From NCBI GenBank assembly GCA_037143235.1, contig JBAWZC010000005.1, forward strand, positions 1-63,833: a stretch of 63,833 bases of DNA, written 5' to 3'. Source of the stretch: Candidatus Berkelbacteria bacterium. Its GTDB lineage: Bacteria; Patescibacteriota; UBA1384; XYA2-FULL-43-10; 1-14-0-10-43-13. Positions 1 to 63,833 of the stretch are shown one piece after another; the stretch's first letter is position 1, and each line of letters starts with the position of its first letter. Under the pieces are notes generated by a model. It saw only the letters and a list, made by a program, of their open reading frames with translations. It ran no database searches and had not been told where the DNA came from. Made by a program: the position numbers and the translations under genes.

Positions 1-48
1 CTATTGAGCATTTTGCTCAAAAAAAGTTCGAGCTTGAGCGAGAACACA

Positions 49-184
49 CCACCATAATGTATTTACTTGTTCGGAAGCCGCCTCGCGCGAGCCTTTGGCT
101 CGCGCTTCGGCTGGCAAATTGTAGAGTAAATTGTATTGTTTTTCAAAATTCATTTTCAACTTTCCGTCCAGTAAAATGCGGTTC
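49..184. repeat. IR-L: left copy of a 136-bp inverted repeat (reverse complement of 1700..1835)
   Basis: Direct comparison: 49..184 matches the reverse complement of 1700..1835, apart from the 3-nt palindrome centre and one other mismatch. The mirror ORFs 57..281(+) and 1510..1827(-) give near-identical peptides (MYLLVRKPPRAS...). It contains the perfect palindrome GCGCGAGCC-TTT-GGCTCGCGC at 85..105. Confidence 0.9.
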
Positions 185-254
185 CTGTGCGAAGCACAGA
201 AAGTATGAGGAAATCATACTTCAGAGCCGATGGTTTTATCGCCCTTCGGGCGAA

Positions 255-282
255 TTGGCAAGATTTCAATTGTCGGTATAAT
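255..282 (+). promoter_or_regulatory. Sigma70-like promoter of the recombinase gene (TTGGCA-16-TATAAT)
   Basis: TTGGCA at 255..260, a 16-nt spacer, TATAAT at 277..282. SD AAAGGAGGG at 312..320 precedes the ATG at 324. Confidence 0.5.
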
Positions 283-323
283 TTCAGAAAGCATTTAATA
301 GACAAAATATAAAAGGAGGGAAA

Positions 324-1904
324 ATGCTAAAATATTTCATCTATTGTAGGAAGTCGTCAGAAGACGAGGAACGACAAATTTTGTCTATTGAGGCCCAGCT
401 CCAAGAACTTCGAGATTATGCCAAACAAAACTCTCTTTTTGTAATCAAAGAATTTTTTGAAAGTCGAACGGCAAAGGAGCCGGGCCGACCTATATTTAAT
501 CAAATGCTTTCTGAGATAGAAAAAGGCAACGCTTCGGGAATTTTAGCATGGAATCCCGATCGTTTAGCTAGAAATAGTATTGATGGTGGAAAAGTAATTT
601 ATCTTGTAGATACTCAAAAAATTACTTCGCTAAAGTTCCCGACCTTTTGGTTTGACACCACGCCTCAAGGCAAATTTATGCTAAGCGTTGCCTTTGGCCA
701 AGCCAAATATTACACCGACAATTTAAGAGAAAACATTTTGCGTGGAATTAGGCAAAAGTTAAGGCGTGGAGAATTACCGGCAAAAGCTCCTCTCGGTTAT
801 TTTAATGAACCCCGACTAAGAACTATCGAATCAAACAAAACTACTTTTAGCAAAATGAAAAAGATATTGGAGCTTTTTGCCGAGGGCAACCACACCTTAA
901 CTCAAATAAGAGACAAAATGTTTTCTCTTGGCTTGGTTGGCAAAAATGGAGAACCTTTGCATTTATCCACAATAGGCAATATTTTAACCAATCCTTTTTA
1001 CTATGGAATGTTTTTATATCGTGGCGAACTAATGCAAGGTTCTCATAAGCCAATGATTTCCAAAAAACTTTTTGACAAAATTCAAATAGCAATTCACGAC
1101 AATGGCAAGCCCCGCAAAAACATAATCAAAAGAACTCCACTTTTTTACAACTTTGCTCGTTGTGGAGATTGCGGCTATATGATGACAGCAGAGAAGAAAC
1201 GCAAACCTTCAGGAAGAGAATATATTTATTATCGTTGCACCCACAAAAGTAAAGTAAAAAAGTGCAATCAACATAAGTTTTTGCGGGAGGAAAACTTGCA
1301 TGAGCAAATAATTGAACATTGTCAAAAAGTTTCTATTCCTGACGAGTGGAAGGATAAATATCTGGCGAAAGTTGAAGAATGGGAGAATAAACAAAACGAC
1401 TCGTCAGGAATTTTCGCTCAAAATCTTAAAGACAAACTAACTAAAGTAAAAGAGAGAATCAATCGGCTTATTGATTTACATTTAGACGGAGAAATTGAAC
1501 TTGACGAATTTAAACAAAAGAAAAACATCTTAGTTGAACAAAAAGCCGATTTGGAAAGTAAATTAAATGATTTTGAGCGAAAAGGAAATCATTGGCTCGA
1601 ACTCCTAAAATCTTGGATTTTAGATGCCAACCAAGCAGGAAATCTTGCCAATACAAAAAATTTCTTCGGAATGAAGAATTTTTTGAAAACCGTCGGCTCG
1701 AACCGCATTTTACTGGACGGAAATTTGAAAATGAATTTTGAAAAACAATACAATTTACTCTACAATTTGCCAGCCGAAGCGCGAGCCTTTGGCTCGCGCG
1801 AGGCGGCTTCCGAACAAGTAAATACATTATGGTGGAGGTGGAGGGAGTTGCACCCTCGTCCGAAAGGTCAAAAACATAAAATCTACAGGTTTATTCGCAA
1901 TTGA
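324..1904 (+). CDS. Large serine recombinase (resolvase catalytic domain, recombinase domain, zinc ribbon, coiled coil)
   Basis: N-terminus YCRKSSEDEERQILSIEAQ...LAWNPDRLARN is resolvase-like. A CGDCGYMM...YYRC zinc ribbon is followed by a long coiled coil. The last ~70 codons read through IR-R and then antisense into the tmRNA 3' end (WWRWRELHPRPKG...). Confidence 0.85.
   Translation: MLKYFIYCRKSSEDEERQILSIEAQLQELRDYAKQNSLFVIKEFFESRTAKEPGRPIFNQMLSEIEKGNASGILAWNPDRLARNSIDGGKVIYLVDTQKITSLKFPTFWFDTTPQGKFMLSVAFGQAKYYTDNLRENILRGIRQKLRRGELPAKAPLGYFNEPRLRTIESNKTTFSKMKKILELFAEGNHTLTQIRDKMFSLGLVGKNGEPLHLSTIGNILTNPFYYGMFLYRGELMQGSHKPMISKKLFDKIQIAIHDNGKPRKNIIKRTPLFYNFARCGDCGYMMTAEKKRKPSGREYIYYRCTHKSKVKKCNQHKFLREENLHEQIIEHCQKVSIPDEWKDKYLAKVEEWENKQNDSSGIFAQNLKDKLTKVKERINRLIDLHLDGEIELDEFKQKKNILVEQKADLESKLNDFERKGNHWLELLKSWILDANQAGNLANTKNFFGMKNFLKTVGSNRILLDGNLKMNFEKQYNLLYNLPAEARAFGSREAASEQVNTLWWRWRELHPRPKGQKHKIYRFIRN
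1700..1835. repeat. IR-R: right copy of the 136-bp inverted repeat
   Basis: Reverse complement of 49..184. It lies inside the 3' end of the recombinase ORF and includes the last 6 nt (CCACCA) of the tmRNA. Palindrome GCGCGAGCC-TTT-GGCTCGCGC at 1779..1799. Confidence 0.9.
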
Positions 1905-2214
1905 GTTTTTTCGGGTAATAGCTTACACGCGACCAACACACTATTACCTTATCCCTGGTAATTCTTAGCCCTGTGCCCCAAGAAAGAACACAAAACGCAT
2001 CTAAGATATGACGCTCCGATCTCTTCGCTTAGATCAAAGAGGGAACGGCTGCGGGTTTAGGCGACAGCTAGCGAGAAAGTAGGGGCTGCAAAAGCAGTCT
2101 TTACCTTCTCAAAAAGTGATTTTACACTTAGGATTTTGTCAGTTTTTAAAGTGACCAACGCACTTACCTGCAATATGTTTTCAAGGTTCCTTCCGTCGAA
2201 ACTGTATCACCCCC
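1830..2214 (-). ncRNA. ssrA: tmRNA (transfer-messenger RNA)
   Basis: The reverse complement starts GGGGGTGATACAGTTTCGACGG (E. coli: GGGGCUGAUUCUGGAUUCGACGG). It ends TTTCGGACGAGGGTGCAACTCCCTCCACCTCCACCA (E. coli: UUUCGGACGCGGGUUCAACUCCCGCCAGCUCCACCA). Acceptor stem GGGGGUG/CACCUCC has a G3:U pair. The candidate tag frame ends ...GCA GCC CCT ACT TTC TCG CTA GCT GTC GCC TAA (..AAPTFSLAVA*). Confidence 0.9.
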
Positions 2215-2373
2215 AGGTCAATCGAAGATTGACAATGATCAAATATCAAATATCAAATATCAATTATCAATTAATGTTTTAATTATCAATTTAACAATTA
2301 AAACGCTTGCTGGGAAAGACAAGTTCTAAAGCTATGTGATTATACGATTTATGAGAGAAGATGTCAACGATCG

Positions 2374-2628
2374 CTATGTTTTGGCTCTCTCGAAGAGTCT
2401 TAGAACATTTTCAAAAAAGTTGCCGATAACAGTATTTTCGTTGATCTGAAGATGAGACAATGAATAAACAATGATTGTTGCTAGGATGGCCGAGCCAACG
2501 AAGAAACCAAAACCATAAAAGATACCTCGCCAAAAATGCCATGATAGGCTGAGCTGTCTCTTTTCGTTTTTGTTCAACTGGTGGATGACTGAACGAAGTT
2601 CGCGCAGTTCATCCTGCATATCAAGCAT
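2374..2628 (-). CDS. Small membrane protein (DUF5665-like), function unknown
   Basis: 84-aa ORF with an N-terminal coiled region and a hydrophobic segment (FWRGIFYGFGFFVGSAILATIIVYSL). It diverges from the next gene. Confidence 0.5.
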   Translation of the reverse strand: MLDMQDELRELRSVIHQLNKNEKRQLSLSWHFWRGIFYGFGFFVGSAILATIIVYSLSHLQINENTVIGNFFENVLRLFERAKT

Positions 2629-2683
2629 AACCCCTCCAAAATTTGATAATACAATTATATCACAGAAGTGGTATGATTTGTCT

Positions 2684-3238
2684 ATGCATTATCAGCAAAT
2701 CATCATTATCTTTATGCTTGTGGTCATCGTCGGCGTTGCTTTGTGGCAACTAATGATGATCGTGACCAGCCTTTTTGGCCTCTACTTGATGTCGACAAAT
2801 AGGGGAGCGATCAGAGCCATTTTGTCAAACATTGATATCAGAAAGGGCCAGATCTTCCTCGATCTTGGTTGCGGCAATGCCCAAAACCTGATCGTCGCCA
2901 GCAAACAATTTGGTCTGCAGGGCATCGGGATAGAAATATTTTTTGTCCAATATCTGGTTGCAAAGTTGAATGTTTGGCTCTCTGGCGAGTCAAAGAATAT
3001 CCGAATCTATCTTGGTGACTTTCGTAATTTTTCGGAGTTAATCAAAAAAGCTGATATCATCTATCTTTACCAACGGCAGGTATTGCTCGAGAAGATCGAG
3101 TCAGAATTGTTTTGTCAGGCAAAAAAAGGCAGCGAAATTGTTTGCCTCTCTTCGTATTTCGTGGACCATCGCCCCGCAAAGTCATTTCGAGTCAGAAATG
3201 TTTACACTGACGCGAGTGTGAGAGTGTATAAAGTTTAA
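2684..3238 (+). CDS. Class I SAM-dependent methyltransferase with an N-terminal TM helix
   Basis: Motif I LDLGCGNAQNL. I moved the start to the ATG at 2684 (MHYQQIIIIFMLVV...) because the longer ORF overlaps the divergent gene. Confidence 0.6.
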   Translation: MHYQQIIIIFMLVVIVGVALWQLMMIVTSLFGLYLMSTNRGAIRAILSNIDIRKGQIFLDLGCGNAQNLIVASKQFGLQGIGIEIFFVQYLVAKLNVWLSGESKNIRIYLGDFRNFSELIKKADIIYLYQRQVLLEKIESELFCQAKKGSEIVCLSSYFVDHRPAKSFRVRNVYTDASVRVYKV

Positions 3239-3276
3239 AATTATCTGATGAATAATAGCATTCGGCTCCACTGTTT

Positions 3277-3503
3277 GTCATTCCTGCGAAGGCAGGAATC
3301 TAGTAATTATTTAGCATTCGGATATGTTCTCCTTGGCGCTTACGCGCCAACAGGATTCCCGCTCATCGAGTCTGAGTCTGAGGGCTCTTCCCTCAGAGTC
3401 GAATGACCTTCGCAGGAATGACAAAAAGAAAGAGGTGAGGAACGAACGACAGAATGTTCTGTCATTGCGAGGAGTCTGCGACGCGGCAATCTATCATTTA
3501 GTC
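3277..3503. repeat. Cluster of GTCATT-type palindromic mini-elements
   Basis: GTCATTCCTGCGAAGGCAGGAATCTAG at 3277..3303. GGATTCCCGCTCATCGAGTCTGAG...CTCAGAGTCGAATGACCTTCGCAGGAATGAC at 3353..3422. GTCATTGCGAGGAGTCTGCGACGCGGCAATCTATCATTTAGTC at 3461..3503 is identical to 43671..43713. Confidence 0.9.
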
Positions 3504-3614
3504 CTGCGGGGATGGCAAAAAGAAAGAGGTCTTGATACCCCTTCGCTCTGTTCGTAAAAACGCTTGACCCCACTTCGCTTCACTTTTGTGAAGCTACGAG
3601 GGGTCTGCGAGCTC

Positions 3615-3645
3615 TTGACAAAATGTAAAGTTTACTTTACATTTT
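3615..3645 (+). promoter_or_regulatory. Promoter (TTGACA-17-TACATT) overlapped by a 26-bp palindromic operator
   Basis: TTGACA at 3615..3620. AAAATGTAAAGT-TT-ACTTTACATTTT at 3620..3645 has perfect 12-bp arms. The putative -10 TACATT is at 3638..3643, and the ATG at 3650 has no SD, so the transcript may be leaderless. Confidence 0.55.
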
Positions 3646-3649
3646 AGTT

Positions 3650-4384
3650 ATGGAAAACATTGAATCACAAATCGAGAACCACCTTCGCGAGGTTAGAAAA
3701 CATCGCAAACTTAGCCAGGAAGACTTGGCTGATGCTTTGGGCATCTCTCGTCAATCAATCATCGCTCTCGAGCAGGGTCGCTCTATGCCATCTCTGCCGT
3801 TGGCTGTTTCGATGTGTAAATATTTCAATACTGCCTTCGAAGACCTTTTCGAATTTGAGCGCGAGATCGAGGAAGAGATTGAGCGATCGTTTTCCGATAA
3901 TAATATAAAAATTATTAATGAGCCGATCACAGGCTCGGGAAAGGAGAAAGAAATGTTGACAATTGAACCGTGGCGACCAATGCGCGAAGCTACATCGCTT
4001 CGAGATGCGATGGATCGTTTGTTTGAAGATAGCGTCATCACTCCGAGTAAATCAGTGGCGATGCCGAAGATCGATATTATGGAAAAAGGCGACCAGATCG
4101 TAGTCAAGGCTGAACTTCCTGGGATGAAAGAGGAAGACATCAGTGTCGAGATCAAAGACAATATTATGACTATTTCTGGCGAGAAGAAAGACGAAGTCGA
4201 GCAAAAGGAAAAAGGCTATTTCTATCGTGAAAGCCATTCTGGTGCTTTTGCCCGAAGTTTTCACTTACCTGCCGAAGTTGTAGCCAGCAAGGCTGACGCT
4301 GAAATGAAGGCTGGTGTTCTCATCATCTCTGTGCCAAAAGTTGAGGAAAAAAAGGCTCAAAAGATCGAGATCAAGAAGAAATAA
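3650..4384 (+). CDS. XRE-family HTH domain fused to an Hsp20/alpha-crystallin small heat-shock domain
   Basis: N-terminus LSQEDLADALGISRQSIIALEQGRSMPSL is a Cro/C1-type HTH. The C-terminus PKIDIMEKGDQIVVKAELPGMKEEDISVEIKDNIMTISGEKK...GAFARSFHLP...GVLIISVPK is an ACD/Hsp20 fold. An internal SD AAGGAG plus an in-frame ATG at 3953 sits at the domain junction. Confidence 0.8.
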   Translation: MENIESQIENHLREVRKHRKLSQEDLADALGISRQSIIALEQGRSMPSLPLAVSMCKYFNTAFEDLFEFEREIEEEIERSFSDNNIKIINEPITGSGKEKEMLTIEPWRPMREATSLRDAMDRLFEDSVITPSKSVAMPKIDIMEKGDQIVVKAELPGMKEEDISVEIKDNIMTISGEKKDEVEQKEKGYFYRESHSGAFARSFHLPAEVVASKADAEMKAGVLIISVPKVEEKKAQKIEIKKK

Positions 4385-4400
4385 GTTCAGTCTCGCAATC

Positions 4401-4439
4401 AAAAAATCCCCATTGTCTCCTGATTGTGGGGATTTTTTT
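4401..4439 (+). terminator. Rho-independent terminator after the HTH-Hsp20 gene
   Basis: AAAAAATCCCCA...TGGGGATTTTTTT hairpin followed by a T-run. Confidence 0.7.
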
Positions 4440-4905
4440 GTAGTTATACGCTTATGTCATTTCCGTCATCTCAATCCCAGATAGCCCTGCACTTTTGTCG
4501 TCTCGACTCCCCGTCCTGCCCGCATTGCTACGCAAAGCGTTGCAGGCGGGAGGGGGCGGAGAGATCTTTTGTGCTAAGAGATCCTTCGATAAACTCAGGA
4601 TGACACTGCGTGTCAGATTTCTCCACGGAGCCTGCCATGAGCGAAGCCGAATGGGGTCGAAATGACAACGGATAATGCCCAATCGCAATGACAATTTGGT
4701 CTGTCGTTTCTATTTTCCCCTCTGCCATTCCCGCCTCTCCTGTCATTCCTGCGTAGGCAGGAATCTAGTGACAATATTAATTTTAAGATACGGTTTGCTA
4801 CGCGCTTACGCTGTAATGGGATTCACGCCTGCGCGGGAATGACAAAATTAGCTTACAAGTCTTTGCACTTACGGGCTTAAACACTTAAACACTTAAACAC
4901 TGTCT
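4440..4905. repeat. Non-coding repeat hotspot (several palindromic element families plus an 8-bp tandem repeat)
   Basis: A 102-bp element at 4742..4843 has GTCATTCCTGCG...CGCGGGAATGAC termini. CCCCGTCCTGCCCGC...GCAGGCGGGAGGGGG palindrome lies at about 4510..4556. CTTAAACA x3 lies at 4876..4901. The only ORFs are repeat-derived. Confidence 0.85.
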
Positions 4906-4993
4906 ATCTTGCTAGCTTTCTCAACAGTTGACCTAGCACCACGAAAGATGATATTATCACCAAGGTGCCAAAATTATTATAGGAGGTACGGAA

Positions 4994-5176
4994 TTGGGAG
5001 TAATGTTTTCCGAGGAAATGTTTCCCGGTGAAAAAGTCCGAAAAATGGACGGCAGCGCTGCTGCTGTCTACAGCTTCCCCAAAGAGAGGAAGCGACAACC
5101 CAAGAAGGTTGAATTGCTAGAGTGCAATCAACCAATCACCGCCAGCGTGGAATCAATTATTGATTCTCGCGATTAG
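4994..5176 (+). CDS. Small hypothetical protein (60 aa, TTG start)
   Basis: AGGAGG at 4981..4986 lies 7 nt upstream of the TTG at 4994. A hairpin (GATGCCCGGC...GCTGGGCATC) follows at about 5186..5212. No recognisable domain. Confidence 0.35.
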   Translation: MGVMFSEEMFPGEKVRKMDGSAAAVYSFPKERKRQPKKVELLECNQPITASVESIIDSRD

Positions 5177-5242
5177 CGAACAAAGATGCCCGGCTGTTCA
5201 AGCTGGGCATCGCACTGCAAAATTATTATCCCTATATATATC

Positions 5243-5271
5243 AAAAAACCATTCGTAAAGAATGGTTTTTT
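5243..5271. terminator. Bidirectional hairpin terminator downstream of tRNA-Val
   Basis: AAAAAACCATTC-GTAAA-GAATGGTTTTTT. Confidence 0.7.
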
Positions 5272-5273
5272 GA

Positions 5274-5350
5274 TGGTGCGCCCAAGAGGACTCGAACCTC
5301 TGACCTCTACAATGTCAATGTAACGCTCTAACCAACTGAGCTATGGGCGC
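5274..5350 (-). tRNA. tRNA-Val (anticodon GAC), CCA encoded
   Basis: The reverse complement GCGCCCATAGCTCAGTTGGTTAGAGCGTTACATTGACATTGTAGAGGTCAGAGGTTCGAGTCCTCTTGGGCGCACCA folds as a cloverleaf. The anticodon loop is TTGACAT. Confidence 0.95.
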
Positions 5351-5598
5351 ATTTCATATTACTCGCTCCGGACAACAAGAAAATACTACCAAATTATCGT
5401 GATTTTATCAATCATTGGATTTCTGAAGAAATTATTCACTGTCTTATTAGTTAATATTACTTTCTGGAAAAAGCGGGTTTGTTTATCATATTTTTTGGGT
5501 TAGAATAAGGTTAACAAAACAAAAACAAACCACAACCCGAGCGCTTACTGGCGCTTTTTTATACTCGCGGGTGCGTGGAAGCTAATTAAGGAAGAAAT

Positions 5599-6024
5599 AT
5601 GAAACTAAAAGTTAAAAAACTTCATCCAGATGCCAAGGTGCCACAGTACATGATTGGCGGCGATGCTGGGCTTGATCTGTTTTCTGTCGAAGATGTTATT
5701 ATTAAGCCAGGGCAGCGTCACGCCGTCGCAACTGGACTGGCGCTAGAGTTGGAACCGGGTTTCGTTTCGCTGATCTGGGACAAGAGCGGCATCGCACTGA
5801 AAAAGGGGATTAAAACAATGGGTGGCGTGATCGAACACACTTATCGTGGTGAGTACAAAGTTATCATGGTCAATCTATCTGATCAGGAATATATCATTGC
5901 CAAAGGTGACAAGATCGCCCAGCTACTGATCCAACCGATCGTCACGGCTGAGATAACGGAGATGGAAGAATTGAGCGATACAGCTCGAGGATCCGGTGGT
6001 TTTGGGTCAGGGGGAGTGCGCTAG
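5599..6024 (+). CDS. dut: dUTP diphosphatase
   Basis: Trimeric dUTPase motifs: GDAGLDL, a GERIAQL-like KGDKIAQLL, and a C-terminal RGSGGFGSGG. Confidence 0.9.
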   Translation: MKLKVKKLHPDAKVPQYMIGGDAGLDLFSVEDVIIKPGQRHAVATGLALELEPGFVSLIWDKSGIALKKGIKTMGGVIEHTYRGEYKVIMVNLSDQEYIIAKGDKIAQLLIQPIVTAEITEMEELSDTARGSGGFGSGGVR

Positions 6025-6121
6025 CATAAGTCAGGTTCTGGAAATGGAAATCATATTAGCATTATTAGGGAAATATAGTCATTAGCTAATTTTTTGGTCA
6101 AGGAGTGGGAGAAAGAAATCA

Positions 6122-6760
6122 ATGTTGGAAAAAGACAATCAAAATTCATCTAAGCAAGGAAGGATTTCGTGGGACGAATTTTTTATGCGTATGGCCGTTA
6201 CTGCGGCGTCAAGAACTGCTTGTTTGTTGGTTAAGGCCGGTTCTGTTTTTGTAGACGAAGATCACAGAGTTGTTTCAATTGGTTATAATGGCCCGACTGC
6301 TGGTGACTACCATTGTAACGAAGTCGGTTGTGCTAAAATACATGGCGATCCAGTTACGGGAGAGCTCCAGCGTTGTCGTGGTGCCCACGGTGAAATGAAT
6401 GCGATTGTAAACAGTGGCAATACAGAAAGACTCAAAAATTCGACTCTTTATGTAACAGCTTTTCCCTGTTGGGATTGCATGAAAGTTCTAAATAATTTGG
6501 GCGTAAGAAGAATTGTTTATTTGCAAGACTACGCTCGAACTATCGAGGGTAGCAAAGGAGAAGTCAAAGTGATTGAAGACGAGGCCAGAGAATTGGCCGG
6601 CCGTCGTGGTATTGCGATCGAAAAATTTCGCGGGAACTTGGGTGGTCTGACTATTTTTCAAGAAGACAAAGAGGTAATCAGGCAGATGTTCCAGCGACCC
6701 GGCAAGGATCACGAGGTCAAGGATGGCACAAAGAAATCAGCCAAGTTAATCAAGAAATAA
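6122..6760 (+). CDS. Deoxycytidylate (dCMP) deaminase, ComEB-like, with a C-terminal extension
   Basis: Zinc-deaminase motifs H(G)EMNAI and PCWDC. It sits between dut and thyA. Confidence 0.8.
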   Translation: MLEKDNQNSSKQGRISWDEFFMRMAVTAASRTACLLVKAGSVFVDEDHRVVSIGYNGPTAGDYHCNEVGCAKIHGDPVTGELQRCRGAHGEMNAIVNSGNTERLKNSTLYVTAFPCWDCMKVLNNLGVRRIVYLQDYARTIEGSKGEVKVIEDEARELAGRRGIAIEKFRGNLGGLTIFQEDKEVIRQMFQRPGKDHEVKDGTKKSAKLIKK

Positions 6761-6778
6761 TAATATCACAGGAGTTAT

Positions 6779-7756
6779 ATGGCAAAAGATAACAATCATC
6801 CCGAGTACCAATATTTAAATCTACTTCAGGATATATTGGACAACGGGATTAAAAATGTTGACCGAGGAACTGGGGCAGTATCATATGGAGTGTTTGGTAG
6901 ACAATCTCGCTATGATTTATCAAAAGGTTTCCCTCTTTTGACTACTAAAAAAACCTACTGGAAGGGCGTACTTCAAGAACTTTATTGGTTTTTGTCTGGC
7001 AAAACGAACATAAAATATTTGGTAGATAACGGTGTACATATCTGGGATGACTATCCATATAAGATATATAATTCAAATATGGAAAAATCTGGTGGGCCAA
7101 CTTTGTCAAAAGAAGAATTTATACAGATTTTGTCCGAAAGTGATACTTTCGCTGAAAAATATGGCAATTTGCCCAAGTGCTACGGGGAGATGTGGCGACG
7201 GTGGCCTACCAGGACCGAAGGTCGTACAATTGATCAACTGCGTTGGGTGGTGAACGAGATCAAAGATGATCCAGACGCCAGAAATCTAATAGTGAATTCC
7301 TGGAATCCAGAGTATCTCTATACTATGGCGACAAATGAAGACGCAAGCCGTTTTCCTATCTGTCACAATATGTATCAAATCAGTATCAAAGATAATAAAC
7401 TAAGCCTGCATCTTTATCAGCGTAGTTGCGATGTATTCCTTGGTGTGCCATTTAATATAGCGAGCTACGCATTATTGGCTCACATTTTGGCCAAAGCAAC
7501 CGGATACGAAGTAGGTGATTTTATCCATACTTACGGTGATGTTCATATCTATGAAAATCATCTCGAACAAGTAAAGGAGCAGTTGACCAGAAAACCCAAG
7601 AAATTGCCAACATTAAAAATATCAAGCAAGGTTAAGGACATCGATGACTTTCTTCCCGAGCACGCTGTTTTGGAAAACTACGAATCATGGCCGATACTGC
7701 GAGGTGAATTAACGGTTGCTGGTGGTCTTTACGAAAAGAAAGACAAAAATAAGTAG
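6779..7756 (+). CDS. thyA: Thymidylate synthase (ThyA, long form with a small-domain insert)
   Basis: FPLLTTKK, ICHNMYQ (catalytic Cys), YQRSCDVFLGVPFNIASYALL and GDVHIYENH align well with E. coli ThyA. Confidence 0.93.
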   Translation: MAKDNNHPEYQYLNLLQDILDNGIKNVDRGTGAVSYGVFGRQSRYDLSKGFPLLTTKKTYWKGVLQELYWFLSGKTNIKYLVDNGVHIWDDYPYKIYNSNMEKSGGPTLSKEEFIQILSESDTFAEKYGNLPKCYGEMWRRWPTRTEGRTIDQLRWVVNEIKDDPDARNLIVNSWNPEYLYTMATNEDASRFPICHNMYQISIKDNKLSLHLYQRSCDVFLGVPFNIASYALLAHILAKATGYEVGDFIHTYGDVHIYENHLEQVKEQLTRKPKKLPTLKISSKVKDIDDFLPEHAVLENYESWPILRGELTVAGGLYEKKDKNK

Positions 7757-7764
7757 GGAGAGCA

Positions 7765-8136
7765 ATGAGAATTTATGTTACGCACAAAAGAGATTCGAAT
7801 TACATTAATGAGCTCTACAGACCACTGAAAGATTCAAATATTGGCAGAGACAATCAACTGATTTTACCGCACGATGAAAGCCAAGAATCTTACAGTTCGA
7901 GAGATTTATTTCTGAATAAAAAAGTCGATTTAGTTTTGGCAGAGGTGTCAAATCCGGCTACTGGCCAGGGGATTGAATTAGGTTGGGCTGATGTTGCTGG
8001 CTTGCCAATAATTTGTTTTTCAAAAAAAGACGCTAAAATCGCCAATTCACTTAAATCAATTACAGATAAATTTATCGTGTATACTGATAGTATCGATATG
8101 ATTGAGAAACTTAATACGGAGATCCAGAAAAAATAA
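7765..8136 (+). CDS. Nucleoside 2-deoxyribosyltransferase-fold protein (Rcl/DNPH1-like)
   Basis: VDLVLAEVSNPATGQGIELGWA resembles the AEV(T)xPSxGxGxELG motif of this fold. Confidence 0.5.
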   Translation: MRIYVTHKRDSNYINELYRPLKDSNIGRDNQLILPHDESQESYSSRDLFLNKKVDLVLAEVSNPATGQGIELGWADVAGLPIICFSKKDAKIANSLKSITDKFIVYTDSIDMIEKLNTEIQKK

Positions 8137-8609
8137 TGATACGTTTCCAAGTCAGAGCAGCTGTTTATGTTTTGTTTGAAAAAAAAGGCAAAATTTTGAT
8201 GTTTCGTCGGAAAAATACTGATTGGTTTGATGGTTACTTCAATGTTCCATGCGGACATATTGATGGTGGCGAGTCGATGCCTTATGCTGCCGCAAGAGAG
8301 GCACGGGAAGAAGTCGGTGTGACAGTTTCACCCAAGGATTTAAAACTGATCCAAACAGCCCATCGTTATAATGGCAAATACGAGTATTTGGAGACATATT
8401 TTCTGGCCAAAAAATGGAAAGGTGAACCCAGGTTGAATGAGGAGGAGCTTAGTGAGGAGCTTTCCTGGTTTGAGATGGAATCTTTGCCTGAAAATACAAT
8501 TCCATATATTCGCGAAGCGATTTTATCATATTTGTCGGGACATAATTATTGTGAGTATAATTTTAAAGATGGAAAGCCAGTAGAAATTGGATATACTGCC
8601 CCAAATTAG
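8136..8609 (+). CDS. NUDIX hydrolase
   Basis: Nudix box GGHIDGGESMPYAAAREAREEVGV. Confidence 0.85.
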   Translation: MIRFQVRAAVYVLFEKKGKILMFRRKNTDWFDGYFNVPCGHIDGGESMPYAAAREAREEVGVTVSPKDLKLIQTAHRYNGKYEYLETYFLAKKWKGEPRLNEEELSEELSWFEMESLPENTIPYIREAILSYLSGHNYCEYNFKDGKPVEIGYTAPN

Positions 8610-8634
8610 ATTTGTTTGAATAAAGGACGGAGAG

Positions 8635-9135
8635 ATGAATAAGCCCACAATTAGTATTATCTGTGCGTTAGCAGAGAAAAACAGAGCGATAGGCAAAAAC
8701 AATGCCTTGCTTTGGCAACTTCCAGCCGACCTGAAGCACTTTAAGGATATAACTTCTGGCCATCCAATTGTAATGGGTCAAAAAACATACGAATCCATTG
8801 GTCGACCATTGCCGAACAGAACTAATATCGTTATCACAAATGACAAAAGCTTCAAGGCGAGCGGTGTTCGTGTGTGCTATTCAATAGCAGATGCCATAGA
8901 TTTCGCAAAAAAGATTGATGAAGAAGAGATATTTATCATAGGCGGTGGGTCGATATACACTCAGACGATAGATCTGGCCGATAGACTTTATCTGACTTTA
9001 CTGGATGGTGATTTTGAGGCTGATACCTATTTTCCTAACTACTCGTCGTTTGATCAGATTGAAAAAAGTGATAAACAAGAAGATAATGGATATAGTTTTT
9101 ATTTTACAGTATTCGAAAAAAAGGAGTTAAAGTGA
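8635..9135 (+). CDS. folA: Dihydrofolate reductase
   Basis: ISIICALAEKNRAIGKNNALLWQLPADLKHFKDIT...IVMGQKTYESIG...IIGGGSIY is typical FolA. Confidence 0.9.
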   Translation: MNKPTISIICALAEKNRAIGKNNALLWQLPADLKHFKDITSGHPIVMGQKTYESIGRPLPNRTNIVITNDKSFKASGVRVCYSIADAIDFAKKIDEEEIFIIGGGSIYTQTIDLADRLYLTLLDGDFEADTYFPNYSSFDQIEKSDKQEDNGYSFYFTVFEKKELK

Positions 9136-10457
9136 CGATAAAAGACACTGAAATATTTTCGTTAATAGAGAAAGAAAAGCTGCGACAGTCTGAAGGATTG
9201 GAATTAATTCCTTCGGAAAACTATGTCTCGGAAGCAGTACTCGAGGCTCTTGGGAGTATTTTGACAAATAAGTATTCTGAAGGCTTCCCGGGCAAGAGAT
9301 ACTATGGTGGTAATCAGTATATAGATGAAATAGAAACACTAGCTAACGAGCGGATCAAAAAGATCTTTGGTTTCGAATATGTTACTGTCCAGCCGCATTC
9401 TGGCAGTCCCGCCAATTTCGCCATATATTTAGCGATTTGTGAACCAGGCGATACCTTTATGGGATTAAATCTAACTGATGGTGGTCACTTGACTCACGGC
9501 TGGAAGATGTCGGCTACTTCAATGTTCTATAAAAGCGTGCCATATCATGTAAAAGCTGATGGCCGTATTGATATGGAAGAAGTTGAAAGACTGGCCAAAG
9601 AGTTTAAGCCGAAATTCATTTGGAGCGGTGCGACCGCTTATCCGTTTATAATTGACTTTAAGAGGTTCGGCGAAATTGCCGATGAGGTTGGTGCCTATCA
9701 TGTGGCGGATATTGCTCATATCGCTGGATTGATCGCTGCCGGCGAACATCCTAGTCCAGTAGAACATGCTCACTTGGTCACTTCCACCACGCATAAAACA
9801 TTTCGCGGTCCACGGGGTGGCTTTATAGGTATAACCAAAAAAGGACTAGAAAAAGACCCTGAATTGATTTCAAAAATTGAAAAGGCGATTATTCCTGGTT
9901 TTCAGGGTGGCCCTCACAATCATCAGACGGCAGCTATTGGCGTGGCAGCAGGAGAAGTTCTGTCTCCTGAATTTAAAGAATATGGCTCTCAGATAGTTAA
10001 AAACGCCAAAGTACTTGCCGAAACATTGCAAAAAGGCGGTATTAGGCTGATTGGTAACGGCACCGAAAACCATTTATTGCTAATTGACTTAACTCCTATC
10101 ACTGGCCCGGGAGGTGGAGTTTTCGGTTCTGAAGCACTTGAAGCTGCTGGCATGACAGCAAATAAAAATACAATTCCTAGCGAGCCTTGTTCGCCATTTT
10201 TTCCGAGTGGAATTCGTCTAGGAACACCAGCACTAACAACCAGGGGAATGAAGGAAGATGAGATGAAAAAAGTTGGTGAGTGGATTGTGCGAGCACTTTC
10301 TGAAATAAAATTATACAACTTGCCAGAGAAGAAAGAAGAGAGAAAAGAATATATTGCCAAGGCAAAGAAAGAAATTTTTGCCAATCACAAACTTATTGAA
10401 ATAAAAAAAGAGATTAAGACCTTTTGCGCGAATTATCCAGTCCCCGGTATTGATTGA
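9132..10457 (+). CDS. glyA: Serine hydroxymethyltransferase
   Basis: LELIPSENYVS, GYPGKRYYGG-like, VTSTTHKTFRGPRGG (PLP lysine). It overlaps the folA stop. Confidence 0.95.
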   Translation: MTIKDTEIFSLIEKEKLRQSEGLELIPSENYVSEAVLEALGSILTNKYSEGFPGKRYYGGNQYIDEIETLANERIKKIFGFEYVTVQPHSGSPANFAIYLAICEPGDTFMGLNLTDGGHLTHGWKMSATSMFYKSVPYHVKADGRIDMEEVERLAKEFKPKFIWSGATAYPFIIDFKRFGEIADEVGAYHVADIAHIAGLIAAGEHPSPVEHAHLVTSTTHKTFRGPRGGFIGITKKGLEKDPELISKIEKAIIPGFQGGPHNHQTAAIGVAAGEVLSPEFKEYGSQIVKNAKVLAETLQKGGIRLIGNGTENHLLLIDLTPITGPGGGVFGSEALEAAGMTANKNTIPSEPCSPFFPSGIRLGTPALTTRGMKEDEMKKVGEWIVRALSEIKLYNLPEKKEERKEYIAKAKKEIFANHKLIEIKKEIKTFCANYPVPGID

Positions 10458-10466
10458 TCATTTCTG

Positions 10467-10495
10467 TTTACAAAATATCTGTCTGATGATATTAT
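10467..10495 (+). promoter_or_regulatory. Promoter of the thrS leader (TTTACA-17-TATTAT)
   Basis: TTTACA at 10467..10472 and TATTAT at 10490..10495. Confidence 0.45.
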
Positions 10496-10501
10496 CAGTA
10501 T

Positions 10502-10627
10502 AGATTATTTGAGCCGTTGACGGGAGTACCGACCCTGAGGTTTGACGCACGCCCAAGCGAATGGGCAGATCAAGACCATATTGAGATGGAACCGCCCGTA
10601 AGGGCTCTCAAGATAGTGGTCTTTTTT
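10502..10627 (+). promoter_or_regulatory. Probable short T-box-like (tRNA-Thr sensing) leader with an intrinsic terminator
   Basis: A short hairpin presents AGUACCGA, with ACC at 10528..10530. Stem GCCCA-AGCGA-ATGGGC follows. The T-box-like ATTGAGATGGAACCGCCC at 10579..10597 matches 9 of 13 positions of GGGTGGTACCGCG. It overlaps the 5' arm of a long hairpin (AGACCA...TGGTCT) followed by TTTTTT at about 10622..10627. Confidence 0.45.
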
Positions 10628-10650
10628 GTAAAAATAAGAGGAGAAATCAT

Positions 10651-12384
10651 ATGGAAAAAGGAAATGTGTTAAGCGTAGCAACAGTTAGGCACTCGCTCAG
10701 CCATATCATGGCAGCAGCTGTTTTGGAGATGTTCCCTGACGCAAAACTAGGTATCGGGCCAGCGATTGATAACGGTTTTTATTACGATTTTGATCTCTCG
10801 CGACCGCTCGTGCCAGCGGACCTGAAATCCCTTGAGAAAAAAATGCGTGAGTTGATCAATAAAAACCTTGTATTCGAAAGTCACATTGAGTCAGTCGAAA
10901 AAGCGATTGAGATTTTGAAGAAGGCAGATCAACCGCTCAAGATCGAGCTCGTCAAAGAATTAGTTTCTTCTGAGCCAACATTTTACGAAATGAAGGATGC
11001 GGCAACGGGTGAAACCGTCTTTGCTGATCTTTGCGCTGGTCCGCATATTTCTTCGACAATAGAGATCAAGGAGATTGGCTGGAAACTTGATAAAATTGCG
11101 GGTGCTTATTGGCGTGGAGACGAAAAAAAGCCGATGTTGCAACGCATTTATGGCTTAGCTTTCTCAACAAAAGAAGAACTTGTGAAATATGAAGAGATGG
11201 TGGCAGAAGCTGCCAAGCGAGATCATAAAAAAATAGGTCGAGATCTTGATTTGTTCTCGTTTCATCCTCAGTCTCCTGGTTGCCCTTTCTGGCATGAAAA
11301 AGGCATGATATTCTGGAACGCCTTGGAGAGTTTTGGCAAAGACATTCGCAAGAAATATGGCTATATTGAGATCAAGACTCCGATCTTGGCCAAAAATACT
11401 CTCTGGATTACCTCGGGCCACTGGGATCACTACAAGGACGGTATGTTCACTTTCGAGTCGGGCAATGATGTCTACGGTCTGAAGCCAATGGACTGTCCTT
11501 TCAATATTTTGATCTACAAAACAAAGCCAAGATCATATCGTGAGCTACCAATTCGTTATACCGAGATTGGCCGAGTTCATCGCAAAGAACAGTCAGGCGA
11601 GCTCAACGGCTTGCTCCGAGTTCAGGAAATTACCCAAGATGACTCTCATCTCTTCGTACGCGAGGACCAGATTGGTGCTGAGATCAAGAGTTTGATCAAG
11701 ATGATTAAAGAGTTTTACAGTAAATTGACACTGAAGCCAGAATTTTTTCTCTCCACCCGACCTGAAGACTATATGGGTGAGATCTCGACTTGGGACAAAG
11801 CGGAGGCTGACCTGCGGAAAGTGTTAGAAGACGAGAAAATCAACTATGTTTTGAAAGAAAAAGACGGTGCCTTTTATGGTCCAAAGATCGATGTTGATAT
11901 CAAGGATGCACTTGGCCGATCATGGCAGGTCGCGACGATCCAGCTTGATTTTCAGCTGCCGGGCAGATTTGATTGCCAATATATTGCCGATACCGGTGAA
12001 CAAAAGATCCCAGTGATGATTCACGCTGCCATTTTTGGTTCGTTTGAGCGTATGATCGGTATTTTGCTAGAGCACTTTGGCGGTGTTTTGCCTGTGTGGC
12101 TCGCGCCAGTCCAGGCTAAGATTATACCGATCACCGATAAGCATGTTGATTATGCCAAAAAGATTGAGGCAGAATTGATCGATAAAAATATTCGCGTCGA
12201 ACTTGACGACCGCAATGAGTCAATCGGTAAAAAGATCCGAGAAGCCGAAACACAGAAGACTCCGTTTATGTTGATCATTGGCGACAAAGAGATCGAAGCG
12301 GGGAAGGTTGCTCTTCGCCAATACGGCGAGGGTGACAAAGGACAAGTCAATGTCGACGAGATAATCGCACAAATCCTAAAATGA
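10651..12384 (+). CDS. thrS: Threonyl-tRNA synthetase (no N-terminal TGS domain)
   Basis: The editing-domain HSLSHIM motif, class II core and anticodon-binding domain are present. At 577 aa it starts directly at the second additional domain. Confidence 0.93.
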   Translation: MEKGNVLSVATVRHSLSHIMAAAVLEMFPDAKLGIGPAIDNGFYYDFDLSRPLVPADLKSLEKKMRELINKNLVFESHIESVEKAIEILKKADQPLKIELVKELVSSEPTFYEMKDAATGETVFADLCAGPHISSTIEIKEIGWKLDKIAGAYWRGDEKKPMLQRIYGLAFSTKEELVKYEEMVAEAAKRDHKKIGRDLDLFSFHPQSPGCPFWHEKGMIFWNALESFGKDIRKKYGYIEIKTPILAKNTLWITSGHWDHYKDGMFTFESGNDVYGLKPMDCPFNILIYKTKPRSYRELPIRYTEIGRVHRKEQSGELNGLLRVQEITQDDSHLFVREDQIGAEIKSLIKMIKEFYSKLTLKPEFFLSTRPEDYMGEISTWDKAEADLRKVLEDEKINYVLKEKDGAFYGPKIDVDIKDALGRSWQVATIQLDFQLPGRFDCQYIADTGEQKIPVMIHAAIFGSFERMIGILLEHFGGVLPVWLAPVQAKIIPITDKHVDYAKKIEAELIDKNIRVELDDRNESIGKKIREAETQKTPFMLIIGDKEIEAGKVALRQYGEGDKGQVNVDEIIAQILK

Positions 12385-13082
12385 AAGCGTCGATTATAAT
12401 TCGTACAAAGAATGAGGCTAAGAGAATAGGTGAAGTCTTAGAATTATTAGTTGCTCAAACCGAGAAAGATTTTGAAGTTATTATCGTTGATTCTGGTTCA
12501 ACGGATCAGACATTAGTGATTGTGAAAAAGTATGACACTCAACTCGATCTGAAGATTTTCGAGATTGAGCCAGAGCAATTCAGCTATCCATTTGCCTGCA
12601 ATTATGGGGCAAAAAGAGCACTTGGTGATATCCTGATATATATCAGCGGCCATTCGATACCGATCGGAAAAAATTGGTTGCGCGATGGGCTTATGAATTT
12701 TGAGGACAAAAAAATTGCCGGTGTTTATGGCAGCGTTTTACCGTCGAAGGATGCGAGCGTAGTGGAATTCTTTGGCTATCTGCCGGGTTATTTTACTCAA
12801 CGGAAAAACGCCAACCATGTGAAGATGGGAATTATGGGCAACACAAATGCAGCTATCCGCAGAGAACTGTGGGAAAAGCATTCTTTCGACGAAACATATA
12901 TTGACGGTGGTGAAGACGGCGAGTGGGCGTATTATCATATTCAGAAAGGCTTCGATGTGGTGCAGGATCCGAAGTTTGCGGTGCATCACTCACATGGATT
13001 TGGACTTGTACGATATATTCAACAAAACTTGCACTGGCACAAAATTGCTGATAAGTTTTTATCGCAGTATCGCGATCAATAA
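12381..13082 (+). CDS. Family 2 glycosyltransferase
   Basis: SIIIRTKNEAKRIGEVL...IIVDSGSTDQT is a GT-A/GT2 signature. The start overlaps the thrS stop (ATGA). Confidence 0.75.
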   Translation: MKASIIIRTKNEAKRIGEVLELLVAQTEKDFEVIIVDSGSTDQTLVIVKKYDTQLDLKIFEIEPEQFSYPFACNYGAKRALGDILIYISGHSIPIGKNWLRDGLMNFEDKKIAGVYGSVLPSKDASVVEFFGYLPGYFTQRKNANHVKMGIMGNTNAAIRRELWEKHSFDETYIDGGEDGEWAYYHIQKGFDVVQDPKFAVHHSHGFGLVRYIQQNLHWHKIADKFLSQYRDQ

Positions 13083-13213
13083 ATAACCCACCTCGGACAC
13101 CGTAGCTCAAGCTTTAGCTTGTTGGCATTAATTATCAACCGAAAGATATGCTTTGCTCTGGCACGCTTAAGCGTGGTCTGCGATTAAACGCGCAAAATTA
13201 ATAAATTACTATT

Positions 13214-14377
13214 TTGCTTATGAAATTTCCAAAAGGATTTTTATTTGGTTCTGCAACATCAGGCCACCAGACCGAGGGTGGTAAAGTTTGCAGTGATTGG
13301 CGAGAATGGGAGAAATTACCCGGTCGTATTGTTGATGGCTCGACGGCGGAGGTGGCGAACGATAGTTGGAACAAATGGCGAGAAGACATCGAACTGCTGA
13401 AACAAACACATCAGAACGCTTATCGCTTTTCGATCGAGTGGGCTAGAGTAGAGCCGAGCAAGGGTCGGTTTGATCTTTCGGCGATCGAACATTATCGAGA
13501 GATTTTGGTCGAGCTTCGCAAAAACAATATCAAATCAATGGTGACCCTGTTTCATTTCGCACTACCCAAATGGGTCGGAGTGGAGGGTGGTTTTCTAAAC
13601 AACAAGACCGGAGAGCTTTTTGCTGTTTATTGTGAATATGTCGGCCAGAAACTTGGTGACTTGGTCGATCTCTGGGTGACGATCAATGAACCGCAGACCT
13701 ATGCTCTTTCTGGTTATGTGGACGGCATTCATTGTCCTGGACAGAAGAATTTCTTTACAGGCTTGAAAATTGGTCGCAATCTAAATCGGGCGCATATCTT
13801 GGCGTATAAAAAATTGCGGACAGTTGTTTCAAATCCTGTTGGTATCGTCGAAAATATCGCCATCTTCGAGCCACTCTATGATAATATTTTTGACAAAACT
13901 TTTGTTAAAATTATGAACAATCTGGCGACAATATCTTTTATCGCTCCAGTTTCAAATCATATCGATTTTTTGGGAATTAACTATTATTTCAAAGTCCATG
14001 TCAGAGCCGCCAAGCCAAGGTTTACCTTCATCGGCAAAAAGAAAAATGATATTGGTTGGGGCATAGTTCAGGCTGGTCTGTATCAGGCAATACGACAGAA
14101 CCAGATCTGGCGTAAGCCGATCTATATTACTGAAAATGGCGTTGCCGATGCGAAGGACATCCATCGCCCGAAATTTTTAAAAGATGCTCTCTTTTATCTG
14201 TCGAGGGCGATCAGAAAGGGCGCTGATGTTAGAGGATATTTTCACTGGACCCTGATGGATAATTTCGAGTGGGCGAGTGGCTACACTGCCAAATTTGGCT
14301 TATTTACTCGAGACCGCAAACCCAGAAAAAGTGCGACAGTTTATCGAGATTTGATTGATACTTCGACTAGCCGCTAG
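13214..14377 (+). CDS. GH1 family beta-glucosidase (short form)
   Basis: FLFGSATSGHQTEGG, TINEP (acid/base) and YITENG (nucleophile). Confidence 0.85.
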   Translation: MLMKFPKGFLFGSATSGHQTEGGKVCSDWREWEKLPGRIVDGSTAEVANDSWNKWREDIELLKQTHQNAYRFSIEWARVEPSKGRFDLSAIEHYREILVELRKNNIKSMVTLFHFALPKWVGVEGGFLNNKTGELFAVYCEYVGQKLGDLVDLWVTINEPQTYALSGYVDGIHCPGQKNFFTGLKIGRNLNRAHILAYKKLRTVVSNPVGIVENIAIFEPLYDNIFDKTFVKIMNNLATISFIAPVSNHIDFLGINYYFKVHVRAAKPRFTFIGKKKNDIGWGIVQAGLYQAIRQNQIWRKPIYITENGVADAKDIHRPKFLKDALFYLSRAIRKGADVRGYFHWTLMDNFEWASGYTAKFGLFTRDRKPRKSATVYRDLIDTSTSR

Positions 14378-15568
14378 TTATTTTTTAAATGAAATCTTGT
14401 CTAACATACGCCAGCGGCGTTCTTTTTCGGCCCAAGGAATTGGGTCGCCGAGAGCAAAAGCGGCAGTCCCTTCTCTTGGAGAGTACTTGTTGTTGAAAGC
14501 TTGAGCAAAATCAACTTTTTTCAGAATTGCTGCAGTTGCCCGAAAATCTTCCTCAGACTCTCCGGGGAAGCCGACAATTGTATCAGTAGTTAATATTATT
14601 TCTGGAATCGCTCTTTGTATTTTTTCAACTAAAGCAATATATTGTTCGATCGTATATGGTCGATTCATCGCCTTCAAGATTTTATTACTACCTGACTGAA
14701 AGGGCAGATGAATTTCCTTGGCAATTTTTGGTAGGCTGGCGATCGCTTCGATGATATCGTCACTCATATCCTTTGGATGGTTACTGGTGAATTTGATCAC
14801 GAAATCGCCAGATAGATCATTGAGTTTTTTAAGCAAAATTGCAAAATCATTTTTTGTTTTTTTATTTGTCATTCCGAGGTTGAGACTTCCTCCCCTGCCC
14901 GAGGGGAGGTTAGGTGGGGTGGGAGCAGGTGATCCATTAGTAGATTTGTGGATTCCCGCCTGCGCGGGAATGACAGAAGAGAAGGAGGGAATGACAGATA
15001 TTTTTGACGGGCTGTACGAATTAACATTTTGGCCCAAAAGAACAATCTCTTTTTGTCCCGAGGCGATCATTTTTTCTGCATCAGCAATAATATCGGCCAT
15101 TGGCCTCGAAACCTCTCTGCCTCGCGTGTAGGGGACCGCACAGTATGAACAGAAGTTGTTACACCCTTTCATAATTGGAATGTAGTTAGTTTTTAGTGGG
15201 TAGCTGGTAGTTTTTAGCAAAGTAGCTTTTGCACCAATAATTTTAGCTAGTTCGTCTAAGTGTTCGCCATCCCATATCTGGACGCCTTTTTTCAAGAATT
15301 TTGGTCGATCGTCTGGAAGGATACAGCCGGCCAATATAATTTTTTTGCCACTCCAGTTTTTGACCCAACTCATCGCTCTGTCAACTGCCGTTTTGCGAAC
15401 AGAACAGTTCAATAAAATGATCAGGTCGGCATCTTTTTCGCTTGATTCGATCAGTCCAAGATTCTTCAAAATGTATGCAATCCTTGCCCCATCCCATTCG
15501 TTATACTGACAACCAAGGATTTTGATAAAAAAACTTGAAGGTGATATTTTGTCGGCGTGTTCTTGCAT
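14378..15568 (-). CDS. MiaB-family radical-SAM methylthiotransferase with a repeat-derived insertion and no TRAM domain
   Basis: MTTase N-domain, CNNFCSYC radical-SAM cluster, LLGQNVNSY and FTSNHP motifs. A ~45-50 aa insert (..VIPSFSSVIPAQAGIHKSTNGSPAPTPPNLPSGRGGSLNLGMTNKK..) is encoded by GTCATT-type repeats. Confidence 0.85.
   Translation of the reverse strand: MQEHADKISPSSFFIKILGCQYNEWDGARIAYILKNLGLIESSEKDADLIILLNCSVRKTAVDRAMSWVKNWSGKKIILAGCILPDDRPKFLKKGVQIWDGEHLDELAKIIGAKATLLKTTSYPLKTNYIPIMKGCNNFCSYCAVPYTRGREVSRPMADIIADAEKMIASGQKEIVLLGQNVNSYSPSKISVIPSFSSVIPAQAGIHKSTNGSPAPTPPNLPSGRGGSLNLGMTNKKTKNDFAILLKKLNDLSGDFVIKFTSNHPKDMSDDIIEAIASLPKIAKEIHLPFQSGSNKILKAMNRPYTIEQYIALVEKIQRAIPEIILTTDTIVGFPGESEEDFRATAAILKKVDFAQAFNNKYSPREGTAAFALGDPIPWAEKERRWRMLDKISFKK
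14868..14996. repeat. GTCATT-type palindromic repeat block inside the MiaB-family CDS
   Basis: GTCATTCCGAGG...CCTCCCCTGCCCGAGGGGAGG...TGGATTCCCGCCTGCGCGGGAATGAC...GGGAATGAC. The same motifs occur at intergenic loci 38978..39048, 40946..41016 and about 4510..4556. Confidence 0.85.
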
Positions 15569-15674
15569 ATGTTTTGTGGTAGTTTATAATAAATATATTC
15601 TCACTCTACAAATTTTGTGATTGATTTGCAAATATTAAAGAGGAGAGTGAATTATTAAGTTAATGTAGCGTGTC

Positions 15675-15941
15675 ATGATTACAAACGAAGAATTAAAAAT
15701 TGAGATCGAAAACATAAAACAGCGAAATGCTCGTGTCGAGGCGGACAAGGCATGGGAAACTAGCTGGATGAGAAAAATTATCATCTTGATATTGACCTAC
15801 ATCGTGATGGTTGTGTTCTTCTCGTTTGCTCGATTGTCACAACCATTCACAAATGCGATTGTGCCAGCGATTGCCTTCGTCCTGTCTACGATGACGCTCT
15901 CTGTGTTTAAAAACTGGTGGCTTGGCAAGAACTCGAGATAA
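15675..15941 (+). CDS. Small membrane protein, unknown function
   Basis: 88-aa ORF with a coiled N-terminus and two hydrophobic helices. Confidence 0.45.
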   Translation: MITNEELKIEIENIKQRNARVEADKAWETSWMRKIIILILTYIVMVVFFSFARLSQPFTNAIVPAIAFVLSTMTLSVFKNWWLGKNSR

Positions 15942-15960
15942 TTCATAAATAATTTGTCTT

Positions 15961-16680
15961 ATGAAAAAGAATATTTTAATCACCGGGATGCCAAGAAGCG
16001 GTAAATCAACTCTGTTGAACGAAATTATCCAAAAGTACGATCGAAAAGTTGGCTTTGTAACGAATGAAATTCGAGAAAACAACGAGAGAATCGGCTTTGA
16101 GATAATTACAAACGAAGGCCGACAAGCTGTGTTATCTAGCACGACGAATGTTACGGAACATAAAGTATCAAGATATTATGTCGATATTTCTGCTTTGGAT
16201 GAAATAATTCCGAGTGTCTTATCCTTCAATTCGGATGATTTGCTATATATTGACGAAATTGGGCAAATGGAATTGTTCTCCGAGAAATTTAAGTCTTTAG
16301 TTTTGAAATATTTGGATTCTCCGAATACGAATGTCGCAACAATATCGAAAATATTTAGCGACGATTTTATCGAGATGATCAAGAATAGGGGTGATGTAGT
16401 CCTGGTGGAAATAGAGGAATCAACAAGAAGTGAGCAGTTTAAATTTGTATTATCTTTGCTCGGCAAGATAGAAAAAGCAAAAAGATATATTTCCGACCGA
16501 GGTCGCTTCTCTGTTAGAAAAGACAATGCGACTGTCACAGGGGATCATGCCATTCGAAATTTGAAATCAATCAATGGACAATGGCTTTGTGACTGTGATT
16601 ATTTCAAACAATACGCCATATGTAGCCATACGATTGCGCTAGATGAATATCTGCACATAAAAAATACTCCCGCTTTGTAG
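15961..16680 (+). CDS. THEP1-like P-loop NTPase fused to a C-terminal SWIM-type zinc finger
   Basis: Walker A GMPRSGKST and Walker B LLYIDEIG. C-terminal CDCDYFKQYAICSHTIAL has the CxCx(n)CxH SWIM pattern. Confidence 0.6.
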   Translation: MKKNILITGMPRSGKSTLLNEIIQKYDRKVGFVTNEIRENNERIGFEIITNEGRQAVLSSTTNVTEHKVSRYYVDISALDEIIPSVLSFNSDDLLYIDEIGQMELFSEKFKSLVLKYLDSPNTNVATISKIFSDDFIEMIKNRGDVVLVEIEESTRSEQFKFVLSLLGKIEKAKRYISDRGRFSVRKDNATVTGDHAIRNLKSINGQWLCDCDYFKQYAICSHTIALDEYLHIKNTPAL

Positions 16681-16695
16681 CAGGAGTATTTTTTT
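16659..16695. terminator. Bidirectional hairpin terminator
   Basis: AAAAAATACTCC...GGAGTATTTTTTT between convergent genes. Confidence 0.7.
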
Positions 16696-16710
16696 ATATC
16701 CAGAGAGCGA

Positions 16711-17379
16711 TTACTCGGTTTTTTCTTCTTTTTTATCTTCAGCGTCTGCAACAGGAGCTTCACCTTTGTTTTCAACTTCGACATTGGCGATATCTTCGAC
16801 GACTTCTTCGTCAAGGGACTCAAGTTCTTCATCGCTGCGAGGAGCTTGAACCATGACGATAACTTCTTCTGGGTCGTTGATAATTTCCATACCGGCTGGG
16901 ACTTTCAGATCAGCGATGCGGATATCTTTCTCGAAGTCATCAAGGATGGAGATGTCAACTTCGATCTCAGAGACCAAGTCAGCAGGAAGACACTCAACTT
17001 CGATAGAGTCGACAGGAGTGATGAGTGAACCATCCAAGTTGATGACAGCAGGGGAGTCGCCGATGAATTTCAGCGGGATTTCGGTCGTAATCTTTTCTTT
17101 CATATTCACTTTGAAAAAATCAATATGAACTACATCACCAGAAACTGGGTGAAGCTGAATGTCATGAACCAAAGTTTTGACATTTTTGCCCTCAATCTTG
17201 ATGTCGATCAGGTTTGAAGTGCCAGCCTCTTTGAAGATTTTAGTGAAAACCTTTTTGTCGATAGCAATATCTGCATTTGGAAAATCACTGCCATAGACAA
17301 TAGCAGGGATCGAACCATTGCGTCTGATATCAGCGGCTTTACCTTCGCGTTTTTGTGCTTCCAATTGAAATTCGGACAT
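16711..17379 (-). CDS. rplY: Ribosomal protein L25 (Ctc form) with an acidic C-terminal tail
   Basis: EAQKREGKAADIRRNGSIPAIVYG and the Ctc-type second domain. The tail is EDIANVEVENKGEAPVADAEDKKEEKTE. Confidence 0.9.
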   Translation of the reverse strand: MSEFQLEAQKREGKAADIRRNGSIPAIVYGSDFPNADIAIDKKVFTKIFKEAGTSNLIDIKIEGKNVKTLVHDIQLHPVSGDVVHIDFFKVNMKEKITTEIPLKFIGDSPAVINLDGSLITPVDSIEVECLPADLVSEIEVDISILDDFEKDIRIADLKVPAGMEIINDPEEVIVMVQAPRSDEELESLDEEVVEDIANVEVENKGEAPVADAEDKKEEKTE

Positions 17380-17436
17380 ACTTTTCCTTTGTTGTTAGCG
17401 AATATACTTGCAGATCTCAAGAAAGAGATCGTTTCG

Positions 17437-17739
17437 TTACTTTTTCTTGTTTTGGAATAGTTCTTCGAAAGAACCATTGAAATCTTTTAAAAACTTGTAA
17501 AGATCGATCACATCATCCTGATTGACGGTCTCAGAGATGATTTTTGGCTTCGACTGTTTCTGCATCGTGACAGTAGCGAGAAGTGGCATATGACTACTAC
17601 AGTGCATCTCCAGGAAAACGATTGGCTCCATCACACTCTTTATCTGAATATCTGAAAAATCGTATTGCTTGCCGCACTGCGGACAGCGAACATTTTTTTG
17701 CACAGTCGTCAGTAGTCTGTAAAGCTCTTGATGATTCAT
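17437..17739 (-). CDS. Hypothetical protein with a CxxC motif
   Basis: 100-aa ORF containing CPQCGKQY. No further recognisable domain. Confidence 0.4.
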   Translation of the reverse strand: MNHQELYRLLTTVQKNVRCPQCGKQYDFSDIQIKSVMEPIVFLEMHCSSHMPLLATVTMQKQSKPKIISETVNQDDVIDLYKFLKDFNGSFEELFQNKKK

Positions 17740-18065
17740 TACTTAGCGATTGTAGCAAAAAACTGTCGAAAGATAAAGAGCCTAGAGTTTTCTCGCAAAA
17801 CTAGTCTTGCTTGCCCCAAGGTTGTTTAAAAACAAGCTGGCAATTCAGCACTTATCCAGAGAGAAGCCGATATATGAGAGAAAAACAACGGAATAATTGA
17901 CTTATACGGTCATATATTGTATGGTTTTTCTACATTAGAAGGGATATCGTTTTCTTTCTAATAAGGCAACCATGCCTAATGACCATTTGATCAGGAAGAA
18001 AATCGCTTTCTTGTTGAGGGCAACTCTGCCCATCTGCCTACCTCATCGAGAGGAAAGGAGAGAAA

Positions 18066-18848
18066 ATGGAACCAGTCGAAATTAGATGTTTGGTATGGGG
18101 TATCTTTTCTGCTGCCAGTCTGGAAACAGACCAGGCAGAGCGGGATATCCGATGTGTCAGGGCGATCATGGATCATCCGATAGCGTCGATGATAAATGGT
18201 ACCACTGACGCTGGAATCTTGATTGAAGAATTGATCACGATTTGCTACGAGGGCAGCATCGAGAGATTGCTGTCTGCTGCCAAGAATGTCTTCCCCCAAG
18301 AAGGTCCCTATTTCCAGTATCAGAGACAAAAGCACGAGCAGTTTTACGAAGTCTCACTCAGAAGGCTGCAGAAAATCGCTTCCCCAAAGTTTGACGATCT
18401 TAAAACTGCATGCACCGTCTTCCAAAAGATTAGTGAAGATAAACGTGGAAGTGCTAGGAGCCTCGTCCGGCGGTTTACTCAAGAAATTGGCTCTTGTGGT
18501 TTGATTGATCAGTTTATGGAAAGAGATGCTACCCCCGAAACTCGGGATGTCATCGCATCTGCTCTGATCGAAGCAAGTGGCGCTTCGGAAATCTGGATGT
18601 GTGTCCGCGCGGCTTTCCGAGAGGAGGGGTACAAAGGGTTTAGCGGGTGGTGCGAGGCCGAAAGAATCAAGCCCACAATCAATACGCTGATGCTCATGCC
18701 AGACCCCACACCAGCTATTGTCTTAGAGGTCAAGCGACTTATCACCAACCTGGATTTAAACTATGTGGATCCAGATGGCGGCCGTAAATGGGTACTGCTG
18801 GACACCTATCGTGCGAAATGGTGCTTAGAACACTTAGCTACCGCATAA
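18066..18848 (+). CDS. Hypothetical protein (orphan, visibly GC-richer than its neighbours)
   Basis: 260-aa ORF. SD AAGGAGAG lies upstream of the ATG and a GCCCCCC...GGGGGGC hairpin lies downstream (about 18890..18921). No motif recognised. Confidence 0.5.
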   Translation: MEPVEIRCLVWGIFSAASLETDQAERDIRCVRAIMDHPIASMINGTTDAGILIEELITICYEGSIERLLSAAKNVFPQEGPYFQYQRQKHEQFYEVSLRRLQKIASPKFDDLKTACTVFQKISEDKRGSARSLVRRFTQEIGSCGLIDQFMERDATPETRDVIASALIEASGASEIWMCVRAAFREEGYKGFSGWCEAERIKPTINTLMLMPDPTPAIVLEVKRLITNLDLNYVDPDGGRKWVLLDTYRAKWCLEHLATA

Positions 18849-19009
18849 CAACCATGATAGCTCGTCATAGAGGCTATCCCTACTACTATCGCCCCCTGAT
18901 CGTTCATTCGGTTGGGGGGCATTTGTATTAACAAGGAATATTTTTCTTCCCGCCAATCTTCTTGGCGCATCAGTCTGGGCTAAATCGGGATTAAAAGAGG
19001 ACAAAATGC

Positions 19010-20977
19010 CTAGAACTTTCGTTCCAGTTCAAGGATTTGGTCTCGTAATTCCGCTGATCTTTCAAATTGTAACTCTGCGGCCATCTTTTCCATCTCCTCT
19101 CGCATATCAGCAATAACTTTCTTTTTTTCTTTTTTGGGTAGCTTGTGATACAGCTCGTCGATTTCCAGCATCTGGCTTTCCGCTTCTATTTCTTCAGGGT
19201 TTAGCGTCCGCACAGTCGAGGTTGGCGTGATATTATTCTCTTTATTGTAGCGGTCCTGTATCTTCCGACGGGATTCGGTTTCGTCAATTGCTGCTTTCAT
19301 CGATTTGGTGATGACATCCGCATACATAATTACTTTGCCCTCTTGGTGTCTGGCGGCTCGACCGATAGTCTGGATTAGTGAGGTTTTGCTGCGGAGAAAG
19401 CCTTCTTTGTCAGCGTCCAAGATAGCAATCAGCGAAACTTCTGGCAGATCAAGTCCTTCACGCAATAAGTTAATACCGACCAAGATGTCAAAATTGCCCA
19501 GTCGGAGTGAATGTAGGATCTTGACTCGTTCAAAGGTTTTCACATCGGAGTGGAGATACGCAACCTTAAGCCCGCGATCCTTCATAAAGTCTGTCAGCTC
19601 CTCAGCCATTTTTTTTGTCAAAGTTGTGACCAAAACTCGCTGGTTTTTGCAGATAGTTTTTTCTATCTCGGTGATCAAGTTTTCGACCTGTCCTTTGGCT
19701 GAGCGAACCTCGATCGATGGGTCGAGCAGGCCGGTTGGACGGATAAATTGGCTCACTATCTTATCTTTTGATAAATCTTTTTCGTAATCAGCCGGTGTCG
19801 CCGAGACATAGATAGTTTGATTTTGTTTCTCGACAAACTCAGCAAATTTCAATGGTCTGTTGTCATATGCGGCAGGTAATCTGAAGCCATAGTCGACTAA
19901 TTTTTGTTTTCGGGATAGGTCGCCAAAAAACATTGCTCCGATCTGAGGAATCGTCATGTGCGACTCATCGATAAACATTAGGAAATCTTTGGGAAAGTAG
20001 TCGATCAATGTCGTCGCAGGTTCGCCGGCAGATCGTCCGTCAAAATAGCGAGAGTAGTTTTCGATGCCAGCGCAGGTGCCGGTTTGTTCGATCATCTCGA
20101 TATCTTGGCTGGTTCTCTCTTTGATTCTCTCGGCTTGAAGTATTTTACCTTCGGCTTTGAATTTCGCAATAGTAATATCCAAATCTTTACGGATTTGTTC
20201 AGTCACAGCCTTGTTTTCTTCGGGATTGGTGACAAAGTGGCTAGCAGGAAAAACTTCATAAAAATCAAGATTTCGGAGGATGGTGCCAGTGATCCAGTCA
20301 ATCTCGGAGATTTTTTCGATCTGATCGCCAAAGAATGTGACTTTGATCGCGTTTTGCGAGTAGGCAGGAAAGATTTCCAGAGTTTCACCAGAAAGACGAA
20401 AAGTACCACGCTTGGCGTCATAATCATTGCGGTCATAACGCATATTTGTTAGCTTCTCCAAGATCTTATTGCGAGGGATTGATTCTCCCTTGGAGAGGAC
20501 GAGATTTTGCGCCGCATACATCGCTGGAGAACCGATGCCGTAGATGCAGGAGACAGAAGCGACGATGATCACATCTTTTCTCGTCAAAAGGGCGTAAGTG
20601 GCTGCGTGACGCAAGCGATCGATCTCATCGTTGATCGATGAATCTTTTTCGATATATGTATCAGAACTTGGAATATACGCTTCTGGCTGATAATAGTCGT
20701 AGTAGGAGACAAAATAGTGAACGGCATTTTCTGGAAAAAACTGTCGAAATTCATCGGCTAGCTGAGCGGCCAATGTTTTGTTGTGAGCAATCACCAGAGT
20801 TGGTTTTTGAGCATCGGCGATGACATTGGCCATCGTAAAGGTCTTGCCACTGCCAGTGACACCCCAGAGGGTTTGGTCCTTTGCCCCAGACTTCAGGTTC
20901 TTCGTCAAAGCTAAAATAGCTTCCGGTTGATCACCAGCAGGCTGAAAGGGGGATTGTAAAATAAATTTATTTTCCAT
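19010..20977 (-). CDS. uvrB: Excinuclease ABC subunit B
   Basis: GVTGSGKTFT Walker A, helicase motifs and a C-terminal UVR domain (AAELQFERSAELRDQI). Confidence 0.95.
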   Translation of the reverse strand: MENKFILQSPFQPAGDQPEAILALTKNLKSGAKDQTLWGVTGSGKTFTMANVIADAQKPTLVIAHNKTLAAQLADEFRQFFPENAVHYFVSYYDYYQPEAYIPSSDTYIEKDSSINDEIDRLRHAATYALLTRKDVIIVASVSCIYGIGSPAMYAAQNLVLSKGESIPRNKILEKLTNMRYDRNDYDAKRGTFRLSGETLEIFPAYSQNAIKVTFFGDQIEKISEIDWITGTILRNLDFYEVFPASHFVTNPEENKAVTEQIRKDLDITIAKFKAEGKILQAERIKERTSQDIEMIEQTGTCAGIENYSRYFDGRSAGEPATTLIDYFPKDFLMFIDESHMTIPQIGAMFFGDLSRKQKLVDYGFRLPAAYDNRPLKFAEFVEKQNQTIYVSATPADYEKDLSKDKIVSQFIRPTGLLDPSIEVRSAKGQVENLITEIEKTICKNQRVLVTTLTKKMAEELTDFMKDRGLKVAYLHSDVKTFERVKILHSLRLGNFDILVGINLLREGLDLPEVSLIAILDADKEGFLRSKTSLIQTIGRAARHQEGKVIMYADVITKSMKAAIDETESRRKIQDRYNKENNITPTSTVRTLNPEEIEAESQMLEIDELYHKLPKKEKKKVIADMREEMEKMAAELQFERSAELRDQILELERKF

Positions 20978-21140
20978 AATTATCGATTGTACCGTTTATC
21001 CACTTGTAAAGCAATGATTTTGGTGGTAAATTATCACTTTATCGCTTGGACAACACGACGCAGAAAACCTTTGCTCGAGTTGCCTAAGCGGAGAGATAAC
21101 CGTAGCGGTAGCTCAATTTATTTCGAGGAGGACACAGAAT

Positions 21141-21326
21141 ATGTGCCCAAACAAACAGCCCGCCCATGGTCGTAGCCGGGGCAAAACTACCAAGACCCCT
21201 CGGTATTGGATAGAATACGGAAACGGTACAAGTGTGAATGTCCTAACATTCAACACAAAGCGTCGTGCAAACCAGCGATTCGATGAGTTGACGCGGTGTC
21301 ACACTTCAGTAACGCTGTATCCGTAA
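21141..21326 (+). CDS. Small basic hypothetical protein (61 aa)
   Basis: A strong SD GAGGAGG lies 7 nt upstream of the ATG. It is followed by the perfect terminator at 21350..21380. Confidence 0.4.
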   Translation: MCPNKQPAHGRSRGKTTKTPRYWIEYGNGTSVNVLTFNTKRRANQRFDELTRCHTSVTLYP

Positions 21327-21349
21327 TCGCAGGAATGGTCATTATATCC

Positions 21350-21380
21350 CTCGAACCCGCAACAGAGTTGCGGGTTCGAG
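21350..21380. terminator. Perfect 14-bp-stem hairpin, bidirectional terminator (small ORF / trmD)
   Basis: CTCGAACCCGCAAC-AGA-GTTGCGGGTTCGAG. Confidence 0.75.
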
Positions 21381-21403
21381 AACTACAAAATTATTTTTCA
21401 GTC

Positions 21404-22138
21404 TTATTTTCGTCTTTCGTCTCGCCACTTGGCGATTTTTTTATGATCTCCGGAGAGCAAGATATCTGGGACAGACATTTCTTTATAAATGGCCGGCTTG
21501 GTATACTGTGGGTATTCTTTCTGGTATTGGCCATTTTCATCTTTTTTCATGAATGTTTCATCATCGGCTGAGCCTTCTGACAGAACGCCGGATACCATAC
21601 GCGAGACAGCATCAACAATCGCCATAGCTGGCAGTTCGCCGCCGGTCAAGACAAAATCTCCGATCGAGATCGACTCGTCAATCAAGTTTGTGACTCTTTC
21701 GTCAAAGCCTTCGTAGTGACCACAAAGAAGTATGACATTGTCATATTCTGAAAGTTCAATCGCTTTTTCCTGACAGAACTTATTGCCCCGTGGATCCATT
21801 AGCAGCACTCTCGTCTTGATTCCTGCTTGTTCCGCGTAATCTTGGTGAATTATAGGCTCCTGCTTGCCCCGCGTAGCTCGGAGAGCGAAGTGGGGACTTC
21901 TAGCTTCTATTAGTGCTTTATCGACAACATCAACCTTTATGACCATTCCTTTGCCGCCACCATAGGGCGTGTCATCTACCGTCTTGTGCTTGTCTTCAGC
22001 AAAGTCACGTAGATTGATCAGATTTATCTCGATCAAGTCTTTTTCTTGAGCTCGTTTCAGAATGCTCTCCGAAAAAGGCCCTGCGAACATGTCGGGGAAG
22101 AGGGTAATGATATTAAAGGTGAGTTTTTTCTTGTTCAT
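21404..22138 (-). CDS. trmD: tRNA (guanine37-N1)-methyltransferase with a repeat-derived insertion
   Basis: ITLFPDMF, DDTPYGGGKGMV, CGHYEGFDERV and GGELPAM motifs. There is an extra ~20-25 aa (RSPHFALRATRGKQEPIIHQDYAEQAGIKT) between conserved blocks. Confidence 0.9.
   Translation of the reverse strand: MNKKKLTFNIITLFPDMFAGPFSESILKRAQEKDLIEINLINLRDFAEDKHKTVDDTPYGGGKGMVIKVDVVDKALIEARSPHFALRATRGKQEPIIHQDYAEQAGIKTRVLLMDPRGNKFCQEKAIELSEYDNVILLCGHYEGFDERVTNLIDESISIGDFVLTGGELPAMAIVDAVSRMVSGVLSEGSADDETFMKKDENGQYQKEYPQYTKPAIYKEMSVPDILLSGDHKKIAKWRDERRK
21855..21910. repeat. CTCCTGCTTGCCCCGCGTAGC...GCGAAGTGGGGACT repeat inside trmD
   Basis: About 55 bp, nearly identical to the intergenic copy at 61384..61440. 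Confidence 0.85.
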
Positions 22139-22154
22139 TATTCGCTAATATATA

Positions 22155-22189
22155 AAAAGCCGCCAACAACTTTTGCTGTGGCGGCTTTT
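22155..22189 (-). terminator. Hairpin between the KH-protein gene and trmD (possible intra-operon attenuator)
   Basis: AAAAGCCGCCA...TGGCGGCTTTT. Confidence 0.55.
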
Positions 22190-22200
22190 GTTGTAATCAT

Positions 22201-22560
22201 TTAGGCTAAAACATCTTCTGGAACATCATCCAAGACATTTTTCTTTTCTTCTCTTGGAGTATAGTCGTCTGATCTGTCTTCGTCGTTGTATTCTTTTCTC
22301 TCTGGGCGCTCAGAACCTTCTGGTTCAACGATTTTGAGATTGAGTCTGGCGTCGTTCTTGGCACCAAAGACACGAAGTAGAGTTCTGATAGCTTTGGCAG
22401 TTCGGCCTTCTTTGCCGATAATTTTACCCATATCGTCAGGGGCGACAGTAAGCTCGATCAGGACGCCGCGCTCATCAATGGTTCGGGCTGTTGAAACTTT
22501 TTCTGGACTGTCAACGATTGCTTTGACAACATCCTCAATGAATTTCTGGTCTTCTTCCAT
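22201..22560 (-). CDS. KH-domain RNA-binding protein (YlqC/UPF0109-like) with an acidic tail
   Basis: GKIIGKEGRTAKAIRTLL is a GXXG KH motif. It occupies the conserved position between rpsP and trmD. Confidence 0.8.
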   Translation of the reverse strand: MEEDQKFIEDVVKAIVDSPEKVSTARTIDERGVLIELTVAPDDMGKIIGKEGRTAKAIRTLLRVFGAKNDARLNLKIVEPEGSERPERKEYNDEDRSDDYTPREEKKNVLDDVPEDVLA

Positions 22561-22593
22561 AAAGTTCCTTTCTATTTCTGACTAATAAAACTA

Positions 22594-23082
22594 TTATTCT
22601 TTGGCTTTTGCCTCTGGTTCAGCGACTACTTCTTCCACCTCAGCCTCTTTGGTCGCTTCTGGCTCAGCAGCAACTTCTTCTGCTACGGCTTCCTCAGCTA
22701 CTTCTGGCTCAGTGGCTACTTCCTCTGCAGGAGCTTCGGCAACTTCTGCTACAGCTGGTGTTTCTGTGGTCTCAGCAGTACTTGCAGCCTCTTCTTCAGG
22801 AGTTTTCTTTGGAGCTTTGGAGTATTTGATATCGATCTTATCCTTGACGATGCCGAGATTGGCCATCAGGTTGTGAACAGTTGGGGTCGCTTGAGCACCC
22901 TGACCCAACCAATAAGTCGCTCGCTCTTTGTTGATGACGAGCTCTTTGACGGCAAGAGTAGGGTTATAGTGTCCAATAATTTCAATAAATTTTCTCTTTA
23001 CAGCTCTGCGTTGGTCTGCAACAACAACTCTGTAGGCCGGGGCGTTTTTCTTACCAACCCGTGTCAGTCTTATTCTAAGCAT
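22594..23082 (-). CDS. rpsP: Ribosomal protein S16 with an ~80-aa Ala/Glu-rich C-terminal extension
   Basis: The MLRIRLTRVGKKNAPAYRVVVADQR core is followed by low-complexity AEEVA/EPE repeats. Confidence 0.9.
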   Translation of the reverse strand: MLRIRLTRVGKKNAPAYRVVVADQRRAVKRKFIEIIGHYNPTLAVKELVINKERATYWLGQGAQATPTVHNLMANLGIVKDKIDIKYSKAPKKTPEEEAASTAETTETPAVAEVAEAPAEEVATEPEVAEEAVAEEVAAEPEATKEAEVEEVVAEPEAKAKE

Positions 23083-23129
23083 TCTATCTTTTCTTTCTTT
23101 TTTCTAAATTACTATCCAAAAATAACAAA

Positions 23130-24455
23130 TTATGCACCAAATGTCAACTTTGGGTTGTGGCCACGGAGGTATTCTTCGTAGGCCATCTCTTTTTTACCCT
23201 CTCTCTGGACACGGTCGACAATCAGATTGCCTGAGGTATCTAGGTGACAGCCAGTAATTCTGATCCTGATGCCGTCTTGGAAGATAAAAACAGAGGGCCA
23301 GTGATCAAAAGCTCTGACCATCCTTTCGATCTCAATCGCGGGTGTTTCAGCAGTGATTTCCCCATCTTTTTTATCGAAAAGTCGAGAATAAGTTGCCTTG
23401 CCTTCGGACTGTCCATAAGGTGGCAGTTCTCCGGCCAAGTAGTATGGTAGGCAGGCCAGCAATAGCTCTGCGCCCATCTTGGCGAGAAAATCTTTCAGGA
23501 TAGAGGCGGTCTCAGCTCCACTTAGCTTGACTTTTGACTGTGAGATTATTGGTCCAGCATCGAGTTTCGCCACCGTCAGGATCAGAGTGACGCCAGTGAT
23601 CTTGTCGCCATCTAAAATGGTTTGAACTACAGGCGAGGGGCCGCGATGTTTTGGCAGGAGGGACGGATGAATATTGATGATGCCTTTTTCAAATAGATTT
23701 AGGACGGGAGATTTCAAAAATTGGCCAAAATCAGCCATGACGGCTAGCTTTGCTTTTGTATTTTTCAGCAATTGGACGTTCTTTTCGTCGTTAATATCTT
23801 CAGTTTCCAAGATCGGTAGCTTCAGCTCTTTGGCTAGTTTAGCGATCGGGTTGAATACTTTGTCTTTGCTTCTGCCAGTCGTGTTTAACTTGCCTGTTAC
23901 AACCTTCACAACTTTGTATTGAGGATCGCTTGCGAGATATTGTAGAGCGTATGTGCCGAGTGTACCAGAACCGATAAACACGATCTTTGTCTCTTTGATG
24001 TGGTCAATCATCAGGGTTGATTGGAGATGATCGTATTCGTGTTGAATAACTCTAGAAAAGAGATCCTTGGCCTTGATACTGATCGGGTTGCCATATCTAT
24101 CTTGCCCGACAATCTCAACTGATTTTGGTCGACGAACTAATATTTCACGACCAGGGAACGAGAGACAGCCCTCAACCATATTGATAGTTTTTTGTGACGA
24201 TTTAATGATCTTGGGGTTACATACGACAGTGAGAGGAAAACCCTTGTATTCGAGATCAGGATCTTCTTCAAATTCGCAGACAAAAATCTTTTTTGAGACA
24301 CCGACTTGGGGTGCTGCCAAACCGATGCCTTTGGCGTCGCGCATAGTCTCGATCATATTTTCGACTAGTTGCTGATGTTCAAAGCCAAAATCAACCACTA
24401 GGTCGGTGGGTTTTCTCAGGATCAGATCATTTTCTTTTTTTATTTCTATCTTCAT
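23130..24455 (-). CDS. Fused peptide deformylase / methionyl-tRNA formyltransferase
   Basis: The N-terminal 160 aa carry the Def motifs GIGLAAPQVG, EGCLSFPG and HEYDHL. The continuation KIVFIGSGTLG...INIHPSLLPKHRGPSP...DAGPII is Fmt. It is one uninterrupted ORF. Confidence 0.85.
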   Translation of the reverse strand: MKIEIKKENDLILRKPTDLVVDFGFEHQQLVENMIETMRDAKGIGLAAPQVGVSKKIFVCEFEEDPDLEYKGFPLTVVCNPKIIKSSQKTINMVEGCLSFPGREILVRRPKSVEIVGQDRYGNPISIKAKDLFSRVIQHEYDHLQSTLMIDHIKETKIVFIGSGTLGTYALQYLASDPQYKVVKVVTGKLNTTGRSKDKVFNPIAKLAKELKLPILETEDINDEKNVQLLKNTKAKLAVMADFGQFLKSPVLNLFEKGIINIHPSLLPKHRGPSPVVQTILDGDKITGVTLILTVAKLDAGPIISQSKVKLSGAETASILKDFLAKMGAELLLACLPYYLAGELPPYGQSEGKATYSRLFDKKDGEITAETPAIEIERMVRAFDHWPSVFIFQDGIRIRITGCHLDTSGNLIVDRVQREGKKEMAYEEYLRGHNPKLTFGA

Positions 24456-24471
24456 ACAGGGAAAGATAATA

Positions 24472-26439
24472 TCATAAAAGGTCGGTTGGGTCTACATCTA
24501 AGGTTGCTGTCGGAAACTCTTTGGTCAGAAAAGACCAATCTTTTCTTGAATTAATTTTATCATCTTTGATGATGATATGGTATCGATATTTTTTGTTTAT
24601 CCTGGCAAAAAAGCATTTGGCTGGACCGATGAAACCAATTTTTAATTCTCTTAGGTATACAGAAATTTTTTCAATCTCAAGATGAGCCTTTGCTTCGTTT
24701 TCAGAACTGGCAACGATCCTGATAAGTTTGCAAAAAGGCGGATAGTTGTATTTTTCGCGCTCAAGGATCTCCGCATCGTAAAAAAGTTCGTAATTATTTA
24801 GAGTTGCAGCGACGATGGCAAGGGACTCGGGCCAATATGATTGAACGATCACTTCGCCTTGGTCATTGCGACGGCCCGCTCGACCAGAGACTTGGGTGAT
24901 CAGCTGAAATGTTCTTTCGGCTGAGCGGTACTGTGGCAGATGGAGACCGGTATCGGCTGAGACAATGCCGACCAGATCAACATTGGGGATATCGAGCCCT
25001 TTGGCGATCATCTGCGTTCCGATGACGATATCAACTTCGTGTTTTTTGATTTTCTGGTAGATCTCGGCGTAATCTTTCTTTGATTTGATCGTGTCTGCCG
25101 TTACAAGTAAAGTTCTCGCTTCTGGAAACAGTAGATTGACTTCTTGTTCGATCCGATCGGCGCCGGCACCAAAATGCTTGATTCTCGGGCTGCCACACTC
25201 AGGGCAGATGGCCGGTAACGGTTTTTTAGCGTCGCAATGATGGCAACTCAAAACACCCTGTTTGTCGTAAATATGGCAAACCATCGGGATCTGGCAATTA
25301 TCACACATCACGATGTGTCCGCAATCACGGCAGGAGACAAAAGTTGATAGTCCGCGACGATTTAGAAACAAGAGAACCTGTTTTTTCTTCTCGAGCGTAG
25401 TTTTGATGTCGGCCTGAAGTCGAAGAGAAAGAGGAGAATAGTTTTTTGCTTTCATCTCCATTCGTAAATCAATAATTTTTGATTGTGGAATTTTTGCTTC
25501 TCCATGTCTCTCGGCCAGTCGGTAATAGCAAGATTTTTGGTTCACTGTCTCGTGATAGGTTTCAATTCTTGGTGTCGCAGTACCCATCACTAGATTAGCA
25601 CCAATTGTTTCGGCAATCTTTTTGGCCAGATCGACTGCGTGGTACCTGGGGGTTTGTTCCTGTTTGTACGAATCTTCCTGTTCTTCATCGATCACGATCA
25701 AACCAATATTTTCCGTTGGCACGAGCAGAGCAGAGCGTGGACCGATAATAATTGGTTTTTCGTTTTGATAGAATTGAAAAAAACTTGAGCTTTTCTCGCC
25801 CTTCGATAGTCCAGAGTGGAGGAGTAGCACCCTGTCGCCAAAATATTTGGTTAATCTCTCGACTGTTTGGGGTGCCAACATAATCTCGGGTACTAATACG
25901 ATTGCTTGTTTGCCCTGATTGATCGCTTGTTCGATCAATTTAATATATATCTCTGTTTTTCCCGAGCCAGTGACCCCATGGATCAAAACAGGCTTTGAAT
26001 TTCGCTCTTTGAAAGTTTTGCTGATTGACTGAAATATATCTTCCTGATCATCTGATAATTTAATTTCGTGTAGTTCTTTTTCCTGTGTGCTGTTTTCCGA
26101 TTTCTGTTTTCTTGTTTTAATCGTTTCTGGCGGCAAAAACATACCGATCGTATCGCCGAGTGAGCAGAGATAATAGTCCGCCACCCATCTGGCTATGTCG
26201 AGATATTTACTCGGCAAGACAAATTCTTTGTTCGCACCGAGAATACTTTTCAGTTTAAAGGTGTTTTCGCTTTCGTCTGTGACTATTTTTTCGACTATAC
26301 CCCTGATTTTTCGGTTACCAAAAGGAATGGAGACGAGTGCTCCAGACTTGATAAAAGGCTCAAATTCGGCGGGAATAAGATAATCAAAAGAATCGTTTTT
26401 GCCGACTATCTTTGTGATGGGAAATATCTTTGCGATCAT
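24472..26439 (-). CDS. priA: Primosomal protein N' (replication restart helicase)
   Basis: GVTGSGKTE Walker A, DEEQ box and a Cys-rich zinc insertion (CRDCGHIVMCDNC...CHHCD...CPECGS). Confidence 0.92.
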   Translation of the reverse strand: MIAKIFPITKIVGKNDSFDYLIPAEFEPFIKSGALVSIPFGNRKIRGIVEKIVTDESENTFKLKSILGANKEFVLPSKYLDIARWVADYYLCSLGDTIGMFLPPETIKTRKQKSENSTQEKELHEIKLSDDQEDIFQSISKTFKERNSKPVLIHGVTGSGKTEIYIKLIEQAINQGKQAIVLVPEIMLAPQTVERLTKYFGDRVLLLHSGLSKGEKSSSFFQFYQNEKPIIIGPRSALLVPTENIGLIVIDEEQEDSYKQEQTPRYHAVDLAKKIAETIGANLVMGTATPRIETYHETVNQKSCYYRLAERHGEAKIPQSKIIDLRMEMKAKNYSPLSLRLQADIKTTLEKKKQVLLFLNRRGLSTFVSCRDCGHIVMCDNCQIPMVCHIYDKQGVLSCHHCDAKKPLPAICPECGSPRIKHFGAGADRIEQEVNLLFPEARTLLVTADTIKSKKDYAEIYQKIKKHEVDIVIGTQMIAKGLDIPNVDLVGIVSADTGLHLPQYRSAERTFQLITQVSGRAGRRNDQGEVIVQSYWPESLAIVAATLNNYELFYDAEILEREKYNYPPFCKLIRIVASSENEAKAHLEIEKISVYLRELKIGFIGPAKCFFARINKKYRYHIIIKDDKINSRKDWSFLTKEFPTATLDVDPTDLL

Positions 26440-26647
26440 GATTTCATCATATCACAAGAGATCAGAAGTCGGGAGCATGGCGATTGATGCGATACTTTTG
26501 CGCTACCTCTTGGCTCAAGAATTTGAGATAAAAGGGGAGTGCCAGATTGATTTAACAATATTACATTGTATTGTCCATTTTAAACCCAACGCGCCACCCC
26601 TGGTGGGGCGGCGCTGGATAATACGACGGCATTCATGGCCGAAGTTG

Positions 26648-27559
26648 TTACTCGATGATACCGGCCTGCCGATACTCATTTTCGATGTAGCTTAGTTTCG
26701 CTGTTCGCTTCTCGTCCTCGGTGTCATCCATATGTCTGTCGATCAGGCTCATATTGATGAATAACCAGAAGTGGGAATCGCGAAGCCCGCGTTCCATATC
26801 GGAAGCCGGTTTACCGCAGACATCGTCGAGTGCTGGGGTTGGCTGCACGCTCATGTAAGCGCTGCCGCCAACCTTTTTGCCGTCCCTCTGGTACATTCCA
26901 TACAACTCCTCGACCTTGCGGTCTAAAAGCTTTTGATACTGTACTCCGAACACTTTCGTGGTGTTCTCCTTTTGTACCATGTAGGCATGTAGCTCACCAG
27001 CCACTTGGATGTCGGCGGAGGTTTCTTTGGTGGCATTTTTAGCCACCTCAGGGTGCATCGCGTCATCAAGGGCATGAACGCACTCATGGAGCGCAAACAG
27101 ACCCTTCATTTTGGCAGTGCATTTCGTAGGTCTAAATTGCATCATGCGGTCACCTGAAATATAGCGTAGACCGACACCTTTCTGCTCGATCATCTGCCTC
27201 CAGTAATCGCACAGGATTTTGTCCTCGTCCATGAGAACGACGACGCCAATGGTATCCTTCTTGGGGTCATCCACTAGCATCGCACCTCCATTGTCGACGG
27301 GGTAGGCCGGGGCTTGGTGCTCCTGCACCCAGTTGACCGCTTCTTTGGCTTCCAGCGTTGTGGCAACATCTTGTGCTGCATCGAGCCAATCCTTGGCAAT
27401 TTGCTCTCGCTCCTTCATATTGGCGGGTGGGGCGTACATCTTGGCCTTCTTGATTTCAGGCTTCAACGCTGAATTGTGGTTATTGCGTAGGCCAATGCCG
27501 CAGATCGCAGCAAGACCAACGATCACAATAACGAAGAAAATAAACATAGACTGCCGCAT
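26648..27559 (-). CDS. Hypothetical secreted or membrane-anchored protein with an HExxH motif (GC-richer orphan)
   Basis: The start is set at MRQSMFIFFVIVIVGLAAI (SD AGGAGA upstream), which gives an N-terminal TM/signal segment. It contains LHECVHALDD. Confidence 0.5.
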   Translation of the reverse strand: MRQSMFIFFVIVIVGLAAICGIGLRNNHNSALKPEIKKAKMYAPPANMKEREQIAKDWLDAAQDVATTLEAKEAVNWVQEHQAPAYPVDNGGAMLVDDPKKDTIGVVVLMDEDKILCDYWRQMIEQKGVGLRYISGDRMMQFRPTKCTAKMKGLFALHECVHALDDAMHPEVAKNATKETSADIQVAGELHAYMVQKENTTKVFGVQYQKLLDRKVEELYGMYQRDGKKVGGSAYMSVQPTPALDDVCGKPASDMERGLRDSHFWLFINMSLIDRHMDDTEDEKRTAKLSYIENEYRQAGIIE

Positions 27560-27804
27560 TGGCGTCTCCTGTATGCGCTGGGGGAATTTCTCATAGCCGT
27601 AAAACATTTGAGTCCAGCACATCAATATATTAGCATAAAATATCAAAAACGTCAAGCTCTCCGTTATGTTTCAATACCTTGGAAACACTAAGCATTTATA
27701 AATTTTTCTTTGCTGCATAATAAAAAAACCCGCGTATGGACGGGGAGACTTTTCCGTCGGCGGGGCTGAGAGACTGAGAACTTTCGATAAATTCAGATAT
27801 TATA

Positions 27805-29073
27805 TTAATCTCTTCGATTTGCGGCCGATTGTCCAGCCAGATGACCGGAAGACCAAGCCCATTGTAGGTTGAAACCGCCTGAGTCGCCATCGACATCAAG
27901 TACTTCACCAGCCAAGAAGAGCCCGGAAACTATCTTTGATTCCATAGTCTGACAATTGATTTCAGCAAGGTCGATGCCACCATGAGTGACCTGCGCCTCT
28001 CGAAAAGGCCGAACACCGGTAGTCACTATTTCAATATTTTTTAAAGTTGTGGCAATTTTTTGACGATCGAGCTTGGAGATCTCGGCTGATTTTCGCTCAG
28101 GATCAATATTAGATAATTTCAAGATAATTGGTGATAGATTTTTCGGGATTGCTCCAGCGATGACATTTTTAATCGACTTCGAGCCAGCAACAGTAATTAT
28201 TTTTGCTAACTTTGTGTCTAATTCTTTGGGTGATTCGTCATGAAAAAGATCTAGATGAACGATGACCTTGTCCTTGGGTAGATACTTGCCGATAGAGCCA
28301 GCCAGAGCCATCACAGCGGGACCAGAGAGGCCGAAATGAGTAAAGAGGACATCGCCCACTTTTTGATTGATTATCGTGCCGTTGACGGTTACCGAGGCAT
28401 TGGCGATGACTTTTAGTCCCTGTACAGCCTTGATCCACGATTCTTTGGCCTCAAGAGGGGATAGAGCGGGATAAATTTCAGTGGTTTTGTGCCCGAGTTT
28501 TCTAATCCAAGTATAGGCGTCGCCAGAGGTTCCGAGGTGAGCAGCCGCCTGTCCGCCAGCCGTGATAATGATTTTTTGGGCTAAGATAATCTCGTTTGAT
28601 TGAGATTTGATCTCAAAAATATTAAATCTTTTTTCAATCTCACTGACCGCAGCATCGAGTTTGAGGTCAATCTTCTTGCTCGTAATTTCGTGTGTCAGTG
28701 CATCGACCACGCTTGAAGCTTGGTCAGTTCGGGGGAAGATCCGGCCGAGATTTTCCTCTTTTAGGACCAATCCAAGATTTTCAAAAAAATCCATCGTCTT
28801 TCTTTGGTCAAATTGATCAATCACAGATTTAATCGACTCCGGTGATCCGCCGTGATATCGAGAGATATCGATAAATTTATTGGTAATGTTGCAGCGACCG
28901 TTGCCTGTGGCAAAAATCTTGCGAGCGAGCCCAGAATTTTTTTCAATAATGACGACCGAATTACTCGGTTTTTTGGCTTCGGTCGCTGCCATCATCCCCG
29001 CGGCACCCCCGCCAATGATCGCAATATCATAAATTTTTGATTTAGAGTAATTCACGGTTCGATTATAGCACAA
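27805..29073 (-). CDS. HI0933/BaiN-like FAD-dependent oxidoreductase
   Basis: DIAIIGGGAAGMMAA dinucleotide-binding motif. The C-terminal GEVLDVDGDSGGFNLQWAWSSG is typical of this family. Confidence 0.8.
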   Translation of the reverse strand: MCYNRTVNYSKSKIYDIAIIGGGAAGMMAATEAKKPSNSVVIIEKNSGLARKIFATGNGRCNITNKFIDISRYHGGSPESIKSVIDQFDQRKTMDFFENLGLVLKEENLGRIFPRTDQASSVVDALTHEITSKKIDLKLDAAVSEIEKRFNIFEIKSQSNEIILAQKIIITAGGQAAAHLGTSGDAYTWIRKLGHKTTEIYPALSPLEAKESWIKAVQGLKVIANASVTVNGTIINQKVGDVLFTHFGLSGPAVMALAGSIGKYLPKDKVIVHLDLFHDESPKELDTKLAKIITVAGSKSIKNVIAGAIPKNLSPIILKLSNIDPERKSAEISKLDRQKIATTLKNIEIVTTGVRPFREAQVTHGGIDLAEINCQTMESKIVSGLFLAGEVLDVDGDSGGFNLQWAWSSGHLAGQSAANRRD

Positions 29074-29138
29074 ATTATGTGTGATGTCGACTTTTGCGTG
29101 TATTGTCTTAAACCAAAAAATGTGTTATTATAAAACAT

Positions 29139-30461
29139 ATGGAAGAAAACTCAGTTAAAAATCTAGTTGCTCTGATTGGTCGACCAAATGTCGGCAAATC
29201 AACTCTTTTCAATCGTCTGGTTGGCAAGAGAATTGCAATCGAATCACCAGTCGCTGGCACTACCAGAGACAAGATTTTGGGTGAAGTTTTTTGGCATGGC
29301 AAAGTCTTTGATCTGATCGACCTTGCTGGTATCGAAAAATCGAAAAAGAATGATGCCATCTCGCAGCAGACTCAGGACTTGGTCGAAGCAGCTGCGGCAG
29401 AAGCCGAGGTATTGGTCTTCGTTGTAGACTGGAACGATGCCGATAACAATATGGACAAAATTATCGCCAGATCGCTGAAGAAATACAACAAAAAAGTCAT
29501 TGTCGCAGTGAACAAAGCTGATAACCTCGAGCGCCTAAGATCTATCGAGAAATTCAGTCGCCTTGGCAATTTCGAAATGATCCCAGTTTCTGGTATCACA
29601 GGGAAAAACAGTGGAGATTTACTCGACGCGATAGTTAAAAATTTACATCAAAAAAAGACAGTTGAAGTTGATGAAAACGAGATCAAACTTGCGATCATCG
29701 GTCGACCAAATGTCGGCAAGTCGACTTTGCTCAATCAAATCGTTGGCCAGAAAAAGGCCATCGTTTCAGATGTACCTGGCACGACCAGAGACATCGTTGA
29801 TGTCAAATTTGCCCACAAGGGCGGCATGATCCGCTTGTTCGACACGGCTGGTATTCGTCGCAAAGGCAAGATTGAAAAAGATACGATCGAGTCTTTCAGT
29901 GTTTTGCGAACATATCGCGCTCTAGAGGGTGCAGATGTTGTTGTCCTGATGATTGATGCCTCTGAGGGCTTGGTAGCGCAAGACACTCATATTCTTGGTT
30001 ATGCCAAAGAGCACGGCAAAGGTGTTGTCTTGGCCGTGAACAAGATCGATCTGGTCGAAGATATCGAAACATTTATGGACGAACAGCTGTACTATCTGCA
30101 GGATAAACTGAACTTCATCCCGTACTTGCCAGTTATCTTCATTTCAGCAGAAAATGGCGACAATGTTAAAATTCTACTAAACCAAGTGATAAAGGTTGCT
30201 GCAAATCGCAAGATGCAGATCCCACAAGAGGATTTGAATGAAATTTTGGCACTTTGTCAAAGCAAAAATGTTCAGACAACCAATATTTTTGAGATCAAAC
30301 AGGTTGATATCTGTCCGCCAACTTTTGAGTTGGTCGCCAAGAAAAAGAAACTTATTCACGAAACAGTGTTGCGTTATCTCGAAAATCGTACCAGAGATGT
30401 GCACCCGTTAGAGGGAACACCTTTGATATTCTATATAGATCGTAAAAAGCCTAATAAGTAA
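29139..30461 (+). CDS. der: Ribosome-associated GTPase Der/EngA (tandem GTPase domains plus KH-like)
   Basis: Two G1 motifs GRPNVGKST, plus DTAG and NKxD boxes. Confidence 0.93.
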   Translation: MEENSVKNLVALIGRPNVGKSTLFNRLVGKRIAIESPVAGTTRDKILGEVFWHGKVFDLIDLAGIEKSKKNDAISQQTQDLVEAAAAEAEVLVFVVDWNDADNNMDKIIARSLKKYNKKVIVAVNKADNLERLRSIEKFSRLGNFEMIPVSGITGKNSGDLLDAIVKNLHQKKTVEVDENEIKLAIIGRPNVGKSTLLNQIVGQKKAIVSDVPGTTRDIVDVKFAHKGGMIRLFDTAGIRRKGKIEKDTIESFSVLRTYRALEGADVVVLMIDASEGLVAQDTHILGYAKEHGKGVVLAVNKIDLVEDIETFMDEQLYYLQDKLNFIPYLPVIFISAENGDNVKILLNQVIKVAANRKMQIPQEDLNEILALCQSKNVQTTNIFEIKQVDICPPTFELVAKKKKLIHETVLRYLENRTRDVHPLEGTPLIFYIDRKKPNK

Positions 30462-31065
30462 AACGGCTGTGTAGTCCAAATCGGTCGAAGGGAAGAAGCG
30501 TAATCCAAGTTCGACCAACAATGTTCTCTTTTGGTAAAAGTCCCCATTCGCGAGAATCGGAGGATTTTTCTCTGTTGTCTCCAAGGACAAAAAAATGATT
30601 ATCGGTGACGGTAATTTCCTTGTCCCCAGAGTTTACTTTGGTCACAATGCCGGGCATCAGATATGGCTCCGAAAGGACTATTTTCGTGCCGTTTTTCTCG
30701 GTAATTGTAACTTTATTGTTATCTATCAGGACTTTTTCTCCCGGTAGTCCGACCACGCGCTTGATATAATTTGTCGAGGGATTCTGCGGTGGATGGAAAA
30801 CAATCACATCGCCACGATGAACATCGCCAGTTAGATAAGAGATTTTTTCAACTAACAGATACTCATTGTTAACAAAATTTTTCATCATAGATTCACCATC
30901 GACAATGTATGGTTGGATCACAAAATTACGCAAGAGCAGAGCCAAGATAATAACTACGATTCCGGTCTTGGCCAAGTCCCAAATAAATTCAAAAAATTCT
31001 CTCGCTTGATTGCGAGGGTTTTCAAATTGATTAAGTCTTTCGCTGATTGGGTTTTTTTCTTCCAC
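30451..31065 (-). CDS. lepB: Signal peptidase I
   Basis: GESMMKNF (catalytic Ser), RGDVIVF, YIKRVVGLPGE (Lys) and GDNREKSSDSR. Confidence 0.9.
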   Translation of the reverse strand: MEEKNPISERLNQFENPRNQAREFFEFIWDLAKTGIVVIILALLLRNFVIQPYIVDGESMMKNFVNNEYLLVEKISYLTGDVHRGDVIVFHPPQNPSTNYIKRVVGLPGEKVLIDNNKVTITEKNGTKIVLSEPYLMPGIVTKVNSGDKEITVTDNHFFVLGDNREKSSDSREWGLLPKENIVGRTWITLLPFDRFGLHSRFTY

Positions 31066-31172
31066 GGAAATATTCTATCAGGTCTTGACATCTTTGGTCA
31101 ATCACTATGATAATGGAAGAAGAAAGTTGCAGTGAAAAAGTTAAAGTGTTTTAAAAAAGTGGAGGCGGGGTC

Positions 31173-31901
31173 ATGTATCCAATATTATTCAAAATCGGCG
31201 GAGTGACAATCTATTCACACGGTGTGATGGCTATCATTGGTATCGTCGTCGCTCTTTTGATAATGTTCTGGCTATCAAAGCGCGCCAAACTCGATAACTC
31301 TGTTTTGATCGACAATGTTATCTTCACGGTCTTGTTTGGCATTATCGGGGCTCGGATCACATATTTTGTCCTATATCGAGATCAGTTTGCCTCGTTTCAA
31401 GAAATTTTCTATCTATGGCAGGGCGGCATGGTTTCATATGGCGGTTTCATCTTGGGTGGACTCGCTTATTGCCTGCTCTTCTATTGGCAAAAAGCTAAAG
31501 TCGTCAGATGGCTTGATATTTTAGCGATTGCCTTCCCTTTGGGGCTATTTTTCGGGCGTATCGGGAATATCTTGGCTGGAGAATATTCTGGCGTTCCGAC
31601 ATCCTCGGCAATCAATCTTGGGGGATTGGTTCCAGTGCCGGCCTACGAAGCTCTATTGCTTGTACTGATATTTTCCACTTGCTTGGTCCTTATTCGTCGC
31701 GGCGCGGCCCTCAAAAATGGGGTTTGGACATTGTTCGTTCTTGGGTCGTATAGTTTGGGTCGATTCATAATTGATTTTTGGCGAGACGAACCCAAACTTC
31801 TCTCTATTTTTTCCTTGGGGCAATTGGTCGGCTTGGTTATATTTGTTGTCTGTCTAATACTGTATATAAAAATTTCATTAACCAAGGAATCAAAAAGATG
31901 A
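31173..31901 (+). CDS. lgt: Prolipoprotein diacylglyceryl transferase
   Basis: Multi-TM protein with GARITYF, WQGGMVSYGG and GRIGN motifs. Confidence 0.88.
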   Translation: MYPILFKIGGVTIYSHGVMAIIGIVVALLIMFWLSKRAKLDNSVLIDNVIFTVLFGIIGARITYFVLYRDQFASFQEIFYLWQGGMVSYGGFILGGLAYCLLFYWQKAKVVRWLDILAIAFPLGLFFGRIGNILAGEYSGVPTSSAINLGGLVPVPAYEALLLVLIFSTCLVLIRRGAALKNGVWTLFVLGSYSLGRFIIDFWRDEPKLLSIFSLGQLVGLVIFVVCLILYIKISLTKESKR

Positions 31902-32227
31902 ATACAAATAAAGAATTTATTGAGAAGCAAAGGGCGGTTTTGCTAAAAGAAAAAGAACGACTGGCACAGGAGATAGAGTCGATCCAGCGATATCCAGACA
32001 AAAGTTCTGTTGGTGATGATGTTCTGCAAGAGATGTCTGACTTCGAACACAATATTTCTCTCGAAGATGAATTGCACGAGATGATGAAAAAGATAGACAG
32101 GGCACTTCTTTCGATCGAAAATGGAACATATGGTAGTTGTGCAATCTGCCGTCAGCAGATCGAACATGGTCGGCTCGGCATTATGCCGTCAGCCGATATC
32201 TGTGCTACTTGTGCTGGAAAGAAATAA
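31898..32227 (+). CDS. DksA/TraR-family C4 zinc-finger protein
   Basis: The start is set at MNTNKEF (ATGA overlap with the lgt stop). It has a coiled coil and CAICRQQIEHGRL...CATC. Confidence 0.75.
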   Translation: MNTNKEFIEKQRAVLLKEKERLAQEIESIQRYPDKSSVGDDVLQEMSDFEHNISLEDELHEMMKKIDRALLSIENGTYGSCAICRQQIEHGRLGIMPSADICATCAGKK

Positions 32228-32229
32228 TT

Positions 32230-32637
32230 TTGGAGATCAGAGTACTAAAAGCTACCACCCTCTTGGTCATTTTGTCGATCTTTTTATTACTCTTTGATAC
32301 ACTGGTGAATCTTTGGGGCAATACTGTTATCAATAGTGCGTTGGTCTTTGGTTACACTGGCGGCAACACTATAGCACTGGTGATCTCAGTGATTTTTCTT
32401 TTGGCCATGGGAATGCTCTGGAAGTGGCACAGCTTTGATGGACCAGGGGTGGTGATGATCATCGCTGGTGGCTTGGTAAATTCATCTGAGAGAGTCATCT
32501 ATGGCGGCGTCATCGATTATTTTCATCTTTTCGGCTTCTATTTCAATTTACCAGATGTCTTCATTTTTGTCGGCTTGACGATGCTGGTATACAATGAAAT
32601 ATCAAAATTGCTCGACAAAAAAACCGCTAATCTCTAG
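32230..32637 (+). CDS. lspA: Lipoprotein signal peptidase II-like
   Basis: INSALVFGY, AGGLVNSSERVIYGGVIDYF and FNLPDVFI align with E. coli NYGAAFSF / GGALGNLFDR...VVDMIDFY / FNLAD. The TTG start at 32230 is tentative. The DR aspartate is Glu here. Confidence 0.65.
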   Translation: MEIRVLKATTLLVILSIFLLLFDTLVNLWGNTVINSALVFGYTGGNTIALVISVIFLLAMGMLWKWHSFDGPGVVMIIAGGLVNSSERVIYGGVIDYFHLFGFYFNLPDVFIFVGLTMLVYNEISKLLDKKTANL

Positions 32638-32647
32638 CGGTTTTTTC
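32617..32647. terminator. Bidirectional terminator between lspA and rplT
   Basis: AAAAAAACCGCTA-ATCTC-TAGCGGTTTTTTT. Confidence 0.8.
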
Positions 32648-32656
32648 TTTTAGAAC

Positions 32657-32998
32657 TTATTTGATCTTTGCAACAATTTCTTTGAAAGTCTCAGGGTTTT
32701 TCATCGCGATGTCGGAAAGGACTTTGCGGTTGACTGTGATATCGCTTTTGCTAAGTTTGTTGATGAAAACTGAGTAGCTCATACCCATAGCTCGGACAGC
32801 TGCATTGAGACGAATGATCCAAAGTGCACGCATGGTGCGCTTTTTCTTTTTTCTATCCATGTATGCATGAACGCCGGCTTTTTGAACGCCTTCTTTGGCT
32901 AAAGTATAAACTGAATTTCTGCGACCAATAAAACCCTTGGCTCTTTTTAGAACCTTGTGATGTTTTGCTCGTCTGGCTGTGCCTCTTTTGACTCTCAT
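32657..32998 (-). CDS. rplT: Ribosomal protein L20
   Basis: MRVKRGTARRAKHHKVLKRAKGF... is a typical L20. Confidence 0.95.
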   Translation of the reverse strand: MRVKRGTARRAKHHKVLKRAKGFIGRRNSVYTLAKEGVQKAGVHAYMDRKKKKRTMRALWIIRLNAAVRAMGMSYSVFINKLSKSDITVNRKVLSDIAMKNPETFKEIVAKIK

Positions 32999-33013
32999 CT
33001 GTTCTCCGTGTGA

Positions 33014-33196
33014 CTAACCGTTAGGTATCAGTTTTTTGATTCTTCTGATATCGGATTTATTAATTTCTAATTTGGTTTTGGTTGGGTTTGCTTTGTTCGA
33101 CAAAAGATGGCTCTTGCCAGCTTGAACATGAAGGTACTTGCCGCTCATTGTCAGTTTGACTCTCTTGGCTGTTGCTTTGTGTGTTTTTAATTTCAT
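33014..33196 (-). CDS. rpmI: Ribosomal protein L35
   Basis: MKLKTHKATAKRVKLT... lies between infC and rplT. Confidence 0.9.
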   Translation of the reverse strand: MKLKTHKATAKRVKLTMSGKYLHVQAGKSHLLSNKANPTKTKLEINKSDIRRIKKLIPNG

Positions 33197-33738
33197 TTTG
33201 ACGCTTCCTTTTCTTCTGAATCTTGTTTTTTTACAATTGTGAGATTGGCGTTGATAGTGTTGCCAAGTTTTTGTGGTGTTTTTTCGTAATCAAGGCCGGC
33301 AACATCAGCAAATTTTTTGAAAACTTCGATCGCTTGTGGGACGAAAGCATTTTCCCGTCCGCGCAATCTCATCGAAACCTTTACTTGGTTACCGCTATCA
33401 AAAAACTCTCTGGCTTGCTTCGCTTTGTAGCTGATATCGTGGTCGCTGATTTTGAAGGTCAGACGAAGCTCTTTCAGCTCATGGTTTTTCTGTTTTGAGC
33501 GGTTGTCTTTTTCTTTTTTGGCCAAATCGTACTTAAATTTGCCATGATCCATGATCTTGCAAATCGGTGGGCGATTGGTCGGATTGATCTCTACAAGATC
33601 CAAATCCTTGCTTTTGGCAAGCATCAAAGCCTGATCTCTCGACATCTGTCCAAGGTTTGTACCTTCTTCGTCGATCACTACCAAAGGAGAGAATGTGATT
33701 CTCTCGTTCGATCTTGTAAATGACCTATTCTTGCTTAT
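33193..33738 (-). CDS. infC: Translation initiation factor IF-3, probably with an ATA start
   Basis: The IF3 N and C domains are present. The in-frame upstream codons ISKNRSFTRSNERITFSPLVVIDEEG match the conserved IF3 N-terminus (..RINGEIRAQEVRL..). ATA at 33736..33738 is preceded by GGAG with a 5-nt spacer. Confidence 0.8.
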   Translation of the reverse strand: MSKNRSFTRSNERITFSPLVVIDEEGTNLGQMSRDQALMLAKSKDLDLVEINPTNRPPICKIMDHGKFKYDLAKKEKDNRSKQKNHELKELRLTFKISDHDISYKAKQAREFFDSGNQVKVSMRLRGRENAFVPQAIEVFKKFADVAGLDYEKTPQKLGNTINANLTIVKKQDSEEKEASK

Positions 33739-33793
33739 CTTTGCTCCAAAATAATTTAACTCACAAAGAGAATATCATTTTTGGAGGCAAAGG

Positions 33794-34561
33794 TCAAGTG
33801 TCGACAGTATCATTTGTTGAGCCTTTGGCGGTGATAATGCGAACTTTTTCGTCAGTTGATTCGATCAGCTGCGGCGTTTTGGCTACGATGTAATTGCCGA
33901 GAATAAAAGGTATCTGATATTTGGTGAAAACACGCAAGCTGCGAACATGGAAACTAGAGTGCCCAATCTTTTTGCTAGGGTTCATAAATAATTTTTTGAA
34001 AAAACCACCTGTGGCTTCTTCGACGCTGTGTATCTCGATGTCGAGAGAGTCAGTCGAGTGTTTTTCGATATGACTTGAATAATTTGAAACCAAAAATGAC
34101 TTGGCTTTGGTTTGCAGGACGAAATCGCGAAATTCCAAAGTTAAATCAATGGGGGCTGTCAGGTCAAGGGAGATGTTTGTCAAAAAACCAGTGTTGACTG
34201 CCGTTCGCCCCATATGCATCTCGGTTATTTTTCTGTAGCGCAAGCTATCACAGCCGTCTTTCCAGTTTCTCGATCCAATTAAAGCCAGCAGATCTTCAGT
34301 CGCTTCTATAGGGACAAACCCCATGACTTCCTGTCTGCCACAAAGCCTGTTGGCAATGCGATTGGCAATTTCATCGTCCCCAATCCCGACGATCGTGTTG
34401 TATTTTTTGGCAATACCAGCATCAACCAACTCTTCGACAGTCTGAGCTGCGGTTGGGTAAACATATTCACCGGAGATTCCGAGCACGGATAGATGGTTTT
34501 TGATCTCCTCAACTTGAGTGCGTTTTTTGCACTTTTTGACATCAAAGATATAGTAGTACAT
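33794..34561 (-). CDS. Diacylglycerol/lipid kinase catalytic-domain-like protein (degenerate GGDGT motif)
   Basis: Only TIVGIGDDEIANRIANRL and the overall length/layout resemble DAGK_cat/YegS-like proteins. The call is weak. Confidence 0.35.
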   Translation of the reverse strand: MYYYIFDVKKCKKRTQVEEIKNHLSVLGISGEYVYPTAAQTVEELVDAGIAKKYNTIVGIGDDEIANRIANRLCGRQEVMGFVPIEATEDLLALIGSRNWKDGCDSLRYRKITEMHMGRTAVNTGFLTNISLDLTAPIDLTLEFRDFVLQTKAKSFLVSNYSSHIEKHSTDSLDIEIHSVEEATGGFFKKLFMNPSKKIGHSSFHVRSLRVFTKYQIPFILGNYIVAKTPQLIESTDEKVRIITAKGSTNDTVDT

Positions 34562-34618
34562 GGAAAATTTCTAATTTCAAAACTCTTTTTAATCCCAGAA
34601 AATCAATATTGTAAAATA

Positions 34619-35053
34619 CTATTTCTTGGAGAAAAATCCGAGCTTGTCATCCTCTTTGACCTGTTCTTCGATGATAATTTCTTGTGGTTTTTCGGTTTTG
34701 ATCTCGTTGTCTTTGGCTTTCATCGGTTGGTCGGTCGGCATCGAGCAATTGCCAACAAAAACGGCGCCTTCTTTTATGACCAAAACTTTGGCGTCGATGT
34801 CGCCAAAAAGTTTACCAGTACTGCTGATGTCGAGTTTGTCTTTGGCTGTAATTTGCCCTTTGACCTCGCCAGAAACTTCAATAATAGTTGCTGTGACTGG
34901 ACCTGTGATTTTGGCTGTTTCGCCGATGTAAACATTCTCATCGCTCTTGACTTCGCCCTCGACGGAACCGTTAATTTGGATCGAACCCTTGTTGTGGATG
35001 TTTCCTTTGACATTCACATTTAGGCCGATGACTGTGTCGACATTGTTTTCCAT
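34619..35053 (-). CDS. Bactofilin (polymer-forming cytoskeletal protein)
   Basis: Beta-helical repeats: ..GNIHNKGSIQINGSVEGEVKSDENVYIGETAKITGPV..GEVKGQITAKDKLDISSTGKLFGDI.. Confidence 0.8.
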   Translation of the reverse strand: MENNVDTVIGLNVNVKGNIHNKGSIQINGSVEGEVKSDENVYIGETAKITGPVTATIIEVSGEVKGQITAKDKLDISSTGKLFGDIDAKVLVIKEGAVFVGNCSMPTDQPMKAKDNEIKTEKPQEIIIEEQVKEDDKLGFFSKK

Positions 35054-35194
35054 AGAACTCCATCTACTTAATTGTATTTATAATGCAATATTAGCACATC
35101 AAAGTTAGATGTAAAGATGGCTAGGGCAAATTAGCGATCAGTAATGTTTTTCTGATCAAAAATACAGATTCCGGGGCGATTCGCAATTCTATAA

Positions 35195-35335
35195 GTCGAT
35201 TGCCCTCTCTCCTGTCATTCCCGCCTCTCCTTCTGTCATTCCAGCGAAGGCTGGAATCCAGTCAAGATAAACTCCAGTAGGAATCTACAAACAGATTTTT
35301 CTTCTGGATTCCTGCTTTCGCAGGAATGACAAAGA
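35195..35335. repeat. GTCATT-type palindromic element cluster upstream of uvrA
   Basis: GTCATTCCCGCC..., GTCATTCCAGCGAAGGCTGGAATCCAG...GGAATCTACAAACAG...TGGATTCCTGCTTTCGCAGGAATGAC. Confidence 0.85.
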
Positions 35336-35395
35336 CTTACATTGCCACAATTGACAGGAAATGATATAATCCACTAGATTATTTACAGGAAAAAT

Positions 35396-38221
35396 ATGAA
35401 TAAAATATCGATTGTTGGAGCAAGAGAACATAATCTGAAAAATGTCTCTCTGGAAATACCGCGAGATAAATTGGTTGTTTTCACTGGTTTGTCAGGTTCT
35501 GGCAAGTCATCACTAGCCTTCGACACGATCTACGCCGAGGGACAGCGTCGTTATGTTGAGTCACTCTCTTCTTACGCCAGACAGTTTTTGGGCATGATGG
35601 AAAAGCCAGATGTCGATAGCATCGAAGGTTTATCTCCGGCTATCTCGATTGATCAGAAATCAGCAACGCGCAATCCTCGGTCCACTGTTGGTACGATCAC
35701 GGAAATTTACGACTATATGCGTTTGCTTTTTGCTCGCATCGGTACACCGCACTGCCCAAATTGCGGCAAACCTGTTGATCGTCAAACAGTGGCTCAAATC
35801 ACCGAATCGATTGTGCTTGGGGGTGACAAGACACGACGACTGGCGATATTGGCGCCTTATGTGATGGATCGCAAAGGTGAGCACAAAGATGTGCTTCAAA
35901 ATATTAAAAAGGCTGGATTTCCGCGAGTCCGGATCGATGGCGTGATTATGGAGTTGGAAGAAGCTAACGACAAGACTCTCGACAAAAACAATAAACACAA
36001 TATTGAGGCCGTGATCGATCGTGTGATTATCGAAAATGGGACTGCTGACGAGTCCAATCGTTCGAGAATATACGACTCGGTTGAAAAAGGCTTGCACGCT
36101 GGAAATGGGCGGCTGCTAGTTCATGATTTCGACACCGGAGAAGATAAATTTTACTCAGAGCTTTCGGCTTGTGCTGATTGCGGTATTTCTATACCAGAAA
36201 TCGAACCTCGCTCGTTTTCATTTAATTCGCCTCATGGTGCCTGCCAGAACTGTCAGGGTCTTGGCGTCAAACAAGAAATTGATCCGAAAAGAGTTTTGCC
36301 AAATCCCAAATTGAGCGTCTATGAGGGTGGCGTGCGACCATGGGTGAGAAATGCCTCACAAAACACTTGGCATCTTCGCATCATCGAAGCGATGGCAGAT
36401 AAATACAATATTGATCTCGTTCAACCTATTTCCAAGATGACCAAAGAAGAGCTCAGGTTGATTCTGTGGGGTACGGGTGATCAGATTTATAAGATCGGTG
36501 GCTACGAAACAAAGTATGAAGGTGTCATACCAAATATGGAACGCCGCTACAAAGAAACAGATTCCGACTATATCCGTCATGAAATTGAAAAATATATGGT
36601 GGTCAAGACTTGCCCTGTTTGTGAAGGCAAGAAACTTAAAAAGGAAATTTTGGGAGTGAAAATCGACGGAAAAAATATCTCCGATGTCGCTACTATGGAT
36701 ATTGCAGCGGCTAAAAAGTTTTTTAGCGCTTTGCCGGAGAAGCTGTCGGCCGAAAAAAATCAGATTGGCAACATGGTTTTCAAAGAAATTTGCGAGAGAT
36801 TACAATTCTTGCTCGATGTTGGTTTGTCTTATCTGACAATCGATCGAAACGCAACAACATTGTCTGGCGGGGAAGCACAGAGAATCAGGCTTGCAACACA
36901 AATTGGGTCAGGCTTGATGGGCGTCTTGTATATTCTAGATGAGCCGTCTATTGGCTTGCATCAGAAAGATAACGGCAAACTGCTAAAAACATTAGTGAGA
37001 CTTCGAGATCTGGGTAACACAGTCATCGTGGTAGAACATGACGAAGAAACGATTCGTGAAGCTGATTTTATTGTTGATATTGGACCTGGAGCAGGGGAGC
37101 ATGGTGGAGAAATCGTTGCTATTGGTTCGTATGACGACATCATAAACTCACCGGCCTCGATTACTGGCCAATACTTATCAGGAAAAAAGAAAGTAAAAGT
37201 ACCAAAGGTTAGAAGGCCGAACAACGGTAAAGTTCTGAGAGTTGTGAATGCCTCAGAGAACAATCTTAAAAATATCGATGTTACGATTCCTCTAAATTCG
37301 TTAGTCTGTGTTACAGGTGTTTCTGGCTCTGGTAAGTCAACTTTAGTTAATGATATTTTGGCCAAACATCTATCAAAAGTTTTCCATCGCGCCAAAGCTG
37401 ACGCCGGCGAGTTTGAAAAAATGGAGGGCTTGGAGCATCTCGACAAGGTTATCGATATAGATCAATCGCCGATCGGCAAGTCTCCACGATCAAATACTGC
37501 TACCTATACAGGTATCTTCACCCAGATTCGTGATCTCTTTGCCCTGACCTCTGATGCCAAAAAGAAGGGCTACAAAACTGGCAGATTCTCCTTCAATGTT
37601 AAGGGCGGTCGTTGTGAGAAGTGTCGCGGCGAGGGTGTTCTTAAGATCGAGATGCACTTCCTTCCGGATGTCTATATTACCTGCGAAGACTGTAAGGGTA
37701 AGCGCTACAACGCCGAAGCTTTGGAGATCCAGTACAAAGGAAAAAATATTTCTGATGTTTTGAACCTTACTGTCGAGGAAGCACTGAATTTTTTCGACAA
37801 TATTACAGCCATCAGATCGAAACTTCAGGTCTTGGTTGATGTTGGACTTGGCTATATCAAGCTTGGGCAACCAGCGACGACACTTTCCGGTGGAGAAGCC
37901 CAGAGAATAAAGTTGGCGACGGAGCTCGCCCACAGAGGGACCGGCAAAACGATGTATATTTTGGATGAGCCAACAACTGGTTTGCATTTCGATGATGTCA
38001 ATCGCCTAATCGGCGTTCTGACTGCATTGGTAGAAAAAGGGAACACCGTTTTGGTGATTGAGCACAATCTGGATGTGATTAAGTCAGCTGACCATATCAT
38101 CGATCTTGGCCCAGAAGGTGGTCATAAAGGTGGCCAGATCGTTGCAACGGGCACACCAGAAGAAGTCGCGAAAAAACCGAAATCTTTTACTGGGTTTTAT
38201 CTCAAAGAAGTTTTGAAGTAA
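35396..38221 (+). CDS. uvrA: Excinuclease ABC subunit A
   Basis: Two ABC modules ([18 protein letters not shown]), LSGGE signatures and zinc fingers. Confidence 0.96.
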
Positions 38222-38249
38222 TAAATAAAATATTTAAATAAGGAGAGAA

Positions 38250-38342
38250 ATGTCAAAAGATAAGGGTGCAAAAAAAGAAGTCAAAAAGCCAAAGCAAAAC
38301 AAGAAACAAAAAGGCCTAGGTCCACGTACTGGCTCGAACTAA
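38250..38342 (+). CDS. Unannotated 30-aa lysine-rich ORF (MSKDKGAKKEVKKPKQNKKQKGLGPRTGSN)
   Basis: SD AAGGAGAG at 38240..38247, ATG at 38250, TAA at 38340..38342. It is below the 60-aa cutoff of the ORF track. Confidence 0.35.
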   Translation: MSKDKGAKKEVKKPKQNKKQKGLGPRTGSN

Positions 38343-38344
38343 AG

Positions 38345-38420
38345 ACTGTCATTCCCGCGCAGGTCATTCGACTCTGAGGGATGAGATCTTGAGCTCAGAC
38401 TCGATGAGCGAGAATCCACA
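38345..38420. repeat. GTCATT-type repeat (GTCATTCGACTCTGAGGG...CTCAGACTCGATGAGCGAGAATC family)
   Basis: Inverted relative of the element at 3353..3422. Confidence 0.8.
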
Positions 38421-38489
38421 AATAGAATCCTTTTGGCCTATAAAATGAAATGAGCGGCCCGGCGAATTAACGCGGGGCCGCTCAACGGT

Positions 38490-38831
38490 CTATTCGACGT
38501 TGAAATGACCAGGTGCCGTGATCATAACGACAATTTTTTCGGGTGCATCCTCTCGCACAAAGAGATCGCAACCTTCGTACTGGCCTTCGGTGATGAGAAA
38601 GTTGAGCTCCGTTGGTATTGATGAAATGAATACCAACGGAGGTTTTTCTTCTGTGGGTAGAGCGTTCTTGATTGCCATCTCAATAACATTGAGAGGCATG
38701 GCTCCATCGTTTAAAAAGTATGCACAATCAACGATGGTTATACCAGGTTCGGGTGCCGGAAGGGCTCCAGTAGTAGAGAGCAATCCCGTCGCTTCTGTAA
38801 AAAATTTACAGAAACCTCCAAAAACAAACAT
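38490..38831 (-). CDS. Hypothetical protein (GC-richer orphan)
   Basis: 113-aa ORF. A GAGCGGCCC...GGGCCGCTC hairpin lies just downstream (38455..38486). No motif recognised. Confidence 0.4.
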   Translation of the reverse strand: MFVFGGFCKFFTEATGLLSTTGALPAPEPGITIVDCAYFLNDGAMPLNVIEMAIKNALPTEEKPPLVFISSIPTELNFLITEGQYEGCDLFVREDAPEKIVVMITAPGHFNVE

Positions 38832-38977
38832 TTCTTTGCCTCCTTCTCGTAACTCTTTCCGAGCTACACCAGCATTTAATCATTTTTTGGCTAGTTTGTA
38901 AATATGCGCTTGGGCAAATGAGTAATTCTCATCTCGTGTCATTCTTGCCGACTAAATTGCCACGCCTTTCTTCAATT

Positions 38978-39048
38978 GTCATTCCCGCGCAGGCGGGAAT
39001 CTACAAATAGTGAATCTTTTGGTGGATTCCCGCCTGCGCGGGAATGAC
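38978..39048. repeat. 71-bp composite palindromic element, orientation A
   Basis: GTCATTCCCGCGCAGGCGGGAATCTA-CAAATAGTGAATCTTTTGG-TGGATTCCCGCCTGCGCGGGAATGAC. Confidence 0.95.
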
Positions 39049-39202
39049 AAAAAATTTGGTTATTCTTCGAGCGAGCTGCGAGTCGAGAAGTGTTTGCTTG
39101 ATAATTTATAGCTTAAACACTTATCAGCTTGCTGACTTTTTGCTGACTGTAGATTGATAAAAATGAGCTTTTCGGCTATGATTGATTTGTTGTTGCCGAT
39201 CA

Positions 39203-39276
39203 TCCGAGGTCGTCTAATGGCAGGACAGCGGCCTTTGAAGCCGTGAATCATGGTTCGAATCCATGCCCCGGAACCA
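39203..39276 (+). tRNA. tRNA-Gln (anticodon UUG), CCA encoded
   Basis: TCCGAGGTCGTCTAATGGCAGGACAGCGGCCTTTGAAGCCGTGAATCATGGTTCGAATCCATGCCCCGGAACCA. The anticodon loop is CTTTGAA and there is a U1:A72 pair typical of tRNA-Gln. There is one A5:C68 mismatch. Confidence 0.85.
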
Positions 39277-39328
39277 TTCGACTCGCTTTGTTCGTTCATG
39301 GCTTCCAGCCGAACGAATAGAGTCGAAT
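39276..39328. repeat. Hairpin element ATTCGACTC...GAGTCGAAT abutting the tRNA-Gln 3' end
   Basis: It shares the ATTCGACTC/GAGTCGAAT arms with the elements at 3353..3422 and 38345..38420. It may also act as the tRNA terminator. Confidence 0.6.
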
Positions 39329-39389
39329 GTCTTGAGCGAGAAGACTTTCCACGACGAGTCGAAGGGTTAAATATCAACTACGATCAATT

Positions 39390-40301
39390 ATGGAGAAGCA
39401 CACAAACCATTCCCGATTTGAACGATTTCTGATCTGGTTTTCTCCGGTCTTGACCATTTTGCTTTTACTTTCACCTTTTGCATATTATAAATACAATCTT
39501 GATCTACCGATAAAATACTGTATCGGATCAGTCGATCCGCGCTTTAATATTTCTAATGTTGACCTCAGAGATGAGATATCGGACTCAGAAAATCGATGGG
39601 AAAAATATCTGGGCAAAGATATCTTCAAGTACGATGAAAACGCAAAGCTGAAGATAGATCTTGTCTATGATGATAGACAGGCACATATCGATGAGCTGAA
39701 GGCCGCTAACAGCACTTTGACAGGTTCGAACAATGTAATTTTTAAGTCCAAGAGCCAGCTTGAGGCCGATGTTACACAGTATCAGACGGACTTGACGAAA
39801 TACAACGACACAGTGACTTACTGGAACAATCATGGTGGGGCTCCAGTCGACACCTATACTTCTTTGCAAAAACAGAAAAATGCATTGGAAGTGCGCCGAT
39901 CGAACATTGATAATCTCGCCTCAAGACTAAATATCCAAATATCAGGCTACAATCAGAACTTGACCGACTTAAACAAGAAGCTTGAGGCAGACAAGGGCCA
40001 GCTCATCATCGAAGGTATTTACTCACCGAGCGAGCCAAAGATAGAGATCTACGCCTTCGCCGACCAAGATCAACTCAGGTTGACTTTGATGCATGAGCTC
40101 GGTCACGCCGTGGGCCTTGAGCATACTGACGACAGTAAATCAATTATGTATCCAGTGCTGCAAGATCAAAATTTTTCTGATCCTGTACCGGACGCTGCCG
40201 ACAAAAGTGACTTTGACAAACGATATATTAGCAAGGTTGGCCAACTCTTGCAGTACTGGAAGTACAAGATAATACAAAAAATTCAGCCAACAAGTAACTG
40301 A
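39390..40301 (+). CDS. Membrane-anchored matrixin-like (M10) zinc metalloprotease
   Basis: HELGHAVGLEH followed by the Met-turn SIMYP. It has an N-terminal TM helix and a coiled-coil-rich middle region. Confidence 0.75.
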   Translation: MEKHTNHSRFERFLIWFSPVLTILLLLSPFAYYKYNLDLPIKYCIGSVDPRFNISNVDLRDEISDSENRWEKYLGKDIFKYDENAKLKIDLVYDDRQAHIDELKAANSTLTGSNNVIFKSKSQLEADVTQYQTDLTKYNDTVTYWNNHGGAPVDTYTSLQKQKNALEVRRSNIDNLASRLNIQISGYNQNLTDLNKKLEADKGQLIIEGIYSPSEPKIEIYAFADQDQLRLTLMHELGHAVGLEHTDDSKSIMYPVLQDQNFSDPVPDAADKSDFDKRYISKVGQLLQYWKYKIIQKIQPTSN

Positions 40302-40329
40302 ATTTATGATCTAAGCGGTTTTTATAAAT

Positions 40330-40813
40330 GTTTCGAAGTTGCCAATAAGCCAGGTTCTGTTCCTCGTGTTTTACGACGAGCCGATAGCTATCTATCTACG
40401 CGTGGAGACCAGACGGTGCCCTCTCGAGTAGAGAGTTGGCATAGTTGGTCCACTCCACTTGCACCAAGCGAGGCTTGCCACAGATGTATGTCGCCATACA
40501 AACGCGTGAGCTCTTACCTCACGATTTCAACCTTACCTGCGCGGAGCGCAGAAGCACCAAATTCCAAGATACAAATCCCAGGAAATACTCAAATTACAAT
40601 TTTCAAATATTCAATTATTTGAATTTTGGTGATTGGAATTTAACTGGTTATTGTCACTTGGTTATTGGTTATTCCGTGCTCCGCACATCGGCGGTATATT
40701 TTCTGTTGCGCTATTCTTGAATCTCGCAACCCACTCATTTCCACGAGCGCTTCACTCTACGGTGCCTGGACTTTCCTCTCCCGAAGGAGCAGCTATCTAG
40801 ACAACTTCGAAAC
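40330..40813 (-). ncRNA. rnpB: RNase P RNA, bacterial type A, with a greatly expanded P12
   Basis: The reverse complement has GAGGAAAGTCCAGGCACC, ACAGAAAATATACCGCC, GGTAAGGTTGAAA, AGAGCTCACGCG and ACAGAACCTGGCTTAT in canonical order. P1 is GTTTCGAAGTTG / CAACTTCGAAAC. An AT-rich helix of about 158 nt (40539..40696) sits where E. coli P12 has about 20 nt. Confidence 0.9.
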
Positions 40814-40945
40814 GATATTAGCATAACAACATCTGGTCATATCGTCAAGGGCAAAAGCAAATAAGCTGGACAGCTGGTAAGTGTTTAAGCTGGGTAATTT
40901 TTCTTTTGTCATTGACGAATTTTGTCATTTCTGCGCCTCACTCCT

Positions 40946-41016
40946 GTCATTCCCGCGCAGGCGGGAATCTACCAAAAGATTCATTATTTGTGGATTCCCG
41001 CCTGCGCGGGAATGAC
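40946..41016. repeat. 71-bp composite palindromic element, orientation B (inverted relative to 38978..39048)
   Basis: The arms are the same. The spacer CCAAAAGATTCATTATTTG is the reverse complement, with 1 mismatch, of the spacer at 39004..39022. Confidence 0.95.
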
Positions 41017-41145
41017 AAAGTGAAAACAAAAATAATTGTGATGTTGTAACAAAACAAAAAAATTCAAATTATCATTTTTTTCGCATTTTTGTCGTAAATA
41101 GAATAAAATAAAGAAGTAGGGCAAACCAATAAAGAAATGAGGTAA

Positions 41146-41919
41146 ATGGGATTTAATTTCTTCTTGAAAAGGAAAAACGACGATAAAAAAGTAGTAACTC
41201 CGCCGCAAATCGTGACGCCAAATCCGTCGCATCAGGCAGCACCAATCATTCAGCCAGTGCCAGCTTCGAAGCCAGTGGACAAAAATGAGGGCAAGAAGCC
41301 CGTATATTGCTTTATCGACTCCTCGAATATGTTTTGGGGTGGCCGAGAAAGTCTTGGTTTTAAGATAAATTATCAGAAATTGCGTCAATATCTCGAACAA
41401 AAACATGGTGTTACAAAAATATACTATTACGGTGGTCTCAGAATATTCGATTATGAATATTCTATACTGCAAAAGGAAAGGATCGATCTACGTGCTTTGT
41501 ACGCTCATTTAAAAGAACTCCAGACTAAGTCTGAACCCAAAGAATCATTGATGATTCAAAAGTCACTAGATAAGGTGAATTTTTATCAAAAACTTGAAGA
41601 ATTTGGTTACGATATGGAGATCAAGCCAGCCAAGGTTTTTTATGAGGAAGACGACGAAAACCAAGAAAAGCCGGTCTTGAAGGCGAACTGTGATGTCGAT
41701 ATGACTTTCGATATGATGCGCTTGATGGAACAATACTCAGGAGTCTTGGCTATGACCGGCGATGGCGACTTTACTGCAGTTCTAAATTATCTGAAAAATC
41801 ATGGTCGCAGCCTCTATGTCATCGGTAGACAACAACGATCAGCAAAAGAGATCAGAGAGGTTGCAGGGGACAATTTCTGCGACTTCGAGACCCTAAAGCC
41901 GATCATTGAGTTAAGATAG
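41146..41919 (+). CDS. NYN/LabA-like domain protein with a Pro-rich N-terminus
   Basis: CFIDSSNMFWGG, CDVDMTFDMM and TGDGDF are motifs of the NYN (PIN-like) fold. Confidence 0.65.
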   Translation: MGFNFFLKRKNDDKKVVTPPQIVTPNPSHQAAPIIQPVPASKPVDKNEGKKPVYCFIDSSNMFWGGRESLGFKINYQKLRQYLEQKHGVTKIYYYGGLRIFDYEYSILQKERIDLRALYAHLKELQTKSEPKESLMIQKSLDKVNFYQKLEEFGYDMEIKPAKVFYEEDDENQEKPVLKANCDVDMTFDMMRLMEQYSGVLAMTGDGDFTAVLNYLKNHGRSLYVIGRQQRSAKEIREVAGDNFCDFETLKPIIELR

Positions 41920-41925
41920 TATCAG

Positions 41926-42064
41926 CCAGCACAGATTACAGATCGACACGGATTGATAACACAGATAAATCCAGCACAGATTACAGATTGACACTGATTG
42001 ATAGCCCAAAATATGTACTATTAATCTGTAGTAATCTGTATAAATCTGTAATCTGTGTTGCTGC
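41926..42064. repeat. Cargo-less inverted array of CACAGATTACAGAT motifs
   Basis: The left half has CAGCACAGATTACAGAT x2 plus variants. The right half has ATCTGTAGTAATCTGTATAAATCTGTAATCTGTG. The same motif flanks the GxxExxY gene. Confidence 0.85.
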
Positions 42065-42624
42065 TAGTAGTTCTCGCAGAGTACTTCGTAAAAAGCTTGT
42101 ACATGATCGCAAGCAGGGCATTTGTCGGGTGCTTCAAGTCCCTTGTGAATGTAGCCGCAGTTGCGACATTTCCAAGCGGTTTCCTCGGCTTTTTTAAAAA
42201 CGGTGCCGTTTTTTACATTCTCGGCTAGCTTCAAATATCTTTTCTCGTGAGCTTCTTCGACTTCGCCAATCTCTTTGAAGACTGTTGCAGCTTCAGTCAT
42301 ACCTTCTTCTGTGGCCGTTTTGGCAAAACCTGGATACATTATCTCGTTTTCCCATTTTTCACCAGCCGCTGCTACTAACAGATTTTCCTCAGTTGAGCCA
42401 ACGATCGGGAAATCATATGTTTCGAGTGATGAAGTAGTCGTTTCGGTCAATAGTTTCATCAATCTTTTGGCGTGTTCCATCTCGTTGTTGGCGGTTTCCT
42501 CAAAAATCGCAGCGATCTGCTCAAAGCCTTCTTTTCTTGCTTTGGAAGCAAAGAAAGTATACTTATTTCTCGCCATACTTTCTCCAGCGATAGCTCGGAC
42601 AATGTTCTTTGGTGTTTCACTCAT
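42064..42624 (-). CDS. Rubrerythrin
   Basis: Ferritin-like EXXH pairs (EMEHAKR, EEAHEKR) plus a C-terminal rubredoxin-like CRNCG...CPAC. The start is set at MSETPK (SD AAGGAG). Confidence 0.88.
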   Translation of the reverse strand: MSETPKNIVRAIAGESMARNKYTFFASKARKEGFEQIAAIFEETANNEMEHAKRLMKLLTETTTSSLETYDFPIVGSTEENLLVAAAGEKWENEIMYPGFAKTATEEGMTEAATVFKEIGEVEEAHEKRYLKLAENVKNGTVFKKAEETAWKCRNCGYIHKGLEAPDKCPACDHVQAFYEVLCENY

Positions 42625-42688
42625 AATTTCTCCTTGTTTAGTTTCTTGTATTATACCACTTTCTTGCAAGTATTTTATATTTTGTCGT

Positions 42689-43558
42689 CTATAGTTTCAC
42701 ACTGAAATCAATATCGGTGACTATCTCTGGCTTGTTTTCTTCTGAATTGGCCGCCTTGCTGTTCATCTTTTGCTGGTAATCCTTGATCAGCTTAATCTTT
42801 TCATCGATCGGCAGCGAAGTGTTGGAGAGTCCCGGCCCACCGATGCAACCACCACCACAGTTCAAGATATCAAAAAAACGATATTGGCTTGTGCCTGCTC
42901 TGATCTCGTCGAAAGCTTTTGAAATATTTGGTGGGCCGTCACCGATCCAAACTTGTTCGGTAGGTATTAGATCGTGAACCATTGCAGTTTTGGCTAGTCC
43001 ACCGGAGATAGGATAGACCTTGGTATTTTCAGCAGAGAGAGAATCAAATTCGAAATCTTGTCCATAAAATTGATTTTCTTCGATGCCTTTCAGAGAAAAT
43101 ATTTCACCTAATTCCTTGAATGTTAACACCAGATCGAGAACGTCTTTGTGTGCCGGCCACTCGAGCAATTGTTTGGCTTGGCAGGGCGCAAAAAAGACAA
43201 TTTTGTAGTCAGGAAAGTCTTTGCGAATGATCTTGGCTTGAGAAATAACAGGTGAGGCAAAGGGGATGACATATTGCAACAACTCAGGATATCGCGCTTT
43301 GATCAATGCTAGACAATTGGGGCATGGCCCAGTAATGAAATACTTTTGATCAGGATGAGTCTTGATATACTCGACATGCCAATAATTCGTCATTCGTGCC
43401 CCAAATGTAATTTCGGAAACCTTGTCGAAGCCAAGCTTTTTTAACATGCCGATGATTTGCGGATGGGCAAAATCTATCGGAAAACTAGGTGCAATTAGCG
43501 CAATAGTCTTCTCTTTGCTTTCTAATAATTTCTCCAATGATTCTTGGTAAGTAGTCAT
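42689..43558 (-). CDS. [FeFe]-hydrogenase catalytic-domain-like protein (minimal form, no N-terminal ferredoxin domains)
   Basis: Motif matches to the H-cluster signatures: TGPCP (vs TSCCP), FAPCQAKQLLE (vs MPCxxKxxE) and NCGGGCIGGPG (vs CxxGCxxGxG). Confidence 0.55.
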   Translation of the reverse strand: MTTYQESLEKLLESKEKTIALIAPSFPIDFAHPQIIGMLKKLGFDKVSEITFGARMTNYWHVEYIKTHPDQKYFITGPCPNCLALIKARYPELLQYVIPFASPVISQAKIIRKDFPDYKIVFFAPCQAKQLLEWPAHKDVLDLVLTFKELGEIFSLKGIEENQFYGQDFEFDSLSAENTKVYPISGGLAKTAMVHDLIPTEQVWIGDGPPNISKAFDEIRAGTSQYRFFDILNCGGGCIGGPGLSNTSLPIDEKIKLIKDYQQKMNSKAANSEENKPEIVTDIDFSVKL

Positions 43559-43670
43559 AAATGCCCATTTAATATTATTATGTGATTATTATATCGAAAC
43601 CTGCATCTAAACAAAAGGTGATGGATGATTTTTCTTGATTTTTCATTTGCCGATTACTCTTTACTTGTTT

Positions 43671-43868
43671 GTCATTGCGAGGAGTCTGCGACGCGGCAAT
43701 CTATCATTTAGTCATTGGCCGTTCTCGGCAAGCTCGAACCATAATTTTCAGAGTATCTCTTCTATTTTATTCTTCGAGACCTGAAATGTCCCCTTTGGGG
43801 TGGGTCTGCGAGTCAAGAAGTAATGATGGATTGCCACGCTTTGGAAAACCCAATAGCTCGCAATGACA
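43671..43868. repeat. GTCATTGCGAG-type palindromic elements
   Basis: 43671..43713 is identical to 3461..3503. 43832..43868 is the inverted partner of 61190..61238 (GTCATTGCGAGCTATTGGGTTTTCCAAAGCGTGGCAATCCATCATT). Confidence 0.9.
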
Positions 43869-43965
43869 TACAAGAGGGGCTGGCAATAAATATTCATTGC
43901 CAGCGGTTGCTTGTGAATGATTACAATTTTGTGATACGATCGTAGGGTAAAAAAAGGAGAAAACT

Positions 43966-44583
43966 ATGAAATTATTTTTGGACATTGAAACATTGCCGGC
44001 ACCAGGCGAGAAGATGGATATCATTAAATCACTTTGGGAAATGGCACGGAAGAAAAACAAATCACCGCTTAAAAAAGGCGACAACGACTTTGAAACCTTT
44101 TACCGTAACACCTCGTTTCAGGGTGAATTTGGTCGCATCCTTTGTATCGCTTATGCGAAGGATGATAAGCCGACGGAAGTCTTGTTTGGTGACGAAAAAG
44201 AGATGCTGCAAAAATTCTGGGAGATAGCAAAAGACGCCACTCGGTTTATCGGTCACAATGTAATGGAGTTCGATTTGCGATTTATTTACAAACGCTCAAT
44301 CATCCATGGCGTCAAGCCAAGTCGTGATTTGTCCTTTGCCCGCTATCGTTCGGACCCGATCTATGACACGATGAAGGAATGGGAGAAGTGGGGCGCTCAG
44401 GGTGCTAGCTTACACAAACTATCTATCGCTCTCGGCGTAACTTCGCCAAAAGAAGAGGGCATTGACGGCTCAAAGGTCTATGATTATTTCCTCGCAGGCA
44501 AATCAGAAGATATCTACAAGTATTGCAAGCGCGATGTCGAAGCAACTAGAAACGTGTATAACAAAATGAACTTCTTGGGATGA
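43966..44583 (+). CDS. DnaQ-like 3'-5' exonuclease (PolB-exonuclease-like, DEDDy)
   Basis: LDIET (ExoI), GHNVMEFDLRF (ExoII) and YCKRDVEAT (ExoIII). Confidence 0.7.
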   Translation: MKLFLDIETLPAPGEKMDIIKSLWEMARKKNKSPLKKGDNDFETFYRNTSFQGEFGRILCIAYAKDDKPTEVLFGDEKEMLQKFWEIAKDATRFIGHNVMEFDLRFIYKRSIIHGVKPSRDLSFARYRSDPIYDTMKEWEKWGAQGASLHKLSIALGVTSPKEEGIDGSKVYDYFLAGKSEDIYKYCKRDVEATRNVYNKMNFLG

Positions 44584-44596
44584 CGGGGCAGAAGTC

Positions 44597-44760
44597 ATGG
44601 TCATCCCACAGCACAGATTACAGATCTACACAGAATTACAGATACAAGCAGGGCCAGCACAGATTACGGATTATACGCCAACACAGATTACAGATTTCAC
44701 AGAATTACAGAAGATAAAAATCAGACCAATGCAGATCGGACAGATTGATAGAGATCAATG
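44597..44760. repeat. Array of CACAGATTACAGAT-type motifs (left flank of the GxxExxY cassette)
   Basis: At least 6 copies or variants (CACAGATTACAGAT, CACAGAATTACAGA, CACAGATTACGGAT) with irregular spacing. Confidence 0.85.
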
Positions 44761-45156
44761 CAAGTTTGCGATTCTTTTGATTTTCACTCCGTCTGGGGAA
44801 AATCGTACGATTAATCCCAACTTTAACTTGCTGTATTTTAGATATCCAAGTAGCTGGGTGTAGGCAGTTTTGTAATTGCGAAACCCAGTCTTGAGCTCAA
44901 TAACAACTTTATCGTCAACAAGAAAATCAAAATATCTTTTGGCAATTAACTTGTCGTTGATTTTGATAGGGAAATATAGTTCTCTTGAAAATTTGATATT
45001 GTTCGCAGTGAGCAGCTCGGCAAGAGCCTTCGAATATACTTTTTCGGTTTGCCCTTGGCCGATCTGGTTAAATATCTCATAGCAAAATCCATTGATTTTG
45101 TATGTTAAATCAGTGTAAACAAAGTTATTTTCATTTTTGTCTATATTCTCAGGCAT
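44755..45156 (-). CDS. GxxExxY family protein (PD-(D/E)XK nuclease-like)
   Basis: GQGQTEKVYSKAL (GxxExxY), DFLVDDKVVIELK (D..ExK) and QLLGYLK are typical of this family. Confidence 0.8.
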   Translation of the reverse strand: MPENIDKNENNFVYTDLTYKINGFCYEIFNQIGQGQTEKVYSKALAELLTANNIKFSRELYFPIKINDKLIAKRYFDFLVDDKVVIELKTGFRNYKTAYTQLLGYLKYSKLKLGLIVRFSPDGVKIKRIANLH

Positions 45157-45164
45157 CTGTTCTA

Positions 45165-45320
45165 TGCTTCAAAAATGTTTTCAATCAGTAAATCAGTACG
45201 ATCTGTAATCTGTGCTGGCCTAATTTTTATTTTCTGTAATTCTGTATGATCTGTAATCTGTGTTGTTGGTGTTGTTATGTTCTGTAAATCAGTAAGATCT
45301 GTAATCTGTGTTGACTACGA
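45165..45320. repeat. Inverted array of the same motif (ATCTGTAATCTGTG), right flank of the cassette
   Basis: At least 5 copies or variants in the orientation opposite to 44597..44760. Confidence 0.85.
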
Positions 45321-46190
45321 CTAGTCTTTGGCGTGTATTTTATTCGGTAAACCCTTCTCCGGCAGATTAGCCAAATCGGTCGTAGTGCTATCGAGTTTGT
45401 CCATCGGTAGATCGTCCGTTTTCTTGCGAGAAATGAGACCGGATACCAGGAAGATTACGAACAAAACCAAGAGAGCGACTATCTCCAAGTAATAAAATTG
45501 TTGTTGATATTGCCAGGCACTGTCTGATAACTTAGCGACGGCAGTGATGATCTGTGGGTCGCCGAGGTATTGGCGTCCCTGTAGGAACATATTTGGTGCG
45601 AGTTTGGCAAAGATGCTGGCACCGGCATACACAATAGCTATGATCGTGGCGGTTGAAATGGCCACAGATGAAACCCATATCAGTCTGGCTGACCAGTTTG
45701 GCGACAAAAGCATGATGAAAAGTATCAGTAATGTGCAGACGATACCAAGCGTAAGAATAATTATATTCAGATTTGCCCAGAGCATCAGGCCGATATTGCC
45801 GCTTAGATCTTTTTCGAGTGGATCAAGATTGAGTATTGTTCCACCGACAGAGATGGTTGGTAGTTGGTACTTAAGAGTAAAATTTCGCGCATCAAAAGCG
45901 CTGCCAAAAAATTGATCAATCGTCGTTTCGGTGGCAAACTTGATGGTATCGGGATTGACTGATTTGTTGATCTGGTTCAGTAGTGTCTTGTTACTTCGGT
46001 CGACTCGATCGTCATGGCTGACCATCTCCTGAAAATAGCCGGTCGTGCTCTCGTAAAAACCTGATTGATCAAAAACATCCTTGAGCGTGCTCGAGTTCTT
46101 CAACACTTTTCCTGCATCGTAGGTTACGAAAAAAATAGGGAGGACGATGATCAAAATCAGAAAGAAAATATAGGCAAAAAACTTTTTCAT
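45321..46190 (-). CDS. Integral membrane protein, unknown function
   Basis: 289-aa ORF with an N-terminal TM helix, an extracytoplasmic domain and 4 C-terminal TM helices. Confidence 0.55.
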   Translation of the reverse strand: MKKFFAYIFFLILIIVLPIFFVTYDAGKVLKNSSTLKDVFDQSGFYESTTGYFQEMVSHDDRVDRSNKTLLNQINKSVNPDTIKFATETTIDQFFGSAFDARNFTLKYQLPTISVGGTILNLDPLEKDLSGNIGLMLWANLNIIILTLGIVCTLLILFIMLLSPNWSARLIWVSSVAISTATIIAIVYAGASIFAKLAPNMFLQGRQYLGDPQIITAVAKLSDSAWQYQQQFYYLEIVALLVLFVIFLVSGLISRKKTDDLPMDKLDSTTTDLANLPEKGLPNKIHAKD

Positions 46191-46423
46191 ACTATCATTG
46201 TATCACGCTATGAGCGCGATAAAAAGTTGATAAATGCGAGATGTTTTTTGTAGTGGGAGAAGTAACATGGTCATAGAAAAATTAAAACCAAATTTGTGTT
46301 GACAAATTATTGAGATTAATCTATTGTTGGATTAACAAGATGCTTGGGACAAATCCCAGTGGGAAAGTTTCGACCGTTCGGGTCAGGCTACCGAGCAATC
46401 TGACCTCGAGAAATCGGGGTTTT

Positions 46424-46972
46424 TTATTTTCCGATTATTACAATGATTTTTTTCTGAAGTTTTTTGTAAAATTTTGTAAATCGTACTTCGGGCTTTTTCT
46501 TATCAAAATACGATCTTGATAGTCCGGCCACCATATCCGCGATCCTTATTCCAGCAGATTGACTATCTTTGACTGTTTTAAGTTTTTTGACTGATATGCT
46601 CTTGCCGCGCAAGATATTCTTAATTTTATTTTCGTACCATTTGGGTTTCTTGCCGTCGATGTAAATATTTCTTATATTTCTTTCGACAATAGTGTGTAAT
46701 AAGATTTTTTCCAGCTCAGCTGCAGGATCAACAGGATTTTTAACTACTGCAATTTTGACCTTAAAGTCGAGTTTCAGTGTTTCATTCATAAATTTTTCTT
46801 TGACACTCCAAACCGTCTCTGCCCAGTGAAAAGAGTCAATTTCTAAATCTTTTTCTATTTCAATAATTTTCTTTTCTATCTCTGGATAATCGTCGAACTC
46901 TACATAAGCCAAAGCAAAGGTTGAGTGATCAACCCTTTTGTGAATCCCAGATTCGTCAATAAAAATCATCAT
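46424..46972 (-). CDS. DUF3800-like protein
   Basis: The N-terminal MMIFIDESGIHK plus FHWAE resemble the DUF3800 signature. Confidence 0.5.
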   Translation of the reverse strand: MMIFIDESGIHKRVDHSTFALAYVEFDDYPEIEKKIIEIEKDLEIDSFHWAETVWSVKEKFMNETLKLDFKVKIAVVKNPVDPAAELEKILLHTIVERNIRNIYIDGKKPKWYENKIKNILRGKSISVKKLKTVKDSQSAGIRIADMVAGLSRSYFDKKKPEVRFTKFYKKLQKKIIVIIGK

Positions 46973-47041
46973 ATACGGAGCTCTCTGTGGCCTTTTGAGC
47001 TAATAGAATTTTTTACTAAGTGGCTAGTTGGATATAAATCG

Positions 47042-47773
47042 TTAAGCAAATAAGTCGTCCAGCTCTTTTCTAAATTCGCACTCGTTTTTATTGATTGCTT
47101 TCAAAAAAGTCATTTTTGCCTTATCTCGGTCGGAATCTAGTAATAAAAATAATTTTTCCTTTCCGTAATGCTCGATCAGATATTTTGTAATTGTGTACCC
47201 AATCCTATAGCCCTCATATTGGATAAATTCTGAATAATTTATGTTAGAAAAAAGATGATTAGCAAAAAAGTGATCGAGATTGCTGGTACTGACATGGTTG
47301 TTGTATCGAATATCCGCAATATAATCGGCGATTCCTTCGTTCAACCAAAACAGCGGGCATTGCGTGATTTTCAAGGTGAATATATGGCAGATCTCGTGTG
47401 TTAATGTTTTTACGTATTGGCCGACGGGATGACTGGTCTCACAAATATATGCCTCGGGGCTAAAAATAATTACCTCTCCCGGCTTTACCCATCCACACTC
47501 CCAGCTCTCAGTTGGTCGGCCGAGAAATTTGTCGTATTCTGATCGAGACGAAACCATGGTCACTGTAAAATCAATTTTATTGTCGGAACTAGTACTAAAA
47601 AAAATCTCGACATTTTTAGTCGCAAATTTTAGTTCGTTCACCACGCTGTTAATTTCAGAGTCGTTGAGATCGTGCGATAGGGTAATATCGGATTTACTGG
47701 CGGTGATTTTGTTTATTTTCATATATGTCTGACTACAAAAAACTTGATAATCCAACCTATCAATTTGATCCAT
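47042..47773 (-). CDS. Peptidase-MA-like (HExxH ... EG) protein
   Basis: THEICHIFT followed by PLFWLNEGIADY. The start is uncertain: the ATG at 47773 overlaps the upstream gene by 14 nt, and an alternative ATG lies at 47722. Confidence 0.5.
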   Translation of the reverse strand: MDQIDRLDYQVFCSQTYMKINKITASKSDITLSHDLNDSEINSVVNELKFATKNVEIFFSTSSDNKIDFTVTMVSSRSEYDKFLGRPTESWECGWVKPGEVIIFSPEAYICETSHPVGQYVKTLTHEICHIFTLKITQCPLFWLNEGIADYIADIRYNNHVSTSNLDHFFANHLFSNINYSEFIQYEGYRIGYTITKYLIEHYGKEKLFLLLDSDRDKAKMTFLKAINKNECEFRKELDDLFA

Positions 47774-48242
47774 CTAAATATTTTTCATATATATTCTTCG
47801 AGCGTATTAATTCTTCCTTATTAAAGGCAATGGTCCGAAGAGCGTCTGAATATCTGAGCCACAAAATCTCCGTAACTTCGATATCTTCTGGTCTTGGTGT
47901 AAGATCATTTTTTTCCATCGCTTCGAAAACATTTATATAAACCTGTTTGTTATTTTCGCTACCGTCTTTTGTAAACGAATATCTGATCAAACTACAAAAA
48001 CCAACATGTTTCACTGAACATTTTTTTAGAGTGGTTTCTTCCTCAATTTCTCTAAAGGCTGTCTGAAGTTGATCTTCGCCTTCCTCGAGATGCCCTTTCG
48101 AGATCCAAATTTCACCTTTTTTGTTTTTAATCAGTAGAGTATAAATTTCGCCCGTCTCTTTGTCTTTGTAAAAAATAAAGCCGCCAGAGCAAATATGGTG
48201 AATAGTATTATCGTTTTCCAAACTCTTCTTTTGTGTACTCAT
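47760..48242 (-). CDS. NUDIX hydrolase
   Basis: Nudix box KGHLEEGEDQLQTAFREIEEET. Confidence 0.8.
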   Translation of the reverse strand: MSTQKKSLENDNTIHHICSGGFIFYKDKETGEIYTLLIKNKKGEIWISKGHLEEGEDQLQTAFREIEEETTLKKCSVKHVGFCSLIRYSFTKDGSENNKQVYINVFEAMEKNDLTPRPEDIEVTEILWLRYSDALRTIAFNKEELIRSKNIYEKYLDGSN

Positions 48243-48319
48243 TGTAGATATTTTAATTTTGCAAATTAGCAGTGTCCGCTTTGCACAATAAGTTATTTTA
48301 GCCTTAGGGTAGAAATAGG

Positions 48320-49312
48320 CTATCTCTTGCGAGCCATAGAGACCAGTTTGTCTAAGTCCAGAGTTAGACCGTTTGATCCAACCAAAACAATCTTTTTGTC
48401 AGTTTGCTGCTCTATGAAATGAATTATTTTTGCAGATAAATTTTTGCTAATTGCACCACCGGGGCTCAAGTGGTCGCAAACACATAACTTGACTTTTGAG
48501 TCTTTTAAAATTTCAATCAAGTCAAATGCAACTGAGTGGAAAAGAGAATGCTTGTTATAAGCGAAGCCGTGTAGATTGAATATAAGTACATCGACATTGG
48601 AAAATATATCTTTTAGCTTGTCATCAAATTTCGTTGGCCCGACGAGCGTTCCTTGGTAGTCTGTTTCGCCAATTTCGTATTCGCCGATAGAAGTTTTAAA
48701 CTTTTTTGTAAATCCAGTGTCCGAGGTATAGCCAACTCTCAATCCGTCTATGTCCATGACGAAGCCGTAAGTGCCATCAATCGAATGGAATACTTTGATC
48801 GGTTTCAAGGAAACCTTCTCAGATAATTTAATTTCTTGGTCAGAAAGTGTTTCGACTTTGAGAACTAGCTTTGGATTTTCTGAAATATGATATGGTTTTA
48901 CGGAGCCATTTGCCAGTGTTTGCTCTGATGCAAGTAGCTTTACATTTTGGTGGCTACAAGATGCTAGCTCCATTGCAACATTTGCATCGTTGTCGTGGTC
49001 AATATGTGAGTGCGAAATGAAAACAGAATTCAGTCGATAGAGATTGACTCCAGATGCTTGGGATCTGTCTAAAATGTTTGCTCCTGGGTCAACCAGCAAT
49101 TCGGTCCCGTCAAACTTGATATAAAAGCCACAGAATAATGGCCTGAAACCTTGATCGTTTCTGAAAAATGGTTTATATTGTCTGCCAAAAAAAGAAATAA
49201 AATTACCTTTAATTTTGTGGGGATTATTGCATGCAGTTGCGCGATTCTGAGTGTAAGATTCATGCTCTCTGGACTCAATTTTTTGTAAATCTTCTATTGA
49301 TATTTTTGTCAT
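48320..49312 (-). CDS. Metallo-beta-lactamase-fold hydrolase
   Basis: ISHSHIDHDND (HxHxDH) and downstream His/Asp ligand positions. Confidence 0.7.
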   Translation of the reverse strand: MTKISIEDLQKIESREHESYTQNRATACNNPHKIKGNFISFFGRQYKPFFRNDQGFRPLFCGFYIKFDGTELLVDPGANILDRSQASGVNLYRLNSVFISHSHIDHDNDANVAMELASCSHQNVKLLASEQTLANGSVKPYHISENPKLVLKVETLSDQEIKLSEKVSLKPIKVFHSIDGTYGFVMDIDGLRVGYTSDTGFTKKFKTSIGEYEIGETDYQGTLVGPTKFDDKLKDIFSNVDVLIFNLHGFAYNKHSLFHSVAFDLIEILKDSKVKLCVCDHLSPGGAISKNLSAKIIHFIEQQTDKKIVLVGSNGLTLDLDKLVSMARKR

Positions 49313-49326
49313 TACAACTTATAAAT

Positions 49327-51012
49327 TTAGTGCAGTACCGGCCCTTCGCCCTCATGGGCGTCAGTAGGCTTTGATTTCAAGATTGGTAGACTGAAAAAGA
49401 ACGAAGTTCCCTTGCCTGTGCCCTCGGACTCAAACCAGATCTTGCCCTTGTGAAGATCAATCAGTTTCTTGGCGATGTACATGCCGAGACCAGTGCCCTT
49501 GACCTCATCCTTCAAAACATCAACCTGAGTGAATTTCTCGAAAACCTTGTCCTTTGACTCCTTTGGTATGCCCTTGCCGTTGTCAGAAACCTCGGTAATA
49601 ATTTTCTGATCATCGGTCCATACCTTGATATCGATCTTGCCACCAGCTGGAGTGTATTTAACGGAGTTGCCGAGCATATTGATCAAAATCTCAGTAATGC
49701 GAGTAGCGTCAAACCAAGTTTTCGGTACAGCGTGAGTAGGTTTGTGGAAGGTCAGTGTGTGTTTCATCTCCTTGACCTTTGGCGCGATCTCCATGACCGC
49801 TTGATCGATAATATCGACGATTTGCACCTCGGAGTAGATCAGGTGAATACGGCCAGACTCAATTCTCGAGACATTTAGCAGATCTTTAACCATATTTGCC
49901 AATCGCCTTGAAGACTTGTAGACGGATTCGAGATAAGTTCGCGCCTTGGGCGGGATCACCCCACCGAGACCTTCGTCCAAGATCATCGATAGATAACCCT
50001 CGATAGCTGAGATTGGGGTATTGAGTTCATGGCTGGCCATGGAAAGGAAGTCGTCTTTGATTTGGTCAAGCTCCTTGAGTTTTACATTGGCCAATGTAAG
50101 CTGGTCAGATAACTTCTGAAGTTCTTCTTTTTGGGCAATTTCAGACTTAACAGATCTCACTAGTAAATAACTGCCACCAAAGATAATTCCTAAAAACATT
50201 AATCTGAGTAGTGCTTCTGCCCATGATTTTGAAGAAAAAACTTGTACTGCCGAAACGATGTTAATCAATACTACAGCTAACTGGGTGGCGATTACTCTGA
50301 CATTGAACAAGTGATGCTTAATGATCGCATACGAGGTCATGCCAATAAGAAAAATTGCGGAATAATTACCATATCTATAGAAGCGTTGGTCGCCCACGAG
50401 ATAGTTAACTGGCAGATATACAATTAAGATCAGTACAAGAAAGATTGCTACTCCTAACAAGAAATATTTTAATTGTCTTCTTTCTTCTCCTTCGGTCCGC
50501 TTGAATATCCAGAAATATCTTAGTGCTGGAATCATCGCAATCGACATGTATATATTAAAGAAAATCCCCCAAGCACCGAGCTCGTTGTTAGTCCCCCACA
50601 AGTACAAGCTAACACTGCTAATAAACTTGTCGGTAAAAATTGAGATAGAAGCAAGCGCCAAGGTGAGTGCCAATAAGGCCAGTCGAAGTGGTTTTTTTAT
50701 TTTATTTTCGTCTTTCGGAAAAACGAATGGAAGCAGGATCAGACAATACGCCCAAAAATATAAACAAGCATAAACTATTCGGTTTGAAAGAAGAGAATAT
50801 CGAGCAAGAGACACGGAATCGCCCAAATGAGCAAAAAGTATCCAAAATGTAATCGAAACAAAGAATACAGCAAGAGTTTGGTTGGTAACTGATTTTCTGT
50901 TTTGCTGGTAAACTAGATATGCCAGAATAAGCCCAGCGAGAGTTATAAAGCCGACTATTACAGAATTCACCCAATAGTCGGCTAGGAAATTTTCTATAGT
51001 AATAATTAACAC
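49327..51012 (-). CDS. Sensor histidine kinase with a polytopic N-terminal membrane domain; no response regulator in the window
   Basis: About 7 TM helices, a coiled coil, H-box SMASHELNTPI and N/G boxes (NSVKYTP, DNGKGIP, GTGLGM). Confidence 0.85.
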   Translation of the reverse strand: MLIITIENFLADYWVNSVIVGFITLAGLILAYLVYQQNRKSVTNQTLAVFFVSITFWILFAHLGDSVSLARYSLLSNRIVYACLYFWAYCLILLPFVFPKDENKIKKPLRLALLALTLALASISIFTDKFISSVSLYLWGTNNELGAWGIFFNIYMSIAMIPALRYFWIFKRTEGEERRQLKYFLLGVAIFLVLILIVYLPVNYLVGDQRFYRYGNYSAIFLIGMTSYAIIKHHLFNVRVIATQLAVVLINIVSAVQVFSSKSWAEALLRLMFLGIIFGGSYLLVRSVKSEIAQKEELQKLSDQLTLANVKLKELDQIKDDFLSMASHELNTPISAIEGYLSMILDEGLGGVIPPKARTYLESVYKSSRRLANMVKDLLNVSRIESGRIHLIYSEVQIVDIIDQAVMEIAPKVKEMKHTLTFHKPTHAVPKTWFDATRITEILINMLGNSVKYTPAGGKIDIKVWTDDQKIITEVSDNGKGIPKESKDKVFEKFTQVDVLKDEVKGTGLGMYIAKKLIDLHKGKIWFESEGTGKGTSFFFSLPILKSKPTDAHEGEGPVLH

Positions 51013-51030
51013 GACCCTCCAGATGGTATA

Positions 51031-52572
51031 TTATTTGAGAAACAACTTCGGTTTTGTTCTGCCAGAGTCTTCAGAGAATGGGCCAGAGCCAAATTCGAAT
51101 ATTTTAATTATGGGGTCGCAATATTTCGGGTCTGATCGATAAGAAACAGCATAATCAGAATTTGTTGACAGAAGGTGATTCAGGATTATTTCATGATATG
51201 TTTTCTCCATCTCAATTTTTTTGTTTTCCGCAAGCTCCATCCCAATTTTTAGTTCTAGCAATATCTGAACCATCTGATGTTGGTTCTCGTCCGTTAACAT
51301 GCCAAGCTTAAAGCTATGGATGTCGTTAGATTTATCGTTAAATAAAACCGGATCTATCTGCTCGGGAAAAATATTGCCACCTCCGACCATAACTGTGTCG
51401 TCTCTGCGTCCAAAGCAATACACGAAAGGTTGCTGGAATATGACATTGCTCGGTATATCTTTGTCGGATAGCATTTTTTTATAATCATACCCATATTTGG
51501 CTAATGCTCTCTCCATGTCACGGAATTTAATGACTCCGCCCCTGTCGTGAATGTTGTACCTGACGAGTGGTGTGGCGCTGCTGCTTGTAAAGCAGGTTTC
51601 CCCTCCTAGTGTTTCAATGAAATAGTTTTGTGTAACATACTGGAACAGCGTAGGAATAACTTCCGTGTTCCCAAAAAGCTCTTTTCTTAAATGCTCGTCT
51701 TGGAGAGACAAATCGCGTATTAAATTTGTGAGAGCTGATCCTACTCCCAATAACCCAAGATCGGTTGTGCCATATCCATCAATTATATCCGTAACGTTCG
51801 AAGCGTCTCCGGAAATTAAAGTGTTGATATATTGTCTCCATTCAACACCATGGCCTTCACCGGCGATAAACAATTTAAGGTTGAGTGCCTTTAGGTCAAT
51901 TTTTTCATCTTGCAGTTTGTCCAAAATAGTTCTTACAAAAGTAGGGTAGGAAAAAATAATTGTTTGATCGTAGTGCCCAGACAATTGTTTAATGGTTGCA
52001 ATAATATTTTCAATTTCTGATCCTGTGGTTGCTAATGTCATGCTGTACTTTTGGGTTAGCGGACGAAGTGCAACATTGACAGCTATTCCGGATGCGTAAA
52101 CACCCAGATTAAAAGCGTTGATTGCAAGAGTTTTTTTTGTGTCAACCTTCCAATATAGGTTCATGAACATATCGAAAATACCAATATATCCTTCTTCTTG
52201 GGCATAATATCTTGGCCATACAGTGGGTTTATCGGTTGTCCCAGAACTCAGTGAGAATGAATAAAGATTCTTGCCTGCCTTTGCAGAATTAATTTTGTCA
52301 AAACCGTATTTTTTGACATAATTATCTTTATCCATAATAGGTAACTTTAAAAAGTCCTCCATGCTATCAATTTTTTCTGATTTTATATCCATGGAATTGA
52401 GAAAGTCGCGATATGCTTCAGTCTCCAATAGTGCCTTCTCGAAAACGTTTATGGCAGTTTTGTTCTGAATTTGTTCCCACGCTTCCGCTGGAATGCTCGA
52501 AAAAAATGCAATTGCTTTCTTCGGGTCGGCCATTATTTCTCGCATATCGGGTGCTTTTTGTTCTTCTGCCAT
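51031..52572 (-). CDS. Adenylate-forming enzyme, PaaK/F390-synthetase-like
   Basis: SLSSGTTDKPT matches the (S/T)SGTTGxP AMP-binding P-loop. The size and layout fit the PaaK/CapK family. Confidence 0.65.
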   Translation of the reverse strand: MAEEQKAPDMREIMADPKKAIAFFSSIPAEAWEQIQNKTAINVFEKALLETEAYRDFLNSMDIKSEKIDSMEDFLKLPIMDKDNYVKKYGFDKINSAKAGKNLYSFSLSSGTTDKPTVWPRYYAQEEGYIGIFDMFMNLYWKVDTKKTLAINAFNLGVYASGIAVNVALRPLTQKYSMTLATTGSEIENIIATIKQLSGHYDQTIIFSYPTFVRTILDKLQDEKIDLKALNLKLFIAGEGHGVEWRQYINTLISGDASNVTDIIDGYGTTDLGLLGVGSALTNLIRDLSLQDEHLRKELFGNTEVIPTLFQYVTQNYFIETLGGETCFTSSSATPLVRYNIHDRGGVIKFRDMERALAKYGYDYKKMLSDKDIPSNVIFQQPFVYCFGRRDDTVMVGGGNIFPEQIDPVLFNDKSNDIHSFKLGMLTDENQHQMVQILLELKIGMELAENKKIEMEKTYHEIILNHLLSTNSDYAVSYRSDPKYCDPIIKIFEFGSGPFSEDSGRTKPKLFLK

Positions 52573-52696
52573 TTTAAACTCCTATAATAATATTAATCTG
52601 TACTCTTATGTTACATTATTTGAAGAAATAATACATCTTTTTGGGTATTCTGTAAATATCTAAATATATCGGCGCATTTCGGACTGTAGGAAAATC

Positions 52697-54010
52697 TTAC
52701 ATGTCGGCATTGCTGGCCTTTTTTTGCATGAAAAAGGCTGCGACTACACCAAATATGGTAAAGATTGCAAGAATCGAAAATGACAATCTATACTGTACTA
52801 CGAGCCCGGCAATCAACGCAATACCGATCAGGCTGCCGAGTTGCTGCAATGTGTTCAGAAAACCTGACGCTGTACCTGATTTGTCAGTTGGCGCAGATCC
52901 AAGAATGGCGGCAAATAGTGTTGACATCAATATTCCACTGCCAGCGGATATCAAAATCATAGCAGGAAGTATGATTTGATAGTACGGTCGTGAAGGTGAC
53001 AATTGGGTTAAAGCCAGCATGCCCACAAGCAGTAAAACACTCGTTAGAAAACCACCGAGTCGCCAATCTTTTATTTGACCACCAATGCCCGCAAAGATGC
53101 CTGTGAAAATCGGAACAGGTAAAAAGGCAAGACCGGCCATAGTGGAGCTCCAGCCCAGAGTATCTTGAAGATAAAAAGTCAGGATGAAGCTCATGCCGAT
53201 CACAGCAACCATCGTGCAGAAACTGATTATGTTTGCGGCCAAAAAAGTGCGATTTTTGAATAGTTGAAAATCAAGAAGTGGTTGCTTTTGATTTTTCTCA
53301 TAAAAATACAGCAGTATGATTAGTAATAGTCCAATCGGCAAAAACCAAGTGCTGATCAGTGTGAGAGAGAGCACGATCATAGACAATCCACTCAAAAACA
53401 ATACTATGCTCAGGAAATCATATTTTTCGGCTGGCTTTTGCGGTAGCACTGGAATAAATTTCTGAGCAACTATGAGGCCAAAAATAACAAAAGGGATATT
53501 TAACAAAAACAACAAATGCCAGCCGTGCAAGCCATAAACTTCTAGACCTGTCAGCACACCGCCGATGAGTGGACCTACCAACATCCCACCGGCAAAAAAC
53601 GATGCGGTAACTGCGAAGGCTTTTTCTCGATCTTTCCATAGATGTGCGATGATCGCCATAGGCATTGTGTAGAGAATGGCAGTGCTAAGTCCCTGAATTG
53701 CTCGTAATATGATAATCACTACAGCATTATTGGAAAGCCCAAGGGCAAGAGAGGTGATGCCAAAAATAGACAAACCAATGATGTATAGTTTTTTTGGTCC
53801 AATCTGGTCTCCAACTTTACCCCAAAATATCAAAGTTGATACCAATATCAGGGTATAAATATTTGGGATCCACTGTGAAACACTGATCGGAATCGATAAA
53901 TCGCGGGTGATGGTCGGAAGGGCAACATTGATACCTGTAGAATCGATTGCGCCCAAAAAATCGGCGATAGCCAAACCAAGGAGTATCCAAAATAATTTAT
54001 TTTTGTTCAT
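52697..54010 (-). CDS. MFS transporter (drug:H+ antiporter-like)
   Basis: 12+ TM helices and a motif-A-like GKVGDQIGPKK. The start overlaps the ThiF-like stop by 4 nt. Confidence 0.85.
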   Translation of the reverse strand: MNKNKLFWILLGLAIADFLGAIDSTGINVALPTITRDLSIPISVSQWIPNIYTLILVSTLIFWGKVGDQIGPKKLYIIGLSIFGITSLALGLSNNAVVIIILRAIQGLSTAILYTMPMAIIAHLWKDREKAFAVTASFFAGGMLVGPLIGGVLTGLEVYGLHGWHLLFLLNIPFVIFGLIVAQKFIPVLPQKPAEKYDFLSIVLFLSGLSMIVLSLTLISTWFLPIGLLLIILLYFYEKNQKQPLLDFQLFKNRTFLAANIISFCTMVAVIGMSFILTFYLQDTLGWSSTMAGLAFLPVPIFTGIFAGIGGQIKDWRLGGFLTSVLLLVGMLALTQLSPSRPYYQIILPAMILISAGSGILMSTLFAAILGSAPTDKSGTASGFLNTLQQLGSLIGIALIAGLVVQYRLSFSILAIFTIFGVVAAFFMQKKASNADM

Positions 54011-54813
54011 TTTGTTGGGTCTAAAATTGCATCAGGATCAAATTCTATGTAATCAGGAGCTACTTTTACGGGCTCTCCGCAAGCTATTCTTTTGGCAGCC
54101 ATCACAGTCATAACTGCCAGAGTATAGCTAGCCGAAGCAGGTTGTGGGTAATGAAGGAGTTTGCCTTCGGCCATCTGCATAATTATTTTCTGGACATAAG
54201 GTGGCATAATTTTTGTAAAAAATTCAATAAATTTACCAAATGCTTCGTCATTGTTGATCTCGGCAACTGGGGTTTTCGGATCTAGACCGATCATCTTTTC
54301 GTAGCTGATTGAGTCCGGAGTAAATATTTGTAGCATTGCACCCCAGCCGACATCAGTGGGCTGAATAATAGATTTGTGTTCCTTCTGAGCTTCTCTATGC
54401 ATGGCAATTACGGCTTGGGCGGCGTCAGGGTCGATACTATCGATAATAATATCGGCTTTATGGACAAGTTTTTTCGCATTATGGATATCAACAAAAATCG
54501 GGTATTTTTTTATCTCGGCATGCGGATTGATTTTCTTGATGAGAGAAGCAAGAGCATTGACTTTAAATCGTCCAACATCATTTGCAAGATATGCTTGGCG
54601 GTTAATGTTCGATAATTCAACTACATCGCCATCAACTAATACGAATTTCTCAAATCCTAGTCGTGCGGCATTTAAAGCAATCATTGAGCCGACGCCACAT
54701 CCAGCAATCAAAAGTGATTTACTATCAATCTTTTGTTGTTCTTCTTCGGTTAATAGTCCCATGTTTCTAGAATGATGTTCGGTGTGGAAAGATAATTTGT
54801 CTAATTTGTTCAT
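54007..54813 (-). CDS. ThiF/MoeB/TcdA-family E1-like adenylyltransferase or dehydratase
   Basis: IAGCGVGSMIALNAARLGF...LVDGDVVELSNINRQ is a Rossmann/E1 signature. The 268-aa length and layout resemble TcdA. There is no C-terminal CxxC. Confidence 0.75.
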   Translation of the reverse strand: MNKLDKLSFHTEHHSRNMGLLTEEEQQKIDSKSLLIAGCGVGSMIALNAARLGFEKFVLVDGDVVELSNINRQAYLANDVGRFKVNALASLIKKINPHAEIKKYPIFVDIHNAKKLVHKADIIIDSIDPDAAQAVIAMHREAQKEHKSIIQPTDVGWGAMLQIFTPDSISYEKMIGLDPKTPVAEINNDEAFGKFIEFFTKIMPPYVQKIIMQMAEGKLLHYPQPASASYTLAVMTVMAAKRIACGEPVKVAPDYIEFDPDAILDPTK

Positions 54814-54856
54814 AGTAGAGCTCCGTCTTATTATTTTCTAGTTTTATGTTAACACC

Positions 54857-54884
54857 ATTATACATACATTCACAAAATATTTAA
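54857..54884 (-). promoter_or_regulatory. Candidate promoter for the ThiF-MFS operon (TTAAAT-16-TATAAT on the minus strand)
   Basis: The reverse complement reads TTAAATATTTTGTGAATGTATGTATAATGG. Confidence 0.3.
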
Positions 54885-54993
54885 CCATATATCTCATAAT
54901 ATCATCAAAAAGCCAAGAAAAGGGGTGGCAATTCATGATGTCTTGGTAATTTTTTAATGGCAACTTTCGAATTTGAAGTCTCTGAATTTGGTC

Positions 54994-55022
54994 TTGACGG
55001 CTTGTACGATTGGCTGTATAAC
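54994..55022 (+). promoter_or_regulatory. Candidate promoter for the ThyA-like operon (TTGACG-17-TATAAC)
   Basis: TTGACG at 54994..54999 and TATAAC at 55017..55022. SD AGGAG at 55064..55068. Confidence 0.4.
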
Positions 55023-55074
55023 TAAATTGTTTTATTGATGAATTTTTGCGTTTTTCCAATTACAGGAGTTGGAA

Positions 55075-55839
55075 ATGTATAAAATCATTGAACCGTTTGG
55101 CATCCATGTTTATGGAGAGTCAATTGGTGAAGCATGGCTCAGTTTGGTTCAAGCCGTTCTTGATAAAGGTGAAATTTGTTCCGATGAAGGAAGACTGAGA
55201 GCGGCGATTAGAAATGTTAGGATCCGAGCAGATAGTCAAAAACTTCCAGATAATCTTATTGAGAAATTTGGCAACCAAGAAAACCTCAAAAATATTTTAG
55301 AGCTTACTTTCAATAATGAGGATATGTTTGATATTGATATAATTCCAAGTTTTACGCCAAGAGAGAAAAAAAGCTACTATTACAGAATCAAAGAAGGCAG
55401 AATGGTTGATTTCGTTGTAGCAAGACTGAGTGAGATTCCAGAGAGCAAAAAGGCGGTAATTGTTTTTCCAACATGGGATGACTACAAAGCGGTTCTTAAG
55501 TCGCCGCAGGACGACTATCTACCATGTTTGGTCTCAGTGCAATTCAGAATGCAGCCTATGAAAGACAGTTGGGTTTTAGATACCGTTTTCAACGCTCGTT
55601 CAATCGACGCTTTTCAAAAATCTTATGCAAACTTATGGGCTATTGCAAAACTCTCGGAAATTGTTGCAGCAAAGATCGCTGAAAATAGAAAAGAAGAAAT
55701 CATAGTCGGCTCCTTGGATGGAGTAATAACTGACGCTCATATTTATAAAGAGACTTTTGGTTCAGCCCGTAAGACTGTTGATGATTGGTATAAGTTTGAA
55801 ACAGAACAATTAAGAGGGAAAGAAGTGAAAAATGTTTAA
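55075..55839 (+). CDS. Divergent thymidylate-synthase-fold protein (second ThyA-like paralog; nucleotide C5-modifying enzyme?)
   Basis: LPCLVSVQF aligns with E. coli APCHAFFQF (catalytic Cys). NARSIDAFQKSYANLWAIAKL aligns with [20 protein letters not shown], and DAHIYKE with DTHLYSN. The ATG at 55075 is preferred over the TTG at 55069. Confidence 0.6.
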   Translation: MYKIIEPFGIHVYGESIGEAWLSLVQAVLDKGEICSDEGRLRAAIRNVRIRADSQKLPDNLIEKFGNQENLKNILELTFNNEDMFDIDIIPSFTPREKKSYYYRIKEGRMVDFVVARLSEIPESKKAVIVFPTWDDYKAVLKSPQDDYLPCLVSVQFRMQPMKDSWVLDTVFNARSIDAFQKSYANLWAIAKLSEIVAAKIAENRKEEIIVGSLDGVITDAHIYKETFGSARKTVDDWYKFETEQLRGKEVKNV

Positions 55840-56605
55840 TTTAATGCACAATCAATCTGGTCGTTTCAAGATCACAGACAAGGACAATGAGGATGTTGAT
55901 CTGCTTCGACAATTAGATGAAATTTTTATAAGCAAAAAAGGATATGTAGTCAAAATGCCTGATAAAGGCTCAGTCGTCGCTGCCTGTATGTCAGGAGGAT
56001 TAGACTCGACAGCAAATCTGGCGATTTTGATGGAAGAATATGGCTATGAGGTATTCCCGTTTTTTATCAATCGAGGACAATCAGCATACAAGGAAGAGCG
56101 TGCAGCGGTTGACTGGTATGATAGATTTTTCAAAGAGCGATACCCTAAACTTTACCACACAGTAACTGAAATAAGCGTGGCCACTCCTGCAGCCGAATAC
56201 AAAGATATGCTGAGAGATACGAAAAATGCGATGACTGATGATGAGCAATGTAAAAATATCTCGTATCCAGCCAGGAATCCGATAATTTTTCTCTCGGGTA
56301 TGGAATTTGCGTACTCTTTAAAATCAAAGGGGAAAGAAATAAAAACGGTTTTCGCTTCTCATGTTTCGTCCGATGGCTCTTACCATTGTTCACAGACATG
56401 GACAAGAGGGCTCAATCTTCAAATGTGTCAAATAATGAATGACTGGGACTGGCAATTTATCTCTATTCCAATTGAGACAGCTTTCGGTAATTATTTTGAT
56501 AAAGATGTATATATTAGATTCTGTCACGAACATGGCATTCCTTTGAAATATACTCGAACTTGCGTAAAAACAGGAGTTCCGTGCGGATCTTGTCCTCCCT
56601 GTTAG
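55832..56605 (+). CDS. QueC-like PP-loop ATPase (7-cyano-7-deazaguanine synthase family), ended by an in-frame TAG
   Basis: SGGLDST PP-loop, FINRGQSA (vs FNYGQRH), ARNPIIFLS (vs GRNLLFLS) and the C-terminal zinc cluster TCVKTGVPCGSCPPC. The start overlaps the ThyA-like gene by 8 nt. Confidence 0.7.
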   Translation: MFNLMHNQSGRFKITDKDNEDVDLLRQLDEIFISKKGYVVKMPDKGSVVAACMSGGLDSTANLAILMEEYGYEVFPFFINRGQSAYKEERAAVDWYDRFFKERYPKLYHTVTEISVATPAAEYKDMLRDTKNAMTDDEQCKNISYPARNPIIFLSGMEFAYSLKSKGKEIKTVFASHVSSDGSYHCSQTWTRGLNLQMCQIMNDWDWQFISIPIETAFGNYFDKDVYIRFCHEHGIPLKYTRTCVKTGVPCGSCPPC

Positions 56606-56712
56606 GAGCGCAGGAGGGCTTTTAAAGAATTGAAATTAGAGGACATTGACAATTATTTAAATGCGATGCCAAAAGAATTGCCTCATAGCTATAACTAGAA
56701 GAAAGGAAACCA

Positions 56713-57288
56713 ATGGATAAAACCATCAATCTAATGACTGGAAATCAGAGAAAAGTGGAAAGCTTGCAAAAAGCTGTAGCTCCTTACGGATATAATGTGG
56801 AAATTACCAAAGTAGAATTTCCTGAGATCCAATCAAATACTACTGCCGAAGTCGCTGCATTTGCTGCAAAATGGGTAGCAGATAGAATCAAGAAGTCATG
56901 CGTCAAAATGGATTCTGGTTTTTTTGTTAAAGAATTTGGAAGTTTCCCTGGGGTATATGTTCGATGGGTTGATGAGGGTTTGGGAGTTGAAAGATTTTTT
57001 AATATTCTCAAGAATACTGAAAATAAAAAGGCTATGATCACCTGCTCTGTCGCGTATTGTGAGCCAGGAGGTGAGCCAGTCACATTTTTTGGCAGTGCTC
57101 TTGGTAGTGTCCCTAAAAAATTAGGGGAGAAAGGTAGTTTTATCGATCGTCTTTTTGTTCCAGACGATCATAATCCTAGGGGGCTTACTATGGGAGAGCT
57201 GAGAGAATTAGACTCTGACGCAGTGACGGAGATATGGGGTCGTGCCGAAAAAGAGTTTATAAAATGGCTCTCGAAACGCGAAAGTTAA
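56713..57288 (+). CDS. Ham1/ITPase-family non-canonical NTP pyrophosphatase
   Basis: TGNQRKVES (TGNxxK), EIQS and MDSGFFV...FPGVY motifs. Confidence 0.7.
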   Translation: MDKTINLMTGNQRKVESLQKAVAPYGYNVEITKVEFPEIQSNTTAEVAAFAAKWVADRIKKSCVKMDSGFFVKEFGSFPGVYVRWVDEGLGVERFFNILKNTENKKAMITCSVAYCEPGGEPVTFFGSALGSVPKKLGEKGSFIDRLFVPDDHNPRGLTMGELRELDSDAVTEIWGRAEKEFIKWLSKRES

Positions 57289-57303
57289 ATATTAAACAAG
57301 GGG

Positions 57304-57912
57304 GTGAAAAAATTGTTTGTGTACATCGGCGGTGTCCCTGCAGTGGGGAAGACATCGATAATTCGAGAAGTTGAGAAGCTGGCACACGATCAGGGGATAC
57401 GGCTCGAGCGAATTATTGGGACTGGAATTATGTGTGAGTTGGCAGGCGTCTCAACAGTTGAGGAATTGAGACAGCTATCGGAAGAGGTGAGGAGAGCGCT
57501 TCGCCCGGAAATGAACAGGCGGATATACGAACAAGACCGTCAAGACCCGGCAACAATCAGAGTGTGCGATGGGCATTTCTGTTTCTTCGACTTAAGAGGC
57601 GAAGAATATGGTAAGCGCCAAATTCAGCCCTGGGACAAAGAACAGTTGAAGGCTATTGTTGTTGTACTGGCAAGCCCTCAAACCGTTTTACATCGTAGGA
57701 TGCGGGACGGTATCGGAAGGCCAGACAGGCAATTAAACCTTGAGTTCATCAAAAAAGAACAACAACTCGAGGTGCATATTGCGACAGTTCAAGCTCAAGT
57801 GCTAGGTATACCGATTGGCTTTCTGGCCAATGGTAGCAGCAAAAGAGTTGCCGAAGAAGCGGAGTTGCTATTGTCTCTGATCGAACAATGGATAGGATTA
57901 CCGAGGAGGTGA
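57304..57912 (+). CDS. P-loop (nucleotide/nucleoside) kinase-like protein
   Basis: Walker A GGVPAVGKTS and adenylate-kinase-like size. The start is ambiguous (GTG 57304, TTG 57313). Confidence 0.55.
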   Translation: MKKLFVYIGGVPAVGKTSIIREVEKLAHDQGIRLERIIGTGIMCELAGVSTVEELRQLSEEVRRALRPEMNRRIYEQDRQDPATIRVCDGHFCFFDLRGEEYGKRQIQPWDKEQLKAIVVVLASPQTVLHRRMRDGIGRPDRQLNLEFIKKEQQLEVHIATVQAQVLGIPIGFLANGSSKRVAEEAELLLSLIEQWIGLPRR

Positions 57913-57974
57913 CAAAGACCGACATCAACAAAAAATTCCATTCCGAAAATTAAATTGGATGGGATTAATAACAC

Positions 57975-58001
57975 AGGAGGTCAGCAGTTCGCTGACCTCC
58001 T
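57975..58001. terminator. Bidirectional hairpin terminator
   Basis: AGGAGGTCAGC-AGTTC-GCTGACCTCCT followed by TCTT. Confidence 0.65.
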
Positions 58002-58079
58002 TCTTGTTGATCAAAATAGGGAGCACCCTAAATGCAAATCGAAGAGAATTTTACAAAGCTATAAATTAGTTGGAAATGC

Positions 58080-58538
58080 TTATTGCGTGTCACTGGCACC
58101 AAGTGACATATTTACACTACCAGCGATCGGCCTAAAGCCATGTTTTTCATAAAAAACCACCAGCCAAGGGGCATCTGGCTCTGTGGTTAAGGAAACAATT
58201 GGAATCTTTAGCGCAGTTAGTTCCAGAGCAATATTTTTCAACAAATTTGATCCTATCTTTTGGCGTCGAAAATTTTCATCGACCATCAAATCCACGATGA
58301 TACCGTGCCTAGAGAAATCTGTTAGCGCTCTAACCGCACCAACGATTTCGTCACCAGCAATAGCTAGACAAATGATACTGGAGTTTAGAACAGTATTTCT
58401 GTTAAAGGGCTTTTGGTATTTAGGTTCGTAGAAATTAACTAGCTCGTCGAGATGTTCAGAGTAGTTATGTTTGAGTGTGGTGTATTTAATTTCTGTCATG
58501 TGGTTCCGTGATAGATTATTAATTTGTCGCTGACCCAA
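58080..58538 (-). CDS. GNAT-family N-acetyltransferase
   Basis: VGAVRALTD...IVDLMVDENFRRQKIGSNLL is acetyl-CoA motif A (R/Q-x-x-G-x-G/A-like). The start may be the ATG at 58499 (MTEIKY). Confidence 0.7.
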   Translation of the reverse strand: MGQRQINNLSRNHMTEIKYTTLKHNYSEHLDELVNFYEPKYQKPFNRNTVLNSSIICLAIAGDEIVGAVRALTDFSRHGIIVDLMVDENFRRQKIGSNLLKNIALELTALKIPIVSLTTEPDAPWLVVFYEKHGFRPIAGSVNMSLGASDTQ

Positions 58539-58695
58539 TTATATCAAAAATATTCAAAAAATATAATCGAAAAAAGCGTCGAGGTGAAACGGCGAGACTG
58601 TGAATATATTTTATAACAGAGCATATCAAAATATAAGAAAATTTAGCTGGTGATTGTTGCTGTATTTATCACCAAGAATCATATACAATACCAAC

Positions 58696-59721
58696 ATGAA
58701 ACTTAGCTTTAATATTTCAAAAAAGTATAACCACTTTTTCTTTGTTCAGACTCTCGCTGATTGGCATTTTTCCTGTCGCCAAGAGTACATTGATGATTGG
58801 CTCGCGAAGACTGGGCCACTGACTGGTAACGAAAAAAACTCGCTGGATGCATTTAGGGTAATGCTGCAAAAACATGGTTTTGGTGAGCTAAAAAACAGTC
58901 AAGCGGCAAATGTCTTTGATTTTTTCATGAGATTTGATGAATTTACGGACAAAAGTGTCTTTTCTGCTGATGAGATCAATATCTATTTAGCCGCTATGGA
59001 CGCTCTGGAGACACGATTTGAGAAGATCTGGGCTATGGGGCAGAATGGCTTAGTCCAAGCAAAAAAGCTTTTAGAGAATGTATTCGACCGAGATAAAGAT
59101 ATGATCTCTGGCGACCTCAAGAAATTATTTGCCAATCATATCGATCTGGATCGTTCGCTTGAGGTCATACTATTGTTGTCAACTGAGGACAGTGGCGCTG
59201 GTGCTGGTGGTGCAAACAATGGCCCCAATATTATTACTTTGGAGTGTAGTGGAACGCACGCAGCTGATTTGGGTTATCTGTTGTCGACCTTGTGGCACGA
59301 AATGATTCATTTAATCATGGCTGACTATATCTCTGAGGCAGCAACCCAAATGGAAATTAATGAGACTGCCATAGTGGCCTCAATTCAAGTAGAAAAGGCT
59401 GATTTTAAATACTTTGAGGAATTGGTCGCATTTTCACTCTTTTCTCCCATGAGCTTTCTGACAAGAAAATATTTTCACACCGATTTGTCGGGAAAGCTTC
59501 AGAGTGCTGTCTCGAAAAATGACATCCAGTGGTTGCTGCATGCGAAGTATGTTTTTGTGATGTATCTGATATATCTGAACGGACAATATCTTGAAGAATC
59601 TCTGAAAGGTGATCGATCGATACCGCCAGAAGAAATGGCGAAAGCATTTATCGAGAATCATCAAGTTGTTGACGATTATTTCCGCGATAATGGTGCTCGT
59701 CCCGAGTGGCTTAGTTATTAG
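58696..59721 (+). CDS. Hypothetical protein with an HExxH motif (WHEMIHL)
   Basis: Long ORF with the start set at MKLSFNISKK. No other motif recognised. Confidence 0.45.
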   Translation: MKLSFNISKKYNHFFFVQTLADWHFSCRQEYIDDWLAKTGPLTGNEKNSLDAFRVMLQKHGFGELKNSQAANVFDFFMRFDEFTDKSVFSADEINIYLAAMDALETRFEKIWAMGQNGLVQAKKLLENVFDRDKDMISGDLKKLFANHIDLDRSLEVILLLSTEDSGAGAGGANNGPNIITLECSGTHAADLGYLLSTLWHEMIHLIMADYISEAATQMEINETAIVASIQVEKADFKYFEELVAFSLFSPMSFLTRKYFHTDLSGKLQSAVSKNDIQWLLHAKYVFVMYLIYLNGQYLEESLKGDRSIPPEEMAKAFIENHQVVDDYFRDNGARPEWLSY

Positions 59722-59797
59722 CAAATCTTTTTTTGTCGTATAAATTAAAACCGGTCAGCGTCAATGCTGGCCGGTAGTAGAATGATATTTGGACTTC

Positions 59798-60256
59798 CTA
59801 TCCAAATTGGATCTCTTCTGTGCTTTTACCATGGTACCGTTCGTAGCAGCCACCACAGGCGTGGAAGCGGTAAACGGTCCCGTAAAAGTTGGTGTACGCC
59901 AGCAAAGTGCTGTGGTTGTTGCAACCATTAATCATACAGATGGGCTCGTCATCTGCGTATCGATCCCAGTCGAATACTTGATGACACATTCGTCCGAACA
60001 TTCGTTTCGCGATGACTTTTGTGCTGATAATCTCAATCGTTTCCAGCTGTTCATCTCGAAAGGTGTCGATGTATTCCAACTTTTTCCCGTTCTGGCCATG
60101 TGCGATCGGGTCGAAAAAGTGACTGGAAAGTTCGCAGCCAAATTCCACGCTGTAACGCGGCCCAAAGTCATCTTTGTCAATACTGATGACTGTTCCTTCC
60201 CCCATGAACAGATCGGAACTTTTGTCGACGACCTTGACTTTGTTCCCAATTTCCAT
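59798..60256 (-). CDS. Hypothetical Cys-rich protein (GC-richer orphan)
   Basis: SD GGGGGAGG lies upstream of MEIGNKVKVV. C-terminal MINGCNNH...HACGGCYERYH. Confidence 0.4.
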   Translation of the reverse strand: MEIGNKVKVVDKSSDLFMGEGTVISIDKDDFGPRYSVEFGCELSSHFFDPIAHGQNGKKLEYIDTFRDEQLETIEIISTKVIAKRMFGRMCHQVFDWDRYADDEPICMINGCNNHSTLLAYTNFYGTVYRFHACGGCYERYHGKSTEEIQFG

Positions 60257-60454
60257 ATTACCTCCCCCCTGAAGCATCCTAACAAACTCAGTCGTAAAAA
60301 CGCTGGGCTGTTGGCCATCTATTTATAGTACAAAGGGGATTGTATGGCAAGTATTTTGTAATTGTATCGTTTGGTTAACATCCCTCAAGATTTTTGGTAT
60401 CTTGTAGATAAGCGGAAGTATAAAAAACGCAATGAATCATTAATATCATTATAT

Positions 60455-61033
60455 ATGAGCAAAATTTTTATCCTGTCAGGCCATTCTGGTGTTGGCAAAA
60501 ACACGATTTTTCGGTTATTGGAGCGAGACCTGAGCGATTTTTTTCGGGTCGTCACTTGCACCACCAGAAAACCACGACCAGGTGAGGTCGACGGGAAGGA
60601 CTATTTTTTTCTGACTGACCAAGAGTTCAAAGATCGTATCGCCGAGAATCGATTTCTGGAATACGCTCATGTTCATGACTGGTTCTATGGTACTCCGCTT
60701 GATGAGATCGAAAAAGCCGAAAAACTAGGCAAAAACATATTATTAACGATCGATGTTCAGGGCGCAACGAAGATAAAGAGGGAAAGGCCCGAGACTATCA
60801 TTATCTTTCTTAAATATGCTGGTGACAATCTCGAACAATTGATTCGTGATCGAATCGGTCGTGAATCAGCTCGTGATTTATCTGAGGATGAGGTCAAACG
60901 CAGGATCGTTTCGGCCAAGAAAGAAGCCGAGTATGTCAAATATTATGATTTTGTTGTCGAGAATCCCGAAGGCCACCCAGAAGCTGCTGTAGAGGAGATA
61001 GAAGGAATAATTGAGAGTAAGCTAGTAAGCTAG
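60455..61033 (+). CDS. gmk: Guanylate kinase
   Basis: SGHSGVGKNT P-loop, TTRKPRPGEVDGKDYFF and EYAHVHDWFYGT. Confidence 0.9.
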   Translation: MSKIFILSGHSGVGKNTIFRLLERDLSDFFRVVTCTTRKPRPGEVDGKDYFFLTDQEFKDRIAENRFLEYAHVHDWFYGTPLDEIEKAEKLGKNILLTIDVQGATKIKRERPETIIIFLKYAGDNLEQLIRDRIGRESARDLSEDEVKRRIVSAKKEAEYVKYYDFVVENPEGHPEAAVEEIEGIIESKLVS

Positions 61034-61047
61034 TAAGCTAGTAAGCT
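61016..61047. repeat. 8-bp tandem repeat (AGCTAGTA x ~3.5) spanning the gmk stop codon
   Basis: GTAAGCTAGTAAGCTAGTAAGCTAGTAAGC. Confidence 0.85.
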
Positions 61048-61059
61048 AGTAAGCATAGA

Positions 61060-61303
61060 GAATTACAAGTTGCCGTTTGTCATTCCGGACTCGATCCGGA
61101 ATCCCGTCACAGCGTAAGCGTGTAGCAGAACGCATCTTAACGCTAATAATATTACTAGATTCCTGCCTGCGCAGGAATGACAAAACAATTCGTCGTTGCG
61201 AGCTATTGGGTTTTCCAAAGCGTGGCAATCCATCATGTATTGTAAATGATAGATTGCCGCGCCTGCCTGCCGGTAGGTAGGTCGCCGACTCCTCGCAATG
61301 ATA
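61060..61303. repeat. Cluster of GTCATT-type elements
   Basis: GTCATTCCGGACTCGATCCGGAATCCCGTCAC, GATTCCTGCCTGCGCAGGAATGAC, 61190..61238 and 61244..61303 (inverted copies of the 43.7-43.9 kb elements). Confidence 0.9.
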
Positions 61304-61383
61304 GGCAGTTTGAGAATATCAAAAAGAAAATAATAAATTTATCAGCTTAAACACTGACTAGCTTAAACACTTACCAGCTGTTT

Positions 61384-61440
61384 GGCTAGCTCCTGCTTGC
61401 CCCGCGTAGCGTCAGCGAAGTGGGGACTCCTTGCTTTCTA
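61384..61440. repeat. Intergenic copy of the trmD-internal repeat
   Basis: GCTAGCTCCTGCTTGCCCCGCGTAGCGTCAGCGAAGTGGGGACTCCTTGCTTTCTA. It abuts the Nudix stop codon. Confidence 0.85.
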
Positions 61441-61848
61441 TAGTACTACTTGTTGGAAATCAATCGTTTTGAGTTTGTCGAAGGGTCTAATATTTTTTGG
61501 CAAGCAAATGATTTCATTAAACTTGGTTTCGTCGACAAAACAATATGGCAGTTCGTGTTTTGGAGATAAAGGGATTGTTTCGTCGATCTTACCTACAAAA
61601 AAGAGCTCGATCTGTCGGACGCCGTCAGTAAAAGTGAGATCTTGTACAAAGGCAATTTCTCCGACAGTGGCTGTATATCCGGTTTCTTCAAAAATTTCCC
61701 GTTTGACGGCATCAATAGTTCGTTCGCCCTCCTCGATTCCGCCGCCGGGATATGACCAGTGATCAGCTCTCTCCTGAACCAAAAGAAGCTTATTTTTGTC
61801 GTTCTTGATAATGCCTTTGACTGATATTCGCAATTTATATTTACTCAT
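61438..61848 (-). CDS. NUDIX hydrolase
   Basis: Nudix box PGGGIEEGERTIDAVKREIFEETGY. Confidence 0.85.
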   Translation of the reverse strand: MSKYKLRISVKGIIKNDKNKLLLVQERADHWSYPGGGIEEGERTIDAVKREIFEETGYTATVGEIAFVQDLTFTDGVRQIELFFVGKIDETIPLSPKHELPYCFVDETKFNEIICLPKNIRPFDKLKTIDFQQVVL

Positions 61849-61936
61849 CGTGACTTTTTAATGGTTTGTCTCTGGTAATCATAGCGTAATATTGATTTTT
61901 TGACTACTGCAGGTAGGATGAGAAGAGCAATTTGAA

Positions 61937-62488
61937 ATGGGCGGGTTTAGATACATGACAAGGCAGACAATCAACAAAATTCAAATCACTCTATCAATCA
62001 TTATATTTCTATATATTGCTCTTTTTGCGATTAATAAGATCTTTGCCGATGACATTTATCAGATCGGCCGTGATCCATACAAGATCGTGCAAAGGATCGA
62101 TGATCGTTACCTTCTGGTTGTGACGGCAGAAAATAAGTATTTTTTGCTGGATCCAAGTTTGTGGGCGCGTAAGACATATGCATTGAGTGATTTTCAGGAC
62201 GAAGTTGCGACTTGTGATTTTGATAGTCGATATATTTGCTTGACAGGAGTCACTGCTGTCCACGCCAAGGAGCTGGTCGTGATCGAAAAAAGAAATTTCA
62301 AACCAGTGGTGATCGGCGATGACATTATCTTGATCTCTGATGTGCCGAAGTTTGATTTATACAATTGCGACAAAATATCTGAGTGCAAAATTGCCAATTA
62401 TTACCGCAATTATGACCAAGACCCTTTGCAAGATATGATCTCGGAGGTGTATTTTTACGACAAAGGAAAATTTATTGTGACAAAATAG
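61937..62488 (+). CDS. Hypothetical membrane-anchored protein
   Basis: 183-aa ORF with one N-terminal TM helix. Confidence 0.4.
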   Translation: MGGFRYMTRQTINKIQITLSIIIFLYIALFAINKIFADDIYQIGRDPYKIVQRIDDRYLLVVTAENKYFLLDPSLWARKTYALSDFQDEVATCDFDSRYICLTGVTAVHAKELVVIEKRNFKPVVIGDDIILISDVPKFDLYNCDKISECKIANYYRNYDQDPLQDMISEVYFYDKGKFIVTK

Positions 62489-62538
62489 ACTGCCTTCGCT
62501 GTCATTCCAGTTGCCCTTATAATTCCGAACCCATGCGT

Positions 62539-62662
62539 GTCATTCCTGCGGAGGCAGGAATCTAGAAACGGTATTAGCCTTAAGATGTGTTTTCCTTGGC
62601 GCTTACGACCCAAAGGGTCCCCTTCGGGGCTGTGACAGGATTCCTGCCTGCGCCGGAATGAC
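62539..62662. repeat. 124-bp MITE-like element with GTCATTCCTGCG...CGCCGGAATGAC termini
   Basis: Its internal segment TTAGCCTTAAGATGTGTTTTCCTTGGCGCTTACG is shared with 3311..3345 and 4783..4811. Confidence 0.9.
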
Positions 62663-62704
62663 AAATTACGATAATCAAATAATTAATATTATTTAAAGAC
62701 AAAC

Positions 62705-63223
62705 ATGAACGACAATTTAAAAAAATTTATCCTGATAGTCTTGGTCGTCGGCTTGGCCGCAGCTGCTCTAATTTTTTGGGCGGGCAGAACCAAGGCACCG
62801 ACGACCGAAAACAAATCACAGAATGCTGAAACAAATAGTTCGCAGTCGAGTGTCAGCGCGCAGAGTGTTAGCGTCAGCCAATCGAGTTTATCATCACAAA
62901 GTGAAAGTGTGGGTTCGACTTCATCAGCTGCTGGTATCGATCCAGTTGCACTCGCTAAATATATGACAGCACAAGGTATGACTCTTTATGGTGCGTATTG
63001 GTGCCCGCACTGCAAAGATCAAAAGGCGCTTTTTGGGGATGCACTTCAGTATGTAAAATATGTTGAATGCGACGATGCTGGACCAAGCGCACAACCAGGT
63101 ATATGCGCCGCTGAAGGGATTACTGGTTATCCAACATGGAGATTTCAAGGTAAATCGTATCCCGGATCAAAAACATTCTCGGAGCTCGCAACGATCGTCG
63201 GCTATACTCAGTTAGGCAACTAA
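62705..63223 (+). CDS. Membrane-anchored thioredoxin-fold protein (the type normally fused to VKOR)
   Basis: N-terminal TM helix, Ser-rich linker, then LYGAYWCPHCKDQKALFG...YVECD...GITGYPTW. Confidence 0.7.
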   Translation: MNDNLKKFILIVLVVGLAAAALIFWAGRTKAPTTENKSQNAETNSSQSSVSAQSVSVSQSSLSSQSESVGSTSSAAGIDPVALAKYMTAQGMTLYGAYWCPHCKDQKALFGDALQYVKYVECDDAGPSAQPGICAAEGITGYPTWRFQGKSYPGSKTFSELATIVGYTQLGN

Positions 63224-63512
63224 CCTGAGCTTCTGTCTATCGTGGCTGGGGAAAACTCATGATGACTTACACGAATTGCATTCGGATAGGCGATGATCAT
63301 ATAGTGATAATACTAGCTCTGGTAAAAGATAATGAGATTTGTAGATCTCGAAATATATTTTTCAGATAGATCAGAAAAATTGATTGTGCTTGACAAGAGG
63401 GCTTTAGCCTCAATACAATAGATAGTGTTGTACTTGTTAAGGCTGATTATTCTTAATTCAAGAGGTTTTGAGAGTAACAGCGACAAAATACTCACGAAGG
63501 GAGGTGATTGAA

Positions 63513-63662
63513 ATGGCAGTAGAAGGATACTGTGTTAAATGCCGAGCCAAGAAAGAAATGCAGGGCGCAGAGCAAATAACCATGAAAAATGGCAAACCAG
63601 CTGTAAAAGGCACTTGCCCTGATTGTGGCACTAAAATGTTCAAAATTGGCAAGGCTGCTTAG
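63513..63662 (+). CDS. DUF5679-like small zinc-ribbon protein
   Basis: SD GGGAGGTG lies upstream. MAVEGYCVKCRAKKEM...GTCPDCGTKMFKIGKA. Confidence 0.65.
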   Translation: MAVEGYCVKCRAKKEMQGAEQITMKNGKPAVKGTCPDCGTKMFKIGKAA

Positions 63663-63697
63663 TTCTTGTTAGTAAGTTTTTTTGTTTTTGATGCAGG

Positions 63698-63724
63698 GCG
63701 TCTCGAATTTCGAGGCGCTTTTGC
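63698..63724 (+). terminator. Rho-independent terminator
   Basis: GCGTCTCGAA-TTT-CGAGGCGC followed by TTTT. Confidence 0.6.
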
Positions 63725-63833
63725 ATTTTGTACCCGTCATTCCTGCGAAGGCAGTTCTCCATAAAGTCGAACCATAACATTAATAACTTCACGTAATTCG
63801 TCCGGACTCTGTCCGGCGATGGATAGGGTATCC

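What the first reader, a model, noticed from the sequence alone, without database searches (positions are those of the whole stretch)
14868..14996. About 130 bp of palindromic repeat elements inserted in-frame in an essential-type MiaB-family gene
The methylthiotransferase ORF stays open across a block built from the same GTCATTCC...GGAATGAC and CCTCCCC..GGGGAGG modules that fill intergenic regions.

The block is translated as ..SVIPSFSSVIPAQAGIHKSTNGSPAPTPPNLPSGRGGSLNLGMTNKK.. It lies between LLGQNVNSY and the DFAILLKKL...FTSNHP block, where homologs have only a short loop. My estimated boundaries give 129 bp, a multiple of 3.

This mirrors Rickettsia palindromic elements (RPEs), which insert in-frame into protein-coding genes. 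I am not aware of it being described for this repeat family.
Basis: partly seen in the sequence, partly recalled or inferred. Interest (0 to 1): 0.7.

Follow-up and report, generated by a model that had tools for sequence, protein, structure and literature searches.

The report
Hairpin repeat translated inside tRNA-modification gene
A mobile-looking hairpin DNA repeat of a known, widespread family sits in frame inside a tRNA-modifying enzyme gene of an ultra-small (Patescibacteria) bacterium, where it should add a floppy surface loop, and the same spot has been hit again and again in related bacteria.

Summary
The gene at 14378-15568 (-) encodes a 396-aa MiaB/RimO-family radical-SAM methylthiotransferase. 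It is intact but lacks a TRAM domain. A repeat-built block lies between GQNVNSY and DFAILL and reads through without a stop.

The block is 128 nt between its GTCATTCC/GGAATGAC ends and 138 nt with its 13-nt inverted ends. The gene carries 159 nt more here than its shortest orthologues.

The hairpin GTCATTCCCGCGCAGGCGGGAATC matches exactly the core of the Neisseria NTS/dRS3 repeat. That repeat belongs to the "CGTC-tagged REP" superfamily, which also holds Rickettsia RPE-4 and RPE-6. Twelve further NTS-like heads in the window are all intergenic.

AlphaFold2 models a confident MiaB fold with residues 192-234 disordered.

Among 119 Patescibacteria orthologues, 44 have a 2-aa linker at this site and 75 have inserts of up to 63 aa. 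Many inserts are visibly repeat-derived, and they are scattered patchily on the tree. All 14 insert-bearing DNA loci I examined are in frame.

The Rickettsia analogy therefore holds. In-frame copies of this superfamily were already described in 2013. The new points are the phylum and the recurrent hot spot. I found no mobilising enzyme in the window.

The parts
14378..15568 (-). MiaB/RimO-family radical-SAM methylthiotransferase gene, 396 aa, with UPF0004 and Radical_SAM domains and no TRAM domain
   Evidence: called as one 396-aa gene. All invariant Cys (C55, C82, C136, C140, C143) and the GQNVNS motif are present. Foldseek's top hits are MiaB 7MJV/7MJW, TM 0.75.
14849..15013 (-). 55-codon linker (residues 186-240) between GQNVNSY and DFAILL. 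Insert-free orthologues have 2 codons here.
   Evidence: Residues 192-234 have pLDDT of about 41 while the core is above 90.
14863..15000 (-). Repeat element with its 13-nt inverted ends (TATTTGTCATTCC / GGAATGACAGATA), 138 nt or 46 codons. Removing it in silico leaves SPSKKKTKN, a Lys-rich 9-aa linker like those of relatives. A-runs flank both ends.
   Evidence: I1. Read from the sequence. Compare P0120 TTNKKTKIKNKS. As RNA the linker folds to -44 kcal/mol, z = -3.4.
14951..14974 (-). NTS/dRS3-type hairpin GTCATTCCCGCGCAGGCGGGAATC (8-bp stem, 4-nt loop), read as VIPAQAGI
   Evidence: Exact match to the NTS core motif and to the SRM regular expression. The stretch 14944-14975 is 32/32 identical to the intergenic copy at 40986-41017.
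14975..14995 (-). 21-nt 'leader' half-head GTCATTCCCTCCTTCTCTTCT (VIPSFSS) in front of the NTS
   Evidence: The same double head occurs in the intergenic copy at 35214-35242 (D9, 64) and in the miaB inserts of P0005 and P0002.
14889..14925 (-). Second hairpin CCTCCCC-N7-GGGGAGG followed by GGTGGGG (read as PPNLPSGRGG). It is unique in this window.
   Evidence: The NTS plus this module recur as a composite in 10 metagenome contigs of other taxa.
14868..14875 (-). Tail GGAATGAC on the coding strand, read GGA ATG AC (G-M-T). This is one of the two phases that avoid its internal TGA.
38978..39048 (.). Intergenic 71-nt head-to-head NTS dimer, the closest resident relative of the in-gene hairpin. 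A second copy lies at 40946-41016.
   Evidence: D6, 87% identical. Intergenic by the gene calls.
35214..35330 (.). Intergenic element with the same leader + NTS ... inverted-NTS layout. Other intergenic family members lie at 3277-3422, 4742-4843, 61079-61181, 62501-62662 and 63736 onward.
   Evidence: Intergenic by the gene calls.

Best explanation
A composite, non-autonomous hairpin repeat of the (C/T)GTC-tagged REP / NTS-dRS3 / 'Ssn-related motif' family has inserted into the coding sequence of a TRAM-less MiaB-family methylthiotransferase in a Patescibacteria (Berkelbacteria-like) genome.

What the sequence shows:
- The element has a leader half-head, an NTS hairpin, a spacer, a CCTCCCC/GGGGAGG hairpin and an inverted GGAATGAC tail.
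- It lies in an A-rich stretch that codes a short Lys-rich loop just after the GQNVNSY motif. AlphaFold2 places that motif at the end of a strand of the radical-SAM domain.
- Its phase is stop-free: the head reads GTC ATT CCC and the tail reads GGA ATG AC.
- The gene therefore stays intact.

What is inferred:
- The gene is most likely translated into a working enzyme with about 46-53 extra residues forming a disordered surface loop.
- The insert is best seen as tolerated selfish DNA, not as a functional module.
- This loop is one of the few places where the enzyme tolerates extra residues. Insertions of several hairpin-repeat families and of short tandem repeats therefore accumulate, persist and turn over there across Patescibacteria.
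- Spread of the element probably goes through single-stranded hairpin DNA handled by an enzyme supplied in trans (an Ssn-type GIY-YIG nuclease or another), and/or through recombination with resident copies. This last step was not shown here.
For: - Intact gene and exact in-frame read-through.
- Exact NTS core. There are 13 NTS-like heads in 64 kb, and the 12 others are intergenic.
- The in-gene hairpin is 32/32 identical to an intergenic copy. In a related genome (L084) the in-gene hairpin carries that genome's own variant, GTCATCCCAGCG(A/C)AGGCTGGGATCC, which is also found in its intergenic copies.
- AlphaFold2: mean pLDDT 84.6, core above 90, residues 192-234 about 41. The fold matches MiaB. 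B. uniformis MiaB has only about 10 residues at this point.
- Of 119 orthologues, 44 have a 2-aa linker, 5 have 3-9 aa, 33 have 10-21 aa (K/N-rich) and 37 have 22 aa or more. Of those 37, 27 show peptides encoded by GTCAT heads or ATGAC tails.
- In 20 Patescibacteria DNA loci found by tblastn, all 14 inserts (36-165 nt) are multiples of 3 and stop-free.
- Insert types are patchy on a neighbour-joining tree of the core, next to insert-free sisters.
- Closely related pairs share inserts but differ by gain or loss of single units.
- A threonyl-tRNA synthetase gene in another Patescibacteria genome carries an 8-aa in-frame hairpin insert of the same tag type.
- Literature: CGTC REPs include dRS3 and RPE-4/6 and occur in frame in genes (PMC3733652). 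NTS hairpins are cut as ssDNA by SsnA (PMC11893778).
Against: - There is no transcript, proteome or enzymatic evidence that the protein is made or active.
- No GIY-YIG/Ssn gene or transposase is in the 64-kb contig or in any fetched locus, so the mobilising activity is unknown.
- The insert lies just after a motif that I take from memory to be a SAM-contacting motif on the active-site face of the barrel, so an effect on function cannot be excluded.
- The nearest orthologue is only 59% identical, so the age of this particular insertion cannot be dated.
- Protein databases and tblastn favour intact genes, so the in-frame count is somewhat biased.
- Inserts in related pairs are about as conserved as the core. 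That could mean some constraint on them.
Confidence: 0.75

Rival explanations
1. The extended loop is functional. Patescibacteria MiaB has lost its RNA-binding TRAM domain. The enlarged loop, often Lys/Asn-rich, has been recruited to contact tRNA or a partner, with repeats serving as raw material.
For: - All 119 orthologues lack TRAM.
- 75 of 119 have an enlarged loop, while 59 non-Patescibacteria loci have 3-9 codons.
- The 10-21-aa class is 23% Lys and 13% Asn.
- Inserts persist between orthologues with 70-88% core identity and are about as conserved as the core.
Against: - 44 of 119 orthologues do without any loop, interleaved on the tree with insert-bearers.
- Insert sequences are unrelated between lineages and follow the resident repeat families, not a protein motif.
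- The window's own insert is Pro/Ser/Gly-rich, not basic, and is predicted disordered.
- Conservation can equally come from DNA-level hairpin constraints or from homogenisation with other copies.
Confidence: 0.12
2. One ancient insertion in an ancestor of these Patescibacteria has since diverged, been overwritten and been lost many times. Under this reading there were not many independent insertions.
For: - Related pairs clearly inherit inserts.
- P0001, P0002 and P0005 share the layout S-VIPxxxS-VIPAxAGI in the same phase.
Against: - At least four unrelated element types occupy the site, in both orientations and several phases: NTS; GTCATTTCGAC/GTCATCTCGAG types; the CCCCTCC hairpin; and 7-nt tandem arrays.
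- The in-gene hairpin matches each genome's own variant.
- The double head is a feature of the element itself, since it is also seen in intergenic copies.
- A second site (after residue ~116) and another gene (thrS) are also hit.
Confidence: 0.08
3. It is an artefact or a dead gene: either a mis-assembly through a repeat, or a pseudogene whose frame is open by chance.
For: - The contig is a short-read metagenome assembly (k141).
- The element is open in 2 of 6 frames, so an open frame alone is not very improbable.
Against: - Both flanks belong to the same gene in the same frame, with every invariant residue kept.
- Most of the block (14849-14943) is unique, and only 32 nt are shared with other copies, well below the assembler's k-mer.
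- Independent assemblies from other samples show equivalent inserts at the same site.
Confidence: 0.04

Closest known systems
CGTC-tagged REP superfamily, including Neisseria dRS3/NTS and 'Ssn-related motifs' (Di Nocera et al. 2013, PMC3733652; Ssn paper 2025, PMC11893778)
   Same: - The 24-nt core is identical to the NTS core.
- It has an unpaired GTC tag 5' of an 8-bp stem and a 4-nt loop.
- It is multi-copy and mostly intergenic, with head-to-head dimers.
- It clusters with other repeat modules.
- Intragenic translated copies are already reported for the superfamily.
   Different: - The tag is TGTC in 12 of 13 copies, not CGTC.
- The host is a Patescibacteria genome, a phylum not covered in either paper.
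- No Ssn/GIY-YIG gene is found nearby.
- The element here is a longer composite with a leader half-head and a second, unrelated hairpin.
Rickettsia palindromic elements (RPE; 'selfish DNA in protein-coding genes', Ogata et al. 2000, cited from memory and through PMC3733652)
   Same: A palindromic repeat inserted in frame in housekeeping genes, compatible with the fold because it lands in a surface loop. The host has a reduced genome. According to PMC3733652, RPE-4 and RPE-6 carry the same CGTC tag.
   Different: - I made no direct sequence comparison with the RPE families.
- Here one loop of one enzyme is hit repeatedly by several families across a whole radiation.
- Expression of the decorated protein has not been shown.
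Bacterial MITEs that insert in frame (for example the Coxiella QMITEs of PMC5896051, or Nezha; both only listed or cited inside PMC3733652, not read here)
   Same: A short non-autonomous element with inverted ends, strong secondary structure and occasional read-through in coding regions.
   Different: - No parent insertion sequence is present.
- There is no clear target-site duplication, only flanking A-runs.
- The ends are themselves REP-type hairpins, not transposase-binding inverted repeats.
MiaB (tRNA ms2i6A37 methylthiotransferase; B. uniformis structures 7MJV-7MJZ)
   Same: It has the N-terminal UPF0004/MTTase domain with three Cys, the radical-SAM CxxxCxxC motif, and a predicted fold at TM 0.75.
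   Different: - It lacks the C-terminal TRAM domain (the profile match ends at 359 of 429).
- It scores below the MiaB equivalog cut-off (297 against 355 bits).
- It has a 55-residue loop where B. uniformis MiaB has about 10 residues.

Membership tests
CGTC-tagged REP / NTS-dRS3 / SRM repeats | Short stem-loop (6-9 bp stem) with a conserved unpaired (C)GTC tag at one end | tested here: met
   GTCATTCCCGCGCAGGCGGGAATC matches the published NTS core exactly at 5 places. The published SRM expression (HGTC...) matches 6 copies against 0.2 in shuffles. The tag is TGTC in 12 of 13 copies.
CGTC-tagged REP / NTS-dRS3 / SRM repeats | Many copies per genome, mainly intergenic, often as head-to-head dimers | tested here: met
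   There are 13 NTS-like heads in 64 kb, 12 of them intergenic. Head-to-head dimers lie at 38978-39048 and 40946-41016.
CGTC-tagged REP / NTS-dRS3 / SRM repeats | Genome encodes an Ssn-type GIY-YIG nuclease, often flanked by the repeats | tested here: inconclusive
   None is found in the 64-kb contig by Pfam gene calls or by a motif search, and none in the fetched loci. The rest of the genome was not available.
CGTC-tagged REP / NTS-dRS3 / SRM repeats | Hairpin is bound and cut as single-stranded DNA by Ssn | not testable with these tools
   This needs a biochemical assay.
Rickettsia palindromic elements (RPE) | In-frame, stop-free insertion in a conserved protein-coding gene | tested here: met
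Rickettsia palindromic elements (RPE) | Insert lies in a surface loop compatible with the fold | tested here: met
   In the AlphaFold2 model the core is above pLDDT 90 and the insert (192-234) is about 41 with no secondary structure. The insert sits between strand 174-178 and helix 241-250.
Rickettsia palindromic elements (RPE) | Sequence similarity to a named RPE family | not tested
   No RPE sequences were at hand. The link rests on PMC3733652, which assigns RPE-4/6 and dRS3 to the same CGTC superfamily.
Rickettsia palindromic elements (RPE) | Decorated protein is expressed | not testable with these tools
   No transcript or proteome data were available.
MITE | Terminal inverted repeats plus target-site duplication and a related autonomous insertion sequence | tested here: inconclusive
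   A 13-nt inverted repeat is present. The flanks are A-runs, so a duplication cannot be called. No transposase is in the window.
MiaB/RimO radical-SAM methylthiotransferases | UPF0004 domain with three Cys, and a radical-SAM CxxxCxxC motif | tested here: met
   (C20, C55, C82; C136, C140, C143).
MiaB/RimO radical-SAM methylthiotransferases | C-terminal TRAM RNA-binding domain | tested here: not met
   There is no TRAM hit. The TIGR00089 match ends at profile position 359 of 429, and the ORF ends three residues after the matched region. The same holds for all listed orthologues.

The most novel reading that the evidence does not exclude
In Patescibacteria, REP-type hairpin repeats and short tandem repeats may be a general, ongoing source of new protein loops. 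They would land repeatedly at a few permissive 'landing pads' in core enzymes. The sites seen here are the loop after GQNVNSY and the interdomain linker of MiaB, plus a loop of ThrRS. Some of these loops may have been recruited for function, for example as a basic tRNA-contacting appendage that compensates for the lost TRAM domain. If so, selfish hairpin DNA would be a major shaper of proteomes in the largest uncultivated bacterial radiation.
Probability: 0.12. Interest if true: 0.7.

Novelty: new member of a known kind. Interest (0 to 1): 0.45.

Why it matters
- It extends 'protein-coding palindromic repeats', so far known mainly from Rickettsia, Wolbachia and a few Proteobacteria, to Patescibacteria.
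- It shows that an exact Neisseria-type NTS hairpin is resident in a very distant, reduced genome.
- The MiaB loop is a natural experiment. Dozens of independent or inherited inserts at one structurally defined site can be used to study how enzymes tolerate selfish DNA and how REP-type elements choose and leave sites.
- The same loci could test whether Ssn-type nucleases mobilise these elements.
- On the practical side, such inserts inflate protein lengths and create spurious antisense ORFs and 'hypothetical' peptides in metagenome annotation.

Tried and rejected
- **Peptide search.** I searched the protein database with the 44-aa insert peptide to find other decorated proteins. The search returned no candidates (one search was a parameter error), so it gave no information.
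- **Ssn/GIY-YIG search.** I looked in the window and in all fetched loci by motif expressions, by the Pfam gene calls for the whole contig, and by a lenient Pfam scan of unannotated ORFs next to repeats. Nothing was found.
- **L055.** I suspected that locus L055 ended at the insertion site because of a repeat. It is insert-free and the contig simply ends further on.
- **Palindromic empty site.** I considered that the empty site (AAT TCA TAT GAA TT) is itself a palindromic target. It is a perfect palindrome in only 1 of 6 empty sites, so I dropped the idea.
- **CCTCCCC module.** I checked whether the CCTCCCC/GGGGAGG module is a resident repeat of this window. It is not. It does travel with NTS elsewhere.
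- **Rfam.** No family covers the element.
- **Intron, intein or RNA-level removal.** I rejected these because the block is short, lacks the hallmarks of such elements, and is kept open in every orthologue.
- **Supplements.** The supplements of the Ssn paper are not held. The supplement of PMC3733652 does not list MiaB or ThrRS.
Full report
**1. What is in the sequence**

The minus-strand ORF 14378-15568 encodes 396 aa. The public assembly calls it as a single gene on ENA contig ERZ27300156 k141_70728 (64,005 bp). Its neighbours are housekeeping genes: thrS, glyA, folA, thyA, trmD, rpsP, uvrB, priA and rplY.

Pfam finds UPF0004 (residues 13-94) and Radical_SAM (130-346). NCBIfam TIGR00089 (MiaB/RimO family) scores 321 bits against a cut-off of 251, in two stretches. 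The MiaB equivalog scores 297 bits, below its cut-off of 355. No TRAM domain is found, and the profile match ends at position 359 of 429.

Homologues come from Patescibacteria and Berkelbacteria metagenome bins. The best is 59% identical.

It lies between GQNVNSY (179-185) and DFAILL (241-246).

**2. The repeat is real and non-random**

GTCATTCC occurs 21 times against 2.0 expected. The hairpin ATTCCCGC-N4-GCGGGAAT occurs 5 times against 0 expected. These motifs bound about ten elements of 71-162 nt.

The public gene calls cover the whole contig, and a stop-to-stop frame map agrees. By both, every element except the one at 14868-14995 is intergenic.

The in-gene block has these features:
- It has 57% G+C, against 42% for the window.
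- It has 13-nt inverted ends (14863-14875 / 14988-15000), an 8-bp/4-nt hairpin at 14952-14971 and an 8-bp/5-nt hairpin at 14889-14909.
- As RNA the linker folds to -44 kcal/mol, z = -3.4.

Three sizes apply. It is 128 nt between the GTCATTCC/GGAATGAC motifs, not 129. It is 138 nt (46 codons) with the inverted ends. The gene has 159 nt (53 codons) more than orthologues with the 2-codon linker.

Read directly, removing 14863-15000 would leave AGC CCG TCA AAA AAA AAA ACA AAA AAT. That encodes SPSKKKTKN, a Lys-rich linker like those of several relatives (for example TTNKKTKIKNKS in P0120). So the element appears to sit in an A-run of an already slightly extended loop. This is an inference.

**3. 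Identity of the repeat**

A literal search of the literature for the DNA string led to the Ssn paper (PMC11893778). That paper makes these points:
- The Neisseria Transformation Sequence (NTS) is CGTCATTCCCGCGMAVGCGGGAATCYRG. It embeds dRS3 (ATTCCC-N8-GGGAAT).
- A degenerate 'Ssn-related motif' (SRM) is found in many bacteria, including Wolbachia and Rickettsia.
- The GIY-YIG nuclease SsnA cuts the hairpin as single-stranded DNA.

The window holds five exact matches to the 24-nt NTS core, one of them inside miaB on the coding strand. It holds eight more with 1-3 mismatches. The published SRM expression hits six copies against 0.2 in shuffles.

Di Nocera et al. 2013 (PMC3733652) defined a superfamily of 'CGTC-tagged' REPs. 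It includes dRS3 (CGTC-1) and R. conorii RPE-6 and RPE-4. They noted that head-to-head dimers predominate and found no dedicated transposase. They also reported intragenic, translated copies in several phyla, including clusters encoding 43-82 aa.

In-frame copies of this kind are already known. Neither paper covers Patescibacteria. The supplement of PMC3733652 does not list MiaB. Further searches found nothing on REPs in this phylum.

**4. Architecture**

On the coding strand the element reads as follows:
- a leader half-head, GTCATTCCCTCCTTCTCTTCT;
- the NTS hairpin;
- a spacer;
- CCCCACCTAACCTCCCCTCGGGCAGGGGAGG;
- a tail, CTCGGAATGAC.

The leader + NTS 'double head' is part of the element. 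It is also present in intergenic copies (35214-35258; remnants at 4725 and 40924) and in the miaB inserts of P0005 and P0002.

A scan of metagenome contigs for NTS + CCTCCCC-hairpin composites returned 10 contigs with 48-63% G+C. Two carry the sequence GCCGTCTGAA, which I recognise from memory as the Neisseria DNA uptake sequence. One (L090) has the same layout of leader heads, NTS, second hairpin, GGTGGGG and GGGAATGAC tail. So the composite is a recurrent association across distant taxa.

**5. The protein**

All invariant residues of the family are present, including the six cluster cysteines and GQNVNS.

AlphaFold2 with 119 sequences gives mean pLDDT 84.6 and pTM 0.83. The core is above 90. 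Residues 192-234 are at about 41 with no secondary structure. They lie between strand 174-178 and helix 241-250.

Foldseek's best hits are the B. uniformis MiaB structures, with TM up to 0.75. By sequence alignment, B. uniformis MiaB has about 10 residues at this point.

The element is stop-free in 2 of its 6 frames, the one used and its antisense. The open antisense frame explains the spurious ORF at 14718-15131 (+).

**6. The site is a hot spot**

In an alignment of 119-120 orthologues, nearly all length variation falls between Y185 and D241. The linker lengths are distributed as follows:

| Linker length | Orthologues | Note |
|---|---|---|
| 2 aa | 44 | insert-free |
| 3-9 aa | 5 | |
| 10-21 aa | 33 | 23% Lys, 13% Asn |
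| 22-63 aa | 37 | 27 show head- or tail-encoded peptides |

The head- and tail-encoded peptides include VIPAKAGIQ, VISTHREPTAGWIERGEKSH, DSRLHGNDK and PEDD. Others contain SPPLRGGVGGG. The fragment P0104, which was left out of the 119-sequence alignment, has a 77-aa linker.

At the DNA level I split the query into halves and ran tblastn, so gene calling played no part:
- All 20 Patescibacteria loci are in frame.
- All 14 inserts among them (36-165 nt) are multiples of 3 and stop-free.
- 59 loci from other phyla have 9-27 nt at this point.

The insert DNAs fall into several types: NTS (L018), an SRM dimer (L013), GTCATTTCGAC/GTCATCTCGAG hairpins (L001, L004, L019), CCCCTCC hairpins (L002, L008), or A-rich 6-7-nt tandem repeats (L003, L012, L017).

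On a neighbour-joining tree of 326 core columns, insert types are scattered among insert-free sisters.

Related pairs (70-88% core identity) share inserts that are 61-88% identical. They also differ by single-unit gains or losses. One example is the NTS head present in P0025 but not in P0067. Another is a nested 13-aa piece in P0007 relative to P0077.

In L084, a syntenic relative, the in-gene hairpin is that genome's own variant, which is also present in its intergenic copies. In the window, 32 of 32 nt of the in-gene hairpin equal the intergenic copy at 40986-41017.

Together these results argue for repeated insertion, inheritance and turnover from resident repeat populations, filtered by selection for an open frame.

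Two further observations suggest the process is wider:
- A second, weaker hot spot lies after residue ~116, the interdomain linker. There, 19 orthologues have inserts of 6 aa or more (12 listed), several with repeat-like peptides.
- A thrS gene in another Patescibacteria genome (L011) has an 8-aa in-frame insert that is a TGTCAT-tagged hairpin. It is absent from two orthologues.

**7. Mechanism and what remains open**

Shown:
- the anatomy of the element;
- the in-frame phase;
- the intact catalytic motifs;
- the predicted disordered loop;
- the hot spot;
- the match to each genome's own repeat variant.

Inferred:
- translation and activity of the protein;
- neutrality of the insert;
- the route of insertion.

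I found no Ssn/GIY-YIG gene or transposase in the contig or in any fetched locus. The rest of the genome could not be examined.

The functional-loop rival (compensation for the lost TRAM domain) is not excluded. It is weakened by the 44 insert-free orthologues and by the lack of any conserved peptide.

**8. Verdict**

The novelty claim is overstated, because the kind of event, and even the superfamily, are already described.

Two things are new, as far as the held literature shows. One is the occurrence in Patescibacteria. The other is the recurrent use of one loop of MiaB by several repeat families. I rate it a new member of a known kind, of moderate interest.

Noticed in passing
window 14378-15568 and all 119 orthologues: The Patescibacteria MiaB-family proteins (core about 335 aa) lack the C-terminal TRAM RNA-binding domain. 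The neighbouring gene is a convergent glycoside hydrolase, so no separate TRAM gene lies next to it.
   Followed up: partly
L011 5805-5829 (thrS, 4422-6179 minus): A threonyl-tRNA synthetase gene of another Patescibacteria genome carries an 8-aa in-frame insert (RSRSRVGA) that is a TGTCATCCCGTGCCCCGACACGGGATC hairpin. The insert is absent from the window's ThrRS and from L084's ThrRS.
   Followed up: yes
MiaB orthologues, after window-protein residue ~116: There is a second insertion hot spot in the linker between the UPF0004 and radical-SAM domains. 19 orthologues have inserts of 6-48 aa there (12 listed), several with repeat-like peptides such as GLDPESRKILKQ, EQSEESQ and SPPLGG. The window's protein has no insert at this site.
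   Followed up: partly
window 40330-40809 (-): The RNase P RNA (class A, 151 bits) is 480 nt against a 367-position model. About 134 nt of A/T-rich extra sequence, containing AATAACC-like repeats, sits in one hairpin loop (between model positions 136 and 137), which I take to be P12. An NTS dimer lies just beside the gene at 40946-41016.
   Followed up: partly
window 324-1904 (+), 1830-2214 (-), 85-105 and 1779-1799: A 526-aa ORF that by eye resembles a large serine recombinase (not scanned against Pfam) runs into the 3' end of the tmRNA gene. It is bracketed by two identical 21-nt hairpins (GCGCGAGCCTTTGGCTCGCGC). This may be a small integrated element at the tmRNA gene.
   Followed up: partly
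window 3460-3503 and 43670-43713: Two 44-nt copies, 100% identical, of another TGTCAT-tagged hairpin (TGTCATTGCGAGGAGTCTGCGACGCGGCAATC...). Both are intergenic. This is a second SRM-like family in the same genome.
   Followed up: no
window 41920-42063, 44602-44712, 45183-45316: Intergenic arrays of 7-8-nt units (ACAGATT / ACAGAATT) and a 48-nt tandem repeat (2.6 copies). Similar 7-nt arrays (CAGAATA, AGGATTC) make up part of the miaB loop inserts in L004, L012 and L019.
   Followed up: partly
window 14718-15131 (+): A 137-aa antisense ORF is open only because the palindromic element is also stop-free on the opposite strand (VIPRLRLPPLPEGRLGGVGAGDPLVDLWIPACAGMT). It is likely a spurious ORF of the kind that seeds 'hypothetical protein' entries.
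   Followed up: yes
L087, L088 (metagenome contigs): The same NTS + CCTCCCC-hairpin + GGGGTGGGG composite occurs in contigs carrying GCCGTCTGAA, which I recognise from memory as the Neisseria DNA uptake sequence. The pairing of these two modules is therefore shared between very distant bacteria.
   Followed up: partly
window 46332-46405 (+) and 46424-46972 (-): A DUF3800-II RNA (Rfam RF02961, 61 bits) lies next to a DUF3800 protein gene.
   Followed up: no
window 61079-63833: Three unannotated or weakly annotated small genes are each separated by NTS composite elements, giving a repeat-gene-repeat layout. They are a NUDIX gene at about 61.4-61.8 kb, and ORFs at 61937-62488 and 62705-63223 (the latter with a weak thioredoxin-like hit). 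None is a GIY-YIG protein.
   Followed up: partly

What the first reader, a model, noticed from the sequence alone, without database searches (positions are those of the whole stretch)
51031..58538. Divergent cluster combining ThyA-like, QueC-like, Ham1, P-loop kinase, ThiF/E1-like, MFS, PaaK-like ligase and GNAT genes: candidate pathway for a non-canonical nucleotide or nucleobase
Layout:
- Two operons diverge from the 255-bp region 54814..55068.
- Rightward are a divergent thymidylate-synthase-fold gene and a QueC-like PP-loop ATPase (8-nt overlap, so probably translationally coupled). A Ham1/ITPase-type NTP pyrophosphatase and a P-loop kinase follow.
- Leftward are a ThiF/TcdA-like E1 enzyme and an MFS exporter (4-nt overlap). 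A PaaK-like adenylate-forming ligase, an orphan histidine kinase and an MBL hydrolase follow.
- A GNAT gene converges on the kinase.

Why it stands out:
- The canonical thyA, dut, dCMP deaminase, folA and glyA genes sit elsewhere (5.6-10.5 kb), so this ThyA-like gene is an extra paralog.
- By manual alignment it keeps the catalytic Cys (LPC) and an Asn at the position of E. coli Asn177, which suggests a uracil-type substrate.
- No queD, queE, folE or tgt gene is in the window, so the QueC-like gene is not in a standard preQ0 context.
- ThyA-like base modifier + NTP pyrophosphatase + P-loop kinase mirrors phage pyrimidine-hypermodification pathways such as T4 gp42/gp56/gp1. In those, one enzyme makes the modified monophosphate, one phosphorylates it and one removes the competing canonical NTP.
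- The E1-like enzyme, adenylating ligase, MFS exporter and GNAT would instead fit an exported nucleoside-type metabolite with a self-resistance acetyltransferase.

I cannot assign this cluster to any described pathway.
Basis: partly seen in the sequence, partly recalled or inferred. Interest (0 to 1): 0.82.

Follow-up and report, generated by a model that had tools for sequence, protein, structure and literature searches.

The report
ThyA-like/QueC-like pyrimidine nucleotide-modification operon
Four of the flagged genes form an operon, conserved in ultra-small bacteria and archaea and not described in the papers I could search, that probably makes a non-standard pyrimidine nucleotide; the other flagged genes are a separate neighbouring operon.

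Summary
The nine-gene "cluster" is really two independent units.

**Unit 1 (55075-57912, +).** It runs ThyA-like, QueC-like, Ham1, P-loop kinase and ends at a hairpin (57975-58001). Across 82 related loci from Patescibacteria, DPANN archaea and one phage contig:
- a QueC-like gene accompanies the ThyA-like gene in 61;
- an NTP pyrophosphatase of one of three folds (Ham1, CYTH or NUDIX) is present in 64;
- a kinase of the AAA_17 or Tmk type is present in 36.

Fusions (Tmk-ThyA-like, QueC-like-Ham1, methyltransferase-Ham1) indicate free nucleotides as substrates. The ThyA-like protein keeps the catalytic Cys, the phosphate-binding residues, Asp169(Ec) and Asn177(Ec), which points to a dUMP-type, folate-type enzyme. 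The QueC-like protein fails the canonical QueC signature.

**Best reading.** A mononucleotide-level pathway for a 5-substituted pyrimidine nucleotide, with phage-like logic in cellular genomes. The product is unknown.

**Unit 2 (49327-54813, -).** ThiF, MFS, PaaK-like ligase and 7TM histidine kinase form their own conserved operon elsewhere, without Unit 1. GNAT is not conserved with either unit.

The window's QueC-like gene carries an in-frame TAG (56603-56605) where homologs have Trp.

The parts
54814..55074 (.). Divergent intergenic region upstream of the ThyA-like gene; presumed promoter region of the rightward operon
   Evidence: No ORF with homologs. No Rfam match at E<=1. Only weak sigma-70-like matches, no more than shuffled sequence gives.
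55075..55839 (+). ThyA-like protein (254 aa from ATG 55075; the ORF tool starts at TTG 55069). Divergent thymidylate-synthase-fold enzyme, dUMP-type by residue signature.
   Evidence: Pfam PF00303 29.9 bits. TIGR03283 49.9 bits against a cut-off of 174.55. AF2 pLDDT 92. Foldseek top hit is MilA CMP hydroxymethylase, followed by ThyA and T4 dCMP hydroxymethylase. Invariant Cys153, Arg177-Ser178, Asp180, His224, Tyr226; Asn188 in this clade.
55832..56698 (+). QueC-family PP-loop ATPase (subfamily 'Q-A'), 288 codons, interrupted by an in-frame TAG at 56603-56605 (Trp in homologs). It overlaps the ThyA-like gene by 8 nt.
   Evidence: Pfam QueC 44.3 bits. TIGR00364 34.7 bits against a cut-off of 150.3. 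Read-through translation matches the C-terminus of P0121/P0124. AF2 model of the 86%-identical P0121 has pLDDT 91.5. Foldseek top hits are Cap9 (9nto_B) and QueC (2pg3, 3bl5).
56603..56605 (+). In-frame TAG inside the QueC-like gene (TGG to TAG relative to homologs)
56713..57288 (+). Ham1/ITPase-fold NTP pyrophosphatase, archaeal-like, with an altered base-recognition motif
   Evidence: Pfam Ham1p_like 81 bits, but below the NCBIfam equivalog cut-offs. Closest PDB entry is MJ0226 (1b78).
57304..57912 (+). P-loop nucleotide kinase (AAA_17; distantly related to archaeal adenylate kinase)
   Evidence: The same slot is filled by Tmk-like or dNK-like kinases in other loci.
57975..58001 (.). Bidirectional terminator-like hairpin (11-12 bp stem) that ends the rightward operon and separates it from the convergent GNAT gene
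49327..54813 (-). NOT part of the module. A separate conserved operon: ThiF (54007-54813), MFS (52697-54010), PaaK-like ligase (51031-52572), HisKA_7TM histidine kinase (49327-51012).
   Evidence: The same four genes occur in the same order in L089-L092, without a ThyA-like neighbour.
58080..58538 (-). NOT part of the module: GNAT acetyltransferase, convergent, not conserved near the module
   Evidence: 0 of 82 loci.

Best explanation
The rightward operon (ThyA-like, QueC-like, Ham1, kinase) is one copy of a conserved module of Patescibacteria and DPANN archaea. The module builds a non-canonical pyrimidine nucleotide at the free-mononucleotide level.

**Proposed sequence**
1. An NTP pyrophosphatase (here Ham1; CYTH or NUDIX elsewhere) turns a (d)NTP into the (d)NMP substrate, or removes a competing NTP.
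2. The ThyA-like enzyme uses its Cys to attack C6 of a uracil nucleotide and adds a one-carbon unit at C5. The donor is folate-type. Methyl versus hydroxymethyl is not resolved.
3. The translationally coupled QueC-family PP-loop enzyme adenylates an oxygen function on that base. This is most likely a ring carbonyl (C4 or C2), alternatively the new C5 substituent. The enzyme then replaces it with ammonia or another amine.
4. The kinase phosphorylates the product towards the di- and triphosphate. The probable destination is nucleic acid, most likely DNA.

**Shown versus inferred**
- Shown: the conserved gene association, the folds, the retained catalytic and nucleotide-binding residues, the non-orthologous replacements and the fusions.
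- Inferred: the order of steps, the chemistry of the QueC-like step, the identity of the product and its fate.

In this particular genome the QueC-like gene carries a premature TAG, so the pathway may be impaired, or the assembly may carry an error.
For: **Conserved association**
- 82 non-redundant loci: QueC-like in 61, an NTP pyrophosphatase in 64, a kinase in 36, all three in 30.
- The QueC-like start usually overlaps the ThyA-like stop.
- The reverse check holds: 3 of 3 QueC-like homologs examined lie beside a ThyA-like gene.

**Non-orthologous replacement**
- The pyrophosphatase slot is filled by Ham1, CYTH or NUDIX. The kinase slot is filled by AAA_17, Tmk-like or dNK-like proteins.

**Fusions that tie the enzymes to free nucleotides**
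- Tmk-ThyA-like (P0106), QueC-like-Ham1 (L009) and methyltransferase-Ham1 (L061, L063, L068).

**ThyA-like protein**
- Confident TS fold, closest to MilA, ThyA and T4 dCMP hydroxymethylase.
- Invariant Cys153, Arg42, Lys127-Lys128, Arg177-Ser178, Asp180, His224 and Tyr226.
- By the diagnostic positions published in PMC13326640, Asn at N177 indicates a dUMP-type substrate. Asp at D169 indicates it is not the flavin 5-hydroxylase type.

**QueC-like protein**
- Confident PP-loop fold, nearest to Cap9 and QueC. Nucleobase-carbonyl-activating relatives (TtuA, GMP synthetase, YcfA bound to GTP) also match.

**An extra paralog, not the housekeeping enzyme**
- A canonical dut/dcd/thyA/folA/glyA set is present in the same window.

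**Larger variants resemble phage hypermodification clusters**
- Some operons add a GT1 glycosyltransferase, a serine-decarboxylase-like PLP enzyme and an HD hydrolase (compare PMC13326640).
- One IMG/VR phage contig carries ThyA-like, QueC-like and CYTH.

**Co-variation**
- The residue at the N177 position switches Asn/Asp between clades, and this tracks the QueC-like subfamily.
Against: - There is no biochemical or analytical evidence for any product.
- The residue at the position that separates methyl from hydroxymethyl products (E. coli L143) is an invariant Tyr with an adjacent invariant Asp. This matches neither published pattern.
- Characterised QueC-clade enzymes (QueC, Cap9, QatC) activate the carboxylate of 7-carboxy-7-deazaguanine, not a pyrimidine carbonyl (abstracts). 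Pyrimidine chemistry would therefore be new for this clade.
- Asp188 (cytosine-type) ThyA-like proteins also pair with a QueC-like enzyme. A simple uracil-to-cytosine amination cannot explain all family members.
- Kinases were detected in only 36 of 82 loci.
- The module is nearly absent from viral contigs (1 locus).
- I found no report of modified DNA in these organisms in ten literature searches.
- The window's QueC-like gene has a premature stop.
Confidence: 0.6

Rival explanations
1. Ordinary housekeeping genes. The operon would be a second, archaeal-type thymidylate synthase with a dUTP/ITP house-cleaning pyrophosphatase and a dTMP or adenylate kinase. The QueC gene would be a normal preQ0 synthase for queuosine or archaeosine, and merely a neighbour.
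For: - Best NCBIfam names are thymidylate synthase (methanogen type), QueC, XTP/dITP diphosphatase and adenylate kinase.
- A Tmk-ThyA-like fusion exists.
- Asn188 fits dUMP.
Against: - All four scores are far below the equivalog cut-offs: 49.9 vs 174.55, 34.7 vs 150.3, 123 vs 203 and 43.7 vs 155.
- Canonical thyA and dut are already present in the window.
- The canonical QueC motifs YxQxHxxE and YPDC are not kept.
- The QueC-like gene is translationally coupled to the ThyA-like gene in most of 61 loci. Loci without it carry a methyltransferase (12 loci) or a SLOG protein (5 loci) instead.
- The Ham1 SHR motif is lost.
Confidence: 0.1
2. A secreted or free nucleobase/nucleoside antimetabolite pathway, like MilA/MilB (mildiomycin), bacimethrin or YcfA (6-thioguanine). 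The product would be released rather than built into nucleic acid.
For: - MilA is the best structural match.
- The PP-loop enzyme YcfA, solved with GTP bound, is among the structural matches of the QueC-like model.
- Five ThyA-like loci have an overlapping SLOG/LOG-like gene, a possible nucleotide N-glycosidase.
- An MFS gene and a GNAT gene lie next to the module in the window.
Against: - MFS, GNAT, ThiF and the PaaK-like gene are not conserved with the module: 0, 0, 1 and 1 of 82 loci. The first, third and fourth belong to another operon.
- QueC-containing loci carry kinases rather than glycosidases or phosphatases, which points towards the triphosphate.
- The SLOG-linked loci lack a QueC-like gene and come mostly from records not labelled as Patescibacteria or DPANN.
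Confidence: 0.12
3. An anti-phage defence or counter-defence module. On infection it would make a poisonous or chain-terminating nucleotide, or deplete a normal nucleotide.
For: - QueC-family proteins act in type IV CBASS and QatABCD.
- Some module copies sit beside restriction-type genes: AAA_15 ATPase, N6_N4 methyltransferase and MutH-like in L093/L094; T1RH, RhuM and a reverse transcriptase in L095.
Against: - PADLOC gives only the generic QueC model and no Qat or CBASS partner genes.
- The family is compact and well conserved: about 17 clusters at 50% identity reach E<=1e-30.
- Its flanking genes vary widely and include housekeeping genes.
- A phage also carries the module.
Confidence: 0.1
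4. One nine-gene pathway, as first proposed. ThiF, MFS, the PaaK-like ligase, the histidine kinase and GNAT would act together with the ThyA-like operon.
For: - The two sets are adjacent and divergent in the window.
- One other locus (L085, Brennerbacteria) has ThiF, a nitroreductase-like gene and a PaaK-like gene next to ThyA-like, QueC-like and CYTH.
Against: - Only 1 of 82 loci shows this adjacency.
- Four of four PaaK-like contexts lack the ThyA-like module.
- The two units lie on different contigs of one assembly (L005 and L089).
- The closest relative of the window's module (L006, 87% identity) has a transposase and an aminotransferase upstream instead.
- No ThiS-like small ORF is present.
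Confidence: 0.04

Closest known systems
Phage pre-replicative pyrimidine modification pathways built on ThyA homologs: T4 gp56 dCTPase, gp42 dCMP hydroxymethylase and gp1 kinase; RB69/DLP3 5-hydroxy-dCMP synthase with dCTPase, dNMP kinase and GT4-type glycosyltransferases (PMC13326640)
   Same: - Same overall logic and enzyme classes: an NTP pyrophosphatase, a ThyA-fold C5-modifying enzyme acting on a mononucleotide, and a dedicated NMP kinase.
- Some relatives add glycosyltransferase and PLP-decarboxylase genes.
- The same diagnostic active-site positions can be read.
   Different: - Encoded by cellular Patescibacteria and DPANN genomes; only one viral contig was found.
- The ThyA-like protein is a separate, compact family. 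Its profile finds no PDB sequence at E<=0.01, and structural matches are 14-20% identical in sequence.
- It has a QueC-family PP-loop partner, which I know of in no phage pathway of this kind.
- The pyrophosphatases are Ham1, CYTH or NUDIX. From my own knowledge, the phage enzymes are MazG- or dUTPase-type.
- The product is unknown.
Canonical QueC (7-cyano-7-deazaguanine synthase) and its repurposed relatives Cap9 and QatC
   Same: - PP-loop SGGxDS motif, a PxRN motif and a C-terminal four-Cys cluster.
- Closest folds are 9nto_B, 2pg3 and 3bl5.
   Different: - The YxQxHxxE and YPDC substrate motifs are replaced by NRGQSxYxxE and SYHC.
- Cys spacing is C(x)6CxxCxxC rather than C(x)8.
- There is a roughly 45-residue N-terminal extension.
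- The TIGR00364 score is 34.7 against a cut-off of 150.3.
- No que, CBASS or Qat partner genes are nearby; a ThyA-like gene is the constant neighbour instead.
- No ThyA-linked cluster is described in the 2026 PF06508 survey: 'thymidylate' does not occur in its text.
MilA/MilB (mildiomycin) and BcmA/BcmB (bacimethrin): a CMP hydroxymethylase plus an N-glycosidase
   Same: - MilA is the best structural match to the ThyA-like model, with TM about 0.7.
- A minority of family members pair with a SLOG/LOG-like protein.
   Different: - The window protein has Asn, not Asp, at the specificity position.
- There is no glycosidase in the window's operon.
- Kinases point towards the triphosphate rather than a free base.
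YcfA-type PP-loop enzyme of Erwinia amylovora (6-thioguanine pathway)
   Same: A small stand-alone PP-loop enzyme. PDB 9kqd shows it bound to ATP and the free nucleotide GTP, and it is among the Foldseek matches. It is a precedent for PP-loop chemistry on free nucleotides.
   Different: - Weak structural match (TM 0.4-0.46).
- Purine substrate.
- The sulfur-transfer details come from my own knowledge of the literature and were not tested here. No sulfur-carrier or PLP partner is present in the window's operon.

Membership tests
Thymidylate synthase / dCMP hydroxymethylase superfamily (PF00303) | TS alpha/beta fold | tested here: met
   AF2 pLDDT 92. Foldseek probability 1.00 to MilA, ThyA and T4 dCMP hydroxymethylase. 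Pfam 29.9 bits against a cut-off of 24.3.
Thymidylate synthase / dCMP hydroxymethylase superfamily (PF00303) | Catalytic Cys (Ec C146) and the nucleotide-binding residues R21, R126/R127, R166, S167, H207 and Y209 | tested here: met
   Cys153, Arg42, Arg177-Ser178, His224 and Tyr226 are invariant. Lys127-Lys128 replace the Arg pair.
Bona fide thymidylate synthase (ThyA equivalogs TIGR03283, NF002495) | Score above the curated equivalog cut-off | tested here: not met
   49.9 vs 174.55 and 29.1 vs 327. The family profile finds no PDB sequence at E<=0.01.
Bona fide thymidylate synthase | Bulky hydrophobic residue at Ec L143 (methyl product), the W80/W83 folate wall, and dTMP-forming activity | tested here: inconclusive
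   Tyr150 sits at the L143 position, with invariant Asp149 beside it. No Trp pair could be aligned. Activity cannot be tested with these tools.
Flavin-dependent 5-hydroxy-dCMP synthase (RB69 gp48 type) | Asn at Ec D169 and Asp at Ec N177 | tested here: not met
   Asp180 is invariant; the window has Asn188. Criteria are from PMC13326640.
Canonical QueC (TIGR00364) | SGGxDS PP-loop and a C-terminal Zn Cys cluster | tested here: met
   MSGGxDS is present. The Cys cluster is C244(x)6C251xxC254xxC257, whereas canonical spacing is C(x)8.
Canonical QueC (TIGR00364) | Substrate motifs YxQxHxxE and YPDC, and a score above the cut-off | tested here: not met
   The motifs are replaced by NRGQSxYxxE and SYHC. 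Score is 34.7 bits against a cut-off of 150.3.
Canonical QueC (TIGR00364) | Genomic link to queD, queE, folE, tgt or dpd genes | tested here: not met
   None lie in the operon or in the related loci examined; the neighbours are a ThyA-like gene, a pyrophosphatase and a kinase. The rest of the window was not scanned.
QatABCD / type IV CBASS defence | Partner genes (QatA/B/D, or CD-NTase with Cap10) | tested here: not met
   PADLOC matches only the generic QueC model. No such neighbours appear in any locus.
RdgB/Ham1 ITP/XTP pyrophosphatase | Ham1 fold and a score above the Pfam cut-off | tested here: met
   81.1 bits against a cut-off of 22.5. Closest PDB entry is MJ0226, E 2e-22.
RdgB/Ham1 ITP/XTP pyrophosphatase | Equivalog score and the C-terminal SHR base-recognition motif | tested here: not met
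   123 vs 203 and 98.9 vs 145.
Phage-type pre-replicative pyrimidine hypermodification pathway | A ThyA homolog, an NTP pyrophosphatase and an NMP kinase encoded together | tested here: met
Phage-type pre-replicative pyrimidine hypermodification pathway | A modified base replaces a canonical base in DNA | not testable with these tools
   Needs LC-MS/MS of digested DNA.
ThiF-MFS-PaaK-like-HK operon as part of the same system | Conserved co-localisation with the ThyA-like module | tested here: not met
   1 of 82 loci. Four of four PaaK-like contexts lack the ThyA-like gene.

The most novel reading that the evidence does not exclude
Patescibacteria and DPANN archaea, and at least one of their phages, synthesise a previously undescribed pyrimidine nucleotide. 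One candidate is a 5-substituted cytosine-type base made from dUMP: the ThyA-like enzyme modifies C5, then a QueC-family enzyme adenylates the ring carbonyl and replaces it with ammonia or an amine such as ethanolamine. The cells would then incorporate this base into their own genomic DNA. That would be a natively cellular DNA hypermodification pathway, and a new reaction class for the QueC family.
Probability: 0.2. Interest if true: 0.9.

Novelty: new variant of a known kind. Interest (0 to 1): 0.68.

Why it matters
- **Why cellular hosts would be new.** As far as I know, mononucleotide-level pyrimidine modification pathways built on thymidylate-synthase homologs have been described only in phages, where they protect DNA from restriction.
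- **What is new here.** A conserved version occurs in the reduced genomes of episymbiotic bacteria and archaea, including human-associated Saccharibacteria. It is always tied to a QueC-family ATPase whose canonical substrate motifs have changed. This points to an unknown nucleotide in these organisms, and to a new chemistry for the QueC scaffold.
- **Testable now.** Cultivated Saccharibacteria exist, and intact homologs of all four genes are in public assemblies.
- **Annotation.** These genes should not be annotated as thymidylate synthase, QueC, RdgB and adenylate kinase.
- **Separate lead.** ThiF-MFS-PaaK-like-histidine kinase is a second uncharacterised conserved operon.

Tried and rejected
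1. **Sulfur-carrier idea (TtuA/TtuB/TtuC analogy: ThiF feeding the QueC-like enzyme).** No ThiS-like small ORF with a C-terminal GG lies in 50.9-58.7 kb, and ThiF is not conserved with the module. Rejected.
2. **Second QueC-like paralogs in some loci as the 'real' QueC.** All score below the TIGR00364 cut-off. Rejected.
3. **Simple 'QueC-like converts the uracil product to cytosine' for the whole family.** Asp188 (cytosine-type) ThyA-like proteins of Saccharibacteria also pair with a QueC-like enzyme. The idea survives only in a subfamily-specific form.
4. **Riboswitch or other RNA leader that would name the ligand.** No Rfam match at E<=1.
5. **Flavin-dependent 5-hydroxylase reading**, prompted by Foldseek hits 9iqu and 9iqc. 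Asp180 is retained, so the published D169N signature is absent.
6. **Thiamine-pyrimidine link (CYTH, ThiF, bacimethrin analogy).** No supporting genes were found, so I dropped it.
7. **Sequence searches of PDB with the ThyA-like protein or its profile** gave nothing useful.
9. **Ten literature searches** found no description of the module.

Full report

Pfam and NCBIfam confirm each domain call:
- ThyA-like, 55069/55075-55839: PF00303, 29.9 bits.
- QueC-like, 55832-56605: PF06508, 44.3 bits.
- Ham1, 56713-57288.
- P-loop kinase, 57304-57912: AAA_17, with a weak match to archaeal adenylate kinase.
- ThiF, 54007-54813.
- MFS, 52697-54010.
- Weak PaaK-like ligase, 51031-52572.
- HisKA_7TM histidine kinase, 49327-51012.
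- MBL hydrolase, 48320-49312.
- GNAT, 58080-58538.

The 8-nt and 4-nt overlaps are as stated. The canonical dut, dCMP deaminase, thyA, NUDIX, folA and glyA genes lie at 5.6-10.5 kb. Base composition is unremarkable across the region.

One thing was missed. The QueC-like ORF ends at a TAG (56603-56605) at a position where all homologs have Trp (…CPPC-W-ERRR…). The next 30 codons, up to the TAG at 56696-56698, encode the conserved C-terminus. The real gene is therefore 55832-56698. In this assembly it carries a nonsense codon or a base error.

**2. Which genes belong together?**

The ThyA-like protein has at least 288 relatives in the protein collection, and the few that carry an organism name come from Patescibacteria. 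A pattern scan of one genome per GTDB species returned 80 loci. The organism labels were Patescibacteria (Microgenomates- and Parcubacteria-type lineages, many Saccharibacteria including Nanosynbacter) and DPANN archaea (Nanoarchaeota, Woesearchaeota).

I annotated these loci with phmmer seeds and checked representatives with Pfam. Counts over 82 non-redundant loci are:

| Gene near the ThyA-like gene | Loci (of 82) |
|---|---|
| QueC-like within 6 kb | 61 |
| NTP pyrophosphatase | 64 |
| Kinase | 36 |
| All three | 30 |
| ThiF | 1 |
| PaaK-like | 1 |
| MFS | 0 |
| GNAT | 0 |

- The QueC-like gene is nearly always the next gene, and its start usually overlaps the ThyA-like stop.
- The pyrophosphatase is Ham1 in some lineages, CYTH in others and NUDIX in Saccharibacteria.
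- The kinase is AAA_17-type, Tmk-like or dNK-like.
- The reverse check holds. Three QueC-like homologs chosen across the identity range all lie beside a ThyA-like gene.

The leftward genes behave differently. Four homologs of the PaaK-like protein, on long contigs, all sit in the order ThiF, MFS, PaaK-like, histidine kinase, with no ThyA-like gene nearby. In L092 a peptidase gene is inserted between MFS and the PaaK-like gene. One of these contigs (L089) is from assembly GCA_004196315.1, which carries the ThyA-like/QueC-like pair on another contig (L005). The closest relative of the window's module (L006, 87% identity) has a transposase and an aminotransferase upstream instead of ThiF. Only L085 (Brennerbacteria) repeats the adjacency, in a different arrangement with a nitroreductase-like gene. 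A strong bidirectional hairpin at 57975-58001 closes the rightward operon before the convergent GNAT gene.

Conclusion: the finding contains two independent conserved operons that happen to be neighbours here, plus an unrelated GNAT gene.

**3. What the four-gene module looks like**

*ThyA-like protein*
- The AF2 model is confident, with pLDDT 92.
- Its best PDB matches are MilA (CMP hydroxymethylase, TM about 0.7), many ThyA entries, T4 dCMP hydroxymethylase and the flavin-dependent dCMP hydroxylases 9iqu and 9iqc. Viral matches are ThyA and gp42 homologs at 14-20% identity.
- The family is compact and distinct. Its profile finds no PDB sequence at E<=0.01. Only about 17 clusters at 50% identity reach E<=1e-30 among 1.8 billion representatives.
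- Residues invariant across the 79 full-length sequences compared: Asp149-Tyr150, Pro152-Cys153, Arg177-Ser178-x-Asp180, Gln183-Lys184, Asp222-x-His224-x-Tyr226, Arg42/Arg44 and Lys127-Lys128.
It equates residue 188 with N177.

*Reading the published diagnostic positions (PMC13326640)*
- Asn at N177 means a uracil nucleotide substrate.
- Asp at D169 excludes the flavin 5-hydroxylase type.
- The L143 position, which correlates with methyl versus hydroxymethyl products, holds an invariant Tyr next to an invariant Asp. This fits neither pattern.
- Residue 188 is Asn in the window's clade but Asp (cytosine-type) in the Saccharibacteria clade and in most loci with a methyltransferase-Ham1 fusion.

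*QueC-like protein*
- The model of the 86%-identical, full-length P0121 is confident, with pLDDT 91.5.
- It is nearest to Cap9 (9nto_B) and QueC (2pg3, 3bl5). TtuA, GMP synthetase, NAD synthetase and YcfA (solved with GTP bound) follow.
- It keeps SGGxDS, a PxRN motif and a four-Cys cluster. It replaces the experimentally defined QueC substrate motifs YxQxHxxE and YPDC, and it scores 34.7 bits against the 150.3-bit QueC cut-off.
- PADLOC finds no Qat or CBASS partners.
- The 2026 survey of PF06508 never uses the word 'thymidylate'. The sections I read describe no such cluster.
- The QueC-like proteins of these loci fall into at least four subfamilies:
  - Q-A, the window type, always directly after an Asn188 ThyA-like gene.
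  - Q-B, a second copy in several loci.
  - Q-C, found in the loci that also carry a glycosyltransferase.
  - Q-S, in Saccharibacteria, closest to Q-B and paired with Asp188.
- None of the second copies is a true QueC.

*Ham1 and kinase*
- Ham1 is closest to archaeal MJ0226.
- The kinase is distantly related to archaeal adenylate kinases.

**4. Evidence that the enzymes act on free nucleotides in one pathway**

- Three fusions link the components:
  - Tmk-ThyA-like (P0106).
  - QueC-like-Ham1 (L009).
  - Methyltransferase-Ham1 (L061, L063, L068).
- Where QueC-like is absent, the partner is a SAM methyltransferase (12 loci) or an overlapping SLOG/LOG-like protein (5 loci). These are again nucleotide-directed enzymes.
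- Larger operons run QueC-like, Tmk/dNK kinase, GT1 glycosyltransferase, serine-decarboxylase-like PLP enzyme (8jg7, E 2e-74), HD hydrolase, Ham1, ThyA-like. The full set is in L047, and in L035 without Ham1. L050 lacks the PLP enzyme, and L014, L064 and L086 carry partial sets. This enzyme set resembles the phage clusters for glycosylated 5-hydroxycytosine and other hypermodified pyrimidines (PMC13326640).
- One IMG/VR contig with YopX, an M23 peptidase and a GroEL-like gene carries ThyA-like, QueC-like and CYTH.

**5. Most likely mechanism**

1. A pyrophosphatase supplies the monophosphate, or removes a competing triphosphate.
2. The ThyA-like enzyme adds a one-carbon unit at C5 of a uracil nucleotide.
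3. The QueC-family enzyme adenylates an oxygen function on that base and substitutes it with ammonia or an amine.
4. A kinase sends the product towards the triphosphate, for use in nucleic acid.

I put about 0.6 on this general statement. I put about 0.2 on the specific version in which the product is a 5-substituted cytosine-type base that enters genomic DNA.

The co-variation between residue 188 and the QueC-like subfamily fits the idea that Q-A acts on a uracil-derived intermediate. The serine decarboxylase next to Q-C fits the use of an amine nucleophile. Both points are inference only.

**6. Rivals**

| Rival | Confidence | Main objection |
|---|---|---|
| Housekeeping genes | about 0.1 | Sub-threshold equivalog scores, canonical genes already present, tight coupling with QueC-like |
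| Released antimetabolite | about 0.12 | Transporter and acetyltransferase are not conserved; kinases are present |
| Defence module | about 0.1 | No partner genes; compact, well-conserved family in varied contexts; some copies do sit near restriction genes |
| Nine-gene single pathway | about 0.04 | Section 2 |

**7. Novelty**

The building blocks and the overall logic are known from phages. Three things are new:
- The hosts are cellular Patescibacteria and DPANN archaea.
- The ThyA-like family is distinct from characterised ones.
- It is constantly paired with a divergent QueC-family enzyme.

Ten literature searches found no description of this module. I rate it a new variant of a known kind.

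**8. Limits**

- Organism labels come from MAG records and may be wrong; several 'Gammaproteobacteria' labels look unreliable to me.
- My locus annotation used simple ORF calling and phmmer seeds, so kinase counts are lower bounds and overlap lengths are upper bounds.
- I did not verify that queD, queE, folE and tgt are absent from the whole window.
- There is no direct evidence for any product.

Noticed in passing
window 56603-56605: In-frame TAG in the QueC-like gene where all homologs have Trp (TGG). The downstream 30 codons are still conserved, so this is a recent nonsense allele or a consensus or assembly error.
   Followed up: yes
window 49327-54813 (- strand); L089-L092: ThiF, MFS, PaaK-like ligase and HisKA_7TM histidine kinase form a conserved four-gene operon in Patescibacteria of unknown function. 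The best PDB match of ThiF is 9egb/9egc, an uncharacterised 'THIF-type NAD/FAD binding fold' protein. The ligase resembles PaaK only weakly.
   Followed up: partly
L064-L086 versus the window and L001-L062: The substrate-specificity residue of the ThyA-like family (E. coli N177) is Asn in most groundwater lineages. It is Asp in the Saccharibacteria clade and in most loci with a methyltransferase-Ham1 fusion. The switch tracks the QueC-like subfamily (Q-A or Q-C versus Q-S).
   Followed up: partly
L047 2923-8705; L035; L050; L014; L064; L086: Extended operons add a GT1 glycosyltransferase, a serine-decarboxylase-like PLP enzyme (8jg7, E 2e-74) and an HD hydrolase to the ThyA-like, QueC-like, kinase and Ham1 genes. 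This resembles phage DNA hypermodification clusters.
   Followed up: partly
L087 (IMGVR_UViG_3300033149_002467) 7998-10099: A 41.8-kb putative phage contig (YopX, M23 peptidase, GroEL-like gene, many small same-strand ORFs) carries ThyA-like, QueC-like and CYTH. It was the only viral hit in two scans.
   Followed up: partly
L066 9974-10456 and the equivalent ORF in L069-L084: A conserved 160-aa ORF follows NUDIX in the Saccharibacteria version of the module. It has no Pfam or PDB match. Motifs looked NDK-like by eye (SFGYIKSEG, NYMHAAD), but BLASTP against E. coli Ndk was negative.
   Followed up: partly
window 56713-57288; Ham1 genes of L006-L062: The module's Ham1 proteins have lost the C-terminal SHR motif of RdgB/ITPase (window: EIWGR). 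Only the Ham1 proteins of the glycosyltransferase-containing loci L047 and L050 keep (F/I)SHR.
   Followed up: partly
L021, L036, L045, L046, L055: In records not labelled Patescibacteria or DPANN (Holophagaceae, Parvibaculaceae, Alphaproteobacteria, Desulfobacteraceae), the ThyA-like gene is preceded by an overlapping SLOG cluster-4 (LOG-like) gene and has no QueC-like partner. This is a MilA/MilB-like pair.
   Followed up: no
L001, L006, L030, L032, L039, L044, L059, L085, L096 and the window: A histidine kinase (HisKA_7TM in every case where domains were listed) lies within about 6 kb of the ThyA-like module in about 10 of 83 loci. This may be chance, because the kinase family may be multi-copy, or it may be a regulatory link.
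   Followed up: no
L093/L094 269-3219; L095 8301-9947: Some module copies lie next to restriction- or defence-type genes: AAA_15 ATPase, N6_N4 methyltransferase and MutH-like nuclease in L093/L094; T1RH-like, RhuM and a reverse transcriptase in L095.
   Followed up: no
window 58654-59721 (+): A 355-aa ORF just beyond GNAT has no Pfam or PHROG match.
   Followed up: no
window 47760-48242, 61438-61848, 8136-8609: Three NUDIX hydrolase genes are in the window. One lies inside the canonical dTMP-synthesis cluster, between thyA and folA.
   Followed up: no
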